Part shown: positions 1 through 64,000 of the stretch, piece after piece
Numbering within the stretch: position 1 is the stretch's first letter
How the letters are laid out: each line of letters opens with the position of its first letter
Assembly: GCA_964447605.1 (NCBI GenBank)
Contig: CAYUTA010000004.1
Span: 15,465-79,464 of the forward strand
Reading direction: 5' to 3'
DNA: 64,000 nucleotides
Origin: an uncultured Oscillospiraceae bacterium
GTDB lineage: Bacteria > Bacillota > Clostridia > Christensenellales > CAG-138
Position numbers and translations under genes: made by a program
The notes under the pieces: generated by a model
What the model was told of the DNA's origin: nothing
The model's database searches: none
What the model saw: the letters and a program-made list of their open reading frames with translations, nothing else

Positions 1-113
1 CTTTGGGTCATCGTCCCGGATTCTTTGGCATCCGGCCGGTGACACAAATTGTTTGCTTTACATGCGGCCGGCCGGCTGGTAGACTGAAACACAATCCTGA
101 CAATGGGAGACCT

Positions 114-1259
114 ATGGACAATATGGCGACACAGCAGGGCGCAAGGCGCGCCTATCAACCGAATAACAAACGCCGCAGACGGCGTAGAAAGGCCGGCCCG
201 CTGCTGATTTCTGTGCTTGCGCTGGTCGGTCTTGGCGCTGCGCTTTTGATTTACCAGGCCATCTTCACGCGGCAGGAGTCCATTGCCTCGATGACGGCCA
301 CGCCGATCTCCACCTCGTCGACATACCTCAACACCGGCGAGGGGCTGCTGTATCAGACGGACGGCCAGATTCACTTTTTTCACCTGGCCGACAGCAAGAA
401 AAACTATACCTACGGCATGGGCGCGTCGGACATCCGGATGTCCGGCAGTTCGTCGATGACCGTGGTGTATAACGCCGCCTCGCTGCAGGTGGTCGGTAAA
501 AAATCGCCCATCGCGTTCAACGGCATGGTCAAGGGCGTGGAGTGCGGCGAAAGGTTTCTTGCCGTGCTGCGCACCACCGCCGAGGGCGTGGATACCATAC
601 TCATCCTCACCGCCGACGGCGAGCAGGTCGACCAGCGCACGTTCGGCGACCAGTTCATCGTGGACTTCGGCTTTTACAAAACCTCCGTCGAAATGCTCTG
701 GATCGAAACGCTCAGCGACAGCGCGGGCATGCCGACGACCACCATCTCCACCTACGACCTCAACCGGCGCGACATCACGGGCGTGATCAATATCCAGGAC
801 CAGCTCGTGGATGAAATTTACATTACCTCCAAAAGCTTCTTTGCCGCGGGCACCAACCAGATTATCCGGTACACGCACGACGGAAACAAGGAGGTCTACC
901 GCAATACCATCTACGGCTACCAGATCGCGGATTTCTCCTCCGCATCCGGCACGCCGACGTTTCTGCTGACCCCGCGCGGCGGAGACTTTCACTCCGTCAG
1001 GCTGCTGACCCTCGAGGAGGGCGGCGCGGCCAACCCGGTGGAAACCTACCTGCAGCTGCCGGGCGAGGGCGTTGCCGCGTTCATTATGAACAACCGGCTC
1101 GTGGTCGCCTCACGCGAAAAGCTGTTCACCTACTCCATCCGCGCAAGGCTGCAGTCCGAGGCGACGTTTGAGCAGCCCATCGACGCGGCCGTCAAGCTCA
1201 CCGACAGCATCCTGATGCTTTCGAGCAACGGTACGTATTATCTTACGACCACGAAATAA
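114..1259 (+). CDS. membrane-anchored hypothetical protein (possibly DUF5711-like)
   Basis: Long ORF with host-like codon usage. Basic N-terminus (KRRRRRRK) is followed by one TM helix (LLISVLALVGLGAALLIY) and a ~330-aa extracytoplasmic domain. Start chosen at ATG 114 after a GGGAGA box (ATG 123 also possible). Family call is from memory only. Confidence 0.55.
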   Translation: MDNMATQQGARRAYQPNNKRRRRRRKAGPLLISVLALVGLGAALLIYQAIFTRQESIASMTATPISTSSTYLNTGEGLLYQTDGQIHFFHLADSKKNYTYGMGASDIRMSGSSSMTVVYNAASLQVVGKKSPIAFNGMVKGVECGERFLAVLRTTAEGVDTILILTADGEQVDQRTFGDQFIVDFGFYKTSVEMLWIETLSDSAGMPTTTISTYDLNRRDITGVINIQDQLVDEIYITSKSFFAAGTNQIIRYTHDGNKEVYRNTIYGYQIADFSSASGTPTFLLTPRGGDFHSVRLLTLEEGGAANPVETYLQLPGEGVAAFIMNNRLVVASREKLFTYSIRARLQSEATFEQPIDAAVKLTDSILMLSSNGTYYLTTTK

Positions 1260-1319
1260 CCGGACCGTCCGCCGCGCTGCGGGGGAGCCTGATTTTGAAT
1301 ATGGAAAGGGGCGCGCGCT

Positions 1320-2027
1320 GTGAATTTTATCGACGTCGGCATCCTGCTGCTGCTGGCCATCACAATCCTCGGCGGATATTATCGAGGTTTTCTCAGCACG
1401 GCGCTGAGCATTGCGGCAACCCTCGTGTCGTGGATTATCGGGCGCGTCTCCATCCCGCTTCTGGCAAGCGTCATCAAGTCGCAGGATAAGCTATACGGCA
1501 TGATGCGCTATTACACCGAGGGCTCGGAGTATGTTGCGCTCACCGACGTGGAGCTGACGCGCGCGCCCATCTCGAGCATATCGGCCGAACAGCTGCATAC
1601 GGTCATTGAGACGGCCGACCTGCCGCACCCGATGGACGCCCGCATCACGCGCAACATTGCCACCGAGGCGTTTTCCAAAGACGGCATCACCACGCTGGGC
1701 GACTATTTCAACGAAACCATCGTGTGCGTGGTTATCAATATCTTTTCGCTGCTGCTGGTGTTCCTCATCCTGCGCGTGCTGCTTGGCTGCGTGATCCGCG
1801 GCGCTGAATACGGACGCGGCGGATTCCCCGTGCTGCAGCGGTTCGACGGCCCGATCGGCGCGGGCCTCGGGCTGATCAACGGCGTGCTTTTGGCGTTTGT
1901 GCTGTTCATGCTCGCGCCTATCGCCCTCACGGTGTTGCCGCGGCTGTATGAATTTTTAAGCGAATCGTTCTTTGGCGAGTTCTTCTATCGGGCGAACTTC
2001 TTTGTCTTGTTGATACCGGGGACGTGA
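1320..2027 (+). CDS. cvpA: CvpA family membrane protein
   Basis: N-terminus MNFIDVGILLLLAITILGGYYRGFL and 4-TM layout are typical of the colicin V production (CvpA) family. GTG start is preceded by GGAAAGGGG. Confidence 0.8.
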   Translation: MNFIDVGILLLLAITILGGYYRGFLSTALSIAATLVSWIIGRVSIPLLASVIKSQDKLYGMMRYYTEGSEYVALTDVELTRAPISSISAEQLHTVIETADLPHPMDARITRNIATEAFSKDGITTLGDYFNETIVCVVINIFSLLLVFLILRVLLGCVIRGAEYGRGGFPVLQRFDGPIGAGLGLINGVLLAFVLFMLAPIALTVLPRLYEFLSESFFGEFFYRANFFVLLIPGT

Positions 2028-2168
2028 CGCGGCCATCCGTTTTCCCCTACCCAATAAAATTCTGCCTACAAACGCACATGCCGCGCATTAAATGCGTAAA
2101 TAATCGGAATAAGGAAACGCAGCGAGGAAGACAAGTACCGTTTGCCGCAAGCCGACTCCTCCGGCCCT

Positions 2169-3041
2169 TCAGGAGGAAGCCGCCCGTTCCGGCCGGTTAT
2201 TATATACGCACCAGAGCGTGATGGCCGCAATCACGACCGCGCCGCCAATCAGCGACAGCCTGCCCGGCACCTCGGCGGCAAACAGCGCCACCCATACGGG
2301 ATTGAGCAGCGGCTCGAGCGCGCTCAGCAGCGAACAGGCCAGCGGAGGGCAGTGCCGCGCGGCAAGGGAATAGAATATGAAAGCCAGGCCGATTTGAAAC
2401 ACGCCGAGCGCAAGGATACACAGGCTTGATTGCAGCGTAAGCGGCGCGCCTTCGGCAAAAAAGAACGGCATGCCAACGAGCGCGGTTAGCGCCTGCCCCA
2501 GCGCCAGCCCGCTGACGCGTTCCTCCTCCGGCGCGTCGCCGGTGGTGATGAGCATGCAGGCAAATCCAAGCCCGGACACAAGCGCAACGATATTGCCCGG
2601 CGCCGAGCCTCCCCGACCCAGTTCGTCTAAAAAACAGACGGCCACGCCTACGACGGTAAACAGCACCACGAGATAGTCCGCCGCGCAAAAGCGCTGCTTA
2701 CAAAACACGCCGTAGTACAGCAGCATAAACAGCGGCGCGGTGTACTGCACGACGATGGCGTTGGCGGCGGTTGTGAGCTTGGTCGCCGTTACAAACGCCA
2801 GATAGGTCAGCGCGATGCTCGCCATCATCGCCAGCGTGCGGCGCGTAATCAAAAAGCGAAACCGCCGCACGGCCATATAGCCGCCGATGACGCCCGCTGC
2901 AATCAGGCTGCGCATGCCGGCAATGGCAAACGAGTTCCAGGGAATCGCTTTGACAAGCACGCCGCCAATGCTCCACAACAGTGCGCACAGCAGCATAAAG
3001 AGCATTGAAAGAAACCGCTGTCTGGCCGTTACCGCTTTCAT
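2169..3041 (-). CDS. DMT superfamily (EamA-like) transporter
   Basis: About 10 TM segments in a duplicated EamA-type organisation. Start taken at MKAVTARQ (ATG 3041) with a GGAGG 6 nt upstream; the ORF track extends to 3074. Confidence 0.8.
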   Translation of the reverse strand: MKAVTARQRFLSMLFMLLCALLWSIGGVLVKAIPWNSFAIAGMRSLIAAGVIGGYMAVRRFRFLITRRTLAMMASIALTYLAFVTATKLTTAANAIVVQYTAPLFMLLYYGVFCKQRFCAADYLVVLFTVVGVAVCFLDELGRGGSAPGNIVALVSGLGFACMLITTGDAPEEERVSGLALGQALTALVGMPFFFAEGAPLTLQSSLCILALGVFQIGLAFIFYSLAARHCPPLACSLLSALEPLLNPVWVALFAAEVPGRLSLIGGAVVIAAITLWCVYNNRPERAASS

Positions 3042-3092
3042 ATCCATCCTCCGCTGACGGACATTGTAGCACATCCGGCCGCCATACGACAG

Positions 3093-3479
3093 CTATTTTT
3101 CTGTTTCGACAAGCGCGCGCCGCACTTTTTTCGGCAGACTGCCGCATACGAGCAAATAGGATGTATCGCACATGCCGCGCAGCACCTCCCCGGGCACGCC
3201 GCCGTCGAGATATACGCTGTTCCAATGCTGCTTGTTGCAGTAGAAGCCGGGGATCACGTCTGCATACTGCTGGCGGAACAACTCCGCAAGCTCCGGCTCG
3301 CACTTGAGCATGACCATCGTGCGGCCGCCGTATGCGGGGTACGCTTCCCCCGGCGTGCAGACCGCGGCAAACATCTTGCCGTGCACAAGATAGCGAAACC
3401 AATCCCACTCGGGCTTATAGTCCCTGACCGCGCCCGGCTTTTGCTGTAGATATGCGTCCAGCCATTCGTATTTGTTCAT
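3093..3479 (-). CDS. MmcQ/YjbR family DNA-binding protein
   Basis: Sequence WLDAYLQQKPGAVRDYKPEWDWFRYLVHGKMFA...KQHWNSVYLDG matches the MmcQ/YjbR family pattern. Start chosen at MNKYEW (3479). Confidence 0.8.
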   Translation of the reverse strand: MNKYEWLDAYLQQKPGAVRDYKPEWDWFRYLVHGKMFAAVCTPGEAYPAYGGRTMVMLKCEPELAELFRQQYADVIPGFYCNKQHWNSVYLDGGVPGEVLRGMCDTSYLLVCGSLPKKVRRALVETEK

Positions 3480-3532
3480 GTAACGTTCCACCAGCTTTCC
3501 TCAGTATTTTTACAATTTGGTCCTGCATACTA

Positions 3533-3541
3533 TGGTATAAT
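3533..3541 (+). promoter_or_regulatory. extended -10 promoter element TGGTATAAT (probable leaderless transcript)
   Basis: TGgTATAAT ends 7 nt before ATG 3549. No Shine-Dalgarno sequence lies in between. Confidence 0.45.
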
Positions 3542-3548
3542 GGGTAAT

Positions 3549-4904
3549 ATGAAATCGCGGCGGACAACCCGCTATAACGGCTCCTTTCGCGTCGCGGCGC
3601 TGCTTGCGGCCGCGTGTGTGCTGCTTGCCGTCCTATTGGCGCTGATGTTGCTGCGCGGCGCGCGGACACGCACGGCGGAGGCCGAGGCGCGGAAAGGTAC
3701 GCCCGCTCCGCAGCTCCGGACGGCCGCTGTGGCGGATGATCCGGCGCAAGCGGGGCCGGAGCCCGCAGATACGCAGGCGCCGATGCCGGCGTTCACGTTC
3801 ACGCCCGATGAAAGCCATCCGCTGCCCGGCGCGCATGAACGGCTCCGGTACGGGCAGGCGCGCACGCTCGGCGGCACGGTAACGTGCAACGATCCCATCA
3901 CGCGCATCACGGCCATGATCGCGCGCGATTACTGCGAGGATCCCTTTTATCCGTATATGGCGAGCGTCTCCTTTGCGCCGGAAAGCAATGTGACAAGCTA
4001 CCGCCTGACCGACGACGACACGGTGGAGGGCGTTTCGCTGGCGTCGCTGCTCAACCTCAATACGCTCAAGGTCGGTCTGCACACGCTGGTGCTTACGGGC
4101 GTATGCACAAACGCCTGCATGCCGTCGTCCGAGGTGCTTTCCATCCGGTTCTATGTGCTTGACAGCGACTGGAAGCAGTTTGCAGCGCGAGACTTCAGCA
4201 ACAACAGCTATGAGACCGCGCTTGCGTTCTTTGGCGGGGATACGGAGCGGTTCCTGTACCGGTACCAGAACGTGGACGGGCGCTATACGGTTGCCGATCC
4301 CGATTGGGAAAGCCGCTATATCATCGAATTTCCCATGGATGGCGGCGATCCCTGGCTCATCCATATCGACGCCGTCCCCTATTATGAAAAACTACGCGCC
4401 TATCTCGATACCACCCATGTGCGCGTGCACGGAACCAACGGCGACACAGGCGTTTTGCCGCTTAACCAGCTGATCGTGGCGTATCACGGCAGCTATGTTT
4501 CGCGCTTTACGTCCGCAGCACAGCGCTATATCAGCCACCATGCGCTCGGCGCGACCACCGATGTAAACGCCATAATGGAACCCAACAAAAACACCGGCGC
4601 CAACAACGAGCTCGTGGATAACGAGGTGCGCAACCTCCTTGCCTACAACGGCATTTATAGCGACGCAGACACGCAGTATTACGACTTTACCTATTCGGGG
4701 TCCTACCGGTGTACGGACTTCGGCGTGCCGGAAAGCGTCATAAACTACCTGCTCTACGAGCTGGCGTTTTACCGCGCGGGCTTCCAGTGGGGGCATTACT
4801 ATAACAGCACGAGCGACGCAATGCATTTTTCCCTTACCGACAACATCCGCACCAGGCACGATGGCGCCGGAGGGCTGCAAAAAGTTACGGAATATTATAA
4901 TTGA
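3549..4904 (+). CDS. secreted/membrane-anchored LAS-type (peptidase M15-like) zinc peptidase
   Basis: N-terminal TM/signal anchor (AALLAAACVLLAVLLALMLL). C-terminal SHHALGATTD (H-x6-D, near the SxHxxGxAxD motif of VanY/M15) and FQWGHYYNSTSDAMHF (D-x-M-H-F) resemble LAS/M15 metal ligands. The ORF track starts at 3540; ATG 3549 is preferred. Confidence 0.6.
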   Translation: MKSRRTTRYNGSFRVAALLAAACVLLAVLLALMLLRGARTRTAEAEARKGTPAPQLRTAAVADDPAQAGPEPADTQAPMPAFTFTPDESHPLPGAHERLRYGQARTLGGTVTCNDPITRITAMIARDYCEDPFYPYMASVSFAPESNVTSYRLTDDDTVEGVSLASLLNLNTLKVGLHTLVLTGVCTNACMPSSEVLSIRFYVLDSDWKQFAARDFSNNSYETALAFFGGDTERFLYRYQNVDGRYTVADPDWESRYIIEFPMDGGDPWLIHIDAVPYYEKLRAYLDTTHVRVHGTNGDTGVLPLNQLIVAYHGSYVSRFTSAAQRYISHHALGATTDVNAIMEPNKNTGANNELVDNEVRNLLAYNGIYSDADTQYYDFTYSGSYRCTDFGVPESVINYLLYELAFYRAGFQWGHYYNSTSDAMHFSLTDNIRTRHDGAGGLQKVTEYYN

Positions 4905-4906
4905 TT

Positions 4907-5383
4907 TCAGCGCGAAAAGCAAAACAGCCGTCCGTCTGCCGCCGCCGCGGGAGGGCGCGTCCGCAAAATAAGGCTGCGCCTGCGTTCCAGCGTGCGGGAC
5001 CTTCCTGCCGGAGACCTTTTGACTCGGCACGCCGTCCGCTTCCCTTTTGCAAACAGGAGCCGAACCGTGCCTTCACTTGCGGTTTCCCGAATGGAATTGC
5101 TCTTAAAACCGATTGTTTCCTCAATCTCTGATCTGCCGGCGTATGGTGGAAACGCATATACGGCGTCCCACGCAAAGGGCGCCGCGTCATTCGGGTTCGC
5201 GCGCTCAGAGGAAACGGAGGCGATGGCCGCCTTTGATTTTTGAGCCATTGATTGCAACAATCGGGTTCCCTGCAAAAAATATGCCAATGCGATGAGAAAT
5301 ACGGCTGCCGCAACGCCGGGCTTTCCCTTTCCGCGTTCACGTTCATCCGCCGCCTTTCCCGCGCCGTCTGTATAGGCGGGCAA
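4907..5383 (-). pseudogene. possible degraded small membrane-anchored protein gene
   Basis: The middle of the ORF looks protein-like (TM GVAAAVFLIALAYFL, then NDAAPFAWDAVYAFPPYAGRSEIEETIGFKS). There is only a TTG start without SD, and the C-terminal 45 aa are Arg-rich junk running to the convergent gene's stop. Confidence 0.3.
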
Positions 5384-5478
5384 ACATCGTTCCGCCCCTT
5401 AATCGCAAAGAAAGGACGGCGGGTACGGCGGCTCGCCCATGTGTTTTTGCGTTTTGTCGCGCGGGGCAAGGCAAAAGA

Positions 5479-5521
5479 TTTTTAACGGCATGCATGCCTT
5501 CCACGCGGGTAACCGTTAAAA
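5479..5521 (-). terminator. putative bidirectional stem-loop terminator overlapping the stop of 5516..5815
   Basis: TTTTTAACGG-N23-ACCGTTAAAAA gives a 9-10 bp stem with an inner GGCATGCATGCC palindrome. On the minus strand it is followed by AUCUUUUG. Confidence 0.45.
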
Positions 5522-5815
5522 ATAGCGGTATTCAACGCGCGCAGCCTTCTTTCGCTCGGGGAATATCTCGATCTCAAAGGAATCAAAGTCTACGCTCTCC
5601 ATGAAATCCGCCGGCTTGAATACCGTGCGCGAAAACTTCTTCAGTTCCGAAACATGCTTGGGCAGCATAATGGGAACGGCCAGGTCGAGCGGCTTAGCCA
5701 GGCTGGCGACGACGGGCGTCCAGCCGGCCAAATCAACGGGCCGTGCGGAAGCGAACTCCTGCACGACCTCGTTTTGGATTTTGTGGTTGGTTATGATTTT
5801 AGCCCAGATCTTCAC
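5516..5815 (-). CDS. hypothetical protein (99 aa)
   Basis: Clean ORF 8 nt downstream of the large zinc-ribbon protein gene, so probably co-transcribed. No family recognised. Confidence 0.6.
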   Translation of the reverse strand: MKIWAKIITNHKIQNEVVQEFASARPVDLAGWTPVVASLAKPLDLAVPIMLPKHVSELKKFSRTVFKPADFMESVDFDSFEIEIFPERKKAARVEYRYF

Positions 5816-5823
5816 GCTGCAAC

Positions 5824-8232
5824 CTACTTATTCAGGCTGAACCAGACCCACATATACGGGCTGCCGTCGGTATAGGTGCCCTTGAGAGAGCCCATAACCT
5901 GCTTGCGCTCGCCAACGTCGCCGGAATCGATCTTGGATTTAAGGCTGCGGTGTACGCAGACGACCGTCTTGCCCTCGGCGATCTCGAGCTTATAGATCGT
6001 ATACGGGGAACTGGAGATGATTTCGGTCACCTTGCCGGTGTCCTGATAGTTGCCCTTCGCAATCTCGCCCGCCGCGATCTTATCGAAATCTTTCTCCAGA
6101 TTGGCGCAGCGCTTGAGGAACGACGAATATTTTTCATCCGGCTCGCGCTCCACCACGGCGGTGGCCGTCGTTTCGTTATATCCCTCCTGTGCGGCGGTCA
6201 GCTTCACGTCGTATGCGCCGACGGCAGGCACCGTCACCGCAACGGCGAACGTACCCGTCTCGCCGACGGTGGCCTCGCCAAATTTAAGATCCGAACCGTC
6301 GTCCGCGCTTGCCGTAAGCTTCGCGCCCGGCGTAACGGTGCCGGTGAGCGTAACCGTGCCGGTTTTGGTGCGCAGCGAACTCTCCTTGTCCGCCTCCACA
6401 TTGGGGTCGTTGTTGACCAGCAGCGATAGGTTCTGTATGACGAACGGCTCGATGGTGATCACCTTGCGCGCGGTCACATAGTTGTTTTTTCGCGCCTCGA
6501 TGACAATGAGCTCGCGCCCCTGCTCGTCGGTCTGGTAATTGCCGGAGCCTGTTGCCGCCGGCGCGGCCGTGTCCGCCGCAGGGGGCGCGGGTTCCGGCGC
6601 GTCCGCGCCTTGCGTATCGGCGTCGCCCGTATCTGCGCCTTGCGTATCGGCGTTACCCGTGTCTGCGCCTTGCGTATCGGCGTCGCCCGTATCTGCGCCT
6701 TGCGTATCGGCGTTACCCGTGTCTGCGCCTTGCGTATCGGCGTTGTCCGCAGCCGTAGGCGTAGCGGCTCCACCGCCGCCGACCGGCCGTCTGGGTTCAT
6801 AGGAGGTGGTGAAGATGCCGCCGTCATACACGGGCATCTTCTCATCGTTGATATACACCTCGACGGTATGATCGTCCACCGTACCGGAGATGATGACGGG
6901 GGAATTGGAATAGGTCTGCTGCACCGTTTCCGTGGACGGATCGGTCAGAGAGAGGTTCAGCTTCGGCAACGTTACGGTAATATCGTCAACCGCAAGCTGG
7001 ATGGTCTCACCCGTAGGCGTATCGACCTGGATATTGGGCGTGATGGTGACCGCCTCGCTGTCGCACGGCTTGTTGGGCAGGAACACATCGCGCGCAATGC
7101 GCAAAACCACATGGTCGTTGGACGGAACCGTCGCCGTGTCCTCGCGCAGCTCCGCGTCGGTTACAATGCGGATGGTGCTGCCCGTTGGGGCATAGACGTT
7201 TACGTCATAATACAGATCGCCCGTTTCCGGATCGGTATACTCGGTCAGCGTCGCGGTATTCATCAGGTCCGTGGGGGAGTCGCCTCCGAGGGGTTCGGGG
7301 ATATTGCCGTCCGGCGTACCTTCGCCGGGGTCCTTGCTGTTGCCAAAGGCCGACGTGATGGAGGCAAACATCTTGCCCGCATCCCCGTCAAAGTTCTTGT
7401 TTACGATATAGATGCCGAACACGACAATGAGCGCCACAAGCAGTACGATCAGGCCCCAGAAGAGGAGCGTCGTTCCCTTGCCCCGCTTTTTGGGCATATC
7501 GTCAAAGTCATCGTCGTCAAATTCGTCGTCGTCGTCGTCAAACTCGTCGTTATCGAACTCGTCGTCGAATTCATCGTCGTCAAATTCGTCGTCATCGCCG
7601 TACTTCGACGCCTTGGCCTTCTTTGCCTTGTTTTTGACGGCCCCCTTCCCCTTTTTCTTTCTGGGCTCGTCGTCGAATTCATCGTCGTCGAATTCGTCGT
7701 CGAATTCGTCAATGGGCGCACGCTTAGCCGGCGCCGCCTTTTTTGCCGGCGCGGCCTGTCTGGCCGCCGTTTGTGCCGCGGGCTTTGCCGCCGCGGCGGC
7801 TCCGGCTGCGGCTACCGTGCCGAGCTGCTGGCCGCAATAGGGACAAAACGGCGCGTCGGGAAGCGCGGGCTTGCCACAGTTGGGGCAGGTGGCAAGCTGC
7901 GGCTGCTGCGAAACCGTTGTAGTTGCACCGGCGCTGGACGAGAGCGGCGTATAGCTTGCCGAAGACTGCGCCTGTACGGGCGCGGCCGTCGGCTGCGCTG
8001 CCGGCGGCGAATAGGCCGCCGGGTCGGATGCGCCGGCAAAGGCGCGCGTAGGCCAGCTTGGCGCCGACACAAAGCCGCGTGCCGGACGGGCGGAATCCTC
8101 CTGTGTTTGTTCAATGGTTTGTTGCGATTCGGCCGCCGCCGCAGAAGCGTCCGAATCCCTCAGCTTTGCGGCACAAACCCTGCAATGTGTCAGGTGTTCG
8201 GCATTGTAAGCGCCACATTCTCTGCATACCAT
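5824..8232 (-). CDS. zinc-ribbon domain-containing, acidic-repeat, single-pass membrane surface protein
   Basis: ATG 8232 is preceded by GGAGGAAAC. Two zinc ribbons (CRECG..CRVC and CPNCG..CPYCG) are followed by an Ala/Pro-rich linker, (D/E)-F-D acidic repeats flanking a Lys-rich patch, a TM helix (LLFWGLIVLLVALIVVFGIYIV), and a ~520-aa extracellular part with 10-aa GADTG(N/D)ADTQ repeats. Confidence 0.8.
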   Translation of the reverse strand: MVCRECGAYNAEHLTHCRVCAAKLRDSDASAAAAESQQTIEQTQEDSARPARGFVSAPSWPTRAFAGASDPAAYSPPAAQPTAAPVQAQSSASYTPLSSSAGATTTVSQQPQLATCPNCGKPALPDAPFCPYCGQQLGTVAAAGAAAAAKPAAQTAARQAAPAKKAAPAKRAPIDEFDDEFDDDEFDDEPRKKKGKGAVKNKAKKAKASKYGDDDEFDDDEFDDEFDNDEFDDDDDEFDDDDFDDMPKKRGKGTTLLFWGLIVLLVALIVVFGIYIVNKNFDGDAGKMFASITSAFGNSKDPGEGTPDGNIPEPLGGDSPTDLMNTATLTEYTDPETGDLYYDVNVYAPTGSTIRIVTDAELREDTATVPSNDHVVLRIARDVFLPNKPCDSEAVTITPNIQVDTPTGETIQLAVDDITVTLPKLNLSLTDPSTETVQQTYSNSPVIISGTVDDHTVEVYINDEKMPVYDGGIFTTSYEPRRPVGGGGAATPTAADNADTQGADTGNADTQGADTGDADTQGADTGNADTQGADTGDADTQGADAPEPAPPAADTAAPAATGSGNYQTDEQGRELIVIEARKNNYVTARKVITIEPFVIQNLSLLVNNDPNVEADKESSLRTKTGTVTLTGTVTPGAKLTASADDGSDLKFGEATVGETGTFAVAVTVPAVGAYDVKLTAAQEGYNETTATAVVEREPDEKYSSFLKRCANLEKDFDKIAAGEIAKGNYQDTGKVTEIISSSPYTIYKLEIAEGKTVVCVHRSLKSKIDSGDVGERKQVMGSLKGTYTDGSPYMWVWFSLNK
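6601..6750. repeat. in-frame tandem repeat, 30-bp unit in two alternating variants (60-bp super-unit, 2 perfect copies plus partials)
   Basis: Positions 6611-6670 are identical to 6671-6730. The units are tgcgtatcggcgtcgcccgtatctgcgcct and tgcgtatcggcgttacccgtgtctgcgcct. They encode GADTGNADTQ/GADTGDADTQ on the minus strand. Confidence 0.9.
7498..7710. repeat. low-complexity coding repeat (gtcgtc/gaattc) encoding DDEFDD acidic tracts
   Basis: Reiterated gtcgtcgaattc/gtcgtcaaattc motifs. Translation on the minus strand is DEFDDEFDDDEFDD...DDDEFDDDEFDDEFDNDEFDDDDDEFDDDDFDD. Confidence 0.85.
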
Positions 8233-8571
8233 AGTATTTGTTTCCTCCAATCAGCTTAAAAGCCGGGGTAGTTCATTCTTGCGTTCCAGCGGTGAATTAC
8301 CATGCATGATAAAACATATATGGTACATTGCATTCATTATACATCCATATATACAAAACCAACCAAGAACAAATCGTAAACTTTCTTGTCCAAATCTCTG
8401 ATCTTTTGTATTCCTGCGCGCTATTGGGCTGAAAATTTATTTTGGGAATATGCAAAGCGCGCGCATATCGGGTTTCGGCGGCACGGGGGCGCGGGGATGG
8501 AAAGATGGAAGGGACCCGGCGCGCGGAAACCTATCTGACCGCATGGCCGGGGCAGACGCGGCTATTTCAGG

Positions 8572-9903
8572 CTATTTAAGCCCGGCGGAAGACGGCGGCT
8601 GCGCCTGAGACGGAACCGGCGGACGCTTTTTGCAAAAATGTGTTTGAATGAAACCGACGCTCCCCACCGCGCCCTTGACGGCAAAGAAAACAAACATCGC
8701 GTAGGCGGCAAGGTTGCGCAGAATATCGGTCGTATTGCAGAGAATTGGATCCGCAATGCCGAGCAACACATAGGGCAGGGGAATCTGCACCGGGTTAAAA
8801 ACCAGAAGAAACAGCGCGGCATACCAGAGGTCGCGGCGCGTCAATGCGTCGCACGAAAGCAGAAGCGCCGCGGCGGGCAGCAGATACAGCGCGGTATAGT
8901 AGCCGCTGTTGACCGGATAGTTGACAAGCACGAGCATGATAGCGGCGACGGCCTCCCAGCGGCGCTTGCATACGCACGCATGAACGAGACACAGGCACGC
9001 GAGCAGCGTATCCACGGCGGGCATAAGGCGAAACAGCCTGTCGCCAAGCTTCCAGAGATTGGCGTTGATAAACGGATTGAGGAACGTGGTATCGTAGGCA
9101 ATGGAGGCAAACAGGCGGAACCCAAAGCGCGGATAGATAAAACGCGTATAGTAGGCCGTATGCGCCCCGAAGTTCTCAAACAGAAGCGGCAGGCTTGCAA
9201 AGCCGCCCCGCATGCACAGAAAGGGAAGGAAAACCGCGCAGAGCCCATACGCGGCCAGACGAAGCGCGTCTTTCCAGCGCCTCCGGCGCAACAGCAAAAG
9301 CCCGAGCAGCGCGGGATAGATCTTCAGCGCGGCGGCCACGGCCAGCGCGACAAAGGCCAGTTCGCGGACAAATGGGCGCGGGCTTTGGCAGCCCAGCAGA
9401 AACCAGATGCAAAGCACCGCGGCGAGCAGGATGATGTTCCCCCGCTCAAAGGCAAAGATTGCGGGCGCTGAAAGCGTCAGCGCGGCGGCAAGCAGCGCGG
9501 ACCTCCCCCCTGACGCGCCGAGCAGGCGGGAAAGCCCGTGCCACAGCAGGACGAGGCAGCCGATCTCCAGCATGATCGCCACGCAAAGCGCCCGGGGCGT
9601 GGTTGCGTCGCGCCCGCTTACCGCGTCGACAAGCCAAAACAGCACATATGCCAACGGCGGATAGTTCGCATCCTTAAACGGCACATGGGACTCGCCCTGC
9701 CCAAAGCCGTAAGGGTCGAGCGTGCGGGCGTATTCCTCCGTGTTCAGCATGTCGGCCATAAAATCCCGGCCCCCGAGATACAGGATATCCGTCTGACCGC
9801 CGCGATTGCCGCAGCAAAGCAGCAGCAAAAACAGCGCGAACAGCGCCGCCAGCGCGAGCAGGAACGCCGTTTGCAGCCGGGCTTTGGAAAGCGGCCGGTT
9901 CAT
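8572..9903 (-). CDS. polytopic membrane protein, GT-C-type glycosyltransferase-like (GT87/DUF2029-like)
   Basis: More than 10 predicted TM helices and an N-terminal loop with the DANYPPLAY motif reminiscent of DUF2029/GT87 enzymes. The start overlaps the upstream stop (ATGA). Family call is tentative. Confidence 0.45.
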   Translation of the reverse strand: MNRPLSKARLQTAFLLALAALFALFLLLLCCGNRGGQTDILYLGGRDFMADMLNTEEYARTLDPYGFGQGESHVPFKDANYPPLAYVLFWLVDAVSGRDATTPRALCVAIMLEIGCLVLLWHGLSRLLGASGGRSALLAAALTLSAPAIFAFERGNIILLAAVLCIWFLLGCQSPRPFVRELAFVALAVAAALKIYPALLGLLLLRRRRWKDALRLAAYGLCAVFLPFLCMRGGFASLPLLFENFGAHTAYYTRFIYPRFGFRLFASIAYDTTFLNPFINANLWKLGDRLFRLMPAVDTLLACLCLVHACVCKRRWEAVAAIMLVLVNYPVNSGYYTALYLLPAAALLLSCDALTRRDLWYAALFLLVFNPVQIPLPYVLLGIADPILCNTTDILRNLAAYAMFVFFAVKGAVGSVGFIQTHFCKKRPPVPSQAQPPSSAGLK

Positions 9904-10421
9904 TTGAGCCTGAGCTTTTGAGCGGGCATATATCTTGCAAACAGCTTGCGCAGCGTTTCCACGCCGGACGCTCCGGCAATCTGCGTCTTGGGCAGCACGT
10001 TTGCGTTGGAATCGGTGATGAACACGTAAAACGCGACCCTTGTCTCGACAACGGAAAGGATGCGTTCCCAGGGCACGTCGGAGTTGCCGCGGTCGCTCAT
10101 AGCATGGAAGCCGTCCTTGTCCACCAGCGCGTCGAAGGAAAACTCGGCGATCTTGCTGGACTTATACATGCCGTTGATGCGCAGCAGCATGGACGCGATG
10201 TTGATGACCGCCAGCAGCAGCACGCCGAGCGCGGCCAGAAGCAGCGCCTGCAGAGCCGCGCTGGAAAGCGGGATGCCCTGCATATATTTCAAAAAGCCGA
10301 CCAGCAGCGCGATGACGACGAATACGGTGGCCGACGCGCTGACGAGCTTGCGCTTCATCAGAAGCAGGTTGAAATCGATATTGTCCCGTTTGGTGATGGT
10401 AAAGTGTCCCTTGAACTGCAT
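9900..10421 (-). CDS. YcxB-like protein
   Basis: Two central TM helices are followed by a C-terminal domain (VPWERILSVVETRVAFYVFITDSNANVLPK) typical of YcxB-like proteins. AGGAGG lies upstream of the ATG. Confidence 0.6.
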   Translation of the reverse strand: MQFKGHFTITKRDNIDFNLLLMKRKLVSASATVFVVIALLVGFLKYMQGIPLSSAALQALLLAALGVLLLAVINIASMLLRINGMYKSSKIAEFSFDALVDKDGFHAMSDRGNSDVPWERILSVVETRVAFYVFITDSNANVLPKTQIAGASGVETLRKLFARYMPAQKLRLK

Positions 10422-10489
10422 AAAGGCCTCCTAAACAAGTGTTGCATGTTGCGCGGCAACCGCGCCGCTTTTACGGCAAAAGTAACGGA

Positions 10490-11869
10490 TCAATCAAAGA
10501 TCTTATCGAATCGGGACTCCGTTTGCTCGGACGGCCCAGGCTTTCCAGAACGCGGGCATGCGGGCCGCTTGCCCGCGCACATATCTTCCGCCGGCTCCGG
10601 CTGGACGGGCTTACGCCGCGCCTCGGCACGCTCTGCCATGCCGGAAGCTGCGGAACCGGCCTGATCCGGTGACGGCGCATCGTCCCCGCCGGGTTCGATG
10701 GTAATGATTTCAAAAATCCTTTGGTGCGGGCCGCGCGCCTGGCGGTTGAAAAACGACCGTATGGCGCGTATGGGCGCAGGCGGCACGGGCGTGCCTGGCT
10801 CCGGCGCGTCTGTGCCGCCTGTTTCCGCGCCCGGCGCGTCTGTTTCCAGCCCGGGCGCATCCGCAGCGGGTTCCCCGGCAACGGGCGCGACAGGAGCGCC
10901 GCCATGTGTGGGGGCAGACGCGTCCGCACGCTCCAACAGCAACGCCTCCCCGTCTTCGGAAAGCGGGGCGTCGCCGGCAGGGCTCGCGGGCGGTTGCGGC
11001 CGTTGCCGGAACGCAATGGGGGACCGCGACCTGTGTCTGCGCAGGAGAAGCACCTGAATCACCAGCGCGCAGATCAGGCTCACCAGCGCAACCATGGACA
11101 GCACGAGCAGCACGGCGTTGCGCAGCAGGTATACCGAGCCGAGCGAACGCGACGCAAGCAGCGTAAGCTCGCCCTGCCCGCCGGATACGGTCTGTGTACG
11201 CTGGACGAAATATCGTTCGCCGTCACTGTACCCACCGGAAAACGCGGGAGCGGTAACAAGTTCAAGCTCGTCGTTGATAAAGGAAAATTCGCGTAGCACC
11301 AGTTCCGGCTCCGTGGAAGCGTAAGCGGTCAAGATGGCCGCGTCGAGCGATTGCACAAGCACGAATCCCTCGGTATCGGTGCGCGGCACGCAGCCCCAGA
11401 GCAGCGCCTGATCCGCATCGTCGACGCGCGTGCGCTCCACGGACTCGCCGTCGAGCACCTCGCTCGTCCAGGCGGTACCGTGCTCCTCGGCCAGATTGCG
11501 GCCGATGCGGCCCGCCACGGAGGAAGCGACGACCAGCCCGGTATAGTCCGTTACGTCGACTGCGGAAACCGCGAGCAGTTCGCACATGGTTACCAGCGCG
11601 TCAGTCTGCAAAAGCGCGTCGTCATGCGCCAGAAACCGTGCGACGGCGCGCGCCTTTGCCAGCACATTGTTTTCAGAAACCGTGGCGACGGCCTCCGCAT
11701 CCGCGCCAACGGCGTCAAACTGCGCAAACGCCGCGTCAAGCAGCGCGTTCAGGTCGGCATAGACGGCTTGCTGAGCGCTCCGTGTCAAAAGCGGAGCGGC
11801 CACGAGCATGGCCGATGCAAACACTGCGATGACAACAAACACAAGCCAATTGGTCAAAAAACGTCTCAT
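10490..11869 (-). CDS. hypothetical two-TM membrane protein with extracytoplasmic sensor-like domain and Pro/Ala-rich cytoplasmic tail
   Basis: GGAGG SD precedes ATG 11869. A TM helix is followed by ~230 aa, a second TM helix, and a ~190-aa low-complexity P/A/G/D-rich tail. No output domain recognised. Confidence 0.6.
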   Translation of the reverse strand: MRRFLTNWLVFVVIAVFASAMLVAAPLLTRSAQQAVYADLNALLDAAFAQFDAVGADAEAVATVSENNVLAKARAVARFLAHDDALLQTDALVTMCELLAVSAVDVTDYTGLVVASSVAGRIGRNLAEEHGTAWTSEVLDGESVERTRVDDADQALLWGCVPRTDTEGFVLVQSLDAAILTAYASTEPELVLREFSFINDELELVTAPAFSGGYSDGERYFVQRTQTVSGGQGELTLLASRSLGSVYLLRNAVLLVLSMVALVSLICALVIQVLLLRRHRSRSPIAFRQRPQPPASPAGDAPLSEDGEALLLERADASAPTHGGAPVAPVAGEPAADAPGLETDAPGAETGGTDAPEPGTPVPPAPIRAIRSFFNRQARGPHQRIFEIITIEPGGDDAPSPDQAGSAASGMAERAEARRKPVQPEPAEDMCAGKRPACPRSGKPGPSEQTESRFDKIFD

Positions 11870-11912
11870 GCACCGCCTCCGATCCCCATCATAGCGATCT
11901 ATTCATTGATAG

Positions 11913-12043
11913 TATACCATAATCCTGCGGAGATTGTGGTATCCTATGCCATCGTGTTCGGTTGCCGCCCGCAGACGGCGGGAAAACGGGCGGCTTACAA
12001 ACCGCCGGAGGCGTATCATAGCCGCGTTGCGGGTATGATACCA
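11913..12043 (-). promoter_or_regulatory. conserved ~130-nt leader/promoter module, copy B (upstream of 10490..11869)
   Basis: Shares a ~95-nt near-identical core plus structure-preserving flanks with 12879-13008. Contains TGGTATCAT (-10-like), alternative GC helices and an anti-SD box CGCCUCCG. Confidence 0.5.
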
Positions 12044-12069
12044 TACTTGTGGCATGGAGAAAAGGGGGG

Positions 12070-12092
12070 ATAAAACCGTGCCAAAGCACAGG
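12070..12092 (-). terminator. putative intrinsic terminator of the Zn-metallopeptidase gene
   Basis: The minus strand reads CCUGUGC-UUU-GGCACGG (6 bp with one bulge) followed by UUUUAU. Confidence 0.4.
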
Positions 12093-12138
12093 CCCGGCGC
12101 GGAACGGGGCTCGTACAAAACGGGAGGCGGTTGCCGGA

Positions 12139-12831
12139 TTAATTCCTGCGCGAACGCTGAGCGATGGAAAGCAGGCGCAAAAAGCTGATCAGCGAAGCAA
12201 CGGCCGCCAGCACATAGGTCATGGCCGCCGCCTTGAGCACGGCGCGCGCCCCGTCGGACTCCTCATAGGAAATGTAGTTTCCTTCCTCGAGCATGCGCAG
12301 CCCGCGCGCGGAAGCGTTGAATTCCACCGGCAGCGTGACCACCTGAAACAGCAGCATCGCGCCGAAAAGAATCACGCCGATCATGGCGAGGTTATAGCTG
12401 CCCATCAAAAGCCCCAGGATGACGATCCATGGCGCGGCCTGTGATCCGAGCGAGGCAACCGGCAAAATTGCGTTGCGCAGGCGGATGGGAGAATAGCCGC
12501 TTTCATACTGCATGACATGGCCGATTTCGTGCGCGGCCACGGCCAGCGCGGCGATGGAATTGCTGCCATAAACCTGCGCGCTCAACCCAACGACGTTGGT
12601 TTTGGGGTTGAAGTGATCGGTCAGCGCCCCCTGAACGGGCGTGATCTGCACCGCGCTGTTGTTTTTATAAAGCAGCTCCTGCGCCACCTGATCGGCGGTT
12701 TTTCCGCACGAAGCGCTCCGCTGCGCGTACTGGTTGAACGTGCGCTGTACCTTGCCCTGCGCCGCCATGCCAAGGCCCATAACGATAAGCAGCAGCAAAA
12801 TATAAATGCCGTCTCCGGAGCCGTAATACAT
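12139..12831 (-). CDS. zinc metallopeptidase (putative neutral zinc metallopeptidase, PF04298-like)
   Basis: MYYGSGDGIYILLLLIV..., an HEIGH zinc motif (AAHEIGHVMQ) and C-terminal TM helices. True start is ATG 12831 after GGAAGGAAGGA. The ORF-track extension to 13071 reads through the leader element. Confidence 0.85.
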   Translation of the reverse strand: MYYGSGDGIYILLLLIVMGLGMAAQGKVQRTFNQYAQRSASCGKTADQVAQELLYKNNSAVQITPVQGALTDHFNPKTNVVGLSAQVYGSNSIAALAVAAHEIGHVMQYESGYSPIRLRNAILPVASLGSQAAPWIVILGLLMGSYNLAMIGVILFGAMLLFQVVTLPVEFNASARGLRMLEEGNYISYEESDGARAVLKAAAMTYVLAAVASLISFLRLLSIAQRSRRN

Positions 12832-12878
12832 GCTGATTCCTTCCTTCCGGAACAGAGTGAAGTGTTCCTTTCCTTTTG

Positions 12879-13008
12879 ATACCATACCCCGGCAGGGGAG
12901 ATGGTATCCTATGCCATCGTGTTCGATTGCCGCCCGCAGACGGCGGAAAAACGGGCGGCTTGCAAACCGCCGGAGGCGTATAATAACCGTATTATAGATA
13001 TGATACCA
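12879..13008 (-). promoter_or_regulatory. conserved ~130-nt leader/promoter module, copy A (upstream of 12139..12831)
   Basis: Paralogue of 11913-12043, with the same core and compensatory changes in the flanking hairpin (CCCC/GGGG versus AATC/GATT). Confidence 0.5.
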
Positions 13009-13089
13009 CATCGGGGCGGATTTACGCAACGTGTATGATCGCCCGGAGCGCCGAACCGGGCGGTCGTTCACAGAATCGTAATAATTTAC

Positions 13090-13118
13090 TTGACGAACAT
13101 GCGCGGGATTGCTATACT
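13090..13118 (+). promoter_or_regulatory. sigma-70-type promoter (TTGACG-17-TATACT)
   Basis: -35 TTGACG at 13090-13095, a 17-nt spacer, and -10 TATACT at 13113-13118. It lies directly upstream of the riboswitch. Confidence 0.6.
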
Positions 13119-13129
13119 TGCCCTTATAA

Positions 13130-13216
13130 AATCATATCGTTGGGCAAAACCGTCGAAAGGCGGCTGACGCAAAGCTAAAGGGGCTTCATCCGGGCCGGAA
13201 ACGGGCGAGGATATGC
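13130..13216 (+). promoter_or_regulatory. c-di-GMP-I (GEMM-I) riboswitch aptamer
   Basis: GGGCAAAACC-GUC-GAAA-GGC-GGCUGACGCAAAGCUAAAG matches the GEMM-I signature (GCAAA..CC, GNRA-capped P1 hairpin, GACGCAAAGC). A receptor-like CUAAAG/AUAUGC pair is present. The outer helix is CAUAUC (13133-13138) with GAUAUG (13209-13214). A ~150-nt expression platform precedes ATG 13369. Confidence 0.7.
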
Positions 13217-13368
13217 CAGCCAGTTGCACATTGACTATGCAGGTGACTTGCTTAGCTTATGCAACCCCTGTATATTTTTTGTCTCCTGACCCAAGTCGTC
13301 CGGCTATATCCCTCTCAAAGGGATGGCCGGTTGTGAATCCGGTTTTTAAACTTTGAAGGAGGCTCCAT

Positions 13369-13779
13369 ATGGGCGGGTTCCGTTTGAAGGGGCGGCGGGT
13401 GTGTGTGATCATGCTGGTCGCTGCCGCTTTTGTTTTTCTGTGCGCGCCAAGGCTGGCGTCGCGTGCGGATTTTGCGCCCGGCTTATCCGACAACACGCCG
13501 GGGACGGACGCCGTGCCTGTGGAGACAAACGGCGCTTCCGGAGCATACCGGAAAGCCGCGGCGCCCTGCGAATCCGAAGGCGATAGTGCCGGCGCATATG
13601 TGCGCGAGGCGCTGGAGGACACGGCGGAGGCCGATCCGGACGCGGACAGCGGCATGCCGGAAACACCCGCGGAGGATGGCGCGCCGGCCGATAGCGGCGC
13701 GTGGTCGCCATCGCCGCGTACCGCGACAAACCGCATCTGCGGAAGCGTGACCAGTTCCGGCCGGTTCTTCGGAAGATAG
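13369..13779 (+). CDS. signal-peptide-bearing acidic low-complexity protein, probably 3'-truncated
   Basis: Strong GAAGGAGG SD lies 6 nt before the ATG. Signal peptide is MGGFRLKGRRVCVIMLVAAAFVFLCAPRLASRA. The last ~25 codons are antisense to a GyrI-like gene fragment, so the native C-terminus appears lost. Confidence 0.45.
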   Translation: MGGFRLKGRRVCVIMLVAAAFVFLCAPRLASRADFAPGLSDNTPGTDAVPVETNGASGAYRKAAAPCESEGDSAGAYVREALEDTAEADPDADSGMPETPAEDGAPADSGAWSPSPRTATNRICGSVTSSGRFFGR

Positions 13780-13814
13780 AACGCCCTATATTCCTTTTTG
13801 TAATCAAACGCCAT
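13704..13814 (-). pseudogene. 5' fragment of a GyrI-like domain protein gene
   Basis: ATG 13814 with a GAGGGGGAGAG SD encodes MAFDYKKEYRAFYLPKNRPELVTLPQMRFVAVRGDGD, the characteristic N-terminus of the Firmicutes GyrI-like family. Similarity stops after ~37 aa, where the frame becomes antisense of the acidic-protein ORF. Confidence 0.5.
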
Positions 13815-14078
13815 GCTCTCCCCCTCGTTTTTATTGTCAATGGCCGTCCATGCGTTTATGCGCGGTTTCGACGCGCCGCGGCGGTTGACAGGCCGCCCGT
13901 TTTCCCGCCGCTGAAGCGGCCGTTGGCACAGGATACCACATCCTGTTTCCGGATGTGACGGGATTCCGCGCGGCGGCCATGATATGCCTCCGGCGGCCGA
14001 TAAGCGCCCGATTGCCTGCCGCCTGCCGGCGGCAACCGAAATTGAACGGCGTATTATATTATCGCCCATAACGGGATG

Positions 14079-14087
14079 TGGTATAAT
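14079..14087 (+). promoter_or_regulatory. extended -10 promoter element TGGTATAAT (probable leaderless transcript)
   Basis: TGgTATAAT ends 7 nt before ATG 14095. No SD is present. Confidence 0.45.
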
Positions 14088-14094
14088 ACAAACC

Positions 14095-14607
14095 ATGATA
14101 CACGTATATACCGGCGATGGAAAGGGCAAGACCACGGCGGCCGTCGGGCTTGCCGTACGGCATGCGGGGGCGGGCAAAACCGTGCTGTTCGTACAGTTTA
14201 TGAAATGTATGCCAACGGGCGAGCTGGCCGCGCTTGGGCAGCTAAGCGGCATTACGGTGTTGCGCAACGCCTGCCGCCACGGGTTCTCCTTTGCCATGAC
14301 GGAGGAGGAACGGGCGATGGTGACCGCGTCGCATAACGCGAATCTGCGACGCGCCGCCGAAGCCGCGCGCACGGGCGCATGCTCGCTGATCGTGCTTGAC
14401 GAGGTTACGTCGGCCTATGCGCTCGACCTCATCGACCGCGCGGCGGTGGACGCGCTGATCGACGGCGCCGCGGAAACGGAGCTGGTGCTCACGGGGCGCG
14501 ACCCGGCAAAGCATATGCTTGACGCGGCGGACTATGTTACCCAAATGACGCTTGTCAAGCACCCCTACACACGCGGCGTCCACGCGCGCAAAGGAATCGA
14601 ATATTAA
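14095..14607 (+). CDS. cobO: cob(I)yrinic acid a,c-diamide adenosyltransferase (CobO/BtuR type)
   Basis: MIHVYTGDGKGKTTAAVGLAVRHAGAGKTVLFVQF (P-loop), LIVLDE, and TLVKHPYTRGVHARKGIEY at the C-terminus are typical of CobO/BtuR. Confidence 0.9.
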   Translation: MIHVYTGDGKGKTTAAVGLAVRHAGAGKTVLFVQFMKCMPTGELAALGQLSGITVLRNACRHGFSFAMTEEERAMVTASHNANLRRAAEAARTGACSLIVLDEVTSAYALDLIDRAAVDALIDGAAETELVLTGRDPAKHMLDAADYVTQMTLVKHPYTRGVHARKGIEY

Positions 14608-14879
14608 GGGGCGCGTCTTGCGCGCAGCAGTCTGCTGAAAAACGTGGCGCATCCGGCCTGGCCTGCCGATTCCGCAACGAAACGATGCGGGCACAACCGG
14701 GCAATCCGTCGAATTCAGCGTCATGCGCGGTGATTGTGTCGCCCTGCCTGCAGCAAAGCCGGAAAATACCGCAGGCATTCGAGGCAGAAGCCGCATGGCG
14801 GGTCCGCGTTTACCGCGCGTGTTCCGCACAGGGTTCCCATATACGCGCAAAAACGGCAACCGTGGTCCCCGGACCGGCG

Positions 14880-15476
14880 CTATTGGCTCGGACCGACCGC
14901 CGTCTGCAGCGCGGCTTCGACCTGTGCAGGCGCAAGCCGCGTCACCGGAATCACGGGGGCGGGCGGAGCCGTGCGCTTGCCAAGCGCCTTTTTGTACCAG
15001 ATCGTACTGTGCCAGCCGCCATGTTTAAAGCCCGCATCGGTAAACTCGGCGCATCTGGCAAACCCGAGGGAGGCGTGCAGCCGTTCGCTCGGCTCGTTTG
15101 GCGCGGCAATGATCGCATATACGAAAAGCACGCCCTGCAGCCGCAGCAGCTCCGTTACCGCACGGCACAGCCGCTTTCCGACGCCATGCCCGCGACAATC
15201 AGTCCGGACATATACCGAGAGCTCGGCGTTCCAGCCGTAGGCCGCGCGGTCAAACAGCCTGTGCGCATACGCATAGCCTGCAATTCCGCCGTCAAGCTCG
15301 CAGACAAGGTACGGATATTGGGTATATATTCCCGCGATACGCGCGGCAAACGCCTCCGCCGTGGGCGGTTCATATTCAAACGTCACCGTTGTGTTGAGAA
15401 CATACGGCGCATAGATGCGGCTCAGCGCATCCGCGTCCGAAAGCGCGGCCATGCGCAGCGTGACATACGGTTCCAT
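14880..15476 (-). CDS. GNAT family N-acetyltransferase (phosphinothricin/methionine-sulfoximine acetyltransferase-like)
   Basis: LSRIYAPYVLNTTVTFEYEPPTAEAF, RGHGVGKRL (acetyl-CoA binding) and GFKHGGWHSTIWYKK are characteristic of PAT-like GNATs. Confidence 0.8.
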   Translation of the reverse strand: MEPYVTLRMAALSDADALSRIYAPYVLNTTVTFEYEPPTAEAFAARIAGIYTQYPYLVCELDGGIAGYAYAHRLFDRAAYGWNAELSVYVRTDCRGHGVGKRLCRAVTELLRLQGVLFVYAIIAAPNEPSERLHASLGFARCAEFTDAGFKHGGWHSTIWYKKALGKRTAPPAPVIPVTRLAPAQVEAALQTAVGPSQ

Positions 15477-15537
15477 ACGGCGCGCGTCCTCCGATTCCCG
15501 TCAATTTGCCGGTGGCGTAAGCCTTCCGCCGGCATGA

Positions 15538-15909
15538 TTATTCATTATACCATTGATCCACCAGCTCAAGCAGTTCTTTTTTACTCAATCCCAGTTCCCG
15601 GTAATAGGCCAGCTCCTTTTTAAGCCGGCCGGCAACCAGTTGCGCGCGCTTATCGCCCAGGCACGAACCGGGCAGAGGGGAAACAAAGCAGCCCTTGCCC
15701 GTGATCGTATCGATAAAGCCCGCGTGCTCGAGCGCTTCCCAGGCTTTTTTTACGGTGATGACGCTGATACGCAGCTCCTTGGCAACCATGCGGATCGGCG
15801 GCAGGCAATCGCCGCTTTTCAGATCTCCACGCACGATCTGCGCACAGATCTGCTCATAAATCTGTCTGTAGAGCGGCTGATCCGAGACGGCCGAAAGAAC
15901 GATGTCCAT
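15538..15909 (-). CDS. GntR family transcriptional regulator (YtrA subfamily)
   Basis: 123 aa with a winged HTH (PLYRQIYEQICAQIVRGDLKSGDCLPPIRMVAKELRISVITVKKAWEAL) and a short C-terminal helical tail. Confidence 0.9.
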   Translation of the reverse strand: MDIVLSAVSDQPLYRQIYEQICAQIVRGDLKSGDCLPPIRMVAKELRISVITVKKAWEALEHAGFIDTITGKGCFVSPLPGSCLGDKRAQLVAGRLKKELAYYRELGLSKKELLELVDQWYNE

Positions 15910-16550
15910 TACAGATCGACCTTCTCAAAGCGCGCGGCGCCGACGCGGCAAGCCGCAAGCGTACCCGCCGCGTACAGGGCCATGCCGCCGAGCAGAATCG
16001 GAAGCTGCCGCGCCTGCGCGGCGGGCTCGGCCGTATCAAGCGACGGAACAAGAAACGCGAGCGTCTCCGTAGCGCCGATGAACAGCAGCACCGCCAGGCC
16101 GCCGAGAATCAGGCCCTTCCCCGCGCTGTGCGCATCCTTGTAGAACGTGGGGAAAAACAGCAGGTTAAATAACGCATACATGACAAACGCAAACCCGAAC
16201 AACGCCACATTGGCTTCCATGCCGGCGCCGTTAGGACCCACCGTCGCGTTCATGCGCGCGCGGATTATGGCAAACGGAATCGCCGCCACGATCTGAAACA
16301 GTTCGATTATCACAATCATGCCGCAGCGGGCCCTGACCACGTCCCGCTTGCGAACGGGCAGCGAGACGGTATAAAACACGTCCGAATTTTCGCGCCCGGC
16401 GACAAAGATGAGGAACGCTTCGAGACATGTGTACATAAAGGCGATCAGGTATGGGTATGACGGAATGAGCAGCATGCAGGCAAACAACGGAAAAAAGAAC
16501 ATCGTGGGGTGCCTGGCAAGGGTAAATTCCTTGTATAACAGGTCTTTCAT
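15909..16550 (-). CDS. ABC-2 type transporter membrane protein
   Basis: About 6 TM helices, sandwiched between the ABC ATPase and the YtrA-type regulator. Confidence 0.65.
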   Translation of the reverse strand: MKDLLYKEFTLARHPTMFFFPLFACMLLIPSYPYLIAFMYTCLEAFLIFVAGRENSDVFYTVSLPVRKRDVVRARCGMIVIIELFQIVAAIPFAIIRARMNATVGPNGAGMEANVALFGFAFVMYALFNLLFFPTFYKDAHSAGKGLILGGLAVLLFIGATETLAFLVPSLDTAEPAAQARQLPILLGGMALYAAGTLAACRVGAARFEKVDL

Positions 16551-16556
16551 GGCGCG

Positions 16557-17399
16557 TCACTCCTTATCCAGATAAATCATAACCGATTCGAGGTTGACCG
16601 GGGCAACCTCCAGCGCCTGCGCGGCGGACAGGTCTTGCACGCCGATTAAGGCGGTGAAGCCGAACGCGTTGGGCTTGGTTCCGTGCAGCACGGCGTCCAG
16701 CTCCGGCGTCAATTGGTCCATTCGTCCGCGCACCAGCCGGTAGGCGGAAAGAAACGCCTCGGTATCCGTGCTTGCAACGATCTTCCCCTTGCGAATAAAG
16801 GTAATGAAGTCCGCGCACTTTTCCAGGTCGGAGGTAATGTGCGTAGAAAACAGAATGCTGCGCCGGCCGTCGGCGATGATTTCCTGAAACAGCGCGATCA
16901 GGTCGTCGCGCGAAACGGGGTCGAGCCCGCTCGTCGGTTCATCGAGCAGCAGCAGCTCCGCGTTGTGCGAAAGCGCCAGCGCCAGCGAAAATTTGACCTT
17001 CATGCCTGAGGAAAGCTCCTTCAACCGTTTATCGGGGTCGAGCTCAAAGCGCTCCAGATAGCGGCGGAACGCGCCGTCGTCCCATTCGTCATAAAAGCGG
17101 CCGGCCACGCGCGCAATTTTGCCGGCCTTTTCGCGCGGATAATAGTCCACGCCGCCGAATAGGAAACCGACCTTTTGCTTGACTGCGAATTCCTCGGATG
17201 CAAAGTCGTGCCCGCAAAGGGAGACCTGCCCCTCGTCGGGGTGAACAAAACCAAGCATGGATTTAAGCGTCGTGGTCTTGCCCGCGCCGTTTCTGCCGAT
17301 AAAGCCCATGATATATCCGCGTTCGAGCGTGAACGATACATGGTCGAGCGCAAAGGACGCATACCGCTTCGTCAGCCCCTGCACGTTTAACAGTTCCAT
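16557..17399 (-). CDS. ABC transporter ATP-binding protein
   Basis: Walker A GRNGAGKTT, signature LSSGMKVK and Walker B LLLLDEPTSGLD. Start chosen at MELLNVQGL (17399). Confidence 0.9.
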   Translation of the reverse strand: MELLNVQGLTKRYASFALDHVSFTLERGYIMGFIGRNGAGKTTTLKSMLGFVHPDEGQVSLCGHDFASEEFAVKQKVGFLFGGVDYYPREKAGKIARVAGRFYDEWDDGAFRRYLERFELDPDKRLKELSSGMKVKFSLALALSHNAELLLLDEPTSGLDPVSRDDLIALFQEIIADGRRSILFSTHITSDLEKCADFITFIRKGKIVASTDTEAFLSAYRLVRGRMDQLTPELDAVLHGTKPNAFGFTALIGVQDLSAAQALEVAPVNLESVMIYLDKE

Positions 17400-18020
17400 A
17401 AATTTCCGTCCCCTTCGATCCAATATTGTACATATTGTACATACACAATATAACAAATATGCCCCGCTCTGTCAAGCAAACTATCAAGTGGCATATCGTT
17501 GGCCCTGCGGCCCCGGATTAACGGAAAAGGCGCCTGATCATGCGACAATCAGCGCAAACCGGCAAAGACGGTTCCGGGATACCAATCGTGCGGGGCCGAT
17601 CTGCAATGAAAGTTCTCAGGCAGGCGGGAGAAAAGGGCTGGCAGGCGGGAATCTCCCGTATGCGGACAGCGCCCAGGTGAAGGCAAAGGCGAACAAGCGT
17701 AAAAAAAGTCGGCGTGACGGCGAAGGAATCGCCAAAGGCGTACATGAAGGAGCTGGACGAGGCGGCAGGGGCGGCGCGGGACGAACCGGGCAAGAAGCCT
17801 TCGCCCCAAGGACGGGCCACCATCCACAAGAACGGTTCGGCAGAGTACAATTTTCTTTTCCGCGCAGCAAAGCCCATGTTCGGCGTGAATCGTGGGCTTT
17901 CGCGCCCGGGCCCCCATACGTCGGGGTTTTTCCCGGCCGTTTCGGACGGATCGTGTAAAACATGGGAACCCCTCGCCGGCTGAAGATGCTTTGCATGACG
18001 GGAAAGGGCCTGCGCACCGT

Positions 18021-18725
18021 CTATTTATGCAGATTCCGCAGGTGCAGGTAAACCGTGTTTCGGCAAATCCCAAGCGCATTGGCCACATAGTTTACAGAAT
18101 CCTTTAATTCAAAGATTCCTTTCTGGTAGAGCCTGGTGATGATTTCCTTATTCTTGTTGTTCAGAGAAATCGTCTTGTCCGACATGACCTCAAACTGCAC
18201 GGAACTCAGAGATTTTTCCACGATATTTTCAATATCGTTGGAAAAGTCCTCCGGCAAGACGCTATGCGTAAGGCCGGCGCCGTCGCCAAGCAGGTGGCCC
18301 ATAAACGCCGCAATGGAACAACCCAAATACAGATTGATACAGAGCAGGCCGATGATGCGGTTTTGACTGCCGCGGATGGCAATGGTCGTGGATTTCATGG
18401 GCTTGCCGTCCTTGGTGTGCGTGTAATAGGAAATAGAATCCTTTTCACTGTTGTTCTCTATGTCATGCAGCATTTTCAGCGCCAGGTCGGTAACGGGCGC
18501 GCCCACCTTTCGACCGGTAAAGTGTCCGTTGTAAATGGCAAGGACAGAATTGTTCAGATCCTTGAGGCTGTGCAGCACAATCTCATAACAGGCGCCCAGA
18601 TAATCTGCAAGGCCTTCCAGCATGAACTGAAATGATTCCAGTATCCGCAAATCTTCGTCGGAAAAATGCACTTCGTTTGTATCCAAACCGATCCCCCCGT
18701 TTAATATGATATTACATTCTTTCAT
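18021..18725 (-). CDS. YheO-like PAS + HTH transcriptional regulator
   Basis: YEIVLHSLKDLNNSVLAIYNGHFTGRKVGAPVTDLAL (YheO-like PAS_6 pattern) plus C-terminal HTH VNYVANALGICRNTVYLHLRNL. Start uncertain (18725 or 18815). Confidence 0.75.
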   Translation of the reverse strand: MKECNIILNGGIGLDTNEVHFSDEDLRILESFQFMLEGLADYLGACYEIVLHSLKDLNNSVLAIYNGHFTGRKVGAPVTDLALKMLHDIENNSEKDSISYYTHTKDGKPMKSTTIAIRGSQNRIIGLLCINLYLGCSIAAFMGHLLGDGAGLTHSVLPEDFSNDIENIVEKSLSSVQFEVMSDKTISLNNKNKEIITRLYQKGIFELKDSVNYVANALGICRNTVYLHLRNLHK

Positions 18726-18838
18726 TATAACCGATTTTTGCAAACCGTCACGAAAAATACGCAAAAATGCCGTATTCTTCCATCCTGCTGAAGCGATGGA
18801 GCGTACGATACGCATTCGGAGATTCCACTCAAAAAATG

Positions 18839-18875
18839 AAATATTTTACAATTTTATTATTTAAGTAAAATATTT
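18839..18875. promoter_or_regulatory. inverted repeat AAATATTTTAC-N15-GTAAAATATTT abutting the -35 box
   Basis: Perfect 11-bp arms in the AT-rich divergent control region. The repeat ends 4 nt before TTGACA. Confidence 0.45.
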
Positions 18876-18879
18876 CTTA

Positions 18880-18908
18880 TTGACATTATAAATAGTAATA
18901 CATATAAT
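18880..18908 (+). promoter_or_regulatory. consensus sigma-70 promoter TTGACA-17-TATAAT
   Basis: Perfect -35 and -10 hexamers with a 17-nt spacer, ~110 nt upstream of the M20 peptidase gene. Confidence 0.65.
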
Positions 18909-19016
18909 GAAAAAAATCAATGTAAACAAAAAATATCCAAGTCAAAAACACGAGTCGGTACAGGGAGCCCGCGCGGGCGTTGGTTGCTTTTACATCTGGA
19001 GGCAGGGGGCGGTATT

Positions 19017-20147
19017 TTGATCATTGAGAAACATTTGGTCGAACGTTTTTTCCGTTATGTACGAATCGACAGCGAATCCCGGGACGAGAGGGCAATGTGC
19101 ATGCGCCTCATGCAGGAGCTGGAGGAGATGGGCTTTCATCCGCGCATGGATGAGGCGGGCCGGGCGTTTCAATCCAATGGGGGCAATCTTTACTGTAAGA
19201 TCCCGGGGGCTTCCTCTGGAGAGCCTCTGTTGCTGGCGGCGCATGTGGACACGGTCGGGCCCGGCAGGGGGATTTGCCCGGTTCTGCGGGAAGGATATGC
19301 CGTAAGCGCCGGGGACACGGTGCTGGGCGGGGATGATAAATCCGGCGTGGCCGTAATCATGGAAGCCATCGAGCAGGTTACAAGAGGAAGAACGCCCCAT
19401 CGGCCCGTTGAACTGGTATTCACCATAGGGGAGGAGATCGGCGTCAGGGGCTCGGCGCTTCTTGATTATTCGGCAATCCGCGCCAAAGAGGCCATTGTGA
19501 TGGATTCCCGCGGAACGGTGGGGGATATCAAGGTGTACGCCCCGGGCAAAAAGAAACTGCACATCACCGTGCGGGGAAGAGCGGCGCACGCGGGGGCATG
19601 CCCGGAACAGGGGATCAGCGCCATCTCGGTCGCATCCGCCGCGATTGCAGAGATGAAACTGCTGCGCATCGATGGGGAAACGACCGCCAACATCGGTTCT
19701 TTTCTCGCCGAAGGCGCCACCAATGTCGTAAATGAACTGGTGCGGATCGAGGCGGAGGCCAGAAGCCAGTCCGCGGAAAAACTGGACGCGCAATGCAGGC
19801 ACATGATCCAATGCTTTGCAGCGGCCGCTGAGAAAAGCGGGGCGAGCGTTGCATGCGTTGTGGAGGACGGCGCCCGACCTTATCGCATCCGTGAAGACCA
19901 CCCGCTGGTGCGGGAGGTCCTGGCGCTGTGCAGGGCGGAGGGCATCAGGGCGGCCGCCACAGGGGACGGCGGAGGCAGCGACGCCAACAATTTTGCCGCG
20001 CATGGAATTGCGGCCATCGCGCTCGGCTGCGGGATGGACCGGGTTCATACGACGGAGGAAACGCTGTGTATCCGCGACTTTGCAGACGCCGCAAGGGTTT
20101 TGACAAGGCTTCTTGCCTCTGATCGCGCAAATCCTGGAGCCGCGTAG
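19017..20147 (+). CDS. M20 family metallopeptidase (PepT/tripeptidase-like)
   Basis: LVERFFRYVRIDSES, AAHVDTV, GGDDKSGVAVIMEAI and FTIGEEIGVRGS are typical M20 metal-binding motifs. Start uncertain (TTG 19017 chosen; the ORF is open from 18984). Confidence 0.8.
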   Translation: MIIEKHLVERFFRYVRIDSESRDERAMCMRLMQELEEMGFHPRMDEAGRAFQSNGGNLYCKIPGASSGEPLLLAAHVDTVGPGRGICPVLREGYAVSAGDTVLGGDDKSGVAVIMEAIEQVTRGRTPHRPVELVFTIGEEIGVRGSALLDYSAIRAKEAIVMDSRGTVGDIKVYAPGKKKLHITVRGRAAHAGACPEQGISAISVASAAIAEMKLLRIDGETTANIGSFLAEGATNVVNELVRIEAEARSQSAEKLDAQCRHMIQCFAAAAEKSGASVACVVEDGARPYRIREDHPLVREVLALCRAEGIRAAATGDGGGSDANNFAAHGIAAIALGCGMDRVHTTEETLCIRDFADAARVLTRLLASDRANPGAA

Positions 20148-20176
20148 GAACCATCGCTGAGGAAAGGGGGGCATCT

Positions 20177-21196
20177 TTGTTGTTTCAGTACATTATCAAG
20201 CGTTTGCTGCTGGGCGTACTGGTCCTTTTTGGCGTGATCGTCATCACGTTTGTCATCACACGCGTCGTTCCGTCCGACCCCGCAGGGCTGCTGGTTGGAG
20301 AAAATGCCACGGTGGCGCAGCGTGAGGCCATTACAGGGGAGCTGGGGCTGGACCAGCCGATTCCGATCCAGTTCAAGACCTATCTTGTAAATTTGCTGCA
20401 CGGCGATCTGGGAATCTCTCTGCGAACCAAACACGATGTGCTGACGGACCTCAAGACCTATATTCCGGCCACGATGGAGCTGGTGGTCTACGCCATGATG
20501 CTGTCGATATTGCTCGGCATCCCGCTCGGCGTAATAGCGGCGCGCTTTAAAGACAAGCTTGCGGATCATTTTACGCGGTTTGTCACAATCTCGTCCATTT
20601 CGCTGCCAACGTTCGTTGTGGCGCTGCTGCTCCAGTATATCTTCTATGGAAAGATGGGCCTGTTTCCTCTGAACGGGCAGGTGGACACCACGGTGATGCT
20701 GCTGCATCAGGTGCCGTACGTTACGGGATGGACAACGGTGGACGCGTTGCTCGGCGGCGACATGGCGCTGTTTAAAAACGCCCTGTGGCATCTTACGCTG
20801 CCCTGCCTGACCATTGCGTTCTATCCGATTGGAACGGTTGCAAAACAAACCCGCGCCGCCATGCTGGAAACGCTGGGCGAGGACTATATTCCGGCGGCGC
20901 GGTCCTATGGCCTGCCGGAGCGGATTGTGCTGTGGTCCTATGCGCTGAAAAATTCTCTCAGCACAACGATTACCGTGCTTGCAATGTCCTTTGCATTCAC
21001 GCTGGTAAACACGTTTCTGATCGAAAACATTTTCTCCTGGCCGGGAATCGGCAGCTATGTCGGAAATGCCATTACGTCTCTGGACGGGCCGGCCATCATG
21101 GGCTCCACCATCTTTGCCGCGTGCGTCTATGTGCTTGTGAACCTTGCGGCGGATCTGATCATTGCGGTGGACCCCCGCGTCCGCCTGGGAAAGTGA
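20177..21196 (+). CDS. peptide ABC transporter permease (DppB/OppB-like)
   Basis: N-terminus LFQYIIKRLLLGVLVLFGVIVITFVITRVVPSDP and a BPD_transp_1 core. Confidence 0.9.
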   Translation: MLFQYIIKRLLLGVLVLFGVIVITFVITRVVPSDPAGLLVGENATVAQREAITGELGLDQPIPIQFKTYLVNLLHGDLGISLRTKHDVLTDLKTYIPATMELVVYAMMLSILLGIPLGVIAARFKDKLADHFTRFVTISSISLPTFVVALLLQYIFYGKMGLFPLNGQVDTTVMLLHQVPYVTGWTTVDALLGGDMALFKNALWHLTLPCLTIAFYPIGTVAKQTRAAMLETLGEDYIPAARSYGLPERIVLWSYALKNSLSTTITVLAMSFAFTLVNTFLIENIFSWPGIGSYVGNAITSLDGPAIMGSTIFAACVYVLVNLAADLIIAVDPRVRLGK

Positions 21197-21206
21197 GGGG
21201 GAAGCT

Positions 21207-22097
21207 ATGAGGGACAGCAATTTTTACAAGGTGATCAGGTCTAGGGTTAAGGACCTTCTTACCACATTATATCTGCTCAAACGCAACAGGCTCACGCGGG
21301 TCTGTCTGTACGGCATAGCGGCCCTGTTTCTGATTGCAATCTTCGGGCCGATGTGTTTACCCGGCGCGGCGGAGATCAACGGCAACCTGAACCCGGCGGA
21401 CAAGCTGCTTGCGCCTTCCGGCGCGCACTGGTTCGGCACGGACGAACTGGGACGGGACATCTTTCAGCGCGTCATTCTGGGAACAAGAATCTCTATGTTT
21501 TCCGCGCTCTTGGCCATTGCCATCGCGGTGGCGGCCGGCGTAACGCTCGGGGCGATAGCGGGCTATTTCGGCGGCGTGGCGGACGAGGTCATCATGCGGA
21601 TCGTCGATATTTTCCTGTCCTTTCCGTCGCTCCTGCTGGCGATGACCATTTCCGCCTTTCTGGGCGCCAGCCTGCAAAATGCAATTATCGCAATTGCCAT
21701 TTCTACCTGGCCCAACCATGCGCGCATTGTGCGCAATCAGGCGGTCGCGGTCCGGGAGCGCCAGTTTGTGAAAGCATCGTATGCGCTTGGCGCGCCGGCG
21801 CCGTTTATGATTACCAGGCATATTATTCCAAACTGCATCGCTCCGATCATCGTTAAAGCGTCGATGGACTTTGGAAACGTCGTGATGTCGCTTGCGTCGC
21901 TGAGCTTTCTCGGGCTTGGCGCGCAGGCGCCTACGCCGGAATGGGGCCTTATGGTCAGCACCAGCCGCAACTATTTTATGAACGCATGGTGGACCTGCGT
22001 GTTCCCGGGCCTTGCCATTTTTTTGACGGTCCTTTGCTTCAACCTGATTGGCGACGGCCTTCGGGAAGTGCTGGACCCCAAAACGAGAAAGAACTGA
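21207..22097 (+). CDS. peptide ABC transporter permease (DppC/OppC-like)
   Basis: HWFGTDELGRDIFQRVILGTRISM and an EAA-loop region. ATG 21207 follows GAGGGGGAAG. Confidence 0.9.
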   Translation: MRDSNFYKVIRSRVKDLLTTLYLLKRNRLTRVCLYGIAALFLIAIFGPMCLPGAAEINGNLNPADKLLAPSGAHWFGTDELGRDIFQRVILGTRISMFSALLAIAIAVAAGVTLGAIAGYFGGVADEVIMRIVDIFLSFPSLLLAMTISAFLGASLQNAIIAIAISTWPNHARIVRNQAVAVRERQFVKASYALGAPAPFMITRHIIPNCIAPIIVKASMDFGNVVMSLASLSFLGLGAQAPTPEWGLMVSTSRNYFMNAWWTCVFPGLAIFLTVLCFNLIGDGLREVLDPKTRKN

Positions 22098-22115
22098 GGA
22101 GGAAGGGGATCGGCT

Positions 22116-23081
22116 ATGCGTGAAGAAGCGTATCTGCATTATAAAAATTTGAAAATAAAATTTGTCGGATACGACGGCGAGAAGGACGTCCTTTCCGTTG
22201 AAGACCTGAAAATTCGGAAGGGAGAGGCGTTTGGGCTCATCGGCGAGAGCGGAACGGGAAAAACGGTGCTGGCCTATGCGACGCTGGGGCTGCTGCAGAC
22301 GCCGCCCGGCAAGATTGAGAGCGGTGAAATCCTGCTTTCGGGAGAGGACCTGCGAAAGCTTACGCAGCGGGAATTCAGAAAACGCATCCGCGGCCGCAGG
22401 ATCGCCATGATCTTCCAGGATCCCATGTCCACGCTGAATCCGGTGTTCACTGTGGAACGGCAGCTCCTGAACGTGATCCGGCGCAATCAGAAGCTCTCCC
22501 GCAGGGAAGCCTGTGCCGAGGCGATTCGGACGCTGAGCATGGTCAAACTGCCCGACCCGGAATTGATCATGAAAAAGTATCCGCACGAGCTCAGCGGCGG
22601 CCAACGGCAGCGGGTCATCATTGCGCTGGCGCTGTGCTGCAAGGCCGAGCTGCTCATTGCCGACGAACCGACAAGGAACCTGGACGTAACGATTCAGGCG
22701 GGCATCATCAAACTTTTGCAGGAATTGCAGCGCGAGCTGCAGGTTACCGTGCTGTTCATTGCAAACAACCCCGGCCTTGTATACGCCACCTGCGAGCACT
22801 GCGCAATTCTGTATGACGGCAGGATTGTGGAGACCGGCACTGTGGACGAGGTGCTCAAAAATCCGTTCCACCCCTATACGAACGTGCTTCTCAACGCCGT
22901 TCCGAAGAGGAAGAAGGAAGCCGCGCGTCTTGACAGCCTGGTTGCCAGCCACGAGCGCGTGCCGGAGGATGCCTGTTGCTATTACAAGCAGTGCGTCCAT
23001 GCCTGCGGGCGCTGTGTAAACGTGGATCATCTGCGGCATTTGGGCGGCGAGCATTACGCGCGCTGCAGGAGGGAGGTGTAG
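22116..23081 (+). CDS. peptide ABC transporter ATP-binding protein (DppD/OppD-like)
   Basis: Walker A GESGTGKT, signature LSGGQRQR, Walker B LLIADEPT, and a C-terminal oligopeptide-type extension with Cys residues. Confidence 0.9.
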   Translation: MREEAYLHYKNLKIKFVGYDGEKDVLSVEDLKIRKGEAFGLIGESGTGKTVLAYATLGLLQTPPGKIESGEILLSGEDLRKLTQREFRKRIRGRRIAMIFQDPMSTLNPVFTVERQLLNVIRRNQKLSRREACAEAIRTLSMVKLPDPELIMKKYPHELSGGQRQRVIIALALCCKAELLIADEPTRNLDVTIQAGIIKLLQELQRELQVTVLFIANNPGLVYATCEHCAILYDGRIVETGTVDEVLKNPFHPYTNVLLNAVPKRKKEAARLDSLVASHERVPEDACCYYKQCVHACGRCVNVDHLRHLGGEHYARCRREV

Positions 23082-23084
23082 CCT

Positions 23085-24053
23085 GTGTCCGAAGTATTGC
23101 TCGATATTCAGCATCTGTACAAGTATTTCCCGGTCAAAGGGTCCCTGTTTCAGAGGGAAAAGAAATTTGTCAACGCCGTGGACGACGTGTCCATGACGAT
23201 CATCCGGGGAGAAATCCTTGGCATCGTCGGCGAGTCCGGCTGTGGGAAATCGACGCTCGTGAACACGGTTTTGCGCCTGCATCCGCCGACGAAGGGTGAG
23301 GTGCTGTTTGCCGGCAAAAGCATGTTCGGCCTGAAGAAGGAGGAGCTTCGAACCCTCCGCAAGGATATCCAGATCGTTTTTCAGGATCCGTTCTGGTCGC
23401 TGAACCCGCGCATGCTGGTTAAGGACATCATTGCCGAACCGCTGCGCGTGCAGACGAAGATGAACAGCGCGGAGTGCTTTAAGCGGGTAGCAGAAACCAT
23501 GGAGATGGTCGGCCTGCCGCCGGAGCGCGCGTACCTGTACCCACACGAATTCAGCAACGGCCAGCGGCAGCGCATTGCCATTGCGCGCGCACTGGCGCTG
23601 ATGCCGAAGATGATTGTGCTCGACGAACCCACCTCGTCGATCGACGTTGTGTCGCAGGCGCAGATTTTGGACCTGCTGCTGGAGCTTAAAAGCAAATTCG
23701 ACCTCACGTACATCCTGATCTCCCACGACCTGGGCGTGGTGAATTATCTGGCCGACAAGATAGCGGTCATGTACCTTGGCAAGCTGGTGGAATACGGCGA
23801 TGCGGCCACGGTATTCAACGCGCCGAAGCATCCTTATACAAAGGCGCTGTTTGCGGCGATTCCGACGATGGAAGGCCGTATCCGCGAGATTCAGACGCTG
23901 CAGGGCAATGTGCCCAGCGCGATCAACGTGCCCCCGGGCTGCCGGTTCCACAACCGCTGCGCATATGCCCGCGCGCGTTGCAAACGCGAAGTCCCGGAGC
24001 TGATCGCCGGGGAGGACGGCGTGCTGGCCGCGTGTCACCTGCTCAACCGTTAG
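23085..24053 (+). CDS. peptide ABC transporter ATP-binding protein (DppF/OppF-like)
   Basis: GESGCGKST, FSNGQRQRIAIARAL, IVLDEPTSSIDV and a C-terminal PPGCRFHNRCAYA motif. Confidence 0.9.
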   Translation: MSEVLLDIQHLYKYFPVKGSLFQREKKFVNAVDDVSMTIIRGEILGIVGESGCGKSTLVNTVLRLHPPTKGEVLFAGKSMFGLKKEELRTLRKDIQIVFQDPFWSLNPRMLVKDIIAEPLRVQTKMNSAECFKRVAETMEMVGLPPERAYLYPHEFSNGQRQRIAIARALALMPKMIVLDEPTSSIDVVSQAQILDLLLELKSKFDLTYILISHDLGVVNYLADKIAVMYLGKLVEYGDAATVFNAPKHPYTKALFAAIPTMEGRIREIQTLQGNVPSAINVPPGCRFHNRCAYARARCKREVPELIAGEDGVLAACHLLNR

Positions 24054-24243
24054 GCGCTGTCTGCACGCGCCGTAAAGCGCGGTATTCCGGCGCATTTTCC
24101 GCCGTGCGGGCTCCTTTTCCCTGCCGCACCTCCGGTATGGCGGCGGTAAAACGCCTTGCCCGGCAAACAATCGGCCTGAAATCCCCCGGTTCCCGCGCAT
24201 GCGGACAGCACCTGAAAGAATTGCATTTGAAAGGAGTAACAGA

Positions 24244-25323
24244 ATGGACAGAAGAGCAAAAATCGACCGGCTCGCCAAGGCGTTTGTCCATACCAGCCTG
24301 GCGGTGCGGGAGGGAAACCTTGTGGTCGTCACTTCGGATAATAAGGAGTCGGATCTGGAGCTGTGCGACCAGATCTACCGGGAGGTTCTGGCCGGCGGCG
24401 GCGAGTGCGTAATTCTGCGCACAAACGCCGCCGAATGTCATGGAAAGGCTGCGGACAGGGTTGTGCCGAAAAAGGGCTTCGGCCCCATGATTGCCGAGGC
24501 GGATTTCTGGGTTGACACCGGCTCTATGGGCTGGATTTATTCGGATGCGTTCAACAACGCGTTCAGAGCCAATCCCAATTTGAAATATTTCCTGCTTTCC
24601 AGCATTCCGGTGGAGCATCTGTATCACATGTTCGTGCTTCCCGACGAGCTCTATCAGCTGGCGGACGCGCTTGCCGGGATGCTCGGCGGCGCGCGCATGG
24701 TCCGTATCAAAAACCCAAAGGGGACGGACGTAACCTATGAGTTGACAAGGCGGTATCCCATCATGTGCAACGTTGGGAAAATAAGACAGCCCGGGCAGGC
24801 GACCCCGCCCGCGATGGTCAACATGATGTGCAAGGACGGCACGATGAACGGCAGAATTGTGACCAACTGCATGTATGCCGACCCGTGGGGCGTCTGCGAC
24901 GATCTGGCCGTATACGTCAAAGACAGCGCAATTATCAATGCGGAGTCCCCCTCCGATCCCGAGATCGCCAAGCGCTTTATGAGGTGGCTTGCAAGCTGGG
25001 GGGAGGAGAACATCTATAAGCACGCGCACATGAACTTTGGCCTGCTGCCCGGCGTGCGCGAGTTTTTGAACACCGGACTGAAAAACGACGGCATCAGCAA
25101 CGAGCGCATGTGGGGCGCAATGAACTGGGGGTTTGGCGACGTTTCCAAAAAACGTAGGCCCCCGCACGGGCAGCCCAGCAAAAATCATCTCGACTGCATC
25201 ACGCCAGAGATTTCCGCGTGGATCGACGGCGTCCAGATCATGAAAAACGGCGAGTTCATCTACGGCGACCTGAAGAAGCTTGCCGATATCACGCTGCAAA
25301 AGACGGCGCGGAACGCGCAGTAA
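24244..25323 (+). CDS. M29-like (AmpS/aminopeptidase T, COG2309-like) protein
   Basis: AAGGAG SD lies 7 nt before ATG 24244. N-terminal LAKAFVHTSLAVREGNLVVVTS and C-terminal KNHLDCITPEISAWIDGVQIMKNGEF resemble the thermophilic metalloprotease M29 / NicX-like fold. Family assignment is from motif memory. Confidence 0.55.
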   Translation: MDRRAKIDRLAKAFVHTSLAVREGNLVVVTSDNKESDLELCDQIYREVLAGGGECVILRTNAAECHGKAADRVVPKKGFGPMIAEADFWVDTGSMGWIYSDAFNNAFRANPNLKYFLLSSIPVEHLYHMFVLPDELYQLADALAGMLGGARMVRIKNPKGTDVTYELTRRYPIMCNVGKIRQPGQATPPAMVNMMCKDGTMNGRIVTNCMYADPWGVCDDLAVYVKDSAIINAESPSDPEIAKRFMRWLASWGEENIYKHAHMNFGLLPGVREFLNTGLKNDGISNERMWGAMNWGFGDVSKKRRPPHGQPSKNHLDCITPEISAWIDGVQIMKNGEFIYGDLKKLADITLQKTARNAQ

Positions 25324-25449
25324 CCGCGGCGCCGCGCGAGCGGCCCGCACGACTCCCTGCAGCAGGGAGAATGGGGTACAATATGCCGCAAGCACGGGCC
25401 GCTGAACTTGCAGACTTTCCTGTAAGGGAATGAAAATAAGGAGGAACGT

Positions 25450-27054
25450 ATGAAAAAAATCGTGACGATTCTGCTGGTTATCTGTATGATTGCCGGCACG
25501 CTCGCCGGATGCGGCGGCAATGCCGCGCCTGCCGCTCCCGGTTCCGCCGGTCGGACGGGTACGGACGCGACGGCCCCCGCCGGCGAAATCCTGACCGCGA
25601 CGTATGCCTACATGGCGGACCCGCTGTACAATCTGGACCCCGCCCAGACCGTTTCCAACGGCGTGTGTGTCATGAACAACATTTACGAAACCCTGCTGAG
25701 CTACGACCTGACTACCAACGCCTTTACAAACGTGCTGGCGGAGGATTATGAGGTCTCCGAGGACGGCCTGTCCTGGATATTCCGCCTCCGGCAGGGTGTG
25801 AAGTTCCATTCCGGCGGCGAGCTGACCGCGGAGGATGTGAAATTCTCCGTCGACCGCATCATGGAGCTTGCCCAGGGCGATGCGTACATCTGGGCCAATG
25901 TTGCGCAGGTCAAGGTGCTCGATACCTATGCGGTTGAATTTGAACTGACATCGCCCTGTGCGCTGGATGCCGTCGTTTCCTGCTCCAAGGGCGCGTTCAT
26001 CTTTTCCAGGGACGCTTTTGAAGCGGACAACGCCTTTTTTGAGAACGGCGGCGACTGCGGAACCGGCCCCTACACCGTGAAAAGCATCACCTGGGGAACG
26101 GAGGTGGTTCTGTCCAGGTTTGACGAATACTGGGGCGGCTGGAAGGATAATCAGTTTGATTATGTAATCACCACCTTTGTCGGCGAAACCAGCAACCGCC
26201 GGCTGATGATGGAAGCCGGCGGCGCCGACATCACCAACTCCCTGACGCAGGAGGATATCAAAGCCCTTGAGGGAAATTCAAATGTCGATCTGCAGGCTGA
26301 GGTTTCGCTCAAGACGCAGTATATCAACCTGAACGTCAACTCCGACAAGCTTTCCGACGTCCGCGTTCGGCAGGCGCTCGCCTATGCGATGCCGTATCAG
26401 GGCGTGATCGACACGGCGATTGGCGCGGGCCGCGGCACACAGGCCTATTGCGCGGTTCCGCCGGGGATGCTCGGCCACAGCCAAACAATCCCACAATACA
26501 CGCATGATCTCGAAAAGGCCAGGTCGCTTCTGGAAGAGGCCGGCCACGGCGAAGGCCTGGATATGCTCATTACCTTCAACACCGGCGACGAGGTCCTGCG
26601 CCTGACCGCGGAGCTGTATCAGGCCGAGCTGGCCAAGATCGGCGTAAATCTGGAGATCCGCGCCATGTCCTGGTCCGAGCAGGTTGCGCTTGCCACCAGC
26701 GAGAATCCCAACGATCGTCAGGAGCTGTTCATGTCCTATACGTTCCCGGCGCTGGTGGACGCCTATGCGGCCCTGAAGTACTTCCAGACCGGGCAGGGCA
26801 GCAACTACAGCGGGTATTCCAACGCCGAATTTGACGCCGGGCTGATGGAGGCGTATTCCATGGCGGGCGTCGACAAGGAGCGGGCAACGCAGATGTACAT
26901 CGGATTGCAGGAGATGCTGGTCGGCGACTGCCCCGCGATCTGGGTTGCCAATATCAACGACGTTTGGGTGACAAACTCAAGCTTCCAGGGCTTTAAAACC
27001 AACGGCGCCTACACATACGTCTGCAGGTTCTACGATACCTGCCGCGCCGAATAA
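25450..27054 (+). CDS. ABC transporter substrate-binding lipoprotein, family 5 (peptide/nickel)
   Basis: Lipobox MKKIVTILLVICMIAGTLAGCGG and a family-5 SBP body (GVKFHSGGELTAEDVKFSVDR). Confidence 0.9.
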   Translation: MKKIVTILLVICMIAGTLAGCGGNAAPAAPGSAGRTGTDATAPAGEILTATYAYMADPLYNLDPAQTVSNGVCVMNNIYETLLSYDLTTNAFTNVLAEDYEVSEDGLSWIFRLRQGVKFHSGGELTAEDVKFSVDRIMELAQGDAYIWANVAQVKVLDTYAVEFELTSPCALDAVVSCSKGAFIFSRDAFEADNAFFENGGDCGTGPYTVKSITWGTEVVLSRFDEYWGGWKDNQFDYVITTFVGETSNRRLMMEAGGADITNSLTQEDIKALEGNSNVDLQAEVSLKTQYINLNVNSDKLSDVRVRQALAYAMPYQGVIDTAIGAGRGTQAYCAVPPGMLGHSQTIPQYTHDLEKARSLLEEAGHGEGLDMLITFNTGDEVLRLTAELYQAELAKIGVNLEIRAMSWSEQVALATSENPNDRQELFMSYTFPALVDAYAALKYFQTGQGSNYSGYSNAEFDAGLMEAYSMAGVDKERATQMYIGLQEMLVGDCPAIWVANINDVWVTNSSFQGFKTNGAYTYVCRFYDTCRAE

Positions 27055-27089
27055 CGGGCGGACCGGGGGCAAGAACATGCGACGGGGCC

Positions 27090-27109
27090 GCGGCGGCGAA
27101 GGCCGCCGC
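27090..27109 (+). other. intercistronic GC stem-loop after the SBP gene
   Basis: GCGGCGGC-GAAG-GCCGCCGC is a perfect 8-bp stem with no U-tract. It may be an mRNA-stabilising or processing element. Confidence 0.4.
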
Positions 27110-27147
27110 AGCCTCCACGATATTGTAAGAAGGAAAGACAGCATAAT

Positions 27148-27528
27148 ATGATAAAAACGATTCATACGGACAAAGCGCCCGCTGCAATCGGCCCATATTC
27201 TCAGGGAATTGCGACAGGCGGGATGGTGTTTACCTCAGGGCAGATTCCATGCGACCCGGCGACCGGCGCCATCGTCGGGACCACGATTGAAGAGCAGGCC
27301 GAGCAGGTGATGAAGAACCTTTCCGCTGTTCTGGAAGCCGCCGGGGCCTCGTGCCGGACGATCATCAAGACCGCCTGCTTTCTACAGGACATGAAGGATT
27401 TTTCCGCATTCAACGCGGTTTACAGCAACTATATTGCCGGGAAACCCGCGCGCTCATGCGTTGCGGTCGCCGCGCTCCCCAAGGGCGTTCTCTGCGAGAT
27501 TGAGGCAATCGCGGCCATAGAGGCATAA
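27148..27528 (+). CDS. ridA: RidA family protein (reactive enamine/imine deaminase)
   Basis: APAAIGPYSQGI, VFTSGQIP, ACFLQDMKDFSAFNAVY and PARSCVAVAALPKGVLCEIEAIA form the canonical YjgF/RidA sequence. Confidence 0.9.
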   Translation: MIKTIHTDKAPAAIGPYSQGIATGGMVFTSGQIPCDPATGAIVGTTIEEQAEQVMKNLSAVLEAAGASCRTIIKTACFLQDMKDFSAFNAVYSNYIAGKPARSCVAVAALPKGVLCEIEAIAAIEA

Positions 27529-27541
27529 CGGAGAGAAAACA

Positions 27542-28735
27542 ATGGCACTGTTCGAACATCACAGCATCAATTTTGATGTACTGCGGGAAAGGGCGTTCAA
27601 TTACCGTTGGGCGGAGGTTCCGGAGGGCGTGATCCCACTGACGGCCGCCGACTCGGACTTTCCGATGGCTCCGGAGCTTGTGGAGGGCCTTACGCGGGCC
27701 ATTGCCGCCGGCTATATGCCGTATACGCCCAAGCTGGGATACACAGAGGTGCGCAAAAGCATTGCGCGCCAATTGAATGAAAGAAAACATGAGGGCGTGG
27801 AACCGGAGCTGCTTCTGCCCATCGACAGCGCGGCAAGAGGCATGTATGTAATTGCCAAAGCGGTCCTGGAAGCGGGGGACGAGGCGATTATCTTCGACCC
27901 CGTGGATTACCTGTTTACGAGATCTGTGGAATCCGCCGGCGCAAAGCCGGTGCTGTTCCCGGCGAAAGTGGGCGCGAACAACCGCATTGATTTGAGCGGA
28001 CTGGAAGGGTATATTACGCCGAAAACGCGCATGATCGGACTGTGTAATCCACATAATCCGCTGGGTACGATCTATTCTGGCGAAGAGCTCCGCCTGATTC
28101 TGCACCTTGCCGAAAAGTATGATCTCTATATTATGAACGACGAGATATGGTCCGACATCGTCTACCCGCAGTCCGCCTTCCTCAGCATATTGACGGCGGA
28201 GCCGGCGCTGAACCGCCGGGTATTGTCCGTGTATGGCTTTTCCAAGAGTTTCAGCATCGCCGGGCTGCGCGCCGGCTGCGTCTATGTCTCCACCAAGGAG
28301 ATGTTTGACCGGATTGTGGATTGTTCGGATGTGATGTCAACGGCAGGAGGGATTGCCGGCCTGTCCCAGCTTGCCGCGCAAATCTGCATGGACAAGTGCT
28401 ATTATTGGAACGAAGCCTTTGTCGCCTGTATGAAGGAGAATCGGGATTATGCAATCGGCCGCATCGCGCGCATGCCCGGCATCGTTTCCAACAGGCCGGA
28501 CGCATTATTCATGCTGTTTCCGGATATTACGGGAACCGGACTGGATAGCCGGCGCGTGGCGGCGTTCCTTGAGCAGGAGGAAAAGCTTGCGGTCGTGCCG
28601 GGGACGGCGCAGTTTTTCGGGCCGGGGGCGGAGGGGCATATCCGCATCTGCCTTGCGACAAGCCGCGAGGTTTTGGCGGAGGGCATGAATCGGCTGGAAC
28701 GCGGCATGAATAAACTGGCCGCCAAAAGGGCATAG
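27542..28735 (+). CDS. class I/II PLP-dependent aminotransferase, MalY/PatB-like (putative C-S beta-lyase)
   Basis: The N-terminal pattern RAFNYRWAE..VIPLTAADSDF is like MalY/PatB (R..S.KW..V.PMWVADMDF). Also NPHNPLG, MNDEIWSDIVY, and PLP lysine in FSKSFSIAGLRAG. Confidence 0.7.
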   Translation: MALFEHHSINFDVLRERAFNYRWAEVPEGVIPLTAADSDFPMAPELVEGLTRAIAAGYMPYTPKLGYTEVRKSIARQLNERKHEGVEPELLLPIDSAARGMYVIAKAVLEAGDEAIIFDPVDYLFTRSVESAGAKPVLFPAKVGANNRIDLSGLEGYITPKTRMIGLCNPHNPLGTIYSGEELRLILHLAEKYDLYIMNDEIWSDIVYPQSAFLSILTAEPALNRRVLSVYGFSKSFSIAGLRAGCVYVSTKEMFDRIVDCSDVMSTAGGIAGLSQLAAQICMDKCYYWNEAFVACMKENRDYAIGRIARMPGIVSNRPDALFMLFPDITGTGLDSRRVAAFLEQEEKLAVVPGTAQFFGPGAEGHIRICLATSREVLAEGMNRLERGMNKLAAKRA

Positions 28736-28995
28736 CGTTCGCCGTCCTTGTAATGCCCGCGGATTAAGCGGCGCAGCCGTCATGGCAATGGCTGTCCGCC
28801 CAGGGGGCGGCGGAAACGCAACCCATGCCAAGCCATATATAATGCGCGCTTGTCCGGCCTGCCGGCGGACGTTGTTAACGGGCGGCTACAAGGTCACGCC
28901 GGAGGATTTCCGGAAGGCGAAAGGTTTCGAGGACCGCATCGGCCGTGGCGCCATGCCGGCCGGCCGATGGCAGACTCCTGTCCAGATCCCCCTTC

Positions 28996-29847
28996 CTACC
29001 CTTTTACGGCGCCGGAGGTCATGCCCTTGATGAAGTGCCTGCTGAAGAGCAGGTACAGAATCAGAACCGGCAGGGAGGACAGGGTGAGCACCGCCAGAAC
29101 CTTGGACCAGTCGGTCTGGTATTGGCCGAAGAGCCGGGTCACGCCCAAAAGAAGGGTTTTGGCCTTCTCATCTGAGATGAAGATCAGGGGGAACCACAGG
29201 TCGTTCCAAAATGGCACCAGGTTATAGATGGCCACGGTGGCCAGGGCCGGGCGCAGCAGGGGCGAGACGATCCTGCCCAATATGCCCAGGCGGCCGGAGC
29301 CGTCGATCAGGGCCGCCTCCATGAGCTCCTTGGGAATCTGGCGGATGAACTCCGTGAGGATGAACACGGCGATGGGCAGACCCATGGCCACATAGATGGG
29401 AACCAGGGCCCAAATGGAGTTTAAAAGCCCCATGGCCCGCACGATTTCCAAAAGCTTGATGGAGGCGATCTTGATGGGCATCATCATGCCCACGATGAAG
29501 AAGAAGTGCAGGAGGGTGGAGCCCTTCGTCCGCCATTGGGCCAGGGCATAGGAAGCCAGGACGCCCAAAATCAGCACAAGGGCCAATGACACGGTAACCG
29601 CCAGGAAGCTGTTGAAAAAATACCGCATGAAATCGCCGCTTGCCAGCACGTCCGTGTAGTTGGAAACATTCCATACCTCGGGCAGGCCGAAGGTGTTCTG
29701 GTAGATGCTCAGCCTGTCCTTAAAGGAATTGATGATCATGACGTAAAGGGGAAAGAGCACGACCGCGCACCACAGGATGAGCACCATGTGGGAGCCGATG
29801 CGCATCCGCTGTATCCTTAGGGAGCGCGGCTTTCTTTCTTTACTCAT
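28996..29847 (-). CDS. carbohydrate ABC transporter permease (MalG-like)
   Basis: 6 TM helices and an EAA loop (ELMEAALIDGSGRLGILGRIVSPLLRPALAT). Confidence 0.9.
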   Translation of the reverse strand: MSKERKPRSLRIQRMRIGSHMVLILWCAVVLFPLYVMIINSFKDRLSIYQNTFGLPEVWNVSNYTDVLASGDFMRYFFNSFLAVTVSLALVLILGVLASYALAQWRTKGSTLLHFFFIVGMMMPIKIASIKLLEIVRAMGLLNSIWALVPIYVAMGLPIAVFILTEFIRQIPKELMEAALIDGSGRLGILGRIVSPLLRPALATVAIYNLVPFWNDLWFPLIFISDEKAKTLLLGVTRLFGQYQTDWSKVLAVLTLSSLPVLILYLLFSRHFIKGMTSGAVKG

Positions 29848-29853
29848 AGGGGA

Positions 29854-30795
29854 TCACTCCTTTGTTTGGGTTTTGCGCAGGATCAAGAAGGACATCGCCG
29901 CCAGCATGAAGAACATCAGGGTGGCCACCGCCGCGCCCATGCCGGGGTCGGGAATGCCTACGGGGTGCTGCCCCGCGATGCCCAGCCGGTAGAACAGCGT
30001 GCCGATAAGATCCGTTGCGTAGCCCGGCGCGCCGTTGGCGTTTTCCATGGCGTATACGATATCGAAGGCGTTGAAGTTATTGACGAAGGTCAATATGGTG
30101 ATCATGCCGATGATGGGCCGAAGCAGCGGCAGCTTGATCCGCCAGAATACCTGCCAGCCGGATGCGCCGTCAATGTCCGCGGCCTCGTAAATATCCTCGC
30201 TGATGTTGCGCAGGGCCGCCACGAACATCATGGTGGGGATGCCGATCCATTGCCAGCAGGATACCAGGGCCACGAAAACAAGGGCCGTGCTTTCGGTGCC
30301 CAGCCAGGGCTTGGCCAGCATGCCCAACCCCAGGCTGGTGAGGAAGGGCTTGGACCACACCGGGTTCAAAAGCAGCTTCCAAAGATAGCCCGTGACCAGC
30401 ACCGCGAAGGTGGTGGGGATAAAAATGATGGTTTGGTACAGCTTGCGCCCGCGCATATGGGCATTGGTGAGCAGCACCGCGAACACGATTCCCAGCACGT
30501 TCTGCACCAGCATGTGGATGACGAAAAAGACGGAGGTGTTTTTAAACGCGTTGCCAAAGCGCAGGGAATGCTCGGGATCGGTAAATAAGCGCAGATAATT
30601 GTCAAAGCCGGCAAACGCCCGGTTGCCCACGTTGCCTGTGAAAAAGCTCAGCCGGATGCTGTCAATGAGGGGATAGGCCATGAATACCACATAGAAGGCC
30701 AGGGCGGGAATTAAAAACCAGACCCAGTAGCGCCCACCCGGCTCCAACCGGCGGGGGTTCGGGGCCGGGCTCCGGTTCTTTAAGCTTGCTTTCAT
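29854..30795 (-). CDS. carbohydrate ABC transporter permease (MalF-like)
   Basis: EAA loop EDIYEAADIDGASGWQVFWRIKLPLLRP and typical topology. Confidence 0.9.
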   Translation of the reverse strand: MKASLKNRSPAPNPRRLEPGGRYWVWFLIPALAFYVVFMAYPLIDSIRLSFFTGNVGNRAFAGFDNYLRLFTDPEHSLRFGNAFKNTSVFFVIHMLVQNVLGIVFAVLLTNAHMRGRKLYQTIIFIPTTFAVLVTGYLWKLLLNPVWSKPFLTSLGLGMLAKPWLGTESTALVFVALVSCWQWIGIPTMMFVAALRNISEDIYEAADIDGASGWQVFWRIKLPLLRPIIGMITILTFVNNFNAFDIVYAMENANGAPGYATDLIGTLFYRLGIAGQHPVGIPDPGMGAAVATLMFFMLAAMSFLILRKTQTKE

Positions 30796-30886
30796 CTCAT
30801 CACCTCGTAAGCTGCGGCTAATAGGGAATAAACCGGCGTCCCCGCCGGGAGACGGGCCTCCCGGCGGGGAAGAAAGCGGACTGGGA

Positions 30887-32161
30887 TTAGGGGACCAGGG
30901 CGGCCACGCTGTCCGCGGCCTCCTGGGGGGTAACGGAGCCCTTGAGCAGGTTGATCACCGCCTGGTTCATGGGCGCGTAAAGATCCATGAGGGCGGGCCA
31001 AATGAAACGGGCGTCCGTCTGCCTGCCGGCGTTGAGCGCCAGGAACTCGTTGGCGTGGGGATCCGCAAGCTGGATCTCAAAGTTGATCATGGGGAAGTAG
31101 CCCAGGGGCAGGTTCTGGGACGCGGTGGTGGCGCCATCCTGGGTGCACAGCCAGGTCAGGAACGCCTTGGCCTCCTCGGGGTGGGTGCTGGCGGCGTTCA
31201 TGGTGATGGCCATGTCGGGGTGGAAGCAGATGGCCGTATCCGCGGCGTTGCGGGCGGGGATTGCAAATACGCCCCACTCGAAGGGCGCGCCGTCATACAC
31301 GCCGGCGGTCCAGGAGCCATCCACGAACATGGCGGCGGCCTGGGTGTTGAAGAGCACCTGGCTGTCGTTATAGGTCACGGATTCAAACCCATCGGGCAGG
31401 TAGGGCGCTACAGAGGCAAGGTCCGTATAGGCGTTGACAAAATTCTCGTCGTTGAGCTTCTTCTCGCCGGATTCGTACTTCACCCGCTCGGCGGAGCCGC
31501 CCACATAGTTGGGCAACATGCCCAGGAAGAAGCACTCCAGGATGTCCCACTCGTCCGCCACGCCGTTGGCCAGGGGGGTGATGCCCTTGTCCTTGAGCGC
31601 CTTGCACACGGCGATGAACTCATCCCAGGTGGCGGGCATGCTGAGTCCCTCGGCCGCAAATACGTCCTTGTTGTAATACACCGCGTGGGAAACCGCCGCG
31701 AAAGGCACTGCGAACATCTTCCCGTCCCTGGTCTGCCAGGGCGCCAGGTTGGAGGCGGTGAAGTTGTCCATCAGCCCCGGGATGTCGGTGCAATCCGCGA
31801 AGTACCCCGCCTCAAAGAGCTCCTGGCCTGTGGCGTAGGAACGGGCGTACATCAGGTCCGGACCGGAGCCGCTGTCCAGCTGGAGCCGGAGGGTGGCGTT
31901 ATAATCCGGGGGATTGGTGGGCTGGAAGGTGATGTTTACGTTGGGCGCCACCTGCTTATACGCGGCAAGCAGGTTGTTCATCTGCTGCACATCGTCGGTA
32001 CGCCAGGAGCCCATGGTCAGTTCCACGGTTTCGTCCGCGGCGGGCGCTTTCTCCGGGGCGAGGACGGCGGCCTCGGGCTGGACCGCGGGGGCGCTGCACC
32101 CGCTCAGGACAGGAACCGCCAGCAGCAGCATGGAGAGGATGACGAGCATACATTTTTTCAT
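30887..32161 (-). CDS. sugar ABC transporter substrate-binding lipoprotein (family 1)
   Basis: Lipobox MKKCMLVILSMLLLAVPVLSGCS and a family-1 SBP body. Confidence 0.85.
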   Translation of the reverse strand: MKKCMLVILSMLLLAVPVLSGCSAPAVQPEAAVLAPEKAPAADETVELTMGSWRTDDVQQMNNLLAAYKQVAPNVNITFQPTNPPDYNATLRLQLDSGSGPDLMYARSYATGQELFEAGYFADCTDIPGLMDNFTASNLAPWQTRDGKMFAVPFAAVSHAVYYNKDVFAAEGLSMPATWDEFIAVCKALKDKGITPLANGVADEWDILECFFLGMLPNYVGGSAERVKYESGEKKLNDENFVNAYTDLASVAPYLPDGFESVTYNDSQVLFNTQAAAMFVDGSWTAGVYDGAPFEWGVFAIPARNAADTAICFHPDMAITMNAASTHPEEAKAFLTWLCTQDGATTASQNLPLGYFPMINFEIQLADPHANEFLALNAGRQTDARFIWPALMDLYAPMNQAVINLLKGSVTPQEAADSVAALVP

Positions 32162-32216
32162 GTTTTGAACCTCCTTTTTTTAATCAGCAGGCTGACCTGC
32201 AAGGTTTGATCTCGCT

Positions 32217-33422
32217 TCAGCTTTGGCCTTCGGCCTGGGCAGGGGCGGAACGGGCGATGAGCTGATCCATGTTGTGGTTGAAGGCCACGGTGGCCGCGCC
32301 GATGATGTTACCGTCCGGCCCGAATTCCGAAAAGCCGATGTCAAAGGCGGTGCTCAGAAACTGGGCATGCTCCTCCCGTACGGAGGTGGCGATAAGCTCC
32401 CTGAGGGGCGGGCAGCGGTCCATAAGGCTGCCGCACAGGATGATGATTTCCGGGGCGTAGGCATTTGCCAGCTGCCCCAGCAGCACCAGGATGTATTCCG
32501 CGATGTTGTGCATCAGCCGCTTAACCCAGCGCGCACCCCCCTCATAGGCGGCGATAAGCCCGGGCATGTCGATGGCCGGGTCTACCTTGCGGGCCTCCTG
32601 CATGAGCGCGGGCTCCGATATGGTGGCCTGGACGCAGCCCATGCGGCCGCAATCGCACATGCGGCTGTTTATACACAGGATGGCGTGGCCGATCTCCCCG
32701 GCCATGTTCTCCTTGCCCCGGTAAATGCCGTTGTCGATGATAACCCCCGCGCCGATGCCGCTGCCGATGGTAAGCAGCACGGAACTGGCGTACCCCCTGC
32801 TGCTGCCGAATCGGTTTTCCGCCTGAGCCCGGGCCTTTACGTCGTTTTCCAGTATGATTTTGGGCAGGGCCGCATATCCCTCCAGAAGGGGAGCCACGGC
32901 CAGGTTCGCCCAGCGAAGCTGGGAAGCGAGGCGCAAATATCCCTTGGCGGGATCAATGATGCCGGGCATCACCAGCCCCACGCTGGGAAGGCTCAGCAGC
33001 CCATGCTTTTTTAGGAAGCCGTGAAGAAGCCCCGCGATTTCCCCAAGCGCCTCCTCCGGGAGCCGGGCGTCGAGGGGCAAGGGATGGCTTTCAAACTCCA
33101 GGATTTTGCCGTATGGGTCGATGGCGCCCAGGAAAAGCCCGCCCACATCCAGGGACCCCCCCACGTTCACGATGCTGTCCCGGTTTAGATAGATGGTTTT
33201 CGCCGGGCGGCCCAGCTTGCCGTTTTCCTCGCTTTCCCGCTCCACCACAACGCCGTGCTCCTGCAAAAGGTCCGTAATGCGGGAAACGGCCATTACGCTC
33301 AGGCCGGATTCCACAGCCAACTCGTTGCGGGTAATTCCTTCGCTGCGGTATACGGCCTCAAAGATCATGCGCACGTTGTTTTGCCGCATGGCTTCCCGGT
33401 CCAGCTTGCCGATTCCCATCAT
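32217..33422 (-). CDS. ROK family transcriptional regulator
   Basis: N-terminal wHTH (NNVRMIFEAVYRSEGITRNELAVESGLSVMAVSRITDLL) plus a ROK body with the zinc motif GHAILCINSRMCDCGRMGC. Confidence 0.85.
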   Translation of the reverse strand: MMGIGKLDREAMRQNNVRMIFEAVYRSEGITRNELAVESGLSVMAVSRITDLLQEHGVVVERESEENGKLGRPAKTIYLNRDSIVNVGGSLDVGGLFLGAIDPYGKILEFESHPLPLDARLPEEALGEIAGLLHGFLKKHGLLSLPSVGLVMPGIIDPAKGYLRLASQLRWANLAVAPLLEGYAALPKIILENDVKARAQAENRFGSSRGYASSVLLTIGSGIGAGVIIDNGIYRGKENMAGEIGHAILCINSRMCDCGRMGCVQATISEPALMQEARKVDPAIDMPGLIAAYEGGARWVKRLMHNIAEYILVLLGQLANAYAPEIIILCGSLMDRCPPLRELIATSVREEHAQFLSTAFDIGFSEFGPDGNIIGAATVAFNHNMDQLIARSAPAQAEGQS

Positions 33423-33946
33423 CTGCGAGTCTCCATTTTTAACATCAATTTAAATATAAGGGGGTAAAACACAGGATTCTCATCTTCTGAACTGCGAATT
33501 CCTTGGCAATGCATCCGTACTTATTAACACTACATTATAAATTATAGCAAGCCCTATAAAAAAAGCAATACCCAAATGGAATAATCCGGAACTTTTCAGG
33601 AAAAAGGTGGAAGCGTCCGTGGCGGGAGGCAAGCCGCTTTGCGCCGGACCTTTTTACCGCCGCGGAGGGAAGGGGCGCATGGCCGGGCTACGCTTTGGAC
33701 GGAGCCTCCCTTAAAGAGCAAACAAAAAAGAACGCCGCAAGGGCGGACTTCATAGGGAAGTTATAGGAAAACAAGTAAATGCAAGGCTATTAAGCAAATC
33801 GGTTGAGAGTTTATCTAGAAACACCCCTATGACGCGCCCCCCAAGCACTACAAATGTGCCTGGGGGGCGTCATATAAAGATTATCTTGCTACCCGCGCAA
33901 TAGCCGCCAATCAGCTAATCACAGGCAGATTGCTCATAATGAAAAG

Positions 33947-34504
33947 TCACTTGCTTTCTCTACGGATTTTAATCAGCTTTAAGATGTCGCCATACATATG
34001 GTCAAACTGTTTGATATCTATCATTAACCATCTTTGCCCATTTCCTTCGTTGGTATGATTATAAATTTCTTTAATTTCTTTTGATAGCATTGGAAATAAA
34101 GCATTGAATTTTTCCTGTTCCTTTATTCCTATCACAACTAAAACTGTAAAATAGCCTTGTTTTGGATATATAACACAAAGTGATTTCCCTGCTTTTCTAA
34201 GTTTCACGTTCCACCCACGAAACCAAACATCTTTGCTGTACTCCACGTTACAAAGTGCCTGATATTCAGTATTTAAAAAATGAAAAAACTGATTAAAGAC
34301 CGTGTTATTTATGTATTGTTCTATTTCTTGAATGGTAGGTCGATGGTTTATATCTTTTAAATCTAACACTAAATTTCCTCCCAGGCGAATATAAAAATTA
34401 CCCATCCTGCACTGATGCAACAAATGCGGGAGATTATTTTCCATATTCAATATACCGTAATTCTTTGCTATCGTAAAGCGAATGGTTGCGGTGTTTTCAG
34501 CCAT
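33947..34504 (-). CDS. DUF3788 domain-containing protein
   Basis: HRPTIQEIEQYI, GWNVKLRKAGKSLCVIYPKQGYFTVLVVIG and GNGQRWLMIDIK match the DUF3788 pattern. The gene is very AT-rich (~32-35% G+C). The true start is probably an internal Met (34444 or 34405). Confidence 0.7.
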   Translation of the reverse strand: MAENTATIRFTIAKNYGILNMENNLPHLLHQCRMGNFYIRLGGNLVLDLKDINHRPTIQEIEQYINNTVFNQFFHFLNTEYQALCNVEYSKDVWFRGWNVKLRKAGKSLCVIYPKQGYFTVLVVIGIKEQEKFNALFPMLSKEIKEIYNHTNEGNGQRWLMIDIKQFDHMYGDILKLIKIRRESK

Positions 34505-34695
34505 TCGCTAAACGCCTGCAGTCACTTTGTTGCTCAAATGCTACCCGAAAGGGTAGGCCGGCATATTGTTTGTATTGACAAACAAACAGCTGGTTGAGGC
34601 GATGCCCCAAACCCCGTAAGCAGCGCGCGTGAACAGCCGTAACCATCCGATCAAACCTCCCCATGCCGCCCCATCCAAAGGCGTCCCTTTCTGTT

Positions 34696-34715
34696 TGGCG
34701 GAGAGACTGGGATTC
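34696..34715. repeat. distal att-like direct repeat (copy of the tRNA-Ser 3' end)
   Basis: TGGCGGAGAGACTGGGATTC is identical to 45096-45115. The flanking bases differ on both sides. Confidence 0.85.
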
Positions 34716-34976
34716 ACCGCTTCGCCTTCCGCAGCGCGCTCACACCGCTTGCAGCTAGGTGATCGAACCAATCCACAGCATCCCATACACTGTAGCATTT
34801 TTGCTCGTTCTTGGAGAGGAACGTTAAAAACGACTACTTTCATAATGATACGAAGTGTTTGCTGAAATCTTTACAAAAGACCGTGAACAACGGGAACAAC
34901 GACGATTGCAACGCAGCATAAAGAAACGAGATCATCTTGAACGCTGATAAGAACACGGGAGATAACGGGCGGTAGC

Positions 34977-35183
34977 ATGACCAAATCAAAATCCACTTCT
35001 CAACACAGCAGCAAAAGCAAATCAAATACACAAATCCCCGATCATGTGTTCGAGTCACTGGCGCGCTGCGCCCTGCCGCTGATACAGGAATACTTCAAAT
35101 CCGAGGAGGGGCAGCGTGAGTTTGCCGCATGGAAGGCGGAAAAAGGCAAGGTAAAGGGAAAAGTAGCTGATATGGAGCGGTAA
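34977..35183 (+). CDS. small hypothetical protein (mobile-element associated)
   Basis: 68-aa ORF with a Ser/Lys-rich N-terminus then IPDHVFESLARCALPLIQEYFKSEEGQREFAAWKAEK. I recall similar small ORFs on Clostridia integrative elements. SD is weak. Confidence 0.4.
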   Translation: MTKSKSTSQHSSKSKSNTQIPDHVFESLARCALPLIQEYFKSEEGQREFAAWKAEKGKVKGKVADMER

Positions 35184-35330
35184 CATGAGCGGGAGAGCCG
35201 AGAGGTTCTCCCGCTCAGACTGTCAAAGAAAGCCAAATCAAGCGAAAGCGAGAGAAGGCTTTCTTTTTGTAAGAAAGTGTTGCGGCAAAATAGATAACAC
35301 ATTAAAAGAGAATTGATTTAAGCAAATAGT

Positions 35331-35465
35331 ACCGTCACGGCACATCCACATTGCTAGTTTTTTAAGGTTCATCGCCGTGTATTTGAGTTTGACCCAGTTT
35401 GTGACCGCACGCAAGCCGCGGTGTTGCGTGTATTGCATACCGTATTTGGGGCATCGATGAAGTTT
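35331..35465 (-). pseudogene. C-terminal fragment of an IS1182/IS5-type DDE transposase
   Basis: KYGMQYTQHRGLRAVTNWVKLKYTAMNLKKLAMW matches the conserved C-terminal block (..HGMRYTQYRGL..V....L.FAAMNLKKLA.W) of IS1182-family transposases. No upstream catalytic domain is present. Confidence 0.6.
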
Positions 35466-35558
35466 TACTGAATGATACCGAGGGTTTTCTTGATTCTGCC
35501 CAGTGTTCTTGCATGGGAGCATACTTTTCAGCAGGGCGTGCTAACAGCTTCGATCCAT

Positions 35559-37115
35559 CTATACTTCTATTTTTTCCGCACTGTACCCTTTGTATTCTGT
35601 GGGGGTCATGTTTGTATAGGATTTGAACAGACGCGAGAAATACCGTGCGTCCTCATAGCCGCAAAGGCGTGCTATCTGGCCAACGTTCCATTGTTCATGC
35701 TCGTCAATCAATCGCTTAGCAAGTTCCATCCGCTTTTTGAGCACATAACGGCTCATCGTCAGTCCCGTTCTCTTCTTAAACAACCGTGCGAGATATTCAT
35801 AGCTGTAAAAGAACGTGTTGGTAATATCGTCAAGATTGTTCAGTGTTAGGTAGTATTCGTCGACGTGTGCGATTAAGCGTTCAGACAGCTTTCCGTCATC
35901 CTCGTGCACGTGCGTTCCTTGCAAAAAGCAGCGTCGAATGGCATACAAAAGGTGCTCTACCAGCTGCTCAGGTTGATTTTGTTCGCACAGACAGCGCAGA
36001 ATATCCATCTGCCAATTATCCCGCACAGATGCACGTGCCTTGGTCGGCATAAACTCAATCATACGCAACACATAGACCACGATGCGCTGAAAATCCTGTT
36101 GCGTAATATTGTTTTTCAGCATGAAGCCTAAAATCAGATGCAACTCGGCTTCTGCGCCGGCTATGTCACCCTGTTCAATATATTCTCTGAAGTTTTCATG
36201 AATACGAAGCTTTACGATCCGCAGTGTATCATCGCTTTCCAGCGTTTCATCCTGCTCTAGTGTAAACTGGCTGCCCCTTGCTAAAACAATGCGCTGCTTG
36301 AGAATATTTCTCATGCGCTGTGCGCACAGCCAAACATTGCCGTCATCAAAACGCTGGGTCGAGGCGCAAATGTTGATTGATAATTCCGGGCATGATTGCT
36401 GCAATACTTGGCAAAGCAACTCTGCTTTCTCTATGGCCGCAAAGGCTCGATCGTTTTGGAGCAGTAGACATATGGTTTTCTTGTTTACGCGGTCTTCGTC
36501 GGCTACATACCATCCGGGAAACTCCGGAAATACTTGCTGCATAATGCTATGCCAAAACAGTCCGGCCATCTTTTGATAGAAGAAGTCGTTGAGCACCTCA
36601 TCGTCCGCTTCGTAGATATAGTTTCCAAAGTTGACAATGAATAGAGCATACTCGTTTGATTGACCCGATAGGCGTTGATAAGACTCCGAATACCTTGTTT
36701 TGATGGATTTCCATTGCTTATCGGTTGTGATGGTACGTTTTAAGTCGTCAAGCGTTTCGCACAACGCCTCTGCTTCCAATGGCTTCAACAGATAGTTAAA
36801 AACGCCGCATTTTATCGCCTGCCGTGTATACGAAAAATCAGAATACCCCGACAGGATGACGACTTTAACTTCAGGGTAGCGTAGACTGAGCTGTCTTGCC
36901 AACTCCAGTCCATCCATGCGGGGCATTCGAATGTCGGTGAAAACGACCTGTGCGCTATGCAGCTGCACCATTTTTAATGCAGTTTCTCCGTCCGAACAAG
37001 CGGCTACTACTTTGAAACCTGAATCGCTTGACGCAATGCGCTCGCATATCGCCTCAAGCAAGGGTTCCTCGTCCTCAGCCACAACAACGCGAATTTTTCC
37101 CCTTGTCATTTCCAT
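35559..37115 (-). CDS. response regulator with AraC-type HTH output (YesN-like)
   Basis: CheY-like receiver (VVVAEDEEPL..FTDIRMPRMDGLEL) and C-terminal AraC HTH (ARLCGYEDARYFSRLFKSYTNMTPTEYK). Confidence 0.9.
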   Translation of the reverse strand: MEMTRGKIRVVVAEDEEPLLEAICERIASSDSGFKVVAACSDGETALKMVQLHSAQVVFTDIRMPRMDGLELARQLSLRYPEVKVVILSGYSDFSYTRQAIKCGVFNYLLKPLEAEALCETLDDLKRTITTDKQWKSIKTRYSESYQRLSGQSNEYALFIVNFGNYIYEADDEVLNDFFYQKMAGLFWHSIMQQVFPEFPGWYVADEDRVNKKTICLLLQNDRAFAAIEKAELLCQVLQQSCPELSINICASTQRFDDGNVWLCAQRMRNILKQRIVLARGSQFTLEQDETLESDDTLRIVKLRIHENFREYIEQGDIAGAEAELHLILGFMLKNNITQQDFQRIVVYVLRMIEFMPTKARASVRDNWQMDILRCLCEQNQPEQLVEHLLYAIRRCFLQGTHVHEDDGKLSERLIAHVDEYYLTLNNLDDITNTFFYSYEYLARLFKKRTGLTMSRYVLKKRMELAKRLIDEHEQWNVGQIARLCGYEDARYFSRLFKSYTNMTPTEYKGYSAEKIEV

Positions 37116-38881
37116 TCCAGACTACCTCCAAGCAGTATATCGCCGCCTTGTTGCGATGGTGTGATTTGGAAAACAAGTGCATTCTTGTAGCAGTGATGCA
37201 AACGTAAATATAGATTGACCAGGCCCATGCCATCTAGCTGCAAAGATTCCTCATGCGAGTGCTCGGCATAATGATGGCATCGCGCCTCGATTTGTTCTAC
37301 TTGTTCGGGCGTAAACCCCTGTCCGTTGTCCGTAATCCGAACCCGCCAACCGTCCTGCGTCAAAGTGCCAATGACGATAATCAGCGTGTCGGCACGGTTG
37401 GAGTATTTGAACGCATTTTCCACGATCAACTGTAACACAAGCTTTGGAATCTGAATTTGCATCATTTCGATGGGCACATCGATTTTTACTACCGCGCGCG
37501 GAAAACGCTCCTGCATAATGGCAATATAGCTGCGCAAAAAAGTAAGTTCTTCATATAAAGCGACGCCTTGTTCTGCGGGCTGGCTGATGTAACGCAGAAT
37601 GCTTGACAGATCACTGCACATACGGCAAACGGTTTTTGTTTCGCCCTTGTCGGCAAGCACGCTTATGGAGGCTAGGGTGTTATACAAAAAGTGCGGCTGC
37701 ACTTGTGCGTTGAGCGCCAAAAGCCGCGAGTGCATCTCGCCTGTTTTTGCAGTGACAACCTCAGACAGCGATGCTTGTAACCGCTCCGAAAGCGCCGTTA
37801 TGGCGCTTGCCATATTGTCTAACTCCTCGGTGTCAGATTCAACTTTCTCAAATCGAATATCCTGCGAAAAATCGAGAGCAGCAAGCTGCCGATCCATCTT
37901 CGACAGGGGTCTGGACAAATCGCGGCTTACGCGATATAGCATGGGTAAGGCCACCAAAGACAGTAGCGCGGCTAGCAGTATGGAGAAAAACAGAAACGAC
38001 AAGAGCTTATTGTAATACGTCATCACCGGTATGACATAGGCGGCATAAGCATTTGCGGAAAAAACCGGCACGATGCGCACCATGTTGCCTTTGTAACGAT
38101 ACGACGCGGGCTGAATCTCTCCATCGAACTGAAACGGTGCGATGGAAAAGTTTTCGCCGCCATAAAGGAATTGGCCGGTATTGCTGATAATATGCAGTTG
38201 AAGATGTTCAATGTTGGCGTTGTCGGCCAAGTTTTTGCAGAAGCGTTCAAATTCCATTGTTTGGATGCCGACTTCCAACATCGCCTGCGGACGAGCAAAT
38301 AGATTGTTGAGATTGATCGAACGCGATAGCAGCAAGAGGGACTCATCCGTATCCGCCTTTGTTCGGCCCGGTGTGTTTTTCAGGTAGGCGTTTTCGCTTT
38401 GCCGCAAAAGCAATGCCGAGCCGGCACCCGCATAATCTGCGTAGGTGTCGACCGGCTGCTGATACTCGCTGACAATGATTTCGCTACCCAGCCAGATATA
38501 ATAGCCGTCTCTTGTTGCAACTCCGACGCGGTAGCCTTTTTCAAACATTTTATACGCTTCCAGATACACGGTATTAAGCGCATCGGCTTGGTTTTCGCCG
38601 TTTTTAGCCGCAATAGGCAGGTCGTACAAAACAGATTTTTTGAAAACCTGTGAGTTGAGCAATTCCATGGAAAAACTGTTCAACTCTGAAAAATACATAT
38701 CCAAAGAGGTGTTGATTGCCTGCACCATTTGTTTTTGTGTGTCGATGATGCTGTTGTTAATATCCAGCCCAACGAACACCATGACAGCAATGATGCTGAT
38801 AATGAAGAACGCAGCAAACAGCCGCGCATACGCAGCAAACAGTTTATCCTGTATTTTTCGCTTCTGTCCTTGACGCTTCAA
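37106..38881 (-). CDS. sensor histidine kinase (YesM-like, His_kinase/HATPase_c)
   Basis: Two TM helices flank a large extracytoplasmic domain. H-box QVQPHFLYNTL, then an N-box/G-box region (IVENAFKY...ITDNGQGF). Overlaps the regulator gene by 10 nt. Confidence 0.9.
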   Translation of the reverse strand: MKRQGQKRKIQDKLFAAYARLFAAFFIISIIAVMVFVGLDINNSIIDTQKQMVQAINTSLDMYFSELNSFSMELLNSQVFKKSVLYDLPIAAKNGENQADALNTVYLEAYKMFEKGYRVGVATRDGYYIWLGSEIIVSEYQQPVDTYADYAGAGSALLLRQSENAYLKNTPGRTKADTDESLLLLSRSINLNNLFARPQAMLEVGIQTMEFERFCKNLADNANIEHLQLHIISNTGQFLYGGENFSIAPFQFDGEIQPASYRYKGNMVRIVPVFSANAYAAYVIPVMTYYNKLLSFLFFSILLAALLSLVALPMLYRVSRDLSRPLSKMDRQLAALDFSQDIRFEKVESDTEELDNMASAITALSERLQASLSEVVTAKTGEMHSRLLALNAQVQPHFLYNTLASISVLADKGETKTVCRMCSDLSSILRYISQPAEQGVALYEELTFLRSYIAIMQERFPRAVVKIDVPIEMMQIQIPKLVLQLIVENAFKYSNRADTLIIVIGTLTQDGWRVRITDNGQGFTPEQVEQIEARCHHYAEHSHEESLQLDGMGLVNLYLRLHHCYKNALVFQITPSQQGGDILLGGSLEWK

Positions 38882-38886
38882 ATATC

Positions 38887-40146
38887 TTATCCTCTTTGCA
38901 ATTTTTTGAAGCTCTCCAATGCAATCGTGCGACCCGTTAGGCGGGATTCCTCGGCCGCGAGTGCAACCAAATGGCTTTCCACGGAATCCTCTGCGGAGGA
39001 CTGCGCATACGCGCCGTCGCTTTCCACCGTGCGCAAAAATCCTCGCATGAATCTTTCGTCGCTGCCGCTATGCCCCGACGCATTGATCTTGACGATGTGT
39101 TCAGCGGTATCTCCACTCAAAAAGTCGATGTGCGTAATTCGGTTCTCTTCCATGTCGCAAAGAAGCTGACCGCGCGTGCCCATGATGTTCATGGTTCGAC
39201 TGCCTTTGCCCGTAAATGCCGACATGGTAAAGCTGGCCGTTACTCCATTTGTCAAAAGCAGATTCACAACCTGATGGTCAACCACGTCATTGTCGCAATG
39301 GTATACGCAACGCCCATAAGGCCCATCCTCAAGCGCCGCTGCGACATCTGCCTTGCCGCCGGAAAGAGCCACTACTTTCCGAATCGTTTCAGAATACCAC
39401 TCATCATGATCTAGGTAAATCTTTCCCGCATCGTATGGGCAGTCATATCTGGCCTTGCAGCCGTCAAGGCAGCGTTTGCTTGCGCCCTCCGGGGCATTTT
39501 CTGCGCAAAAGTGTTTCAATGATCCAAACGAAGACACGCTGATACAGTGTTCGTCCGTGAGCCACAGCAGTATGTCCATATCGTGACAGCTCTTTTGCAA
39601 AATCATCGGGCTGGATTGCGCTGTGTTGCGCCAGTTGCCGCGCACAAAGGAATGCGCCTGGTGCCAGTAGCCCACGCACTCAAGATGCTGAACGCATACG
39701 ATGTCGCCGATACAGCCGGTATCCAGCAAGGCTTTTACCTTTGTAAAGAAAGGCGAATAGCGCAGTACATGACAAACCGTGAGCGAACGCTGATAGGCCT
39801 TGGCATATTCACCCATGGCAACGCAGTCTTTTGCATCTGGACTCATGGGCTTTTCACAAAGAACATGATAGCCTTTTTCAAGAGCGGCTTGCACGGGCAG
39901 CGTGTGTTCTTTGTCCATCGTACAAACCAGAGCGCAATCGGCCAATTTTTCTTTTGAAAGCAGTTCTTTCCAATCAGAAAAAACCAAGTCCTCCTCTATT
40001 TGATGCTTGGCACAAAACGCAGCTCTGCGCACAGGGTTTGGCTCGGCAACGGCAACAATGCGGAATTCATTGGGATGCTCTAGGGCATATTTTGCATAGA
40101 CTTCCGCGCCGCGCTGTCCTGCTCCGATTAAAACTCCGGTAATCAT
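38887..40146 (-). CDS. Gfo/Idh/MocA family oxidoreductase
   Basis: Rossmann N-terminus MITGVLIGAGQRGAEVYAKY..FRIVAVAEPNP and the EKP motif (VLCEKPM). Confidence 0.85.
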   Translation of the reverse strand: MITGVLIGAGQRGAEVYAKYALEHPNEFRIVAVAEPNPVRRAAFCAKHQIEEDLVFSDWKELLSKEKLADCALVCTMDKEHTLPVQAALEKGYHVLCEKPMSPDAKDCVAMGEYAKAYQRSLTVCHVLRYSPFFTKVKALLDTGCIGDIVCVQHLECVGYWHQAHSFVRGNWRNTAQSSPMILQKSCHDMDILLWLTDEHCISVSSFGSLKHFCAENAPEGASKRCLDGCKARYDCPYDAGKIYLDHDEWYSETIRKVVALSGGKADVAAALEDGPYGRCVYHCDNDVVDHQVVNLLLTNGVTASFTMSAFTGKGSRTMNIMGTRGQLLCDMEENRITHIDFLSGDTAEHIVKINASGHSGSDERFMRGFLRTVESDGAYAQSSAEDSVESHLVALAAEESRLTGRTIALESFKKLQRG

Positions 40147-40165
40147 TTCTTATCCTCCAAAATGC

Positions 40166-40993
40166 TCAACCCTTGACAGAGCCTGCGACCATGCCCGAGA
40201 TGATGTGCTTTTGACCAAATACATAGACGATCAAAATCGGGGCGATGGCGTATAATATCGTAACGCATACCAGATTCCAGCTGGCGGTATAAGTGCCAAA
40301 GAAATTGTACACCTGCTGCACGATCACCGCTTTGTCGGGATCTGGCAGCAGATACAGCGGCACGGTAAAGTCATTCCAAACATTCAAGAAGTTGATCATA
40401 ACCACCGTGACCGTTACGGGCTTCATTGTAGGCATGATAACTTGGAAGAACAGCCGAAGCGGCCCTGCACCGTCCACAATGGCGGCTTCGTCCAGCTCCT
40501 TTGGAATACTGCTGATAAATCCATAGAACAAGAATATGGAAAGTGGCAGCACCAGTGCTGTAAATAAGAGTATCACTCCGGGTATACTGTTGTAAAGTGA
40601 CAGCCACCGCATCACTTTTACAACCGACACCATGCTCACCGGTACCATAAGGCCAATGGCAAAATACAGATAGAGTCGTTGGTTGAGTTTTGATCTGTTG
40701 CGGCTGATGACAAACGCGCACATGGACGAGCAAAGCACGCTAAGCGCGACGCTGCTAACGCTGATCACAAGCGAATTTATCAGCGAGCGCAGAATGTTGC
40801 CATCCTCCCATACTTTCTTGAAGTTCTCAAAGCGCAGTGTTTGCGGCAGCGTGAGCGACATAGTCAACGCTTCGGTCTTTGTCTTGAAGCTATTCAAAAC
40901 AACGATTGCAAAGGGAATCAGAACCACCAGCGCGAGCAGCCATGCAATCGATTCTTTTATGATAGTCGTGATCGTTTTTTTCATCGCTTTCAC
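40166..40993 (-). CDS. carbohydrate ABC transporter permease
   Basis: EAA loop ELDEAAIVDGAGPLRLFFQVIMPTMKP and 6 TM helices. Confidence 0.9.
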   Translation of the reverse strand: MKAMKKTITTIIKESIAWLLALVVLIPFAIVVLNSFKTKTEALTMSLTLPQTLRFENFKKVWEDGNILRSLINSLVISVSSVALSVLCSSMCAFVISRNRSKLNQRLYLYFAIGLMVPVSMVSVVKVMRWLSLYNSIPGVILLFTALVLPLSIFLFYGFISSIPKELDEAAIVDGAGPLRLFFQVIMPTMKPVTVTVVMINFLNVWNDFTVPLYLLPDPDKAVIVQQVYNFFGTYTASWNLVCVTILYAIAPILIVYVFGQKHIISGMVAGSVKG

Positions 40994-40994
40994 C

Positions 40995-41912
40995 TTAATC
41001 CTTGCTGTCCTTAATGCGCAACACCAACAGCCCGAAAATGGCCGTTATGAAAAATACAATCACACCGTAAGCGGCGCTCATGCCGTATAGCTTTTTGCCA
41101 AACTCTTTATAGACTGCCGTGTTGATGAGCTCTGTGCTGCCCGCGGGACCACCGCCAGTGAGCACAAACACGATATCAAAGGTCTTGAGTCCTTGCGAAA
41201 GGTTCAGCAACAGATTGATGATGAACGAGGGTATCATGCGCGGCATAGTGATAAAGAATAGCTTTTGAATGCTGTTTGCACCGTCGATGCCGGCCGCTTC
41301 ATACAAGCTCTTGTCAATCAACTGAAGACCGGCAAGATAGATGACCATGTTAAAGCCCGTTTGCTTCCATACGTCCACCGCCATGGTTGCGCCAAGTGCA
41401 GTTTCCGGCGTTGTTAGCCATGGATGAACAAGCGATTCTAGGCCGATCGCGCTCAAAAACTGGTTGAAAAACCCGCTTGTCATCAGCAGCGATCCAAACA
41501 TCAATCCGATGATGAGCGGCGACAACATGCTGGGCAAGAAAAAAATAGCGCGCATGGCATTGCGGCTCTTGAGCCCTTCGTTAAATGCAAGCGCAAGCAG
41601 AAAGCCCAGTACGTTTTTGAATACGGTGGTCACAAAAGCATACCATATGGTACGCACTATGATTGCAAGCAATTCAGGGTTGGAAAAGATCTTTTGAAAA
41701 TTGGCAAACCCGATGAATTTGGCTGTCTCCTGCGTTATTTTGATTGCATTCCAGTTGGTAAGCGAATAGTAGAAATTGATGACAACGGGTGTCATGAACA
41801 GGATGGTATACAGCAGCAACGCGGGTGCAGAAAACCCTGTTTTGTAGATTTTCCTCTGGTTCAAGGGAGAAGCCCCCTTCCTCTTGAAATTAAGAGGAGC
41901 GGCGGCAACCAT
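40995..41912 (-). CDS. carbohydrate ABC transporter permease
   Basis: EAA loop SLYEAAGIDGANSIQKLFFITMPRMIP and 6 TM helices. Confidence 0.9.
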   Translation of the reverse strand: MVAAAPLNFKRKGASPLNQRKIYKTGFSAPALLLYTILFMTPVVINFYYSLTNWNAIKITQETAKFIGFANFQKIFSNPELLAIIVRTIWYAFVTTVFKNVLGFLLALAFNEGLKSRNAMRAIFFLPSMLSPLIIGLMFGSLLMTSGFFNQFLSAIGLESLVHPWLTTPETALGATMAVDVWKQTGFNMVIYLAGLQLIDKSLYEAAGIDGANSIQKLFFITMPRMIPSFIINLLLNLSQGLKTFDIVFVLTGGGPAGSTELINTAVYKEFGKKLYGMSAAYGVIVFFITAIFGLLVLRIKDSKD

Positions 41913-41956
41913 GCCTGCCGCTCCCCTGAAACTCGGTAGCTTATTAGGTGTTAGCG

Positions 41957-43303
41957 TTATTCAGCAACGGTATCAAACATGGTGGCGCGATACTCGTCGA
42001 TGGCAGTGATGAACTGATCCACGCTCGTCGTGCCGGCTGCGAAGCCTTGCAGATACTTGTAGATGTCGCCATCCCAGTAGAGGACATATTTGATGAGCAT
42101 GACAACCGGGGTTTCACTGCGCTCGAGCAAATCGGTGGTTGCAGTGGTGGCAGAAACGCTCTCAACACCCTCAAACGCGGAGGACACGAGGTCGGTACGG
42201 GCTGCATAGTAGGTTTCGAGGTTCTCGTCGCGTGCAAGGAAGTCAAGGAAGAGCTTGCAAGCTTCGATGTTGGAGCTATTCTTGTTGATGTACTTGGAGA
42301 TGCCGCCGCCGTTGCTTACGGCAGCCTGGTTGTCTAGAAGCGGGCAGGGGAACATGCCAAAGGTATCGGTTGCGCCGTTTGCATACAGCTCAGCAGCATA
42401 GGCAGAGTAGGTGAACATCATGGCGCATTCGCGATTCTGAAGTGCGGGGTAGCTGCCAAACCAGTCTTCTGCCTGGCCATCGTTGGTGAAGTACTTGGGC
42501 GATCCGCCATCCTTGGCTTCCAGCAATCCCTTGACCTGCTCAAGGCCGTTGCGAAGCGCTGCGATGTCGGCCCACTTGTTGTCTTTTCCGGCATTGAGAT
42601 ACTCAACGTAATCCGGTTTTTCTGCTTCGATGGACGGCGTTAGAGCATATACCCAACTCTGCGTATGCCACACACCGTTGATGCCCTCGTACAAAGGCGT
42701 AACACCGAGAGCTTTGATCGCATCGCACAGAGCGATGAACTCAGCCCAAGTGGTGGGTACGGTCAGGCCGTTTTCTTCAAAGAAGGTTTTGTTGTACAGA
42801 ATGCCTTCAAAGTCAACGCCCCAGGTGGAGAAACCAAGCAGCTGACCATCAACGGTGTTGGCTTCCTTTGCCCAATCGACCAGACGATCTTCCCATTCGG
42901 AACCGGTCAAATCCAAGGCGATTTCGGGGATGCCGGCGGACTTCATTTCGCCGCCTGCTGCATACATGAACATATCCACAGCATTGCTGCCGCCGGACAG
43001 GCTCGTGCCAAGAAGCGTTGCATAGCCGTTATCGGGTGTCAGGAGAATTTTGACTTCGACGCCGGTTTCATCTTCGAACTTCTTGAACAGTTCACGGTCA
43101 ATATCCTTGATCCAGTTCTGCGAAGCCATCAGGGTGATGGAATTCGGCGGGGTGGCTTCCGATGTGGGTTCCTGCACGACCGCCGGCTTTTCGGCAGACG
43201 CGGCCGGGACAGTTTCTACAGCAGTTTGCGGCGTGGTGGTGCAAGCCATGGCCATGGGCAACACGATCAAGGCAACCAGCACAAGACAGAGCAGTTTTTT
43301 CAT
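41957..43303 (-). CDS. sugar ABC transporter substrate-binding lipoprotein
   Basis: Lipobox MKKLLCLVLVALIVLPMAMACTT and a family-1 SBP body. Confidence 0.85.
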   Translation of the reverse strand: MKKLLCLVLVALIVLPMAMACTTTPQTAVETVPAASAEKPAVVQEPTSEATPPNSITLMASQNWIKDIDRELFKKFEDETGVEVKILLTPDNGYATLLGTSLSGGSNAVDMFMYAAGGEMKSAGIPEIALDLTGSEWEDRLVDWAKEANTVDGQLLGFSTWGVDFEGILYNKTFFEENGLTVPTTWAEFIALCDAIKALGVTPLYEGINGVWHTQSWVYALTPSIEAEKPDYVEYLNAGKDNKWADIAALRNGLEQVKGLLEAKDGGSPKYFTNDGQAEDWFGSYPALQNRECAMMFTYSAYAAELYANGATDTFGMFPCPLLDNQAAVSNGGGISKYINKNSSNIEACKLFLDFLARDENLETYYAARTDLVSSAFEGVESVSATTATTDLLERSETPVVMLIKYVLYWDGDIYKYLQGFAAGTTSVDQFITAIDEYRATMFDTVAE

Positions 43304-43577
43304 TGCAGTTTCTCCTTTAAGATAATTTGATGTGCTTGCAGGAATTTACTCCCTGCTCTGTCTATTACACTAGCATTATGATTCCGTTTCAAACAGGCAC
43401 AGGCTTGACAACCCGATGTGGACAAAATTGATATTTTGGTAAAAGCAGCTTTTTCCCACACAAAGAGTGCGGCATAATACATATAGACCGCTTCATGAAC
43501 CTGCGATGCAATGCAAGCTATGCCGCTGCATCATACCATAACAACGATAGAACAATCAAATTCTTAAGGAGCATACT

Positions 43578-44585
43578 ATGACATCCTCATGGGAAACCAT
43601 CACCGCTTGCGGTGGCAATCGCCAAAGGTTACAGCGCATCACATGGCCTTATGACAAGTATCCCGACATGCCGCAACTGACCGCCGGTGCGCGCATTACG
43701 TTGCTCGACACCGTGGGGCCTGGGGTCGTCACGAATCTGCATGTTTCCAACTATGAATATCTCGATGATGTACTCGAGAGCAGCAGCGCGCGGGAGCCGG
43801 ATGCAGCAAGCCGCTTGTTGATCGAAATTACCTACGATCATCATGCCGTTGCCGACATTGCCATGCCGTTGTTCGACTTTCTTGGCGACGTAGATGCCGC
43901 TTGCGATTTCTATTCCACCTGCTATTTTTCCAAAGTGCGGCTTTCGCATAACTTTCGCCTGCCGATTCCGTTTCGTCAAGCCATCCGCATCGACATTGTG
44001 AATCCCACGAAAACCGACCTGATCGGCTATGCAGATCTGCAGTGGGAAGCACTCGACGCATTGCCGAAAGGCTGTGGATACCTGAGCGTGGATTATCGCC
44101 GCGGATGCGCGAACTTGCCAGAGGAAATCGTTACACTGTGCGATATTCAGGCAAAGGGAAGCATCGTTGCCCATTGGTTTTCCATTTGCAGCGACTTGCC
44201 CTTTGCAAAGGAGGGTCAGTATGTTTGCGAGGGGAATCAGGAATTCTACCTGGACTACGAAACCGAACCCTCCCTTGAATACCTTGGCACCGAAGACGTC
44301 TACGGCTACTCTTGGGGCTTTCTCGGTTCTGCGAGCGATGGCTACAGTGCCATTATCCGCTATGATACAGATCAACAGGGTGTTGCAACTATTTCCATGC
44401 TGCGCTGCCGTACCCTGGATCGCATTCCGTTTGAACGTGCCTGCAAGGTGTCGCTCGATTATACGCAGGAGTTTTTTTCCAAGCTTTCGAAAAACCCGCT
44501 GCATCAAACAGGGGTCTTTCGCGACCGTCTGGGCGCAAGTTTTGCTGCCGAATACAGTAGCTGCTTTTATTATTACAGAGCATAG
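43578..44585 (+). CDS. DUF2961 / glycoside hydrolase family 172 protein
   Basis: AAGGAG SD. GPGVVTNLHV and CEGNQEFYLDYETEPSLEYLGTEDVYGYSWGF match the DUF2961 hallmark (EGDE..Y.DGE..P...GTGTEDYF). Confidence 0.7.
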   Translation: MTSSWETITACGGNRQRLQRITWPYDKYPDMPQLTAGARITLLDTVGPGVVTNLHVSNYEYLDDVLESSSAREPDAASRLLIEITYDHHAVADIAMPLFDFLGDVDAACDFYSTCYFSKVRLSHNFRLPIPFRQAIRIDIVNPTKTDLIGYADLQWEALDALPKGCGYLSVDYRRGCANLPEEIVTLCDIQAKGSIVAHWFSICSDLPFAKEGQYVCEGNQEFYLDYETEPSLEYLGTEDVYGYSWGFLGSASDGYSAIIRYDTDQQGVATISMLRCRTLDRIPFERACKVSLDYTQEFFSKLSKNPLHQTGVFRDRLGASFAAEYSSCFYYYRA

Positions 44586-44955
44586 CTTTCCTGATACGGC
44601 CTGTTTTCAAACCATTCTTGGGGCTTTTTTGCGCAACTTTCGGTAGACTATTTTTCCAGATCATTTTCTCCATCACGCATTCCTCCGCCTGCCCTCGAAT
44701 CGCATTCATCGCGCCGACCCATGCCATTTGGTCACATGCTTTTCCTTCTTCCGTAATGCCTTGCGACTTTGCAAGCTGTAGCATGTATTCCCATACTTGC
44801 TCTTTACACAGCTCATTCCGCTCAACAAGCCAGTTTTCCAACTCTCCAGAAAACAGCAATTCTGTATAAAGATTCTGATTGTACTGCTTCATGTGCGCAA
44901 GCAACCTGCGTCCGTATTTGCCTATGTTCCCCTCGTTGATTTGTGTTCTGCTCAT
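44389..44955 (-). CDS. tnpV: TnpV-like transposon protein with aberrant 3' extension
   Basis: IGKYGRRLLAHMKQYNQNLYTELLFSGELENWLVE...GITEEGKACDQMAWVGAMNAIRGQAEECVMEKMIW matches TnpV of Tn4451-type elements over the first ~100 aa. The remaining ~85 codons overlap the convergent GH172 gene and look non-native. Confidence 0.6.
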   Translation of the reverse strand: MSRTQINEGNIGKYGRRLLAHMKQYNQNLYTELLFSGELENWLVERNELCKEQVWEYMLQLAKSQGITEEGKACDQMAWVGAMNAIRGQAEECVMEKMIWKNSLPKVAQKSPKNGLKTGRIRKAMLCNNKSSYCIRQQNLRPDGRERPLFDAAGFSKAWKKTPAYNRATPCRHVQTECDPGYGSAAWK

Positions 44956-45095
44956 GTTCTTGTCCTCCTGTTTGTTGTTTTATCAGAAGTGCTAAAAGCT
45001 GTCGTGTGCCACAGCAGACGACATAGCACAAATATACAACAAATCCGAACCCTTCACCGATCAATATCGGGTTCGAGTTCGGATTTGAATTTGAA

Positions 45096-45115
45096 TGGCG
45101 GAGAGACTGGGATTC
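45096..45115. repeat. proximal att-like direct repeat (3' end of tRNA-Ser)
   Basis: Identical 20 nt to 34696-34715. Confidence 0.85.
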
Positions 45116-45183
45116 GAACCCAGGGTCCCGTCAGGGACACGGCATTTCGAGTGCCGCACGATCGACCACTCTGACATCTCTCC
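45096..45183 (-). tRNA. tRNA-Ser (anticodon CGA)
   Basis: The minus strand reads GGAGAGATGTCAGAGTGGTCGA..GCGGCACTCGAAATGCCGTGTCCCTGACGGGACCCTGGGTTCGAATCCCAGTCTCTCCGCCA. It has a 7-bp acceptor stem, a long variable arm, a T-loop GGTTCGAATCC, anticodon loop CU-CGA-AA, and an encoded CCA. Confidence 0.9.
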
Positions 45184-45347
45184 GCGCCGCAAAAAACAAC
45201 CGGTGTTTTTCAGCGACATTCAGTATACTAAAAAGCTTCGCAAATTGCAATGTTTTCGTGAAAAAACATGTTGCCGTCGTTGCCGGGCGCACGCCCCGTG
45301 TTATAATAGATAAAAACGAGACACGGTCAAGGAAAGGAGTTGTCTGT

Positions 45348-45842
45348 ATGGCGGAGGAATTTGGAAAACGAATTGAAGCATTCGGGCAAAATATATGGAA
45401 AAAGGCGCAGGGCGCGGTCAACATCGTTGGCATGAACAACGATATCTCGGCAAAGTCGCGTGTGCTGACCGATCTGTATGCCGAGATCGGCAAGGCCTAT
45501 TGTGGCAAGCACCGCGGGGATGCGGAAACGGAATTTCCCGAGCTTTGTGAAAAAGCGCATGCGCTTGCGGCGGAAATCGCCGGTTTACAGGAGGAAATCC
45601 AGTTGCAAAAGGGCTTCCGCAAATGCGTGGCCTGCGGCGCGCTTGCCCCGGCGCAAGCTACGTTTTGCCCCGCCTGCGGTGCGGCCATGCCGCGGCCCGA
45701 GCCGGAGCCCGAATCCGATCCTGTCGCCGACAAAAGCGTTTGCAGGCAATGCGGCGCGCACATGGTGGAAAGCGACGTGTTTTGCGCGGCCTGCGGCGCG
45801 CGGCGCGAGGAGGCGGACGCGGAACCCCGGACGCAGGGATAG
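45348..45842 (+). CDS. zinc-ribbon domain-containing protein
   Basis: GGAAAGGAG SD precedes ATG 45348. An N-terminal helical region is followed by two CxxC..CxxC ribbons (CVACG..CPACG and CRQCG..CAACG). Confidence 0.7.
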   Translation: MAEEFGKRIEAFGQNIWKKAQGAVNIVGMNNDISAKSRVLTDLYAEIGKAYCGKHRGDAETEFPELCEKAHALAAEIAGLQEEIQLQKGFRKCVACGALAPAQATFCPACGAAMPRPEPEPESDPVADKSVCRQCGAHMVESDVFCAACGARREEADAEPRTQG

Positions 45843-46642
45843 CGGAAAGCCCGTATAGGCCGGTCCCTGTTACGCCCTGCGGCTGGACGCATTCCCCGCG
45901 GGGCGGACGGATTGAATTTTCGGAAGAAAAAAGCACAGGCCCCGCAGGAGGGGGACCATGGCTAGATTCAAAAGCCCATATGGATATGATGATGCCGCGG
46001 ACGCGGAATACGATGGCGTATGACGCGGCGGAACGGGGGCTGTACGGTTGTTCGGCTGTACGGTCTATACGCGGTCGCCGGCGAAAAAATTGGGGTGGCG
46101 GCGGGACGGTTGGAGACCGCTCTGACCGATTTGGCCGGGGAGTTTTGAAAAAAATGGAATCATAAAACAGACCTTTGCAAAAAGGCCCGACCCGCGGGCT
46201 CTCATTCCGGTATGCTTCAGTTCGCTGTACGGACAGGCATGGGTTGCGCCCGCGGCGGAAATGCCTCTGTATCGAACGCGGCGGGCGGTCCGGGAGTTGA
46301 TGCTCGCAGGAGATCTCCTGCGTGAATTGTTCCAGCTCGCTACGCATCTCAAAAGCAGGCTGGCCGGGCTGATCGTAGGGTTGAAACGCCCGGCAATCGG
46401 CGCCGACCGTTCCCCTCTGATGACGGCGGAGGAGCTGGTGAACGTGCAGCAATCGCTGCGGTGGGTGGAAAAGCACGTGGAATTACGGGCGCTTTTTAAG
46501 CGGGAGCCGTTGGGACCCGCCTGGATTCTCTCGTCCAGGCAGGTCGTTTTTACATCATACCGCAGCGCGTCCGCCGCCGTTCATACGGCTCCCGCGGCTA
46601 AGGTCGGATTTTCCGGCGCAGCATGGGGAAAACGTCGCGCGA

Positions 46643-47341
46643 CTATTCCGCGGCAGCACGCGGGCCGGATTCCCTGTAGAGCCGCCAGCCCATCAGGACA
46701 ACCCAGACATAGGCCAGGGTTTTGGGAATCATCAGCATACCCAAAAGCGGCACGGCCGAACCGAACAGCACAACCGGGATGTAGAAGCCGAACGACAGGA
46801 TGACGGCAAGCGGCATAAAGCGGAACACCGGGTCCCCGGCCTTTTTCGCCTCCTGCGCAAACAGGACGATGATCATGATTCCCATGATGGAAAACGGGAT
46901 ATTTCGCAGTATTCCGTAAAATAGCGGCTGCTGGTACGAAAGCCAGTCGTTTTGCGGAAGCAGGCAGAGCGCGACTCTGGCCGCCGTCAGAACCCACATC
47001 AAGACGGTCAGGTTTTTGCGTTGCGCAATGCCGTACCGTTCCCGCCAGATGTAGTAAAGGATCAGGTAAAAAACAGTCATGGTAACAGAGGTTATCAGCT
47101 TGCCGGCGCCGAGCGCGGCGGCGTTTGCCTCGAGCCCGGCCGTCCAAAGCGCATACATACGCGGCACGAGGTGGAAGGCGTCTCCCGCGCCGAGCAGCAC
47201 GGCCATAAGGCCGAATTTTTTAACAAGGGGATCGTGCTTCCCCCTTGCCATCATCAGGATGCCGGCGGTGATAACCCCGGTCAAATAACAGATGTCGAAA
47301 ATCGTTTCTACGAGCGCCTGTGCCATTGTCACAATCTCCAA
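46643..47341 (-). CDS. hypothetical 7-TM integral membrane protein
   Basis: Hydrophobic throughout with 7 predicted helices. It lies 5 nt downstream of the TetR gene and is probably co-transcribed. No family recognised. Confidence 0.65.
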   Translation of the reverse strand: MEIVTMAQALVETIFDICYLTGVITAGILMMARGKHDPLVKKFGLMAVLLGAGDAFHLVPRMYALWTAGLEANAAALGAGKLITSVTMTVFYLILYYIWRERYGIAQRKNLTVLMWVLTAARVALCLLPQNDWLSYQQPLFYGILRNIPFSIMGIMIIVLFAQEAKKAGDPVFRFMPLAVILSFGFYIPVVLFGSAVPLLGMLMIPKTLAYVWVVLMGWRLYRESGPRAAAE

Positions 47342-47346
47342 TCGGT

Positions 47347-47895
47347 TTAATATAGTGTCCGCTTCACAATCTCAATGAAAAAGCCTGCATCGGGAGCTCT
47401 CATACGAAGCGATATAAGAAGGTTTGAAAGTACGAACGCCGCATAGCGCTCTTTTGTGAAGCCGTCCGTCCAGATATCCGTACGGATGGCGGCATCCTGC
47501 TCCATGCGCTGTATGAGCGCGCTTCTCAAAACCTTCTGCATGGAGTACATACGCTCCTGGCCGACGGCTTCCACATTTCTAAGGCTGTCCATGAGCATAC
47601 CGGCGGAGCTGAATATGCGGCCGCTCAAAAAATGATAAATTTCCCCAAGCTGGTCGCAGAATGAACCGCCGCCGATTGCTTCCCGCATCTCTACAAGTGT
47701 TTTTTTCCAATATTCTTCCGTAAGGGCGAGCAGGATTTCATCTTTGCCGGAAAAGTAATTGTAAACCGTCCCCTGTGCAATACCGGCCTTTTTCGCAATT
47801 GCCCGTATACTGATTGCTTCCGGCCCTTCCGCTCCGGCAATCTCCCGGGCCATGTCCAGCAAAGTGCCGCGGAGCGTTTCATCCTTTCTTTTCAT
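47347..47895 (-). CDS. TetR/AcrR family transcriptional regulator
   Basis: HTH ISIRAIAKKAGIAQGTVYNYFSGKDEIL. ATG 47895 follows GAGGGGAGGGG. Confidence 0.9.
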   Translation of the reverse strand: MKRKDETLRGTLLDMAREIAGAEGPEAISIRAIAKKAGIAQGTVYNYFSGKDEILLALTEEYWKKTLVEMREAIGGGSFCDQLGEIYHFLSGRIFSSAGMLMDSLRNVEAVGQERMYSMQKVLRSALIQRMEQDAAIRTDIWTDGFTKERYAAFVLSNLLISLRMRAPDAGFFIEIVKRTLY

Positions 47896-47920
47896 CCGGC
47901 CCCTCCCCTCGAAACCTTCA

Positions 47921-47940
47921 TAAATGAACGCGTTCATTTA
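47921..47940. promoter_or_regulatory. operator O1: perfect 20-bp palindrome TAAATGAACGCGTTCATTTA
   Basis: Lies 1-2 nt downstream of the -10 box of the tetR promoter and covers the predicted transcription start site. Confidence 0.7.
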
Positions 47941-47941
47941 T

Positions 47942-47969
47942 AGTATAGCTGCTTTTTTTGTTTTGTCAA
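47942..47969 (-). promoter_or_regulatory. sigma-70-type promoter of the tetR-membrane protein operon (TTGACA-16-TATACT)
   Basis: The minus strand reads TTGACA AAACAAAAAAAGCAGC TATACT. Confidence 0.6.
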
Positions 47970-47972
47970 CAA

Positions 47973-47994
47973 TTAAATGAACGCGTTCATTTAA
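47973..47994. promoter_or_regulatory. operator O2: perfect 22-bp palindrome TTAAATGAACGCGTTCATTTAA
   Basis: Second copy of the same palindrome, 3 nt upstream of the -35 box. Confidence 0.7.
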
Positions 47995-48204
47995 AAACCA
48001 TGTCTGAGCGGCGGGCAAAATTCGCATCCTGTGTGCAACGGAGGGCGTCACCGCTGACGGCACGAAGCGGCTGGACCCTATTCAACGGAATTTTTCCCGC
48101 CATTTGAAATGCCCGGTATATGCTTTTGACGCCATGCGGAGGCTGCTGTTGCGGCTTTTGCCAACAGGTTCATCTGTAAACTTCGAAAAAACTAAAATTG
48201 GTTC

Positions 48205-48233
48205 TTGCAATATAATTTCAAACTGATTATAAT
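48205..48233 (+). promoter_or_regulatory. sigma-70-type promoter TTGCAA-17-TATAAT of the BMP-ABC cluster
   Basis: -35 at 48205-48210, a 17-nt spacer, and -10 at 48228-48233, in an AT-rich tract. Confidence 0.55.
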
Positions 48234-48236
48234 ATC

Positions 48237-48254
48237 ATCATATTATAATATGAT
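48237..48254. promoter_or_regulatory. perfect 18-bp palindrome ATCATATTATAATATGAT (candidate operator)
   Basis: Starts 4 nt after the -10 box and overlaps the predicted transcription start site. Confidence 0.5.
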
Positions 48255-48330
48255 AATAAGTTTCCGGCCCCATTCATTCGATTTGAGCCGTTGCGCTCAA
48301 ACAAACAATACCAAATCAGGAGGAGCACAC

Positions 48331-49437
48331 ATGAAAAAGAGATGGTCGGTATCGCTGATGGTCTGGATTCTTGTTACATCGCTGTTGATTGGCTGCGCAC
48401 AGCAGCCGGCCCGGCAGGGCGCCGCGACGGACGTACCGCAGCCGGTTCCTTCCGGGGCGGCAGCGCCGGCCGAACGGAAAAAGCTGGTTGTGATCAGCAA
48501 CCGCAGCTTTGGCGACAAGGGCCCTATCGATAGTCAGGCAGCGGTTCTGCCTGAGCTCGAGGCGCTCGGGGTTGAGACCAAAACGCTGGAGTCGCTCTCC
48601 GCGGACGTATTTGAAGAGGATATTCGTGCAATGGCAAACGCCGGATATGACATCATCGCAACGTCCTTCCCGCCGGTATCGGAGGCCGTGGTTTCCGTTG
48701 CAAAGGATTTCCCGGATACCGCCTTTATCAGCATCTATCAATTCAGCAACGCCGGCGAAACCAGGTACGACAATATCTGGTCGACCGAATATAAAACACA
48801 GGAGATGCTCTATGCGCTTGGCTGCCTTGAAGCAAAGCTGACCAGAACCAATAAGGTCGGCTTTATCAGCGGACAGGAAACTGCAAGCTCCAACTCCGGC
48901 ATCAACGGCTTTATGGATGGCGTCATAGCCACAAACCCGGACTGCGAGGTTGAATATATGTATGCCGGCACGTATGACGACCCGACCGTTGGAAAAGAAA
49001 TTGCGCTGGCAATGATCAGCCGCGGCGTTGACTGTATCATAACCGCCGCGGGCAAAACCAGCACGGGCGCGATCGAGGCGTGTCAGGAAAAGGGCGTGTT
49101 TATCGTTGCGGACAACGGCGACTTTTTTGATCTTGGTCCGAATGCGATGGTCACCTACTTTCTTACCGATTTCGGCCAGGTGGTGAAGCAGGGCGTTTCG
49201 GATTATATAAACGGAGAATTCAAGGGCGGCGAACACACCATTATGTCCGTATTTAATGGCGGAGCAGTTGTAAAATGGGACGCTTCCGAACGCTTTAACG
49301 AGCAGAATCCAGAGACCGCAGAGCTTGTGCGGGGAGCGATTGCATACGCAAAGGAGCAGGAAGCAAAGGTTATCTCCGGCGACCTCGTTGTCGAATTCAA
49401 ACCGGATACGCCCCGGGCAATCCGAAAGGGTTCATAA
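48331..49437 (+). CDS. BMP family (PnrA/Med-like) ABC transporter substrate-binding lipoprotein
   Basis: AGGAGG SD. Lipobox MKKRWSVSLMVWILVTSLLIGCAQ. Body with FGDKGPIDS, GFISGQE and a BMP-type fold pattern. The ORF-track extension to 48205 is AT-rich promoter DNA. Confidence 0.8.
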   Translation: MKKRWSVSLMVWILVTSLLIGCAQQPARQGAATDVPQPVPSGAAAPAERKKLVVISNRSFGDKGPIDSQAAVLPELEALGVETKTLESLSADVFEEDIRAMANAGYDIIATSFPPVSEAVVSVAKDFPDTAFISIYQFSNAGETRYDNIWSTEYKTQEMLYALGCLEAKLTRTNKVGFISGQETASSNSGINGFMDGVIATNPDCEVEYMYAGTYDDPTVGKEIALAMISRGVDCIITAAGKTSTGAIEACQEKGVFIVADNGDFFDLGPNAMVTYFLTDFGQVVKQGVSDYINGEFKGGEHTIMSVFNGGAVVKWDASERFNEQNPETAELVRGAIAYAKEQEAKVISGDLVVEFKPDTPRAIRKGS

Positions 49438-49439
49438 AA

Positions 49440-49826
49440 ATGAACGGGAACGTCTATACGCACGGGTTCCTTGTCGATGACCTGGATGCTGCAATCCGAT
49501 TTTATGAAAGCAAGCTTGGCTTTCGTGTCAAGCGACGCACGCAGACCTTTGCCGCGATGGAGACAAATGCGCCGTCCGGCCTGTTCTTCTGGCAATATGC
49601 GCACATTTTTGAGCATCTTGGCCAAGAAGCCGCCGGGAAGGTGCGGCACAGGCAGATGATCGCCATGCTGTATGAGACGAGGGAGCAGGTAGACGCGCGC
49701 GTAGAAGAGCTGCTCCTTGACGGTGTGGAGCTGGTTGCGGCCCCACAGGAATGGGCCTGGAATGCATATGCCGCCTACCTCGTGGATTGCAAGGGCTTTT
49801 TGTGGGAGTTATGGACATGGAATTGA
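49440..49826 (+). CDS. VOC (glyoxalase/bleomycin-resistance/dioxygenase) family protein
   Basis: THGFLVDDLDAAIRFYESKLGFRV is a typical VOC beta-alpha-beta-beta-beta N-terminal module. 128 aa. Confidence 0.8.
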   Translation: MNGNVYTHGFLVDDLDAAIRFYESKLGFRVKRRTQTFAAMETNAPSGLFFWQYAHIFEHLGQEAAGKVRHRQMIAMLYETREQVDARVEELLLDGVELVAAPQEWAWNAYAAYLVDCKGFLWELWTWN

Positions 49827-49837
49827 TGGAGAGGAAC

Positions 49838-50230
49838 ATGATCCGGTATAACCATACCGCGTACGGTCTGCTCGTTGATGACATTGCAGAAGCGGTTGCG
49901 TTCTATCGCGATACGATGGGCTTCCATGTGCTGCGTCAGTCGGATACCTTCGCGCAGATGGATGCGGGCGGCACGTTGGCGTTCTTTCTTTGGAAATGGT
50001 CGCATCTTTGCGAGCATCTCGGCCGGGAGGCCATGCAAAAGGTGCGGCATCGCACGCAGTCTGCATTGCGCTTTGAACGGCCGGACGATGTCGACCGCGC
50101 CTATCTTGCGCTGAAAGAGCAGGGCGTAAACTTTGTGGCCGCGCCGGGCAACTGGGAATGGAATGCACGCGCCGCATATTTCGTTGACGACAACGGATAC
50201 ATGTGGGAATTGTTCTGCTGGCTCAAATAA
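49838..50230 (+). CDS. VOC family protein (tandem paralogue)
   Basis: MIRYNHTAYGLLVDDIAEAVAFYRDTMGFHV aligns residue-for-residue with the preceding gene, and both end ..WELxxW. Start 49838 (GGAGAGG SD) was chosen by alignment with the paralogue. Confidence 0.75.
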   Translation: MIRYNHTAYGLLVDDIAEAVAFYRDTMGFHVLRQSDTFAQMDAGGTLAFFLWKWSHLCEHLGREAMQKVRHRTQSALRFERPDDVDRAYLALKEQGVNFVAAPGNWEWNARAAYFVDDNGYMWELFCWLK

Positions 50231-50300
50231 AGGATCAATGCGCCTGCTTGCCGTCAATCAGGCGGCAGGCGGGCGTGTAAGGAAGGGGTCGAAGGGTAGC

Positions 50301-51827
50301 ATGGAAAACGCGCTTTCAATGCGGCATATTGTGAAAACGTTCCCCGGTGTTGTTGCCAATAACGACGTCTCGCTGCATGTCGAACGGCGGAGCATACATG
50401 CGCTGGTCGGCGAAAACGGCGCGGGGAAAAGTACTCTGATGAATATCCTCTGCGGTCTTGTCGGGGCTGACGAAGGCAGCATCCTGCTCAATGGGAAAGA
50501 GACGGCGATCCGTTCAACCTTTGATGCGATCAAGCAGGGTGTCGGCATGGTGCATCAGCATTTCATGCTCGTACCGGATATCACGGTCCTTGACAATATT
50601 CTGCTTGGCGCGGATACGCCTAAAAAAGCGGGTTTAACGGACTATCGGCAGGGACGCAGGGCGGTTGGACAAATCATGGATCAATATGCCTTTCATGTTG
50701 ATCTCGACCGCAAGATCTATGAGCTTTCGGTCGGTGAAATGCAGCGGGTAGAGATCATCAAATCCCTTTATCGCGGTGCGGAGATTCTGATTTTGGACGA
50801 GCCCACCGCGGTGCTGACGCCGAATGAAATCCGGCAGCTGTTTGACGCAATGCGCAGCTTTGTCGCGCGGGGCAAAACGATATTGTTCATTTCGCATAAG
50901 CTCAGGGAAGTGCTCGAAATTTCCGACGAGATTACCGTTATGCGCCAGGGCAGGGTGACGGGAAACGTAAAAACCCGCGAGGTCGATGAAATCATGCTTG
51001 CCACGATGATGGTAGGGCGTGACGTGGTATTGCGTGTGCATAAGGGGAAGGCTGCCCCCGGCGGGGAAGCGCTCCGGCTTGACCGGTTTTTTGCAAACAA
51101 TGACAGAAGGCTGCCCGCGGTCAGGGACGTGTCCTTCTCGGTTCGACGGGGCGAAATTGTCGGCATTGCCGGCGTCGACGGCAACGGGCAGACGGAGCTT
51201 GTCGAGGCGCTCTGCGGCATGCGCAGGCAAACGGGCGGCCGCGTTTATCTCAACGGGAAGGACATCACCCATTGCGGCGGGCTCGAACGACGCAGGCGTG
51301 GTATCGCGCATATTCCGGCCGACCGCATGGTATTTGGCGTCAACAAAACCTGCAGTGTGGAGGAAAACCTGATTCTATCGGTTTACAACATCAAGCCCTA
51401 TTGCCGGCTGGGCTTCATGCTTTGGCGGAAGCTGCGCGCGTTTTCAGAACGGTTGGCACGCCGTTTTCACATCGTTGCGGCTTCGATTGAGACGCATGTC
51501 GGCAATATGTCCGGCGGCAATATGCAAAAGGTGGTCGTTGCCCGGGAAATGTCGGCCGAGCCGGATATTTTGATTGCGGCGCAGCCGACGCGCGGCGTTG
51601 ACGTCGGCGCGATTGAATTCATTCACAACGAAATCATTGGCCTGAGAGATAAAAACAAGGGCGTCTTGCTGGTTTCGATGGAGCTCGATGAGATATTATC
51701 GCTTTCCGACCGGGTTCTGGTGCTCTATGAGGGCGAAATTGTGGCCGAGTTTGAAAATGAAAACCTGAACGAGCTTGAGATCGGACTTTACATGACCGGC
51801 GCAAAGAGGATGGAGCGATCGATATGA
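50301..51827 (+). CDS. ABC transporter ATP-binding protein, duplicated ATPase (sugar/nucleoside CUT2-type)
   Basis: Two ABC cassettes: [27 protein letters not shown], and a second with [14 protein letters not shown]. Typical partner of BMP-type SBPs. Confidence 0.9.
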
Positions 51828-52948
51828 AGGACAGGATGAAAACAGCCTGGTTCGAAAAAGCCAGGCGCAATGGCCGGCTGGTCGGAAGACAGGCATTGAT
51901 AGTGCTGACCGCGCTGCTGGCTGCAACGATACTGGTGATCGTGTTCGGGTTTGAGTGGGATTCCGTTTTGCAGGGAATCCGGGGCGCTGTTGTCAACGAC
52001 GTCAACGGTACGCTCAGATGGTTTACGCCGCTGCTGCTGACGGGGTTATCCTGCGCGCTTGCATTCCGCGGCGGCATATGGAACATGGGGGTGGACGGAC
52101 AGCTTTACATGGGCGCCATTGCCGCAACCGCGGTCGCCATCCGGTGTGCCGCGCTTTCCCCCGGGCCGCTGCTTGCGCTGGTTTTCCTTGCCGGCATGGC
52201 GGCGGGGGCGCTGTGGGCGGGGATCGCCGGCTTGCTGCGCGTGTATTGCGGGGCCAAAGAGGTTGTGACCACCATTCTGCTCAACTACATCGCATTCCAT
52301 TTTACCGATTATATGGTGCTTGGCCCGCTCAAGGGTTCCGGCGGATATGCGGTTGCGGAGTCGAGCGACATGATCGGCGAGCAGATCTGGCTTACGAAAC
52401 TGATTCAAGGCTCAACGGTTACAACGGGCCTGATCATTGCGTTTGTCTCGGTGGTCGTAGTTTATGTTTTGACAACCAACACACCGTTTGGCTATGAAAA
52501 CAGGATGCTCGGCACCAATCGCGCGTTTGCAAACTACGGCGGAATCAACGTCAGGCGTACGTTTATGGCTACGATTCTGATCAGCGGAGCAATTGCGGGG
52601 CTTGCGGGCGTAATTGAGATTCTCGGCGTGCATCACCGCTTCCCGATTCGCTTTTCGAACAACCTTGGCTTTGACGGAATCGTCGTATCGATTCTGGCAA
52701 ACGACAGCGCGATTGGCGTTCCGCTGAGCGCGTTCTTCTTTGCGGTGCTGCGCAACGGCTCCTATAACATCGAGCGGCTTTCAGACGTACCAAAGTCCCT
52801 GGTGCTTGTCGTGCAGGCCATGGTCATATTGATGGTTGGCGCAAGGTTTGCAATGCCGGAGTTAAAACGGAAGGATATCATCAAAAAGATCAGGCGCGGA
52901 CTCCACTTTGGCGAGCCGGCGGGAGGTTCCAATGAACGACTTGTTTAA
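51824..52948 (+). CDS. ABC transporter permease (BMP/CUT2-type)
   Basis: About 9-10 TM helices. WNMGVDGQLYMGAIAA is typical of this permease family. Shows a 4-nt overlap with the ATPase gene. Confidence 0.85.
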   Translation: MKDRMKTAWFEKARRNGRLVGRQALIVLTALLAATILVIVFGFEWDSVLQGIRGAVVNDVNGTLRWFTPLLLTGLSCALAFRGGIWNMGVDGQLYMGAIAATAVAIRCAALSPGPLLALVFLAGMAAGALWAGIAGLLRVYCGAKEVVTTILLNYIAFHFTDYMVLGPLKGSGGYAVAESSDMIGEQIWLTKLIQGSTVTTGLIIAFVSVVVVYVLTTNTPFGYENRMLGTNRAFANYGGINVRRTFMATILISGAIAGLAGVIEILGVHHRFPIRFSNNLGFDGIVVSILANDSAIGVPLSAFFFAVLRNGSYNIERLSDVPKSLVLVVQAMVILMVGARFAMPELKRKDIIKKIRRGLHFGEPAGGSNERLV

Positions 52949-53855
52949 TGCTGAAACGATTGCCGCGACATTGCGCATGACCACGCCGCTGATATTGGTG
53001 GCGCTGGGCGGCCTCATGTGCCAGCGCGCGGCGATATTCAATATCGGCCTGGAAGGCTATATGCTGATGGGCGCGTTCTGCTCGATTTTATTTATCAACA
53101 TTTCGGGCAGCAGCCTTGCGGGGTTAATCGGCGGAATTCTCGGCAGCGTTCTGCTGAGCCTCGTGTATGCGTTGTTTGTTATAAAATTCAAAGCCAACCA
53201 TATCCTTACGTCCATTTCGGTCAACTATGTTGCAACAGGGCTGACAAGCTTTTTGCTGATGCCGTTATTCGGTGTGAAGGGAAGTTTTCGCCCAACCAAT
53301 ATGCAAGCGCTTCCGACGGTGAACATACCGTTTCTTGAGGAAGGGAGCTTTCTTGACATCGCGTTCAACAATCACACGGTGACGGTGTATGTTGCGCTGG
53401 CGCTGATTGCGGTGGTGTACGTGCTGCTGTTTCAAACGCCGTTTGGCCTGCGCGTCCGCAGCGTTGGCGGCAATGAAAACGCAGTCCGTACCGCGGGCGT
53501 CAGGCCGGAAACCATAAAGCTGCTGGTAATTATCTGGGCCGGCGTGCTCTGCGGCGTTGCCGGCGCCCATCTGTCAACGGGGTATGCGTCGGAGTTTACC
53601 GAGAGCATCACACAGGGGCGCGGCTTCACAGCCTTCTCCGCGATTGTATTCGGCGGGGCGCATCCTGTGTTCAGTTCGCTTGCGTGTTTGCTGTTCGGCC
53701 TTGCCGACGCGGTTGGTATCCGTCTGGAATTGGCCAATATGGGCGTGCCGGCCGGCGTGATCAAAATGTTCCCGTATGCGCTGGCCTGCATCGCGGTGGC
53801 AGTGAGCTCGCTGGTGCAGCTCAAGAAGAGGACGTCGTCGAAAGAGCTGTTTTAG
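52932..53855 (+). CDS. ABC transporter permease (BMP/CUT2-type)
   Basis: GGGAGG SD. TTPLILVALGGLMCQRAAIFNIGLEGYML is typical of the second permease. Confidence 0.85.
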   Translation: MNDLFNAETIAATLRMTTPLILVALGGLMCQRAAIFNIGLEGYMLMGAFCSILFINISGSSLAGLIGGILGSVLLSLVYALFVIKFKANHILTSISVNYVATGLTSFLLMPLFGVKGSFRPTNMQALPTVNIPFLEEGSFLDIAFNNHTVTVYVALALIAVVYVLLFQTPFGLRVRSVGGNENAVRTAGVRPETIKLLVIIWAGVLCGVAGAHLSTGYASEFTESITQGRGFTAFSAIVFGGAHPVFSSLACLLFGLADAVGIRLELANMGVPAGVIKMFPYALACIAVAVSSLVQLKKRTSSKELF

Positions 53856-53888
53856 CGGCAATCTTGATACGGGAAGGAAGCAAACCAA

Positions 53889-55112
53889 ATGAAACTGAGA
53901 AAATATTTTAGAACGGAAACCTATTATGTCAGCCCTGCAAACTATGCAAACGAGGTGTTTGACCAGTACAAGCTGCCCCGCAAGGTGGAACTGCACGATT
54001 CCACCCTGCGCGATGGCGAACAGCAGGCAGGCGTCGCGTTTTCCAAAGCGGATAAGATCAAGATTGCCGAACTGCTTGCAGAGGCCGGCATCCATCGCAT
54101 TGAGGCCGGCATGCCCGCGGTTTCCAAATCGGATCAGGAGGCCATACAGGCCATTGTGAAAAGCAATTTCGGGCCGAAAATATTTGCATTTTCCCGCGCT
54201 GTGGAATCCGATATCCGGCTTGCCGCCGACCTCGGCGCGGACGGCGTTGTTGTCGAGATCCCCGTCAATGAAGAGTTGATCCGCTTCGGGTATTGCTGGC
54301 CGAAGGACAGGGCGGTCGATGCCGTGGTTTCCGCGACAAGGCTTGCGCATGCGCTTGGGATGCAGGTCGATCTGTTTTTGATGGATTCCTCCCGCCTTGC
54401 GAGCGATGATTTTGTAGCGCGCGTGCAAAAAATCAAGGAAGAAGGCTGGGTTGATTCGTGCAGCCTCGTCGATACGCAGGGCGTACTGTCCACCTCGGCG
54501 ACGCGTTTCCTCGTAAAGAACGCCGTTGAGAAGCTGCGCGTTCCGATCGAGGCACATTGTCACAACGATCTTGGTCTTGCGGTTGCAAACTCGCTGGCCG
54601 CCTTTGAAGCGGGCGCTTCGGCCATCCATACCACGGTGCTCGGCATTGGGCCGCGTGCGGGACAGGCCGCGACGGAGCAGGTCGCCCTTGCGCTTCGCCT
54701 GCTGTACGGCGCGGATATCGGCGTCAACCTGGAGAAATTGTATAGCCTCGGCCGGTCCGTGGGTGAAATTTCCAGATTTCAGTATCCGGTCAATCAGCCC
54801 ATTGTTGGCGATGTGTTGTATACGATTGAATCCGGCATGCCGGCGTCCTGGTGGCAAAACATTAAAAAGGAGCATCCGCTCGCGCTTTACGGCATCCTGC
54901 CACAGGCGGTGGCCCGTCCCGAAATCGAGATTGCGCTCGGCAAGAGCAGCGGGAACGCCTCCATCCGGTTCTGGCTTGAAAAGCGGAATCTGACGTTGAA
55001 AAACGATGAAAGCGTTGCGGAGATTCTTCAGAAGGTCAAGGAGAAGGCGACGGAGAAGAAGGGCGTTTTAAGCGAGCGGGAATTTCTTGCGATCATAGAG
55101 CCTTACGTATAG
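53889..55112 (+). CDS. DRE-TIM metallolyase (HMGL-like; short 2-isopropylmalate/homocitrate/citramalate synthase family)
   Basis: LHDSTLRDGEQ, RIEAG, and the metal site EAHCHNDLGLAVANSLAAFEAGASAIHTTVLGIG. It has 407 aa and lacks the LeuA regulatory domain. Confidence 0.8.
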   Translation: MKLRKYFRTETYYVSPANYANEVFDQYKLPRKVELHDSTLRDGEQQAGVAFSKADKIKIAELLAEAGIHRIEAGMPAVSKSDQEAIQAIVKSNFGPKIFAFSRAVESDIRLAADLGADGVVVEIPVNEELIRFGYCWPKDRAVDAVVSATRLAHALGMQVDLFLMDSSRLASDDFVARVQKIKEEGWVDSCSLVDTQGVLSTSATRFLVKNAVEKLRVPIEAHCHNDLGLAVANSLAAFEAGASAIHTTVLGIGPRAGQAATEQVALALRLLYGADIGVNLEKLYSLGRSVGEISRFQYPVNQPIVGDVLYTIESGMPASWWQNIKKEHPLALYGILPQAVARPEIEIALGKSSGNASIRFWLEKRNLTLKNDESVAEILQKVKEKATEKKGVLSEREFLAIIEPYV

Positions 55113-55115
55113 GGA

Positions 55116-56306
55116 GTGAAACGCATGAAGCAGGCATGGTTGAAGAATCGATATGCAATCGTCGGCGTGGGCATGACGCCGCAGGGGAAGGTTCCCGGCA
55201 GAAGCGCCGCGAGCTTTCATGTGGAGGCATGCATCAACGCTATGCAAGATGCCGGCCTTGGCAGGGACGCGATTGACGGCTTGCTGCTCTACCGGCACTT
55301 CGCCCCGCTCGACGGCGATATCGATACGACTGCATTTACGGTTGCGGAGCAGCTCGGCATGCGCCCAACGGCGCTGAGTCAGGAGGCGTATTGTACAAGA
55401 ACGTGGCTAACGCATGCCGTCGGGCTGCTCGAAACCGGGGTATGCAACTATGTGCTGGTATCCTATGGAGACAATGGGCGGTCATTCAGGCGCGCGTTTG
55501 TCAATGAACTGGATCACGGCAGGCCGACCGACGAGCTGGCTGCATACGGCGATTTTTCGACCATGGCCAAGTATGCCATGATCGCGCGTTCAGCCATGCA
55601 CGCTTATGGAACCGGCCCGCATATCTGGCGCAATATTGCCGTGGCCCAGCGCGCGTTTGCCAATTTAAACGAGCGTGCGTCGATGTATGGCAAGGCGCTT
55701 TCCAATCAAGACTATGATGCGTCGCCTTATATCGTCGAGCCGTTCCGCCTGCTGGATGCAACGCCCGTAACAGACGGCGGAAGGGCGCTCCTCCTCACCA
55801 CAATGGAGCGGGCGCGTGACCTGCGCTCCAGGCCGGTTGCGCTGCTTGGGTTCGGGCAGGCCAACATGCCGGCCGCACCAAGCCGCATGACGTTTGAGGA
55901 CTCGCAATATGCGGCAAAAACCGCCTGCATGGCCGCGCTTTCCATGTCCGGCATTTCCCTTGAGGAGATCGATTGCTGCGAGATTTACGACTGCTTTACC
56001 TACACGGTGGAGGCAACGCTGCGTGATTACGGGTTTTTCAAACCGGATGAAGCGGAAGCGTTTTTGTCGGCGGCGCGCATTGGCCCCGGCGGCGCGCTGC
56101 CGGTCAACACCTCGGGCGGCATGCTGTCGGAAGGTTACTTTATGGGGTTGACGCCGGTAACCGAAGCGGTGCTGCAGCTGCGCGGCGCATGCGGCGCACG
56201 CCAGCTTGGCACGCTGCCGGGCACAAAAAAGCCAGAACGGATTCTTTGCAGTGACAATGGCGGCGTTTTCCAAAGCCACTGCACGATTGTACTTGGAGGG
56301 ACGTGA
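55116..56306 (+). CDS. thiolase-like protein (SCP-x/DUF35-partner type) with non-canonical active-site residues
   Basis: SCP-x-type thiolase layout (YAIVGVGMTP; NTSGG; QLRG..G.RQ). It reads EIYDCF where SCP-x thiolases have HDCF, and SEGYFMG where thiolases have GHP. Cys93 sits at the nucleophile position but in CTRT rather than CASG. An alternative start is ATG 55125. Confidence 0.75.
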   Translation: MKRMKQAWLKNRYAIVGVGMTPQGKVPGRSAASFHVEACINAMQDAGLGRDAIDGLLLYRHFAPLDGDIDTTAFTVAEQLGMRPTALSQEAYCTRTWLTHAVGLLETGVCNYVLVSYGDNGRSFRRAFVNELDHGRPTDELAAYGDFSTMAKYAMIARSAMHAYGTGPHIWRNIAVAQRAFANLNERASMYGKALSNQDYDASPYIVEPFRLLDATPVTDGGRALLLTTMERARDLRSRPVALLGFGQANMPAAPSRMTFEDSQYAAKTACMAALSMSGISLEEIDCCEIYDCFTYTVEATLRDYGFFKPDEAEAFLSAARIGPGGALPVNTSGGMLSEGYFMGLTPVTEAVLQLRGACGARQLGTLPGTKKPERILCSDNGGVFQSHCTIVLGGT

Positions 56307-56731
56307 CCATGGGAGAGCGTGCGTATTCCCGTCTTTTGCAGAAATTTCCGCCGGAAGCGGAGCCGTTCAAAGAAGGGCTTCAACAAAAGCGTCTGCTGAT
56401 TATGCAGTGCGGCGACTGCGGCGCATTTCGCCTGCCGCACGGCATCGCCTGCCCGCAGTGCGGCGGCATGGCCTATCGCTGGAAAAAGGTGACCGGCGCG
56501 GGGGAGGTGGATTCGTTTGTGATATTCCACCGCGCGTTCCACCCTGGAGCCGGACCGACGCCGCCCTATGTAGTGGCGAGAATACGGCTGAAGGAAAACA
56601 TCTTCTTTTTGGCAAACATTGTGGGGCTTGCGCCGGATATGGTATACTGTGGACAGAAAGTTACGCTACATTGGGAAGCAAACGGCGAATGTGGATACTT
56701 GCCGCAATTTCGGCCCGCGGCAGCCCAGTAA
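56303..56731 (+). CDS. DUF35 OB-fold/zinc-ribbon protein (thiolase partner)
   Basis: Rubredoxin-like CGDCG..CPQCG followed by an OB-fold (GEVDSFVIFHRAFHPG). Shows a 4-nt overlap with the thiolase-like gene. Confidence 0.85.
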   Translation: MTMGERAYSRLLQKFPPEAEPFKEGLQQKRLLIMQCGDCGAFRLPHGIACPQCGGMAYRWKKVTGAGEVDSFVIFHRAFHPGAGPTPPYVVARIRLKENIFFLANIVGLAPDMVYCGQKVTLHWEANGECGYLPQFRPAAAQ

Positions 56732-56753
56732 CGATTGATAAAGGAGATGTGCC

Positions 56754-57428
56754 ATGGCATTGCTTGCTGAAAACAAAGCGATTCTTTCGGAGCAGATTGT
56801 ACAAAAAATCATTGATGAGATTAAATGCGGCAATCTCAGGCCCGGTGAAAAGCTGCCGACGGAAAAGCAGCTTGTCGATTTGTTTCAGGTAAGCAGAATC
56901 ACGGTCCGCGAGGCGCTGCGTACGCTGAAGGTCATGAACATCATCGATATCAAGCAGGGCAAAGGCGCGTTTATAACATCAACCGACGTAAACCTTTTGA
57001 TCGATCAGCTGGATTTCGTATTCCTGCTGGAGAAAACCACCATTTCCCAATTGTTTGAGGCGAGGCGCGCGCTGGAACCGCAGATTGCCGCCATTGCGGC
57101 GGCGCGTATCACAGACGAAGAGGTTGCCGAAATGCGCGTCATGAGCCAACAGGATGGATATGATATTCTTCTCCATCAGAAAATCGCCGAGTGTACGAAA
57201 AACCCCGTGCTTGTGCGGTTTGTGTCCAGCATCTGGAGCATGGGCGAGATCAGCCGCCAGATGACGTCCAAAATTCCGGGTGTGAAAACGGTTGCATATT
57301 CACAACATGCGGCGCTGATTGAAGCATTGGCCGCCCATGACGGCAATCAGGCGCGGGCATTGATGTCAAAGCATCTGGAATTTGTTGAGAATACCTATCG
57401 AATGAATAATCCGGGAACAGAAAATTAG
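56754..57428 (+). CDS. GntR family transcriptional regulator, FadR/FCD subfamily
   Basis: wHTH LRPGEKLPTEKQLVDLFQVSRITVREALRTL plus an all-helical FCD domain (LFEARRALEPQIAAIAA). Confidence 0.9.
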   Translation: MALLAENKAILSEQIVQKIIDEIKCGNLRPGEKLPTEKQLVDLFQVSRITVREALRTLKVMNIIDIKQGKGAFITSTDVNLLIDQLDFVFLLEKTTISQLFEARRALEPQIAAIAAARITDEEVAEMRVMSQQDGYDILLHQKIAECTKNPVLVRFVSSIWSMGEISRQMTSKIPGVKTVAYSQHAALIEALAAHDGNQARALMSKHLEFVENTYRMNNPGTEN

Positions 57429-57769
57429 CCGCAGCAAACATACCGCCTGTGAGCCTGCGCCGAAAACCGGCTCCGGCGGCAAACCGCACGGGAAAACCGC
57501 CCCAATTGGGCGATTCGCTTGGGCGAATAAATCGCCGGAGCCGGAATCGGCCGGTTCAGCGCTTTTGGGCGGCTTCGATCTGCCCGGTTTGCTGCACCAT
57601 CCCGGATCCGCTTCGCCGGACTGCCGAATGTATGCTTGCCTTTGTACGGGTGTGGGCGCTTCGTGCGGGGGTATTCTGAGGCGGTCAATCGCGCGGGAAC
57701 CGACGGATCCGTCGCGTTTGCGGCCGGCCCCCTTTCCCCGCCGCTCCCGGCTTATAAGAACCGCAGGAG

Positions 57770-58903
57770 CTATCGGCACATGCCGGCTGAAAGCAGGCGG
57801 CCGCGCACATACACGGATTTGATATCCAAAGCAGCATCCAGCAATACAAGATCAGCCGGAAAGCCCGTCTGAATGAACCCGCGCTCTGCATCCAGCCGCG
57901 TTGCCCGCGCCGGATTGTGCGTTGCGGCAGCGACCGCAGTCTCGAGCGGAACCCCGAACCGTACGGCGTTTTTCAGCGCATCGTGCACGGTGATAACCGA
58001 GCCCGCGAGCGTATCGGAGCCGCACAGCGTGCAGCGGCCGTTTTGGAGCGTAATCGGCTGGCCGCCGAGCTCGTATGCGCCGTCCGGCATGCCCGCGCAG
58101 CGCAGCGAATCGCTAATCAGCACAATGCGCTCCGGGAACAGCCGGAAAGCCGCGCGGACCGCAGATGGATGCACATGCAGCCCATCGCAAATCAGCTCCG
58201 CATAGGCGCCTGCATCCATACCCGCGCCGATGGGGCCGGGCGCGCGGTGCGCGAGGCCGTTCATGCCGTTATAAAGGTGCGTAAGCTCCGTTGCGCCCGC
58301 GGCAAAGCCGGCGGCCGCAGCGTCATAGCCTGCGGCGGTGTGTCCGACGGCGACGGTGCAGCGCGCTGCTGCGGCGTGCTTGATAAACGGAATCGCGTTC
58401 GGCTCTTCGGGCGCGACGGTCACCATACGCACCCGGTTGCCGGAAGCCGTGTTGACCCGGTCGAAAAAGGCGGCGTCCGGCGCATGCAGATCGTCCGCGA
58501 ACTGTGCGCCCCGCTTGGCGTAGGAGAGGAACGGTCCCTCCATGAACATGCCAGCGCAATCGGCCATTCCGGGTTCGGGCGCAAACGCGGCGATGGCTTC
58601 CGCCGCGGCACAGAGCGTATTGAGCGGCAGCGTCATGGTTGTGGCAAGAAAGCTCGTTACGCCATGCGCGGCATAGTGACGCGCCATCTTCGGCAGATCG
58701 TCCGCCACGCCGTCGCTGAAATCACAGCCTATCGCGCCGTGTGTATGCACGTCGATAAGGCCCGGCAGAAGATATTGCCCGGCCGCATCAATGCCGTCTT
58801 CATCCGGAAAATGTCCGATCTGCGTGATGAAATCGGTGAAACGCACGTCATATTTTACAAAATGTCCGTCCGGCAAAAATACGTTCGCGTGTTTAATCAG
58901 CAT
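57770..58903 (-). CDS. nagA: N-acetylglucosamine-6-phosphate deacetylase
   Basis: AAGGAGG SD. LLPGLIDVHTHG, VTVAPE, VAVGHTAA, THLYNGM, ELICDGLHVHP and VLISDS are canonical NagA motifs. Confidence 0.9.
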   Translation of the reverse strand: MLIKHANVFLPDGHFVKYDVRFTDFITQIGHFPDEDGIDAAGQYLLPGLIDVHTHGAIGCDFSDGVADDLPKMARHYAAHGVTSFLATTMTLPLNTLCAAAEAIAAFAPEPGMADCAGMFMEGPFLSYAKRGAQFADDLHAPDAAFFDRVNTASGNRVRMVTVAPEEPNAIPFIKHAAAARCTVAVGHTAAGYDAAAAGFAAGATELTHLYNGMNGLAHRAPGPIGAGMDAGAYAELICDGLHVHPSAVRAAFRLFPERIVLISDSLRCAGMPDGAYELGGQPITLQNGRCTLCGSDTLAGSVITVHDALKNAVRFGVPLETAVAAATHNPARATRLDAERGFIQTGFPADLVLLDAALDIKSVYVRGRLLSAGMCR

Positions 58904-58916
58904 GGAAAGGCCCTCC

Positions 58917-60290
58917 TTACAGCATTGGCAAGCTGGCCGCCGCAACCGACTGGCCGACCCGACGCGATTTTTCGTCCGGCAGATGCAGCGTAATCTGTTC
59001 GGCAACTACGGGGTATTCTTCGCGGAGCACGCGCAGCGCGTGCTCGACGAGCGTTTCGCCGCCCTTGCCAGAGAGCACGCGGCCAAGCAGCAAAACGTTT
59101 GCAAAACCGTACAGCGCGCGGTAGAACGGAAGCGTATGCGCCAGGTATACGCCGATATCGGCAAATACCTGTAGGGCGCGGGCGTCGCCGGTATCGGCAA
59201 GCTGCTGCACGATTTTGAGCTTTTCTGCGGGGGACGCCGCCCCTGCCAACGGAATACCCGCGACATTTGCAAGCTTCACCACGCCGTCCTGCGAAAAGTA
59301 CTTGCAGCCGACGCCGATATCACCCGACCACTCGTCCATCATGGCGGCCGGGTTGAAATCCACGGGCGCGAATGCGAGCTCGTTGAGCCAGCCGGTGATA
59401 TTGCCCTGCGCGTCCACGAAGCCCACGGCCTCGCTCGTCCCCATCGCAATGCCGAGCACATTGTTTGCGCCCAGGCTCATCGCGCCGGCAAGGGCGGTCA
59501 CGTCGCCGTCGTTGCAGACGGTCACGGGCACGTCGCCAATCTCCCTGGCAGCGCGCAGATAGATATCCTTGACCTGCTCATTGAACGCCTTTTCGGGCAC
59601 CTGGAGGAACAGCGACGCGACCATCGTGCGGTTATTGATGAATACGCCCGCGCTCGAAACGCCGATGGCGTCCACGCGCGGCATGTGGCTTGCGGCGGTC
59701 TTGAACGCGGACACGATGCCGTCGTAATGATACTGCGGGTCGGCGTTCGTTTTCGGGTGCCAAACGACCTCCTCGGCGTAGACGGGTTCGCCGTCGATTA
59801 CGGCGCTGACCTTGCGATCGGAACCGCCCGCGTCAAATCCAATGCGGCAACCGTCGAGATGCCGCCCCACAGGCAGAGACGCATCCTGCTCGGCGGGCAG
59901 CTTGTCCACGCGCACGACGGTCAGCGGCCGCTCGAACACGCGGGTCATGAAGTGGTAATCAAAGGCGCGTTCGCCGTCGGGCGCGTATGCGTGGATGAGC
60001 CGGTTGCACAGCGCCTCGTCTCCGCACAGCTCGATGCGGTAGCCGCCCTTCATCCAAAGCATGGCTTTGACGAGCCGGTCAAGATAGACGGCGTCCGCTC
60101 CGCGCATCTCCGACGCACCGTGAATATGCGTATTTACAACCGCTGTATGCGCATCCCCGCGGACAAGCGCTATGCCGAAAGGAACCGTCGCCGTTTTTTC
60201 AAACGCCTCGTTGAAGGCTTGTACCGGCATGAACGCCGGATCATAAACGGGAACGTTCTTGATATCAAATGGAATATTCAAATAATTCAT
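58917..60290 (-). CDS. divergent ROK-like (ASKHA) sugar kinase with ~165-aa N-terminal extension
   Basis: Phosphate-1-like motif RIGFDAGGSDRKV, plus VCNDGDVTALAGA and LGIAMGTSEAVGFV. No CxCGxxGC zinc motif or EIGH is present. Sits between nagA and the esterase gene in the sialate cluster. Confidence 0.65.
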   Translation of the reverse strand: MNYLNIPFDIKNVPVYDPAFMPVQAFNEAFEKTATVPFGIALVRGDAHTAVVNTHIHGASEMRGADAVYLDRLVKAMLWMKGGYRIELCGDEALCNRLIHAYAPDGERAFDYHFMTRVFERPLTVVRVDKLPAEQDASLPVGRHLDGCRIGFDAGGSDRKVSAVIDGEPVYAEEVVWHPKTNADPQYHYDGIVSAFKTAASHMPRVDAIGVSSAGVFINNRTMVASLFLQVPEKAFNEQVKDIYLRAAREIGDVPVTVCNDGDVTALAGAMSLGANNVLGIAMGTSEAVGFVDAQGNITGWLNELAFAPVDFNPAAMMDEWSGDIGVGCKYFSQDGVVKLANVAGIPLAGAASPAEKLKIVQQLADTGDARALQVFADIGVYLAHTLPFYRALYGFANVLLLGRVLSGKGGETLVEHALRVLREEYPVVAEQITLHLPDEKSRRVGQSVAAASLPML

Positions 60291-60320
60291 GGTTGCACCG
60301 TCCTTTCTTCGCGCTTCGGC

Positions 60321-60965
60321 TTAAACTGGGGTCTTGTGTATGCAGGCGCAGATGGCGGCGGCCAGCGCGGCGTGACCGGCGTGATTGAGGTGCACGCCGT
60401 CCTCGTCGCCTGCCTGCACGATGGACGCGGCGTCCAGAAAACCGCAGTGGAGCGTCTCCGCAACATGCCGGCAGACAGGGGCAAGCGCATGTGACCTTGC
60501 GACTGCGCCCATTCCGTAGGAATCCAAAAAAGGTGCGTTTTGCAGCGATTCCCGGATATGTGGCGGAGCGATAATCAGAATCTTCAGCGCACGTCCATCC
60601 GTTTCGGAGATGTACGTCCGCGCCGTTTTGACCAGCAGCCCCATGCCGAGGCCGATATCCGATACAGGCACGCCAAAACGGAGCTTCAGGTCGTTTGTTC
60701 CGAGCATGAGTATGAGCATGTCCAACGGGCGCGTCCGTTCGAGCGCCGGAAGCAGCAGCGCCTTGCCGTTGCGATCGTCGGCCGTGGGGTCGTCGAATAC
60801 CGTCGTGCGGCTGTTCATGCCGTCCTCAAACACCTGGTAGCCGGAACCCAATAATTGCTGCAGGCGCCCCGTCCAGCGCACGCTGAACGGATATCGGCCG
60901 CCTTCGGGGCTGGCCCTGTAGCCCCATGTGTTGGAATCGCCATAGCAAAGGATTGTTTTCATCAT
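60321..60965 (-). CDS. SGNH/GDSL hydrolase family esterase (candidate sialate O-acetylesterase)
   Basis: Block I ILCYGDSNTWGY, block III GTND, and a C-terminal D..H (DGVHLNHAGH). The role is inferred from context. Confidence 0.75.
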   Translation of the reverse strand: MMKTILCYGDSNTWGYRASPEGGRYPFSVRWTGRLQQLLGSGYQVFEDGMNSRTTVFDDPTADDRNGKALLLPALERTRPLDMLILMLGTNDLKLRFGVPVSDIGLGMGLLVKTARTYISETDGRALKILIIAPPHIRESLQNAPFLDSYGMGAVARSHALAPVCRHVAETLHCGFLDAASIVQAGDEDGVHLNHAGHAALAAAICACIHKTPV

Positions 60966-60973
60966 TCGTCCTA

Positions 60974-61825
60974 TTATAAATGCTTGTCGGTTAACGCCGT
61001 GGCAATGCGTTCCCGGTTATGCTCCGCGGTGCCGGGGTCGCGCCGCATCAGCTCGTTGAACAGTACGTCCACCACAAACAGCTGCGCCACGCGCGCCGGA
61101 ACGGAGCCGTGCTGGAGCGGGCTCTCGTTCGTGCCGCACAGCAGCACACAGTCGGCATAGGCCACGCCCGGGGACCTGGCAAACCGCGATATGAGAATGA
61201 CCCTGGTGCCCTGCGTTTTGCAAAGCCGCATGATATCCATCATATCCTTGGTCGCGCCCGAGTAGGAGAAATACAGCACAACGTCGCGTTTTGTCAGCAG
61301 AGACACTGCCGCCGCCTGCAGGTGCGAATCCTGAATAATGAAGAAGTGCGAGGAGACGGTCGAAAACAAACTGCAAGCCTCCTGCGCAATCGTCAGCGAT
61401 CCGCCCTGCCCCAGGCAATAGACCTTATCGGCATTGTACAGCATATCCGCGGCTCTTTGCATGTGTGCTTCGTCCAGCTTTTGCATCGTCTGCGTCAGGG
61501 CGGTCACGTTGGCGGAAAACAGCTTCTGGCACATGTTGGAAAAATTGTCGTCCGCAGCAACGTCCCCCTCCGCATAATCGGCGGGAATCGCGTCGCTGCG
61601 GGGGGTGGCCGCCGCAGTGGCCAGCGAGAGCTTGAAATCATTGTAGCCCTTGAGTCCCAGATCCCGGCAGAAGCGGGAAATCGTCGCATCAGCAACGCCG
61701 CATTCCGCCGCGAGCTCCGATATGGACATATACTGCACCTCGATGCGGTGCTGCATGACATAATCGGCGACCTTTTTCTCGGCCTTTGTCATGGAAAAAT
61801 AGTGATCGTTAATGCTCGTAAACAT
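60974..61825 (-). CDS. MurR/RpiR family transcriptional regulator
   Basis: HTH_6 region (MTKAEKKVADYVMQHRIEVQYMSISELAAECGVADATISRFCR) plus a SIS domain. Start chosen at ATG 61825. Confidence 0.85.
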   Translation of the reverse strand: MFTSINDHYFSMTKAEKKVADYVMQHRIEVQYMSISELAAECGVADATISRFCRDLGLKGYNDFKLSLATAAATPRSDAIPADYAEGDVAADDNFSNMCQKLFSANVTALTQTMQKLDEAHMQRAADMLYNADKVYCLGQGGSLTIAQEACSLFSTVSSHFFIIQDSHLQAAAVSLLTKRDVVLYFSYSGATKDMMDIMRLCKTQGTRVILISRFARSPGVAYADCVLLCGTNESPLQHGSVPARVAQLFVVDVLFNELMRRDPGTAEHNRERIATALTDKHL

Positions 61826-61844
61826 GTGGGAGGCCCCCGTTTTG

Positions 61845-63050
61845 TTAAAATTTCCGCAGTATTTGGTCAATCATCCTGTCGGCCATGATCAAGCTGCGGG
61901 GAAGATGAAACGGCCCTTTGAAGGTGCTGCCCTTGGTGGGCGGCATGGTCGGCTTGCCGTCGCGGCGAAGATACCCGTACCATTCGCCGTACGCGGGATC
62001 GCCGAATACGGTTTGACAGTAAGTAAGCGTTCTGTCAAACCAGTCGAGGTATCCCTGCTTCCCGGTGTCGCGGTAGGCCATGAGCGACGCGATCAGGATC
62101 TCGTTGTGCGGCCACCAAAGCTTCATATCGTGCTCATAGGCTTCCGTCGGCTTGCCCAAACAGTCGATAAAGTATAGCAATCCGCCGTACTCCCTGTCCC
62201 AGCCCGCCTCAATGGCGTTGGTAAACATCGCTTCGGCGTTTGCATGCAGCGCCGCGTCGCCCGTGCGGTTGGCGTGCTCCATGAGGAACCAGCTGCATTC
62301 AATGTCGTGCCCGGGGTTGACGATGCGTCCGACGGTGACGTCGCTCCAAAACTCGCCGTTCATACCGACGTTTTCGAGCGTGCAGCGCATGTCGGGCTTG
62401 ACGTGGTAGCGGAAAATCGTATCGACGCATTCCGCAGCCCGTTCGTCGTACTCCTTCTTATGCGCGGGGTCGACGCGCGAGAGCACGCTCGTAAGGTTGA
62501 GATAGATCATCGGGTCGGCCAGCGCGCGGCCGCTGCGCGTCTCCGGTATGCCCTTGGGCCCAAGCCCCGTGGGATCGGGCGCGCCGTGGTTGAGCGCATA
62601 GATCAGCTCGTAAGCCCGCCTTGCGCGCGCGAGGCAGGCGGCGTCGCCGGTCACCCCGTAGTATTCCGCGTTTGCGATGGCGTAGAAGCCCTCCGAGAAG
62701 CAGTACCGCCGCTGGCGCAGGGGCTTGCCCTCCGCCGTTACCTGAAAATACATCCGTCCGCCCGCGCTGCGGTTGATGCAGTGCGCCTCCATGAAGTCAA
62801 GGCAGCTTTTGCCGGCAGCAAGCCACGCGTCGCGTTTGCCGTACTGCGCGCACAGGTACGCAAATATCCAGCCACAGCGCCCCTGCATCCATACGCTCTT
62901 ATCCGTCGAGTAGAGGCTGCCCGCGCGGTCGAGGCATGTATATACGCCGCCGTGCACGGGGTCCATGCCGTGCGTAAGCCAGAAATCGACGCAGCGCGCA
63001 AGCTCGTCGCGCACATAGGCCTGCACGTTCGTAAAATATGATTGATCCAT
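61845..63050 (-). CDS. AGE family N-acylglucosamine 2-epimerase
   Basis: AGGAGG SD. ELARCVDFWLTHGMDPVHGG, DKSVWMQGR and WWPHNE are typical of the (alpha/alpha)6 AGE epimerases. Confidence 0.8.
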   Translation of the reverse strand: MDQSYFTNVQAYVRDELARCVDFWLTHGMDPVHGGVYTCLDRAGSLYSTDKSVWMQGRCGWIFAYLCAQYGKRDAWLAAGKSCLDFMEAHCINRSAGGRMYFQVTAEGKPLRQRRYCFSEGFYAIANAEYYGVTGDAACLARARRAYELIYALNHGAPDPTGLGPKGIPETRSGRALADPMIYLNLTSVLSRVDPAHKKEYDERAAECVDTIFRYHVKPDMRCTLENVGMNGEFWSDVTVGRIVNPGHDIECSWFLMEHANRTGDAALHANAEAMFTNAIEAGWDREYGGLLYFIDCLGKPTEAYEHDMKLWWPHNEILIASLMAYRDTGKQGYLDWFDRTLTYCQTVFGDPAYGEWYGYLRRDGKPTMPPTKGSTFKGPFHLPRSLIMADRMIDQILRKF

Positions 63051-63125
63051 CGTTCCTCCTATGAAAAGGACGCCCACCTGTACCTCTCCTATTGTACAAG
63101 ACAGACGCCTTTTCTTCAACCACTT

Positions 63126-64000
63126 TTAGCTTGTTGCCGCGATTGCCCCGTCGATCATGCGCGCCGCCGCTTCCATGACCGCTTTGTCCTCCGGGAAGGA
63201 TTGCGCCAGCGGCGCACGCACCCCGCCGACGTCCAGCCCCCGGAGCCGCAGGATGCCTTTTGCCGTGGCGTAAAGATTGCCTCTGGCCTCGCACATCTTA
63301 TAGATGATGCGGCAGCATGCGTTCTGGATTTGGCGGGCTTTTTCCACCTTGCCTCCGCGCATCAGGCGATAGACGGCGAGGTACAGCTCGGGCATGACGG
63401 CGTATGTGCCGCCGATCCCCCCGCAAGCGCCCGCGGCGAGGCCGCCGGCCAGCTGCTCGTCCGGCCCATTGAACACGACAAAGCGCTCGCTGCCCGCATC
63501 ACGGAATATCTGAATATCCTGCACCGGCATGGAGGAGTTCTTTACGCCGATCACGCGCGGATTTTTCCGCATGACGGAGAGCAGCGGCAGCGTGAGCGCC
63601 ACACCCGCGAGCTGCGGGATGTTGTAGATAATAAAATCCGTGTTCGGCGCGGCGGCGGAAATGTCGTTCCAATACGCCGCAATGGCATGCTCCGGCAGGT
63701 GGAAATAGATGGGCGGAATCGCCGCGATGGCGTCTACTCCAAGCGATTCCGCATGCGCTGCAAGCGCGCGGCTGTCCGCCGTATTGTTACAGGCTACATG
63801 CGCGATGACGGCCGCCTTGCCTTTTGCAACCGCCATGACGTGTTCCAGCGTCAGCGCGCGTTCCTCAACGCTTTGGTAGATGCATTCGCCCGAGGAGCCG
63901 CCGACATACACGCCGTCGACGCCTTTGTCAATCAAGTAACGCGTCAGCGCACGCACCCGTTCGGGGCTTACCGCGCCCACATCGTCATAGCAGGCGTAGA
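63126..64000 (-). CDS. nanA: N-acetylneuraminate lyase (DapA/NanA family), 5' end outside window
   Basis: GVDGVYVGGSSGE, IIYNIP, Schiff-base lysine in VIGVKNSS, and FNGPDEQLAGGLAAGACGGIGGTYAV (compare NanA YNGYDE..AGADGGIGSTYN). The frame stays open to the window edge. Confidence 0.8.
   Translation of the reverse strand, partial: YACYDDVGAVSPERVRALTRYLIDKGVDGVYVGGSSGECIYQSVEERALTLEHVMAVAKGKAAVIAHVACNNTADSRALAAHAESLGVDAIAAIPPIYFHLPEHAIAAYWNDISAAAPNTDFIIYNIPQLAGVALTLPLLSVMRKNPRVIGVKNSSMPVQDIQIFRDAGSERFVVFNGPDEQLAGGLAAGACGGIGGTYAVMPELYLAVYRLMRGGKVEKARQIQNACCRIIYKMCEARGNLYATAKGILRLRGLDVGGVRAPLAQSFPEDKAVMEAAARMIDGAIAATS

Follow-up and report, generated by a model that had tools for sequence, protein, structure and literature searches.

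The 10.4-kb stretch between positions 34696 and 45115 of the window (the whole 64,000 nucleotides of DNA analyzed here) consists of foreign DNA sitting at a serine tRNA gene: a gutted mobilizable element that has kept its sugar-uptake cargo and none of the genes for its own movement. We consider it probable that it represents an immobilised remnant of an integrative mobilizable element (IME) at the 3' end of tRNA-Ser(CGA), that the part extending from the relaxase to the large serine recombinase (LSR) was deleted, and that the direct repeat around it stems from a separate event in the T-loop of the tRNA.

Integration site and direct repeat

The tRNA-Ser(CGA) gene (45096-45183, minus strand) is intact, being detected by ARAGORN and by the Rfam tRNA model (44.5 bits). 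Its 3' 20 nt, TGGCGGAGAGACTGGGATTC (proximal copy, 45096-45115, minus strand), recur with 0 mismatches (20/20 nt identical) at 34696-34715 (minus strand), where the distal copy is a tRNA 3' fragment extending from the T-loop (TTC|GAAT) to CCA. The two copies are spaced by 10,400 bp. No further match was found in the window at up to two mismatches, and none of 100 shuffles contained any match. In the whole assembly (126 contigs, 2.75 Mb), the 20-mer and each 12-mer inside it are confined to these two sites, making this the genome's only such pair. Outer and inner sequences diverge at once on both sides of the copies; thus the repeat is exactly 20 nt long. The initial annotation had described an exact recurrence of the tRNA end between unrelated flanks as a signature of integration at a tRNA 3' end, and these data agree with it on each point, with a repeat of the tRNA end bounding foreign DNA.

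The distal copy is probably the displaced original tRNA end. It retains tRNA-type spacing, not a recombinase-side arm. Moreover, the 16 nt to its left (34680-34695, minus strand) are 14/16 identical to the sequence found directly after tRNA-Ser(CGA) in a genome of the same family (G006), which supports this assignment and marks them as the ancestral downstream flank of the tRNA. The empty site had been predicted to join the tRNA to the flank beginning at 34716; this has to be corrected, as the tRNA would join the flank ending at 34695. Of five tRNA/tmRNA genes in this genome that were searched for repeats of their ends, including four that neighbour recombinases or element relics, only tRNA-Ser has one.

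Composition and foreign origin

The island was described from the start as visibly lower in G+C, and its value is indeed 0.491, compared to 0.58 for the genome and 0.588 and 0.575 for its two flanks; among 885 genome windows of equal size, none reaches so low a value. Apart from short pieces, its DNA is absent from 40 relatives, compared at the family level only, and native terminators directly follow the tRNA-Ser(CGA) genes of relatives. A metagenome collection queried with the flank plus the repeat gave 0 matches, and no same-species empty site was found; a metagenome scan with the island-specific hairpin loop also gave 0 matches. Exact-protein look-ups of the ROK regulator, its zinc-ribbon neighbour and TnpV found none on record. 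A native region in which the repeat arose by chance or as an unrelated conserved feature is refuted in practice. Nothing was found in its favour, and the shuffles, the uniqueness of the pair, the extreme G+C, the mobile-element hallmarks described below and the absence of the region from relatives all argue against it.

The tRNA-proximal end

The tRNA is directly followed by the element terminus (45040-45095, minus strand), which comprises a 9-nt spacer and a hairpin with a 13-bp stem (AAATCCGAAC...GTTCGGATTT). It was defined by its fold, its recurrence at 72 loci, its spacing and a relative's empty site, from which the hairpin is missing. The predicted fold has an energy of -28.2 kcal/mol (z -3.0). 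The right-arm 20-mer occurs in exact form at all 72 loci, after many different tRNAs, and in nearly all of them it lies 8-10 nt past the tRNA CCA. The distance from T-loop to hairpin is fixed at 26 nt in 56/75 instances and is 27 nt in the island, a small deviation that speaks against the assignment. A hairpin with the A(A/T)CCGAAC arm, placed directly after the tRNA CCA and about 14 nt past the crossover, is present at 45040-45087. In relatives, the left arm serves as the recombinase half-site (P'), and the hairpin looks like it doubles as a terminator for the tRNA.

Further inside lies tnpV (44650-44955, minus strand; about 100 native codons), already reported near the tRNA end and matching PF14198 with an E of 1e-23. 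Its stop codon has been lost, and the frame continues to 44389 (ORF 44389-44955), overlapping the 3' end of the GH172 gene. Over residues 1-99, the protein is 68-72% identical to TnpV of intact relatives. The genome holds a second hairpin/tnpV locus at tRNA-Glu on contig C15, where no distal repeat was found.

Intact relatives

The initial annotation had proposed a search for intact relatives with an integrase, and such relatives were found, the integrase being an LSR. Where TnpV is 68-72% identical, the relatives also have genes for a resolvase, Mob_Pre, an HTH protein and an LSR, as well as the small gene. They are elements of 6-14 kb, arranged as tRNA, spacer, hairpin, often tnpV, variable cargo, a gene of 60-70 aa, the Mob_Pre relaxase, replication/regulator genes, HTH and LSR, with the LSR reading frame extending across the far junction. 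No near-identical intact copy of the island was found, the closest TnpV being about 70% identical. Tandem accretion at a single target gene is common among related loci.

One tRNA-Pro site is empty in L108 and occupied in L107 and L103, indicating that the hairpin arrives with the element. In the occupied sites, attR reads GTTCGGATTT-N13-AGACCA and is followed by host flank. Among complete elements, 17/22 have a 6-nt repeat and 17/22 have GTTCGGAT-N15-NN at the LSR end. The far junction of the reference clade (the L103, L084 and L102 elements), GTTCGGAT-N15-NN-(A/G)CCA with a 6-nt repeat, is not found in the island. The only recombinases seen inside hairpin-bearing elements are LSRs. The relics in the island assign it to an IME of the LSR family with a Tn4451-like gene set, and not to a tyrosine-integrase island. 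The element family is widespread in Clostridia, and the spacer/hairpin/tnpV end and the small gene are its hallmarks.

The distal end and absence of mobility genes

At the distal end lies a 68-aa gene (34977-35183, plus strand), homologous to the small gene that immediately follows the Mob_Pre relaxase gene of intact relatives; it shares 62% identity with its 63-aa counterpart in L103 (tblastn E 2e-18). Homologues occur in 20/22 complete elements and adjoin tnpV in many hairpin loci; a plasmid search with the protein gave no match. This gene, first labelled a small CTn-like ORF, is more precisely the most conserved accessory gene of the element family. The idea of mobile-element relics at both ends holds for TnpV and for this ORF, and less so for the IS1182 fragment. 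The latter (35238-35522, minus strand) is a possible C-terminal scrap of a transposase, as its matches to NF033551 (E 6e-4, positions 456-488 of 488) and PF13751 (E 5e-3) are both far below cut-off.

The breakpoint zone (34716-34976) is the expected place of the relaxase, the replication-like genes, the HTH gene, the recombinase and the recombinase-side att arm. No element module protein matched this zone by tblastn, and the island contains neither a GTTCGGAT arm nor a short CCGCCA scar; where the arm is expected, immediately inward of the distal copy, 1/8 positions match. Approximately positions 34750-34858 hold a truncated copy of a multi-copy 150-nt sequence, with matches in G016 (5 copies), G020, G005 and contig C12 of the same genome. 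This sequence was considered as the right end of a TnpB/IS605 element and rejected, as 0/4 carrier genomes had a Cas12f1-like_TNB match. Rfam searches on it and on the mini-inserts described below gave nothing.

No Phage_integrase (PF00589) or Recombinase (PF07508) domain was detected on the contig (C4), the search for Phage_integrase covering six frames, which bears out the reported lack of a tyrosine or serine recombinase gene. Thus, there is no integrase gene inside the island, and the LSR and HTH genes are absent from its far end. No Mob_Pre relaxase was found anywhere in this genome. As it lacks a relaxase, an LSR and the att arm on the LSR side, and no close LSR exists in the assembly, the island is probably immobile. 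The earlier picture of an immobilised element with retained cargo is supported: integration and transfer genes are gone and the sugar module is intact. Were it excised in trans by a recombinase from another part of the genome, the island would be a still-mobile CIME. Both repeat copies are perfect, and other contigs encode 6 LSRs and 3 tyrosine recombinases, some adjoining tRNA/tmRNA genes. However, these LSRs are only distantly related to those of the family (E 1e-11 to 1e-29), the recombinase-side arm is missing, and neither a relaxase nor a recognisable oriT-bearing module is left. Residual mobility is thus very improbable.

Proposed history of the island

In the history that we favour, the LSR of the relatives would recombine at the final two acceptor-stem bases of the tRNA. 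The incoming element would supply a new discriminator, CCA and terminator hairpin, so that the tRNA stays intact. All that remains in the island is the hairpin and tnpV, together with the cargo slot and the small gene; everything from the relaxase through the LSR, including the att arm, would have been lost by deletion, and IS-like scraps lie at the breakpoint. Such a deletion would allow neither excision nor mobilisation, and the segment would persist as a vertically inherited cargo island.

The repeat has to be accounted for separately. As the scar of the family is 6 nt long in most complete elements and the 20-nt repeat starts in the T-loop, the repeat is probably the scar of a different event. 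Most likely, the tRNA was split in the T-loop by a separate site-specific integration, before the arrival of the IME or together with it, and this would have displaced the original tRNA 3' end, which still adjoins its ancestral flank. The island is therefore likely to be composite. The misfit between the two repeat lengths means that a second event must be assumed, of which there is no recombinase trace. Since the assembly is a MAG that is 93% complete, a cognate recombinase could sit in the missing part. A search for complete T-loop-type elements via the L066-type LSR in 400 genomes of the order (E 1e-80) found none and was uninformative.

A single integration can also be envisaged, in two forms. 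In the first, a tyrosine-integrase island entered by a T-loop crossover, tnpV, the small gene and the hairpin were passengers, and only the integrase was lost. An identity block from T-loop to CCA does fit the textbook tyrosine-integrase pattern, reportedly set out by Williams in 2002. Moreover, related genomes have mini-inserts of 158-173 nt at tRNA-Arg, with repeats of 21-25 nt that start in the T-loop, and some of them bear the same hairpin beside the tRNA. Nevertheless, neither the six-frame search of the contig nor tblastn revealed a Phage_integrase relic, LSRs are the only recombinases found in hairpin-bearing elements, and the spacing between the hairpin arm and the tRNA end fits LSR junction geometry. 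We regard this form as unlikely.

In the second form, which we rate somewhat lower still, one LSR-type IME had an attachment site with 20 nt of tRNA identity, and the repeat would be its LSR scar. Repeat length does vary among LSR relatives (6, 9, 12 and 15 nt), and the LSR of L066 is directly followed by a 15-nt tRNA block. Against this stand the 6-nt repeat that predominates among complete clade elements, the tRNA-type spacing kept at the distal copy in place of a GTTCGGAT arm, and the inner arms of the closest relatives, which are not tRNA-like. A composite island, with an IME remnant and a separate T-loop event, thus accounts best for the data.

Cargo

The cargo is predicted from domain matches to be an intact sugar module, consisting of a GH172/DUF2961 protein, an ABC importer, a Gfo/Idh/MocA oxidoreductase and a YesMN-like sensor pair. 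The DUF2961/GH172-family protein (43578-44585, plus strand) matches PF11175 (E 7e-26). All the other cargo genes are on the minus strand. The sugar ABC importer (40166-43303; SBP_bac_1 and BPD_transp_1) consists of a solute-binding protein (41957-43303) and two permeases (40995-41912 and 40166-40993), and the importer module contains no ATPase gene. The oxidoreductase (38887-40146) matches PF01408 and PF02894; its NCBIfam matches, to inositol, levoglucosan and glycoside-3 dehydrogenases, are all sub-threshold. The sensor pair (35559-38881; His_kinase, HATPase_c, Response_reg and HTH_AraC) comprises a YesM-like sensor kinase (37106-38881) and a YesN-like response regulator with an AraC domain (35559-37115). 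The island accounts for the arrival, in a host of 58% G+C, of a sugar-utilisation module that is centred on GH172 and has a sensor of its own. The module would now be fixed cargo and no longer mobile DNA.

Comparison with known systems

The mobilizable transposons Tn4451/Tn4453 and Tn6104-Tn6106 of Clostridia encode the LSR TnpX, TnpV, the resolvase-like TnpY, the Mob/Pre protein TnpZ and the small TnpW (PMC3158075; PMC5704250). The intact relatives share with this type a terminal LSR, TnpV, a small resolvase, Mob_Pre, a small ORF after the relaxase and cargo in between. They differ in their target: Tn4451-type elements use a 2-bp GA with low or other specificity, whereas the relatives target the very 3' end of a tRNA gene, and the tRNA is rebuilt. 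From the set of TnpX-type LSR, TnpV and Mob/Pre, the island keeps TnpV alone; LSR, resolvase and relaxase are lost.

A CIME (cis-mobilizable element) is a decayed ICE or IME in which the att sites persist and the genes for integration and transfer are missing (Guedon et al. 2017, PMC5704250). The island resembles one in having lost both sets of genes while keeping flanking repeats and cargo. However, a CIME keeps functional attL and attR, whereas the island lacks the recombinase-side arm of the family attR, and its repeat probably stems from a different event. Tyrosine-integrase IMEs at tRNA genes (NBU1, NBU2 and IME_Sag2603_tRNAlys) have the same 3'-end target, a repeat of the tRNA end and an undisrupted gene; unlike them, the island has neither a tyrosine integrase nor a relic of one, and its element genes are those of the LSR family. 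SCCmec, which integrates at the 3' end of rlmH through the LSR CcrAB with repeats of 15-18 nt, is likewise an LSR element that carries the end of its target gene and so preserves it, and it illustrates that LSR repeats can exceed 2 bp. Its target is protein-coding, however, and it has neither a T-loop-like arm nor a relaxase.

A wider clade of putative tRNA-targeting recombinases

The LSRs of the relatives belong to a clade in gut Clostridia with at least 80 loci at 55-75% identity, and one scan gave 585 tblastn-confirmed stretches. We suggest, tentatively, that this very large clade might use the universal tRNA T-loop as one DNA-binding motif. On the tRNA side, the distance between GTTCRANN and the crossover is 10 nt. 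On the element side, GTTCGGAT lies 15 nt from the crossover, with an inverted copy 14 nt away on the other side, which is the left arm of the terminator hairpin. The two sides thus differ by 5 bp, the offset between attP and attB half-sites that is reportedly predicted by structural work on serine integrases by Rutherford et al. in 2013. With this T-loop-like site geometry, the clade would insert into many different tRNAs (Leu, Pro, Arg, Trp, Val, Ser and Glu), each time at positions 71-72 of the acceptor stem, and leave them undamaged.

Under the working rule, it is tyrosine integrases that target tRNAs, and the genes disrupted by serine-recombinase IMEs are dispensable ones; undamaging insertion at tRNA ends is listed in an IME review for tyrosine integrases only (PMC5704250). 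If confirmed, an LSR family that targets tRNA 3' ends through a site imitating the T-loop would contradict this rule, and it would provide serine integrases with natural landing pads in nearly every genome. The island itself is an ordinary dead genomic island of a large, little-described element family. Its relics led to a coherent and abundant family of mobilizable elements with a serine recombinase that would target tRNA 3' ends.

Structure and gene content of the insert

The gene for tRNA-Ser(cga) is on the minus strand (45096-45183), so the insert lies downstream of it. Its 3' end (TGGCGGAGAGACTGGGATTC, plus strand) was found again, identical, at 34696-34715, as the initial annotation had reported. 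The repeat is exactly 20 nt long, because the flanking bases differ at both sides, and its copies are spaced by 10,400 bp. The window contained no further match at up to 2 mismatches, and shuffled sequences gave none. When the whole assembly was scanned (126 contigs, 2.75 Mb, 93% complete), these two copies were the sole sites of the 20-mer and of all its 12-mers. The lower G+C content ascribed to the island was also confirmed: 49.1%, compared with 58% for the genome and 58.8% and 57.5% for the two flanks, and 0 of 885 equal-size windows of the genome had a G+C as low. The empty site had been expected to join the tRNA to the flank on the 34716 side; the tRNA would instead join the 34695-side flank. 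The predicted empty site would be tRNA-Ser(CGA) directly followed by AACAGAAAGGGACGCC.

From tRNA-Ser outwards, a 9-nt spacer is followed by a strong hairpin (45040-45087; -28.2 kcal/mol, z -3.0) and by tnpV (44955 to about 44650; PF14198, E 1e-23). The tnpV stop codon is gone, and the frame extends to 44389, overlapping the adjacent gene. The cargo beyond tnpV encodes a DUF2961/GH172 protein, a solute-binding protein with two ABC permeases, a Gfo/Idh/MocA oxidoreductase, and a YesM-like histidine kinase with a response regulator carrying an AraC domain. The small ORF noted near 35 kb is real (68 aa, 34977-35183) and has a counterpart in intact relatives; between it and the distal repeat, 260 nt contain no recognisable gene. 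Of the proposed IS1182 transposase fragment, the tail was detected, with a weak match. The absence of an integrase extends to the whole 83-kb contig, which has no tyrosine- or serine-recombinase domain; the three tyrosine recombinases and six large serine recombinases (LSRs) of this genome are all on other contigs.

A conserved hairpin terminus next to tRNA genes

The tRNA-proximal end of the island is a conserved element terminus. In a locus with a distant TnpV match (L017), the hairpin and the tnpV start are common with the window and adjoin the 3' end of another tRNA. The 20-mer of the hairpin right arm, GGTGAAGGGTTCGGATTTGT, was found exactly in 72 stretches of Clostridia genomes, including Oscillospiraceae, Faecousia, Christensenellaceae and Ruminococcus, with many matches at contig ends. 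In nearly all these stretches the hairpin starts 8-10 nt past the CCA of a tRNA or a tRNA 3' fragment, and the identity of the tRNA varies between loci. The T-loop motif GTTCRANN and the hairpin left arm A(A/T)CCGAAC are exactly 26 nt apart in 56 of 75 instances, and 27 nt apart in the window.

Elsewhere, this genome contains another relic of the family (C15:17896-18300, corresponding to L095:2896-3300). There, the hairpin, with 1 mismatch, comes after tRNA-Glu(ctc), together with a tnpV pseudogene that has an internal deletion and a start codon mutated to ATA. No distal repeat was present on its contig.

Intact relatives

The nearest TnpV proteins in a large protein collection were 68-72% identical, and their contigs carry complete elements. 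In L103 (L097 and L107 show this element as well), the order is tRNA-Pro, hairpin, tnpV, an IS256 insertion, cargo, a small resolvase, a 63-aa gene, a Mob_Pre relaxase, HTH_36, a sigma-like protein, HTH_3 and a 559-aa LSR. The order is unchanged in L102, where the cargo differs and the LSR is 527 aa long. The mobilizable transposons Tn4451 and Tn6104-6106 have this gene set (PMC3158075, PMC5704250). A tblastn match (E 2e-18) pairs the 68-aa ORF of the window with the 63-aa gene of L103, at 62% identity. The genes that bound the cargo slot, tnpV and the small one, are therefore both retained in the window, in the right order and orientation. The part from relaxase to recombinase is entirely missing, and no near-identical intact copy of the island's element was found.

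Using an alignment of three LSRs as query, 80 more loci (55-75% identity) were recovered from 585 confirmed stretches. A tRNA, the hairpin and an LSR were present together in 22 of them, delimiting elements of 5.9-10.7 kb. Among these complete elements, a homologue of the small gene was found in 20, an HTH_3 gene in 14 and TnpV in only 3. At L035, L046 and L076, a tRNA-Leu copy without its D-arm region lies upstream of the hairpin, and LSR gene remnants precede tRNA-Leu; these loci exemplify how elements of this family accrete in tandem and decay.

Integration of the relatives

Strains sharing an MgtC neighbour have either an empty site (L108 and others) or an occupied one (L107/L103). With junctions marked by a slash, the empty site reads ...CACCCAGACCA/tcgtcggagc..., with the native terminator present. 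The occupied site reads ...AGACCA/gagaaaaat, then the hairpin, on the tRNA side, and ...GTTCGGATTTaccgaaaatcggtAGACCA/tcgtcggagc... on the far side. Comparison of the two indicates that the hairpin belongs to the element and that the repeat is 6 nt long. The layout is the same in L102 and L084, with repeats of 9 and 6 nt, respectively. In 17 of the 22 complete elements the repeat is 6 nt (two bases, discriminator and CCA), and an LSR-side junction of the form GTTCGGAT-N15-NN was likewise seen in 17. The attP of the clade can be reconstructed from sequence as a putative GTTCGGAT-N15-NN-N14-ATCCGAAC.

In the tRNA, the T-loop motif is 10 nt from the two bases of the crossover; in the element sites, the matching motif is 15 nt from them on one side and 14 nt on the other. 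For serine integrases, a 5-bp outward shift of the zinc-ribbon-domain motif reportedly separates attP from attB half-sites, a finding attributed to Rutherford et al. 2013. Taken together, the motif spacing and this shift fit an LSR reading the T-loop, and we infer that the clade LSR would use it as its attB motif.

Among strains of one species, the site downstream of one tRNA-Pro (L108-L114 versus L107) forms a hot spot: it contains nothing, the LSR element, or a sortase with a 520-590-aa protein. In some strains a separate LSR with a DUF4368 domain lies a few kb upstream. In the genome under study, LSR genes also lie beside tmRNA/tRNA genes (C50:10036-13626; C119:4-2214): two in tandem directly downstream of the tmRNA gene, pointing towards it, and another adjoining tRNA-Pro(ggg). 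They suggest further serine-recombinase elements at tRNA/tmRNA genes, with a different layout.

Losses in the island and origin of the 20-nt repeat

Neither the GTTCGGAT arm nor a short CCGCCA scar was found inside the island, and tblastn of the island revealed no fragments of LSR, relaxase, resolvase or HTH genes. The LSRs of this genome are only distant kin of the family LSRs (E 1e-11 to 1e-29), and a Mob_Pre relaxase is absent from its 93%-complete assembly. With arm, LSR and relaxase missing, the island is left without enzyme and without one of its two sites.

In the distal repeat copy, tRNA-type sequence continues for 14 nt upstream of the expected crossover and ends in the T-loop (GGTTC/GAATCC); the copy is thus a displaced tRNA piece, not an element arm. 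Of the 16 nt beyond the distal copy, 14 are identical to the bases directly after tRNA-Ser(CGA) in G006, the sole relative also sharing the gene on the other side of tRNA-Ser. This match indicates that the ancestral tRNA was split in its T-loop. Such a split, with an identity block up to CCA, is said to be the usual mark of tyrosine integrases (attributed to Williams 2002). No tyrosine-integrase relic is present in the island. T-loop-start repeats of 21-25 nt occur around such elements in related genomes, as 158-173-nt inserts at tRNA-Arg. In L044 and L087 the insert separates the tRNA from an older hairpin element, and in L058 and L069 it bears the hairpin itself.

We therefore prefer a two-event origin, in which a T-loop-type integration and an LSR-type integrative mobilizable element (IME) would have been superimposed. 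A later deletion would have removed the IME mobility genes and everything up to the displaced tRNA end. The sequence of events is an inference, and so is the agent behind the 20-nt repeat. Less likely origins are a single island of the tyrosine type, or an LSR site whose identity to the tRNA is unusually long.

Some of the miniature tRNA-Arg inserts are longer than 173 nt. The hairpin is also borne by those at L054, L093 and L090, and further inserts were seen at L066, L071 and L047. Every one opens with an inverted T-arm copy (GGGACTCGAA) and contains conserved stem-loops; none had an Rfam match. They may be non-autonomous relatives of tRNA-integrating elements.

Breakpoint zone and neighbouring segment

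A conserved sequence of about 150 nt, which lies upstream of unrelated genes in several genomes of the same family (loci L196-L202), is present as a truncated copy at 34750-34858. Five nearly identical copies occur in G016, each of them at a contig end, and G020 and G005 have one each; the single copy elsewhere in this genome (C12:45780-45925) is directly upstream of a catalase gene. It had no Rfam match, and a link to TnpB was rejected, since the carrier genomes have no TnpB. This sequence could be a shared leader, or else one end of an element present in several copies. Given the truncated copy and the weak IS1182 scrap, the distal 850 nt are a patchwork.

Just outside the distal repeat, the segment 33423-34695 has a G+C of 42% (33% over 34000-34499) and a lone DUF3788 gene (33947-34504). 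It starts only about 16-35 nt past the ancestral tRNA flank, so the same tRNA-Ser hot spot may have received this segment in an older insertion.

Classification and significance

The island is a decayed IME. Its gene set is nearest to Tn4451 and the Tn6104 group, and the closest concept is the cis-mobilizable element (CIME; PMC5704250). Recombinase, relaxase and intact far junction are all lacking, so the island is a remnant, not a member in working order.

For this genome the finding is an ordinary one. A review of IMEs lists only tyrosine integrases for those targeting tRNA genes; serine-recombinase IMEs, by its account, insert inside genes and have very short repeats (PMC5704250). No description of a serine recombinase aimed at tRNA ends was found in the literature searched, which excluded subscription journals and databases of islands (for example Islander and TIGER). 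Because that review ties tRNA-targeting IMEs to tyrosine integrases only, the family behind these relics is of more interest than the relics themselves.

Follow-up and report, generated by a model that had tools for sequence, protein, structure and literature searches.

Organization of the gene cluster

Ten genes, all on the + strand, occupy positions 48331-57428 of the window, by which we mean the whole 64-kb stretch of DNA that was analyzed (Table 1). The coordinates agree with those of an earlier first-pass annotation, Pfam recovered every family that had been named there for the ten proteins, and the co-directional cluster was thereby confirmed. The tight packing described there also holds, with intergenic distances of -17 to +70 nt, although the "several" 4-nt overlaps come down to two clear ones (ATPase/permease 1 and thiolase-like/DUF35); the two permease genes overlap by 17 nt. 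A purine-rich, Shine-Dalgarno-like stretch lies 5' of most start codons. For VOC protein 2, the start was picked by homology, the ORF itself opening at 49751, and its ATG is preceded by the RBS-like GGAGAGGAA. For the thiolase-like gene, an alternative in-frame GTG at 55116 would give a protein of 396 aa and a gap of 3 nt; all residue numbers for this protein refer to the 396-aa ORF. Terminator-like hairpins within the cluster are at expectation (17 observed, 16.0 expected from shuffling).

Table 1 Features of the cluster and of its upstream region. Spacing refers to the preceding gene.
Feature	Position	Strand	Length	Match	Spacing
Sigma-70-like promoter candidate	48205..48233	+		TTGCAA-17 nt-TATAAT, consensus match only, 10/12	
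AT-rich palindrome	48233..48258	none	26 nt	TATCATCATATTATAATATGATAATA; arms 15 nt, 93% complementary	
BMP/PnrA-family substrate-binding lipoprotein (SBP)	48331..49437	+	368 aa	PF02608 Bmp, E 2e-44	
VOC (glyoxalase/bleomycin-resistance fold) protein 1	49440..49826	+	128 aa	PF00903, E 2e-12	gap 2 nt
VOC protein 2	49838..50230	+	130 aa	PF00903, E 9e-18	gap 11 nt
CUT2-type ABC ATPase, two fused ABC domains	50301..51827	+	508 aa	PF00005 x2	gap 70 nt
ABC permease 1 (BPD_transp_2)	51824..52948	+	374 aa	PF02653, E 4e-42	overlap 4 nt (ATPase stop codon)
ABC permease 2 (BPD_transp_2)	52932..53855	+	307 aa	PF02653, E 6e-39	overlap 17 nt
Divergent DRE-TIM metallolyase, IPMS/HCS lineage	53889..55112	+	407 aa	PF00682 (HMGL-like), E 7e-59	gap 33 nt
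Thiolase-fold protein, SCP2/Ltp2/Sal lineage	55125..56306	+	393 aa	PF22691 Thiolase_C_1	gap 12 nt
Stand-alone DUF35 protein (zinc ribbon + OB fold)	56303..56731	+	142 aa	PF12172 (zf-ChsH2) + PF01796 (OB_ChsH2_C)	overlap 4 nt
GntR-family regulator, FCD effector domain (FadR subfamily)	56754..57428	+	224 aa	PF00392 + PF07729	gap 22 nt

The promoter candidate is the top + strand promoter-like match in 47000-58500 and lies about 100 nt 5' of the SBP gene. In four related loci (L005, L008, L029 and L031), similar TTGACA/TATAAT pairs were seen by eye 5' of the SBP gene, with a ATCAACATATG-like element 3' of the -10 box. The palindrome could be the operator of the GntR/FCD regulator; the statistics are weak, as the window holds 10 matches where 4.7 would be expected when one mismatch is allowed.

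Importer, regulator and VOC proteins

The signal peptide of the SBP terminates in the lipobox LLIGC, as read directly, and its best solved relatives are 7x0r ('Lbp'), the basic membrane lipoprotein entries 3s99 and 9q1u, and the atrazine periplasmic binding protein 6pi5. The top NCBIfam matches of the SBP and ATPase are to the 'putative B6 ABC transporter' SBP (69.5 bits, cut-off 400) and ATP-binding protein (449 bits, cut-off 670), respectively, followed for the ATPase by xylose, arabinose and ribose ATPases. BMP-family ligands include nucleosides and purines, and by family the BMP SBP and CUT2-type ABC system would form a nucleoside-type importer.

The regulator, called FadR-type in the first-pass annotation, is indeed an FCD-domain GntR protein. 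Its nearest NCBIfam models, all scoring below cut-off, are NanR, LldR, PdhR, UxuR, ExuR and GlcC, and the names of its nearest named relatives carry hydroxy-, oxo- or sugar-acid pathways.

The two VOC proteins are paralogues, with 4mym, a protein of unknown function, as the best solved match of both (E 2e-14 for VOC protein 2). With the VOC of L005 and L008, VOC protein 2 shares about 70% identity. Whereas glyoxalase I has four metal ligands, the VOC proteins of the cluster keep two; in VOC protein 1, which is Trp-rich, these are a His and the C-terminal Glu. As only two of the four ligands are kept, a role as the epimerases considered earlier, or as glyoxalases, is unsupported.

Conservation of the cluster

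The cluster is shared by anaerobic Clostridia and one genome of the Anaerolineaceae: the same families occur together in at least six other lineages (L005-7, L008-10, L029, L030 from Anaerolineaceae, L031-32 and L035), with a per-protein identity of 32-75%. The identity of the SBP to the product of the first gene in the syntenic loci is 40-70%, and that of permease 2 to its counterparts in L005 and L008 is 70-71%. Gene order is kept, except that the VOC genes lie 3' of the permeases in L029 and that one lineage has a single VOC gene; the position of the regulator is identical in all syntenic loci. Since the gene set recurs at such identities in other lineages, the grouping of the ten genes exceeds chance. 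The ten genes are one real operon, a conserved operon-like unit that joins the BMP/CUT2 importer to enzymes of C-C bond chemistry, and the recurrence bears out this earlier claim.

That a nucleoside importer merely adjoins unrelated or housekeeping enzymes by chance was already disfavored. The gaps of 70 nt (VOC2/ATPase) and 33 nt (before the DRE-TIM gene) agree with such a view, as do distant DRE-TIM relatives (41-50% identity), which occur without a transporter or thiolase-like gene; only relatives at least 55% identical are found in this cluster type. The recurrence across lineages, however, renders chance adjacency barely credible, as does the finding that all cluster proteins stay below the curated NCBIfam cut-offs of housekeeping enzymes of leucine or lipid metabolism (279 against 517 bits for the DRE-TIM protein and 226 against 421 for the thiolase-like protein), orthology that the first-pass annotation had recognized as damaging to its reading.

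In every relative, a D-2-hydroxyacid dehydrogenase gene lies 3' of the regulator, and most add an aldehyde dehydrogenase (ALDH) or AFOR and a CoA-disulfide reductase (CoADR). The ALDH of the Clostridia-like loci is related to alpha-ketoglutarate semialdehyde dehydrogenase (471 bits), and in the full clusters it is of the non-acylating type; L030 has AFOR as aldehyde oxidizer and OsmC in place of CoADR. Because ALDH and AFOR interchange in this way, an aldehyde intermediate is pointed to. Genes for the 2-hydroxyacid dehydrogenase, ALDH and CoADR were found nowhere in the 64-kb window, and the window copy is a shortened version of the cluster. In L008-L010, the neighbors of the cluster include rhodanese and thioredoxin genes.

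One could also read the extended cluster as scavenging or detoxifying a reactive carbonyl (an alpha-dicarbonyl or short aldehyde), imported or formed internally, with the VOC proteins, ALDH/AFOR, CoADR or OsmC and the aldolase-like enzymes jointly neutralizing the electrophile. Two VOC proteins are kept in most lineages, the redox genes of the extended clusters would suit such a task, and a PF00756 esterase and Fe-ADH adjoin a related thiolase-like gene set in L001. A dedicated high-affinity importer and substrate-type regulator suggest nutrient use instead, and together with the incomplete glyoxalase I ligand set and the lack of all the redox genes in the window copy make detoxification unlikely.

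The DRE-TIM enzyme

The best profile matches of the DRE-TIM protein are IPMS, NifV and LEU1_arch; its top NCBIfam scores, at about 278 bits, fall short of cut-offs that range from 463 to 517 (279 against 517 for IPMS), and its best solved relative is the homocitrate synthase 6ktq. The RDGEQ and HxH motifs reported earlier are intact, and all of 121 sequences share the metal/2-oxo-acid ligands R41, D42, H223 and H225. In IPMS/HCS/CMS, a Glu/His pair enolizes acetyl-CoA. Where 6ktq and the isopropylmalate synthase 3rmj carry Glu (fxxED) and His (HxxGxH), the DRE-TIM protein has Met165 and Pro318, and its 120 homologues (46-74% identical) have M/I/V at position 165 and P/V, rarely L/I, at position 318; the synthase Glu and His were found in none of the 121 sequences. 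Given these substitutions, a Claisen synthase role is unlikely, and the protein is probably a lyase. The lyase logic would be similar to that of DmpG, although the sequence is nearer the synthases (279 bits, against 91 for DmpG-type aldolases) and has RDGEQ, unlike DmpG, the motif of which is RDGxH. The wider DRE-TIM family is flanked by 2-hydroxyacid dehydrogenase homologues and by GlcD- and GlcF-like oxidase subunits.

The thiolase-like protein and its DUF35 partner

PF22691 is the only Pfam match of the thiolase-like protein, and its NCBIfam score is 226 bits against a cut-off of 421. Among PDB entries, 4u4e ranks first (187 bits), followed by Ltp2 (6ok1_A, 127) and CtSal (9myr_A, 110), with the true thiolases 7yvy and 6esq at 107.5 and 77.5 bits. 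The protein carries residues of the aldolase type and has also kept the nucleophile Cys. Like the Sal/Ltp2 aldolases of steroid side chains, it bears a Tyr-Asp-Cys-Phe plus Tyr signature, Y291-D-C293-F being the Sal/SLP motif and Tyr341 aligning with Ltp2 Tyr344, and has Tyr at both thiolase His positions; Cys93 aligns with the thiolase nucleophile. Cys93, Arg95, Y291-D-C293-F and Tyr341, and with them the counterparts of the catalytic Tyr, Cys and Tyr, do not vary among 121 homologues. The invariant stretch Cys93-Thr-Arg95 suggests chemistry that is either covalent (thiolase- or PhlC-like) or carboxylate-directed, for which a pure Ltp2/Sal mechanism has no need.

In the DUF35 protein, the CxxC...CxxC motif, read directly as CGDCG...CPQCG, is intact, and the best solved relatives are ChsH2-DUF35 (6ok1_B, E 3e-22) and Shy DUF35 (9myr_B). 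Judged by sequence, the pair is nearer the Ltp2/ChsH2 and Sal/Shy aldolase complexes than the more distant archaeal thiolase complex. The precedents given earlier, the archaeal thiolase and Ltp2-ChsH2 complexes, form an incomplete list, to which BbsAB, PhlABC, Sal-Shy, the Streptococcus HMGS-ACAT-DUF35 complex and the archaeal fatty-acid synthase complex should be added.

The first-pass annotation had also allowed for a condensing (biosynthetic or assimilatory) route, in which the DRE-TIM protein would serve as a short 2-alkylmalate synthase and an acyl-CoA would come from, or be elongated by, the thiolase/DUF35 pair, much like in the archaeal thiolase-DUF35-HMG-CoA synthase complex. Such a route would fit the synthase profile matches, Cys93 and a gene adjacency reminiscent of thiolase-DUF35-HMGCS complexes. 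We consider it very unlikely, as the synthase Glu/His pair is missing throughout the DRE-TIM family, both thiolase His positions are Tyr, the profile scores are far under the curated cut-offs, and the importer, FCD regulator and aldehyde-oxidizing enzymes of the cluster are accompanied by no chain-elongation isomerase or dehydrogenase.

Proposed pathway

Our literature search found no paper on this gene combination, in line with the earlier remark that no characterized pathway with it is known, and we read the cluster as an uncharacterized pathway whose components are new subfamilies of folds already known. With moderate-to-low confidence, as a possible rather than a probable reading, we propose a GntR/FCD-controlled catabolic operon, in which a small polar compound is imported and broken by two aldol-type C-C steps via an aldehyde. 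The BMP-fold lipoprotein and CUT2-type ABC system, assigned to these families by sequence, would take up the compound, our best guess for which is a hydroxy- or oxo-carboxylic acid. In the relatives, the D-2-hydroxyacid dehydrogenase would yield a 2-oxo acid. The DRE-TIM protein would bind this through its Arg-Asp...His-x-His metal site and, because it lacks the acetyl-CoA-enolizing pair, act as a lyase to release an aldehyde and a shorter 2-oxo acid. The thiolase-fold/DUF35 pair, which may complex with the DRE-TIM protein, would then use its Sal/Ltp2-like residues to make or break a bond between the aldehyde and an acyl-CoA. In the relatives, ALDH or AFOR would remove the aldehyde and CoADR would keep CoA reduced, while the VOC proteins may bind or isomerize the substrate. 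In favor of this reading we count the operon structure with its promoter candidate, the synteny, the interchangeable aldehyde oxidizers and the 2-hydroxyacid dehydrogenase of the relatives, the residue patterns of the DRE-TIM and thiolase-like proteins, the kinship of the thiolase-like/DUF35 pair with aldolase complexes and the acid-pathway names among the relatives of the regulator. As the dehydrogenase, ALDH and CoADR are missing from the window, the pathway as drawn is incomplete here.

Several observations count against this catabolic reading. The named ligands of solved BMP-family relatives are heterocycles (as in the atrazine-binding protein), not organic acids, and the cluster contains no CoA ligase or transferase for a CoA-thioester step. 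The non-acylating ALDH of the full clusters, Cys93-Thr-Arg95, the closeness of the DRE-TIM protein to synthases and the incomplete window copy were likewise counted against it.

Trios of thiolase-like protein, DUF35 protein and CoADR, 62-65% identical, also occur within methylthioribose/5-deoxyribose "DHAP shunt" operons. L115/L116 carry MtnK (366 bits, cut-off 275), MtnA (325 bits, cut-off 271), a class II aldolase, an acylating ALDH and Fe-ADH, and L001/L002 have the same Pfam families. An alternative is that a nucleoside-like or SAM-derived compound (a 5'-deoxynucleoside, methylthio compound or other thioether) is salvaged or catabolized after import by the BMP protein, with the thiolase-like/DUF35 pair (and CoADR in relatives) handling a sulfur-bearing aldehyde or acyl-CoA, possibly by C-S cleavage. 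We hold this to be rather unlikely, as the cluster has no nucleosidase, phosphorylase, kinase or isomerase, the regulator is similar to organic-acid sensors, the window has no CoADR and L030 has OsmC in its place, and the C-S chemistry is pure speculation. It would agree, however, with the lipoprotein and heterocycle-binding relatives of the SBP, with the occurrence of the trio in such operons in two lineages (L001 and L115), with the rhodanese and thioredoxin genes flanking L008-L010, and with the acylating ALDH beside the trio, whose score on the sulfoacetaldehyde dehydrogenase model nearly equals that on AdhE. The products of the DHAP shunt are DHAP and an aldehyde (PMC12632272), and the trio in these operons is an independent association with aldehyde release, which favors the catabolic reading proposed above.

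Conservation of the cluster

The ten-gene cluster was confirmed and is conserved, and within the literature searched it is uncharacterised. All ten plus-strand ORFs of the families predicted by the first-pass annotation were confirmed by ORF calling and Pfam. To find relatives, homologues of the thiolase-like protein and of the DRE-TIM protein were followed, and synteny, which that annotation had proposed as a check, was found in loci with a matching set of genes, whose proteins are each 32-75% identical to those of the cluster (L005-7, L008-10, L029, L031-32, L035 and, from an Anaerolineaceae genome, L030). The gene order is identical across these loci, except that the VOC genes follow the permeases in L029. 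The view that no characterised pathway has this combination also held, as a literature search for it found nothing relevant. A housekeeping role of the enzymes in leucine or lipid metabolism was rejected, since no protein reaches a curated NCBIfam cut-off for such an enzyme; clear orthology of that kind had been named as evidence against a separate pathway. The cluster is not a new kind of system; what is new are the subfamilies, all of known folds, and the way they are arranged in a pathway.

In all syntenic loci, the regulator gene is followed by a D-2-hydroxyacid dehydrogenase gene. In the Clostridia-like loci two further genes come after it, encoding a CoA-disulfide reductase (CoADR; 457.5 bits against a cut-off of 458) and a non-acylating aldehyde dehydrogenase (ALDH) related to alpha-ketoglutarate semialdehyde dehydrogenase (471 bits against a cut-off of 770). 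In L035, the stretch between the dehydrogenase and ALDH genes holds two neighbouring ORFs (238 and 266 aa), which may represent a frameshifted CoADR. The Anaerolineaceae locus carries an aldehyde:ferredoxin oxidoreductase (AFOR) instead of the ALDH, and OsmC at the place of CoADR. That one aldehyde oxidiser can stand in for another, unrelated one gives the clearest hint of an aldehyde intermediate in the pathway. In the 64-kb window itself, tblastn found no homologue of the D-2-hydroxyacid dehydrogenase, the ALDH or CoADR, nor were pseudogene remnants seen after the regulator gene.

Operon layout and control region

The intergenic gaps within the cluster range from -17 to +70 nt, with 4-nt overlaps at two junctions (ATPase/permease 1 and thiolase-like/DUF35), and most gene starts are preceded by a Shine-Dalgarno-like sequence. 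Terminator-like hairpins within the cluster show no excess over the expectation from shuffling. The promoter region (see table) is overlapped by a 26-nt palindrome, a candidate operator, to which a similar element can be found by eye in four other lineages; the statistics for the motif, visible in this way in five lineages, are weak and unconvincing. A search for a riboswitch upstream of the cluster found none. The downstream border is formed by a convergent amidohydrolase gene.

Coordinates of the features discussed (positions in the window unless a locus handle is given)
Feature	Position	Strand	Remarks
c-di-GMP-I riboswitch aptamer	13133-13231	+	51.3 bits; gathering score 35
Segment of low G+C	34001-42000		
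tRNA gene	45099-45183	-	Rfam RF00005, 44.5 bits; about 3 kb upstream of the cluster
TetR-family gene	47347-47937	-	Divergent from the cluster; not conserved beside it in relatives
Palindrome copies	~47924-47944; 47973-47994		
Best plus-strand promoter-like site of the region	48205-48233	+	TTGCAA-17-TATAAT; directly upstream of the first cluster gene
Ten-gene cluster	48331-57428	+	
Downstream locus	57770-63119	-	Amidohydrolase, 457-aa ORF, GDSL hydrolase, RpiR/SIS regulator, GlcNAc 2-epimerase-family protein; convergent with the cluster
VOC gene fragment, L031/L032	6158-6355		
Trio locus, L115	4174-11637		
Trio locus, L116	4174-11637		
Trio locus, L001	2095-15537		
Trio locus, L003	10001-12949		

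Importer, regulator and VOC proteins

The import module consists of a Bmp-fold lipoprotein (SBP, lipobox LLIGC), a CUT2-type ATPase with two fused ABC domains and two BPD_transp_2 permeases, as in BMP/PnrA importers. Unlike these, the cluster has two VOC genes between the SBP and ATPase genes, and its importer is linked to putative C-C lyases rather than to nucleoside enzymes. The SBP has 'putative B6 transporter' as best named model (69.5 against a cut-off of 400) and only distant solved relatives, which score 78.5 bits or less; literature searched for one PDB entry, 7x0r, yielded nothing relevant. The regulator was correctly predicted to be of the FadR type, with an N-terminal GntR winged helix (PF00392, E 2e-20) and a C-terminal FCD domain (PF07729, E 1.5e-20). 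Its nearest named relatives are NanR, LldR, PdhR, UxuR, ExuR and GlcC, whose names refer to hydroxy-, oxo- or sugar-acid pathways, and it is mainly these relatives that favour an organic acid over a nucleoside as the substrate.

The VOC proteins are two Trp-rich paralogues of about 130 aa, with an uncharacterised protein as best solved match. E. coli GloA binds its metal by His/Glu/His/Glu. Of these four glyoxalase I ligands, nine cluster VOC proteins compared with GloA keep just two, a His and the C-terminal Glu. The earlier suggestion of an epimerase was rejected on this lack of two ligands and on the methylmalonyl-CoA epimerase match (E 0.17), and a glyoxalase I role was rejected on the ligands as well. 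In L031/L032, the lineage found on the most contigs (P0124, 141 contigs), the sole VOC gene was called as a 65-aa fragment. This may mean that the VOC proteins are dispensable or that, in this lineage, the gene is degraded or its call wrong.

The DRE-TIM protein

The RDGEQ and HxH sites that the first reading described as intact are indeed so: the protein has R41, D42, H223 and H225, none of which varies among 121 sequences. The assignment to Claisen-type synthases of the isopropylmalate/homocitrate/citramalate family, on the other hand, is disfavoured. In these synthases a Glu/His pair deprotonates (enolises) acetyl-CoA. The pair is replaced in the cluster protein by Met165 and Pro318, which align with the Glu of 'fxxED' and the His of 'HxxGxH' in 6ktq and 3rmj, and 120 homologues show M/I/V and P/V/L/I at these two positions, never E or H. 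The best sequence matches are still isopropylmalate and homocitrate synthases, at about half of the curated cut-offs (IPMS 278.7 against 517, NifV 277.8 against 462.9, LEU1_arch 273.1 against 484.75), and among solved structures homocitrate synthase 6ktq comes closest. With the synthases the protein shares the metal ligands, the TIM barrel and a C-terminal subdomain of similar length; it differs from them in lacking the ED Glu, the second His of HxxGxH and the regulatory domain, and in its catabolic context. As the synthase pair is missing and the ligands of the metal and the 2-oxo acid are retained, we read the protein as a putative neofunctionalised lyase that would still bind a 2-oxo acid.

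As a working analogy only, we propose DmpG/DmpF (BphI/BphJ), in which the aldehyde that a DRE-TIM enzyme releases from a 2-oxo acid is handled by a partner in CoA-linked chemistry. The cluster protein is only weakly related to DmpG (91 bits against a cut-off of 229), it has RDGEQ where DmpG has RDGxH, and its partner is a thiolase-fold/DUF35 pair and not an acylating dehydrogenase.

DRE-TIM relatives of at least 55% identity are the only ones that lie within the cluster. Those at 41-50% identity are common in environmental metagenomes (sediment, soil, bioreactor) in other contexts, and the metagenome loci L036-L114 hold 'LeuA family' DRE-TIM genes that lack the synthase dyad and have no transporter or thiolase-like gene with them. 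A scan of species-representative genomes with DRE-TIM peptide patterns, which were too specific, gave only distant IPMS-like genes of 27-41% identity. The neighbours of the distant relatives often include 2-hydroxyacid dehydrogenases, GlcD-like FAD oxidases, GlcF-like subunits and CCG-type Fe-S proteins, and the dehydrogenases and GlcD/GlcF-like proteins again tie the family to oxidised 2-hydroxy acids. In 26 of 79 metagenome loci, the dyad-less gene adjoins one for an M24-family protein (best model DddP, 111 bits against a cut-off of 600).

The thiolase-like protein and its DUF35 partner

Pfam detects only the C-terminal domain of the thiolase-like protein. Its best solved match is the uncharacterised 4u4e (187 bits), followed by the steroid side-chain aldolases Ltp2 (6ok1_A, 127 bits) and Sal (9myr_A, 110 bits), while the thiolases 7yvy and 6esq reach 107.5 and 77.5 bits; the DUF35 protein has its best solved matches overall in ChsH2-DUF35 (E 3e-22) and then in Shy DUF35. 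In sequence, then, the pair lies closer to the complexes of steroid side-chain aldolases than to true thiolases.

The active-site residues agree with this placement. The catalytic residues of Sal are the Tyr and Cys of YDCY, and those of Ltp2 are the Tyr of YDHF plus Tyr344, while SCP2 thiolases carry HDCF and trypanosomal SLP carries YDCF (PMC12329534). The cluster protein has YDCF (Y291, C293) and EGY (Y341) where 6esq and 7yvy show HDCF/HDAF and GH, and Tyr341 stands at the Ltp2 Tyr344 position, so that both aldolase solutions, the Cys of Sal and the second Tyr of Ltp2, are present together. Its Cys93 falls at the position of the thiolase nucleophile, the Cys of EAACASG in 6esq_A and 7yvy_A; in Sal this position is Gly. 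None of Cys93, Arg95, Y291, C293 and Y341 varies among 121 homologues, all at least 61% identical. A true thiolase, to which the nucleophile Cys would point, is disfavoured because both thiolase His residues are Tyr. The pair resembles an aldolase that has kept the cysteine, and its retro-aldol activity on a 3-hydroxyacyl-CoA is putative.

The surroundings do not resemble those of Ltp2-ChsH2(DUF35) and Sal-Shy(DUF35), although these also combine a thiolase-fold protein with a zinc-ribbon/OB DUF35. The cluster DUF35 is a free-standing protein of 142 aa that is not fused to a MaoC hydratase, and no MaoC, acyl-CoA dehydrogenase, other beta-oxidation or steroid genes were found on either side of the cluster in the window, or in the syntenic loci. 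The low identity to both aldolases and the invariant Arg beside the nucleophile Cys are further differences.

In the archaeal acetoacetyl-CoA thiolase/DUF35/HMG-CoA synthase complex (6esq), as here, genes for a thiolase-fold protein and a stand-alone DUF35 lie beside that of a second C-C-bond enzyme, and the same likeness, with the same differences, applies to the Streptococcus HMGS-ACAT-DUF35 complex (PMC12960953). This arrangement suggests a three-protein complex in the cluster. The third protein, however, is an HMGL-like DRE-TIM barrel with no HMG-CoA synthase present, and the thiolase-like protein, with Tyr for both His residues, matches the archaeal thiolase less well than the aldolases. 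HMGL-like, DUF35 and acetyl-CoA acetyltransferase genes also lie close together in the acetone/butanone-induced cluster of Desulfotomaculum arcticum, which is a much larger and different system (PMC8084838).

The trio in DHAP-shunt operons

Outside the cluster, thiolase-like proteins that share 62-65% identity with the one in the window occur as a trio with DUF35 and CoADR. The operon that contains the trio in L115/L116 also encodes the methylthioribose kinase MtnK (366 bits against a cut-off of 275), the MTR-1-phosphate isomerase MtnA (325 bits against 271), a class II aldolase, an acylating ALDH, an Fe-alcohol dehydrogenase and a DeoR regulator. The same Pfam families adjoin the trio in L001/L002 (Subdoligranulum), and an MFS transporter gene is also found in trio-bearing operons of this kind in two lineages. 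In a Syntrophomonadaceae genome, the trio stands alone. The operons with MtnK, MtnA and the class II aldolase are the methylthioribose/5-deoxyribose DHAP shunt, which yields DHAP and an aldehyde (PMC12632272). A literature search for a link between the shunt and a thiolase-like/DUF35 pair found none. The presence of the pair in two unrelated aldehyde-releasing routes supports an aldehyde/acyl-CoA reaction for the pair and, likewise, a lyase role for the DRE-TIM protein.

A possible route and its meaning

The mechanism that we favour, tentatively and at somewhat less than even confidence, is that the importer would take up the substrate, the DRE-TIM protein would cleave a 2-oxo acid in an aldol-type reaction to give an aldehyde, and the thiolase-like/DUF35 pair would perform aldol chemistry on a CoA thioester. 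It is weakened by the lack of a CoA-activating enzyme in the cluster, by the invariant Cys93-Thr-Arg95 and by the heterocycle-binding record of BMP proteins. A more far-reaching joint reading, which we consider unlikely as a whole, is that the DRE-TIM, thiolase-fold and DUF35 proteins form a new C-C-cleaving machine of three proteins on the plan of the archaeal thiolase-DUF35-HMG-CoA synthase complex, in which a thiolase-fold aldolase, dependent on CoA, would directly capture the aldehyde from the neofunctionalised 'synthase' barrel. In that case the trio would be an unrecognised, widespread aldehyde/acyl-CoA module of anaerobes and would also extend the DHAP shunt, where it might salvage carbon or sulfur from 2-(methylthio)acetaldehyde.

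If true, two large and mis-named enzyme groups would gain functions, namely the 'LeuA family / pyruvate carboxyltransferase' proteins without the synthase dyad and the 'thiolase family / acetyl-CoA acetyltransferase' proteins with YDCF and the Tyr. Thiolase-fold aldolases would extend from steroid degradation to the central metabolism of gut and digester anaerobes, and a substrate would be found for a pathway of 10-13 genes whose conservation reaches from Clostridia to Anaerolineaceae. The tie between the trio and the shunt offers a clue, open to testing, to how strict anaerobes get rid of the aldehyde formed in salvaging SAM by-products.

Other features of the window

Copies of the palindrome AAATGAACGCGTTCATTT lie next to a strong minus-strand promoter-like site (11/12 matches) and are probably the operator of the TetR-family gene itself. 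The locus downstream of the cluster is not conserved beside it in the relatives and looks like a separate, sugar-related one; its 457-aa ORF has no Pfam match and overlaps the amidohydrolase gene by 89 nt. One segment of the window, with several long minus-strand ORFs inside, has a G+C content of 0.44-0.49 against 0.53-0.63 elsewhere and may be horizontally acquired.

Follow-up and report, generated by a model that had tools for sequence, protein, structure and literature searches.

The 64-kb window (the whole 64,000-nt stretch of DNA analysed) encodes a thiolase-fold protein, here called THL, whose active site is, by alignment, a three-way hybrid of those of Ltp2, Sal and thiolases. This combination of residues, a thiolase nucleophile Cys together with the Tyr pair of Ltp2 and the Cys of Sal, is previously undescribed, and nothing on the THL clade or its gene context was found in the literature library searched. 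THL probably forms or cleaves C-C bonds in small molecules linked to CoA, in a manner not described so far. We tentatively propose that THL, scaffolded by the DUF35 protein encoded beside it, is an aldol lyase/ligase whose substrates are short acyl-CoAs and small aldehydes; its extra catalytic Cys is unexplained. To our knowledge, no aldolases of the thiolase superfamily have been characterised apart from Ltp2 and Sal, which are both steroid-specific and come from aerobic Actinobacteria/Proteobacteria; the THL clade would carry Ltp2/Sal chemistry into strict anaerobes and to small CoA esters.

Translation of the THL ORF gives 396 aa, with C93 (in the sequence CTRT), Y291-D-C293-F, N331-TSGG and G-Y341-F, and the spacing of 50 residues between Y291 and Y341 is as originally noted. 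These numbers, counted from the ORF start, are kept here, and the residues are as first stated, but the real start is likely ATG 55125, 8 nt after a Shine-Dalgarno-like AGGGAG, so that true numbering would be lower by 3 (C90, Y288, C290, Y338). The database copy of THL is 393 aa long. The THL start lies 3-12 nt after the stop of the HMGL-like gene. A 4-nt overlap of THL with the DUF35 gene had also been described; it holds only for the GTG 56303 start, and ATG 56309, which follows the THL stop by 2 nt and a GGAGG by 9 nt, is more plausible. With either start, the two genes are tightly coupled. The features of the cluster are listed in Table 1.

Table 1. Features of the THL gene cluster (window positions; type A is the window type of locus)
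Feature	Position	Strand	Basis or remark
Sigma-70-like promoter candidate ahead of cluster	48205..48233	+	TTGCAA-17-TATAAT, 10/12; consensus match only
BMP/PnrA-family lipoprotein, substrate-binding protein of ABC importer	48328..49437	+	Pfam Bmp 2.9e-44; position kept in type-A loci
VOC/glyoxalase-fold protein 1	49440..49826	+	128-aa ORF; 44% identical to VOC protein 2
VOC/glyoxalase-fold protein 2	49820..50230	+	Pfam Glyoxalase 9e-18
ABC transporter ATPase, two ABC domains, CUT2 type	50301..51827	+	Pfam ABC_tran x2; NCBIfam sugar/B6-type, all below cut-off
ABC permease 1	51824..52948	+	BPD_transp_2 4e-42
ABC permease 2	52908..53855	+	BPD_transp_2 6e-39
Atypical HMGL-like (DRE-TIM) protein, homocitrate/isopropylmalate synthase relative	53889..55112	+	HMGL-like 6.7e-59
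Thiolase-fold protein THL, C93 / Y291-D-C293-F / Y341	55116..56306	+	likely start ATG 55125
DUF35 protein, C4 zinc ribbon + OB fold	56303..56731	+	likely start ATG 56309
GntR/FCD-family regulator, last cluster gene	56754..57428	+	Pfam GntR + FCD; position kept in type-A loci

As reference thiolases for the alignment of THL we used 6esq and 7yvy, both bona fide DUF35-dependent enzymes. C93 coincided with the nucleophile Cys in EAACASG, where helix N-alpha3 begins, Y291 with the His of HDCF/HDAF, Y341 with the His of G-H-(P/A), and C293 with the acid/base Cys of HDCF, as in 6esq. Against TcLtp2 (6ok1), Y291 aligned with the Tyr of YDHF and Y341 with the Tyr of EAYIHG; these are Tyr294 and Tyr344, the catalytic residues of Ltp2 as named in the Sal paper (PMC12329534). 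The prediction that tyrosines occupy both catalytic-His sites, and coincide with those of Ltp2, is therefore borne out by alignment with Ltp2 and the archaeal thiolases alike. Y291 and C293 also aligned with Tyr302 and Cys304, the catalytic residues of Sal (PMC12329534), so that C293 is the equivalent of the Sal catalytic acid, a point that the original prediction missed. At the nucleophile site, placed by phmmer alignments to thiolases and by the Gly89 statement of the Sal paper, both Ltp2 and Sal have Gly (PMC12329534), and the presence there of C93 in its CTRT context, unlike in Ltp2, was correctly seen.

Pfam recognised only Thiolase_C_1 in THL. The best NCBIfam match was to the thiolase model PRK06158, at 225.7 bits against a cut-off of 421. 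An AF2 model of THL (pLDDT 85.9) had as best structural matches, in order, 4u4e, Ltp2 (6ok1), Sal (9myr) and then thiolases; with 6esq and 7yvy the TM values were 0.77-0.82, in keeping with a thiolase fold. Thus, apart from 4u4e, Ltp2 and Sal are the closest solved structures. The loop region 113-152 aligned near-gaplessly with the Pyrococcus thiolase and lacks the insertions that Ltp2 and Sal have there, which weakly suggests a small substrate. Pro204 of THL occupies the position of R216, the CoA-pyrophosphate-binding Arg of Sal, within an SPY motif common to archaeal thiolases.

The partner protein carries zf-ChsH2 (PF12172, 4.3e-09) and OB_ChsH2_C (PF01796, 2.5e-15) domains, both above the Pfam gathering scores: a rubredoxin-like C4 zinc ribbon, CxxC-x10-CxxC, followed by an OB fold. 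Its best PDB match was the ChsH2-DUF35 domain of the Ltp2 complex (3e-22), and a DUF35 gene follows THL in 89 of 90 related loci, so the predicted pairing with DUF35 stands.

THL resembles TcLtp2, which with ChsH2(DUF35) forms the steroid C3 side-chain retro-aldolase, in its thiolase fold, in both catalytic tyrosines with an equal 50-residue spacing, and in a DUF35 partner with a C4 zinc ribbon (phmmer 1.2e-35, Foldseek TM about 0.83, 28% identity). Unlike in Ltp2, the oxyanion-hole His of YDHF is a Cys (YDCF), the nucleophile site is Cys rather than Gly, and the DUF35 protein is free-standing, that of Ltp2 being the C-terminal domain of a MaoC hydratase. Nor does THL have steroid-catabolic neighbours: no MaoC hydratase (ChsH1/H2) or acyl-CoA dehydrogenase genes were found in the window or in 90 related loci. 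The suggestion of an Ltp2-like aldolase thus holds in part. The tyrosines, the DUF35 partner and the closest structures speak for it, but THL as a steroid aldolase of the Ltp2 family was rejected, given the score of 203 bits against the 469 cut-off of the Ltp-type model PRK07855, the loss of YDHF and the absence of steroid genes nearby. With CtSal-Shy(DUF35), the bile-acid C5 side-chain aldolase (9myr), THL shares the Y-D-C motif, and Sal too depends on DUF35 (PMC12329534). Sal differs in having Gln at the Y341 position (the Ltp2 Tyr344 site), Gly at the nucleophile site, a partner with a Cys3His zinc finger rather than the canonical CxxC-x10-CxxC, long loop insertions forming a steroid cleft, and R216 where THL has Pro. 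The pathway scheme for Sal lists the aldolase alongside a further enzyme, Sad (PMC12329534).

The archaeal DUF35-dependent acetoacetyl-CoA thiolases (6esq, 7yvy) share with THL the EAxC nucleophile Cys, SPY, similar loop lengths and a DUF35 partner, and 6esq also the Cys at the HDCF position. In contrast to these enzymes, THL has Tyr for both catalytic His and lacks an HMG-CoA synthase partner, and its similarity to them is lower (77-107 bits) than to Ltp2 (127) or 4u4e (187). The SCP2-thiolase-like protein of Trypanosoma brucei, TbSLP (5ab4-7), has a YDCF motif, but is very distant (about 21% identity) and has no DUF35 partner; such proteins share none of the SCP-2 thiolase cysteines (PMC12329534), and TbSLP should therefore be without the nucleophile Cys. 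The best match in both sequence and structure was the Sphaerobacter thermophilus 'putative thiolase' 4u4e (4.5e-54, 35% identity), a member of the same YDxF radiation that differs from THL in its YDSF motif, in Gly at the nucleophile site and in His (THPG) at the second Tyr site. 4u4e is an uncharacterised structural-genomics entry.

Relatives of THL were found in 301 species-level genomes. C93, Y291, D292, C293, F294 and Y341 were identical in all (100%) of 120 homologues with 60-72% identity, and a wider set of 90 loci, reaching down to 50% identity and several phyla, retained the same residues, so that these active-site residues are not a matter of chance. R95 is also invariant in the clade. 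In neighbour-joining (NJ) trees with two outgroup sequences, the THL clade was monophyletic in 96 of 100 bootstraps, grouped with the Gly-bearing protein P0123 in 100 of 100, and lay beside thiolases in 0 of 100. The clade is nested among YDxF proteins with Gly at the nucleophile site, which for that reason cannot be thiolases; C93 accordingly looks like a secondary gain, re-acquired within the THL clade. An evolutionary intermediate between thiolase and aldolase, as originally suggested for this active site, is not favoured by that placement and is probably wrong. Nothing informative came from the gene neighbourhoods of P0123 and P0124, the sister proteins.

Two arrangements of neighbouring genes were seen in Clostridia. 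Type A, that of the window, comprises a BMP-type ABC transporter, two VOC genes, the atypical HMGL-like gene, THL, DUF35 and GntR. The VOC pair recurs in several other type-A loci, and VOC protein 2 matched the FosB thiol transferase and lactoylglutathione lyase weakly in the PDB. The HMGL-like protein, with homocitrate synthase 6ktq as its best PDB match (1e-49), keeps the metal and 2-oxoacid motifs LRDGEQ and HxHND, and the H-x-S-G-I-H of Claisen synthases reads TIESGMP, the motif being lost in 121 of 121 subfamily members. Because relatives 46-53% identical to it occur without THL, it is not an obligate THL partner. Most complete type-A loci have a non-acylating aldehyde dehydrogenase. In the window, a tblastn search of all 64 kb found no CoA-disulfide reductase, aldehyde dehydrogenase or 2-hydroxyacid dehydrogenase; size-matched dehydrogenase/reductase candidates at 8.5-13 kb proved to be a GT87 protein, a Zn peptidase and an ORF that Pfam did not recognise. 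Most Clostridia have instead a four-gene module (type B) of acylating aldehyde dehydrogenase, THL, DUF35 and CoA-disulfide reductase, often adjoining aldehyde-releasing class II aldolases. The acylating dehydrogenase was directly upstream of THL in 26 of 26 type-B loci and the reductase directly downstream in 25; a class II aldolase was present in 15, including one FucA above its NCBIfam cut-off, as well as MtnK/MtnA genes of the DHAP shunt. Among 44 non-Clostridial (type-C) loci there was no recurrent neighbour, and in Desulfobacterota, Dehalococcoidia, Desulfurella and others the THL-DUF35 pair stands alone.

Observed above are the fold, the matching of residues and their conservation, the pairing with DUF35 and the gene contexts; from these we infer a reaction, its direction and substrates, and roles for C93 and the reductase. 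THL and the DUF35 protein would most probably form a complex like those of Ltp2 and Sal, a thiolase-fold dimer flanked by zinc-ribbon/OB-fold subunits, and would reversibly join a small aldehyde and acetyl-CoA (or another short acyl-CoA) to give a 3-hydroxyacyl-CoA. By homology with Ltp2 and Sal, Y291 would act as base or acid on the beta-oxygen, and C293, perhaps with Y341, would protonate or deprotonate the alpha-carbon of the acyl-CoA enolate. Rather than a steroid, the substrate would be small, hydrophilic and probably sugar-derived. The aldehyde could be supplied in most Clostridia by the neighbouring class II FucA/DHAP-shunt aldolase, and in the window-type cluster possibly by the atypical HMGL-like protein; co-encoded aldehyde dehydrogenases would interconvert it. 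C93, invariant and specific to this clade, would lie at the site of the aldehyde or beta-carbonyl carbon and is taken to contribute a step that is covalent or redox-sensitive; this would explain the CoA-disulfide reductase of Clostridial loci outside the window.

The aldol reading is supported by the match of Y291, Y341 and C293, invariant in the clade, to the catalytic residues of Ltp2 and Sal, by a structural model nearer to 4u4e, Ltp2 and Sal than to thiolases, by the nesting of the clade in a Gly-bearing YDxF radiation, by the resemblance of the partner to ChsH2-DUF35, and by aldehyde metabolism as the constant of Clostridial THL neighbourhoods. Sad, listed beside Sal, is presumably an aldehyde dehydrogenase. 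Several observations argue against it. Known aldolase mechanisms do without a Cys at position 93, but C93 is invariant, as is R95, and covalent catalysis is thereby suggested; none of the THL clusters has a hydratase, acyl-CoA synthetase or CoA-transferase to supply a 3-hydroxyacyl-CoA; the type-B order, acylating dehydrogenase and then THL, fits an acyl-CoA substrate equally; and the role of the reductase is unexplained. To these are added the lack of an aldehyde dehydrogenase or reductase in the window, the solitary pair in several groups outside Clostridia, and the replacement of Sal R216 by Pro204.

A thiolase-type covalent mechanism is kept alive by the invariant C93, the upstream acylating dehydrogenase and the CoA-disulfide reductase. 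THL might be a His-free, re-invented thiolase, in which C93 serves as the nucleophile that takes up the acyl group, invariant R95 lowers the pKa of C93, C293 is the acid/base for the alpha-carbon of acetyl-CoA as in SCP2 thiolases, and Y291 and Y341 stand in for both His in donating hydrogen bonds to the oxyanion hole. The substrates of such an enzyme, in condensation or thiolysis, would be short 3-ketoacyl-CoAs, possibly substituted and formed from the acyl-CoA of the upstream dehydrogenase, and the reductase would keep CoA and both catalytic cysteines reduced. Both thiolase cysteines are indeed at their exact positions and invariant, EAxC and SPY resemble the archaeal DUF35-dependent thiolases, and the flanking type-B genes are nearly constant. 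Redox inactivation of the Clostridium acetobutylicum thiolase through its catalytic Cys pair also counts in favour. Both catalytic His are, however, replaced in every clade member, and we know of no natural thiolase without the GHP His; the proteins among which the clade is nested lack a nucleophile, the closest characterised relatives are aldolases, and THL is far below NCBIfam thiolase cut-offs (226 vs 421). On sequence, model and context, aldol chemistry is held tentatively, and the thiolase, its main rival, is only somewhat less probable.

A new type of reaction in the superfamily is unlikely. In this reading, an aldolase-derived Tyr/Cys/Tyr site that regained a nucleophilic Cys would work with the acylating dehydrogenase and a CoA-disulfide-reductase-like flavoprotein as a redox-neutral module, turning small reactive alpha-substituted aldehydes, released by aldolases of sugars or of SAM by-products, into products at the acetyl-CoA level. 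One example would be the direct formation of 3-hydroxybutyryl-CoA from acetaldehyde and acetyl-CoA, bypassing thiolase and dehydrogenase in gut butyrate producers; another would be the C-S cleavage described next. A specific thiol/disulfide-dependent reaction on alpha-substituted acyl-CoAs, again with the flavoprotein, is a long shot. For example, the DHAP shunt yields 2-(methylthio)acetaldehyde; were this converted to 2-(methylthio)acetyl-CoA, reductive cleavage of the C-S bond could release methanethiol and acetyl-CoA, with C93 attacking sulfur and a thiolase-type oxyanion hole stabilising the leaving acetyl-CoA enolate; re-reduction of the disulfide with NADH from the acylating dehydrogenase would make the four-gene module redox-neutral. 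The near-invariance of that module (25-26 of 26 loci), with DUF35-to-reductase gaps of 2-3 nt, accords with this, as do the single redox Cys motif VSYGACGLPYY kept by type-B reductases, one of which is above its NCBIfam cut-off (462 vs 458), and the conservation of C288 and C359 besides C93 and C293. In one locus (L003) two MtnK genes, MtnA and a class II aldolase adjoin the module, and similar genes occur in 9-15 loci. 2-Ketopropyl-CoM oxidoreductase/carboxylase, which cleaves a thioether with an enolate leaving group, is a chemical precedent. The scheme is nevertheless entirely inferential; many loci with the module also have FucA, PTS or lactate racemase genes, implying lactaldehyde or glycolaldehyde and no sulfur, the window has no reductase, and nearly all non-Clostridial loci are without an adjacent one (of 44 type-C loci, L057 alone has a copy, and that at a distance). 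Very improbable is a PhlC-type CoA-independent acyltransferase or beta-diketone cleaver, with C93 acylated by a free beta-dicarbonyl instead of a CoA thioester: PhlC/PhlB and MucABC-type complexes, thiolase fold plus DUF35 without CoA, are among the structural matches, the window cluster has no CoA ligase or transferase, and the Sal CoA-pyrophosphate-binding Arg is absent, but THL resembles PhlC only weakly (17-18% identity, E 1e-7 to 8e-6), no KAS-III-like PhlA partner gene was found in any THL locus, and THL is tightly linked to CoA-acylating dehydrogenase and CoA-disulfide reductase genes.

The undescribed combination of active-site residues offers a natural experiment on thiolase/aldolase interconversion. 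If THL ligates small aldehydes to acetyl-CoA, as the aldol reading proposes, it would be attractive as a biocatalyst for forming C-C bonds, and could provide a missing step in aldehyde disposal from the catabolism of fucose, pentitol, 5-deoxyribose and methylthioribose. Hosts of the THL clade include common gut Clostridia (Oscillospiraceae, Christensenellaceae and Lachnospiraceae), and among the 80 loci listed all hosts are anaerobes.

Translation of the ORF starting at 55116 gives a thiolase-fold protein of 396 aa (THL; residues are counted from that start) with C93 in a CTRT context, Y291-D-C293-F, N331-TSGG and G-Y341-F, the two tyrosines being 50 residues apart, as originally predicted. 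Pfam found only the C-terminal thiolase domain in THL, and zf-ChsH2 plus OB_ChsH2_C, together DUF35, in the ORF that follows. THL was compared by phmmer with all PDB sequences. It matched 4u4e, an uncharacterised Sphaerobacter "putative thiolase" (4.5e-54), the DUF35-dependent steroid side-chain aldolases TcLtp2 (6ok1; 1.2e-35) and CtSal (9myr; 1.4e-30), and archaeal DUF35-dependent thiolases of Pyrococcus (7yvy; 7.7e-30) and Methanothermococcus (6esq; 9.7e-21). In the phmmer alignments, the nucleophile motif E-A-A-C of 6esq and 7yvy falls on E90-A-Y-C93, Y291-D-C293-F is aligned to H-D-C-F (6esq) and H-D-A-F (7yvy), and G-Y341-F to G-H-A and G-H-P of the two archaeal thiolases. These alignments place both tyrosines at catalytic-His positions and a cysteine at the nucleophile position, as had been proposed; by the same comparison, C93 and C293 fill both catalytic-Cys positions of SCP-x-type thiolases.

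The proposed Ltp2-like tyrosine pair was also recovered, with Y291 aligned to the Tyr of YDHF and Y341 to the Tyr of EAYIHG. In Ltp2, Tyr294 is the base, Tyr344 is the acid, and His296 belongs to the oxyanion hole; Sal relies for catalysis on Tyr302 and Cys304 of YDCY, and in it Gln takes the Tyr344 position and Gly takes the thiolase nucleophile position, an equivalent Gly being mentioned for Ltp2 (PMC12329534). Thus THL differs from Ltp2 in having C293 in YDCF rather than His296 in YDHF, and C93 rather than Gly; it shares Tyr and Cys with Sal (Y291/C293) but has Y341 in place of Gln and C93 in place of Gly. Judged by these equivalences, the THL site unites three features: the tyrosine pair of Ltp2, the cysteine of Sal and the nucleophile cysteine of thiolases. 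When an AF2 model of THL (pLDDT 85.9, pTM 0.89) was compared with known structures, the matches were, best first, 4u4e, Ltp2, Sal, and then thiolases.

Among 120 homologues of 60-72% identity, C93, R95, Y291, D292, C293, F294, N331-T-S-G-G, E339 and Y341 are 100% invariant, C288 and Q89 are retained in 99%, and C359 is among the positions conserved in at least 98%. The same active-site residues are retained across 90 related loci, with identity down to 50%. Scanning one genome per species turned up relatives in 301 genomes, from Clostridia (including Oscillospiraceae, Christensenellaceae, Lachnospiraceae and Subdoligranulum), Syntrophomonadales, Desulfobacterota, Syntrophales, Dehalococcoidia and Anaerolineae, and further from Desulfurella, Hippea, Aquificota and Campylobacterota. 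When 1.84 billion cluster representatives were searched exhaustively with HMMER, 301 proteins reached E <= 1e-30, and scores drop sharply past the representative of the clade sharing the THL site, from 537 to 356, 337 and 264 bits. YDxF is present in nearly all of the neighbouring representatives, and the neighbours carry a GGA[ST] loop, i.e., Gly, at the nucleophile position; among the representatives compared, the shorter loop SQE-x-x-C-x-R is confined to the clade. In a neighbour-joining tree rooted on two thiolases, the only outgroup sequences, the clade was monophyletic in 96/100 bootstraps; its sister was a group carrying Gly (P0123; YDCY plus Tyr) in 100/100, and the clade was the first branch beside the thiolases in 0/100. 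Because of this nesting, C93 looks, in a neighbour-joining tree with two outgroup sequences, like a secondary gain in a lineage from which the nucleophile was already gone, rather than a relic. Of the suggested "intermediate or novel active-site variant", the unusual residue combination stands and the intermediate, in the evolutionary sense, is probably wrong.

Features of the window
Feature	Position	Strand
c-di-GMP-I riboswitch aptamer	13133-13231	+
Region of low-GC stretch	34000-45200	
tRNA-Ser(CGA)	45096-45183	-
BMP-type binding protein	48328-49437	+
VOC (glyoxalase-fold) protein, first	49440-49826	+
VOC (glyoxalase-fold) protein, second	49820-50230	+
CUT2-type ABC ATPase and two permeases	50301-53855	+
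HMGL-like protein	53889-55112	+
THL	55116-56306	+
DUF35	56303-56731	+
GntR/FCD regulator	56754-57428	+
Region after the GntR gene, where the cluster ends	57428-57770	

THL lies in a cluster of ten genes on one strand with minimal spacers, which stops after the GntR gene, a convergent nagA-like gene coming next. To type the related loci, reference proteins were compared with them by tblastn. Type A, a window-like cluster of 55-70% identity, is present in further Clostridia, one Anaerolineaceae MAG and MAGs that carry the label "uncultured Bacteroides sp." In complete type-A loci, GntR is followed by a D-2-hydroxyacid dehydrogenase, a CoA-disulfide reductase (NCBIfam PRK09564, 462 bits; cut-off 458) and, mostly, an NAD-aldehyde dehydrogenase; the whole 64-kb window has no homologues of these three. 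Type B, the commonest Clostridial arrangement, consists of a CoA-acylating aldehyde dehydrogenase (EutE/AdhE-N-like), THL, DUF35 and a CoA-disulfide reductase, present in 26/26, 26/26, 26/26 and 25/26 non-redundant loci, respectively; these lie among the fetched loci L001-L044 (for example, L003, 8610-12933). Their most frequent neighbours are a class II aldolase (15/26 loci; one exceeds the cut-off for FucA, 266 vs 264 bits), an MtnA-like isomerase (10/26; 328 vs 271 bits), an MtnK-like kinase (9/26; 379 vs 275 bits), a 2-hydroxyacid dehydrogenase (9/26), lactate racemase LarA (7/26; 570 vs 460 bits), a UxaA-like dehydratase (7/26), an Fe-alcohol dehydrogenase (6/26) and an MFS transporter (5/26). 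The module often lies next to DHAP-shunt genes (MtnK, MtnA, class II aldolase), to FucA and a PTS set, or to LarA. In type C (44 loci outside Clostridia) the THL-DUF35 pair stands alone, with no recurrent neighbour. No steroid-catabolic genes were found among the neighbours examined at 90 related loci. The CoA-disulfide reductases retain a single redox cysteine motif, VSYGACGLPYY. The window's tandem VOC proteins are 44% identical to each other and show no PDB similarity beyond weak matches to FosB and lactoylglutathione lyase, both thiol-dependent; together with the reductase of related loci, the pair hints at possible CoA-thiol-dependent chemistry.

We tentatively favour the reading that THL keeps Ltp2/Sal-type aldol chemistry and would act on a short acyl-CoA together with a small aldehyde. 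Support comes from the active-site correspondences, from the position of the clade inside a group of YDxF proteins that lack the nucleophile, from a DUF35 partner resembling that of Ltp2, and from the consistent presence of aldehyde dehydrogenases and aldolases that release aldehydes; loop region 113-152, in which THL is without the insertions that Ltp2 and Sal carry, points the same way and may fit a small substrate. The main ground for caution is that the invariant C93, with R95, is superfluous in either known aldolase mechanism. A serious, if somewhat less likely, alternative is a His-free thiolase, with C93 as acyl acceptor, C293 as acid/base and the two tyrosines as oxyanion-hole donors; it fits the acylating dehydrogenase upstream and a reductase that would hold both CoA and the two cysteines in reduced form. 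Coupling to the reductase in a new thiol/disulfide-dependent reaction, such as reductive cleavage of the C-S bond in 2-(methylthio)acetyl-CoA from the DHAP shunt, is improbable, and a PhlC-like CoA-independent acyltransferase still more so. THL would belong, as a variant, with the DUF35-dependent C-C lyases of the thiolase superfamily. Full-text searches found no literature on the clade or its gene context, and the papers found for YDCF, YDCY or YDHF sites deal only with steroid aldolases and TbSLP.

The HMGL-like protein encoded upstream of THL is similar to homocitrate and isopropylmalate synthases (6ktq, 1e-49), scores ~278 bits against NCBIfam cut-offs of 460-517, and retains the metal and 2-oxoacid motifs LRDGEQ, HxHND, DTxG and IEAG. 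All aligned Claisen synthases (NmIPMS, the IPMS of 4ov4, MAM and HCS) have H-x-S-G-I-H-Q-D-G, the second His of which is involved in acetyl-CoA enolisation. At this motif the HMGL-like protein reads T-I-E-S-G-M-P-A-S-W-W, and both His of H-x-S-G-I-H are missing in 121/121 subfamily members; a role as an acetyl-CoA-dependent synthase is therefore in doubt. The protein could instead be a pyruvate-forming aldolase or lyase, and could release an aldehyde beside THL, parallel to the type-B class II aldolases. Relatives of 46-53% identity also occur without THL, the subfamily is found in other gene contexts as well, and it is likely to be an uncharacterised DRE-TIM subfamily with a distinct function. 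The one paper found that names HMGL-like and DUF35 proteins together describes an acetone/butanone-induced cluster of Desulfotomaculum arcticum, in which HMGL-like (04019), DUF35 (04021) and acetyl-CoA acetyltransferase (04022) genes lie side by side (PMC8084838).

The original prediction used the ORF-track start codons for THL and DUF35. An alternative THL start, ATG 55125, lies 8 nt downstream of AGGGAG, and the database copy of THL, of 393 aa, begins there, so that the true residue numbers are probably three lower. For DUF35, ATG 56309 lies 9 nt downstream of GGAGG and 2 nt past the THL stop, and the 4-nt overlap noted earlier is thus probably a 2-nt gap. Neither correction alters the main finding. 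Elsewhere in the window, the c-di-GMP-I aptamer scored 51.3 bits (gathering score 35), and the listed ORFs flanking it are on the minus strand. The low-GC stretch (0.44-0.49 vs ~0.58 elsewhere) is possibly an island acquired by horizontal transfer; its ORFs, named from their translations, include a sensor histidine kinase, a Gfo/Idh/MocA-like oxidoreductase and a sugar ABC transporter, and tRNA-Ser(CGA) lies ~3 kb past the stretch.
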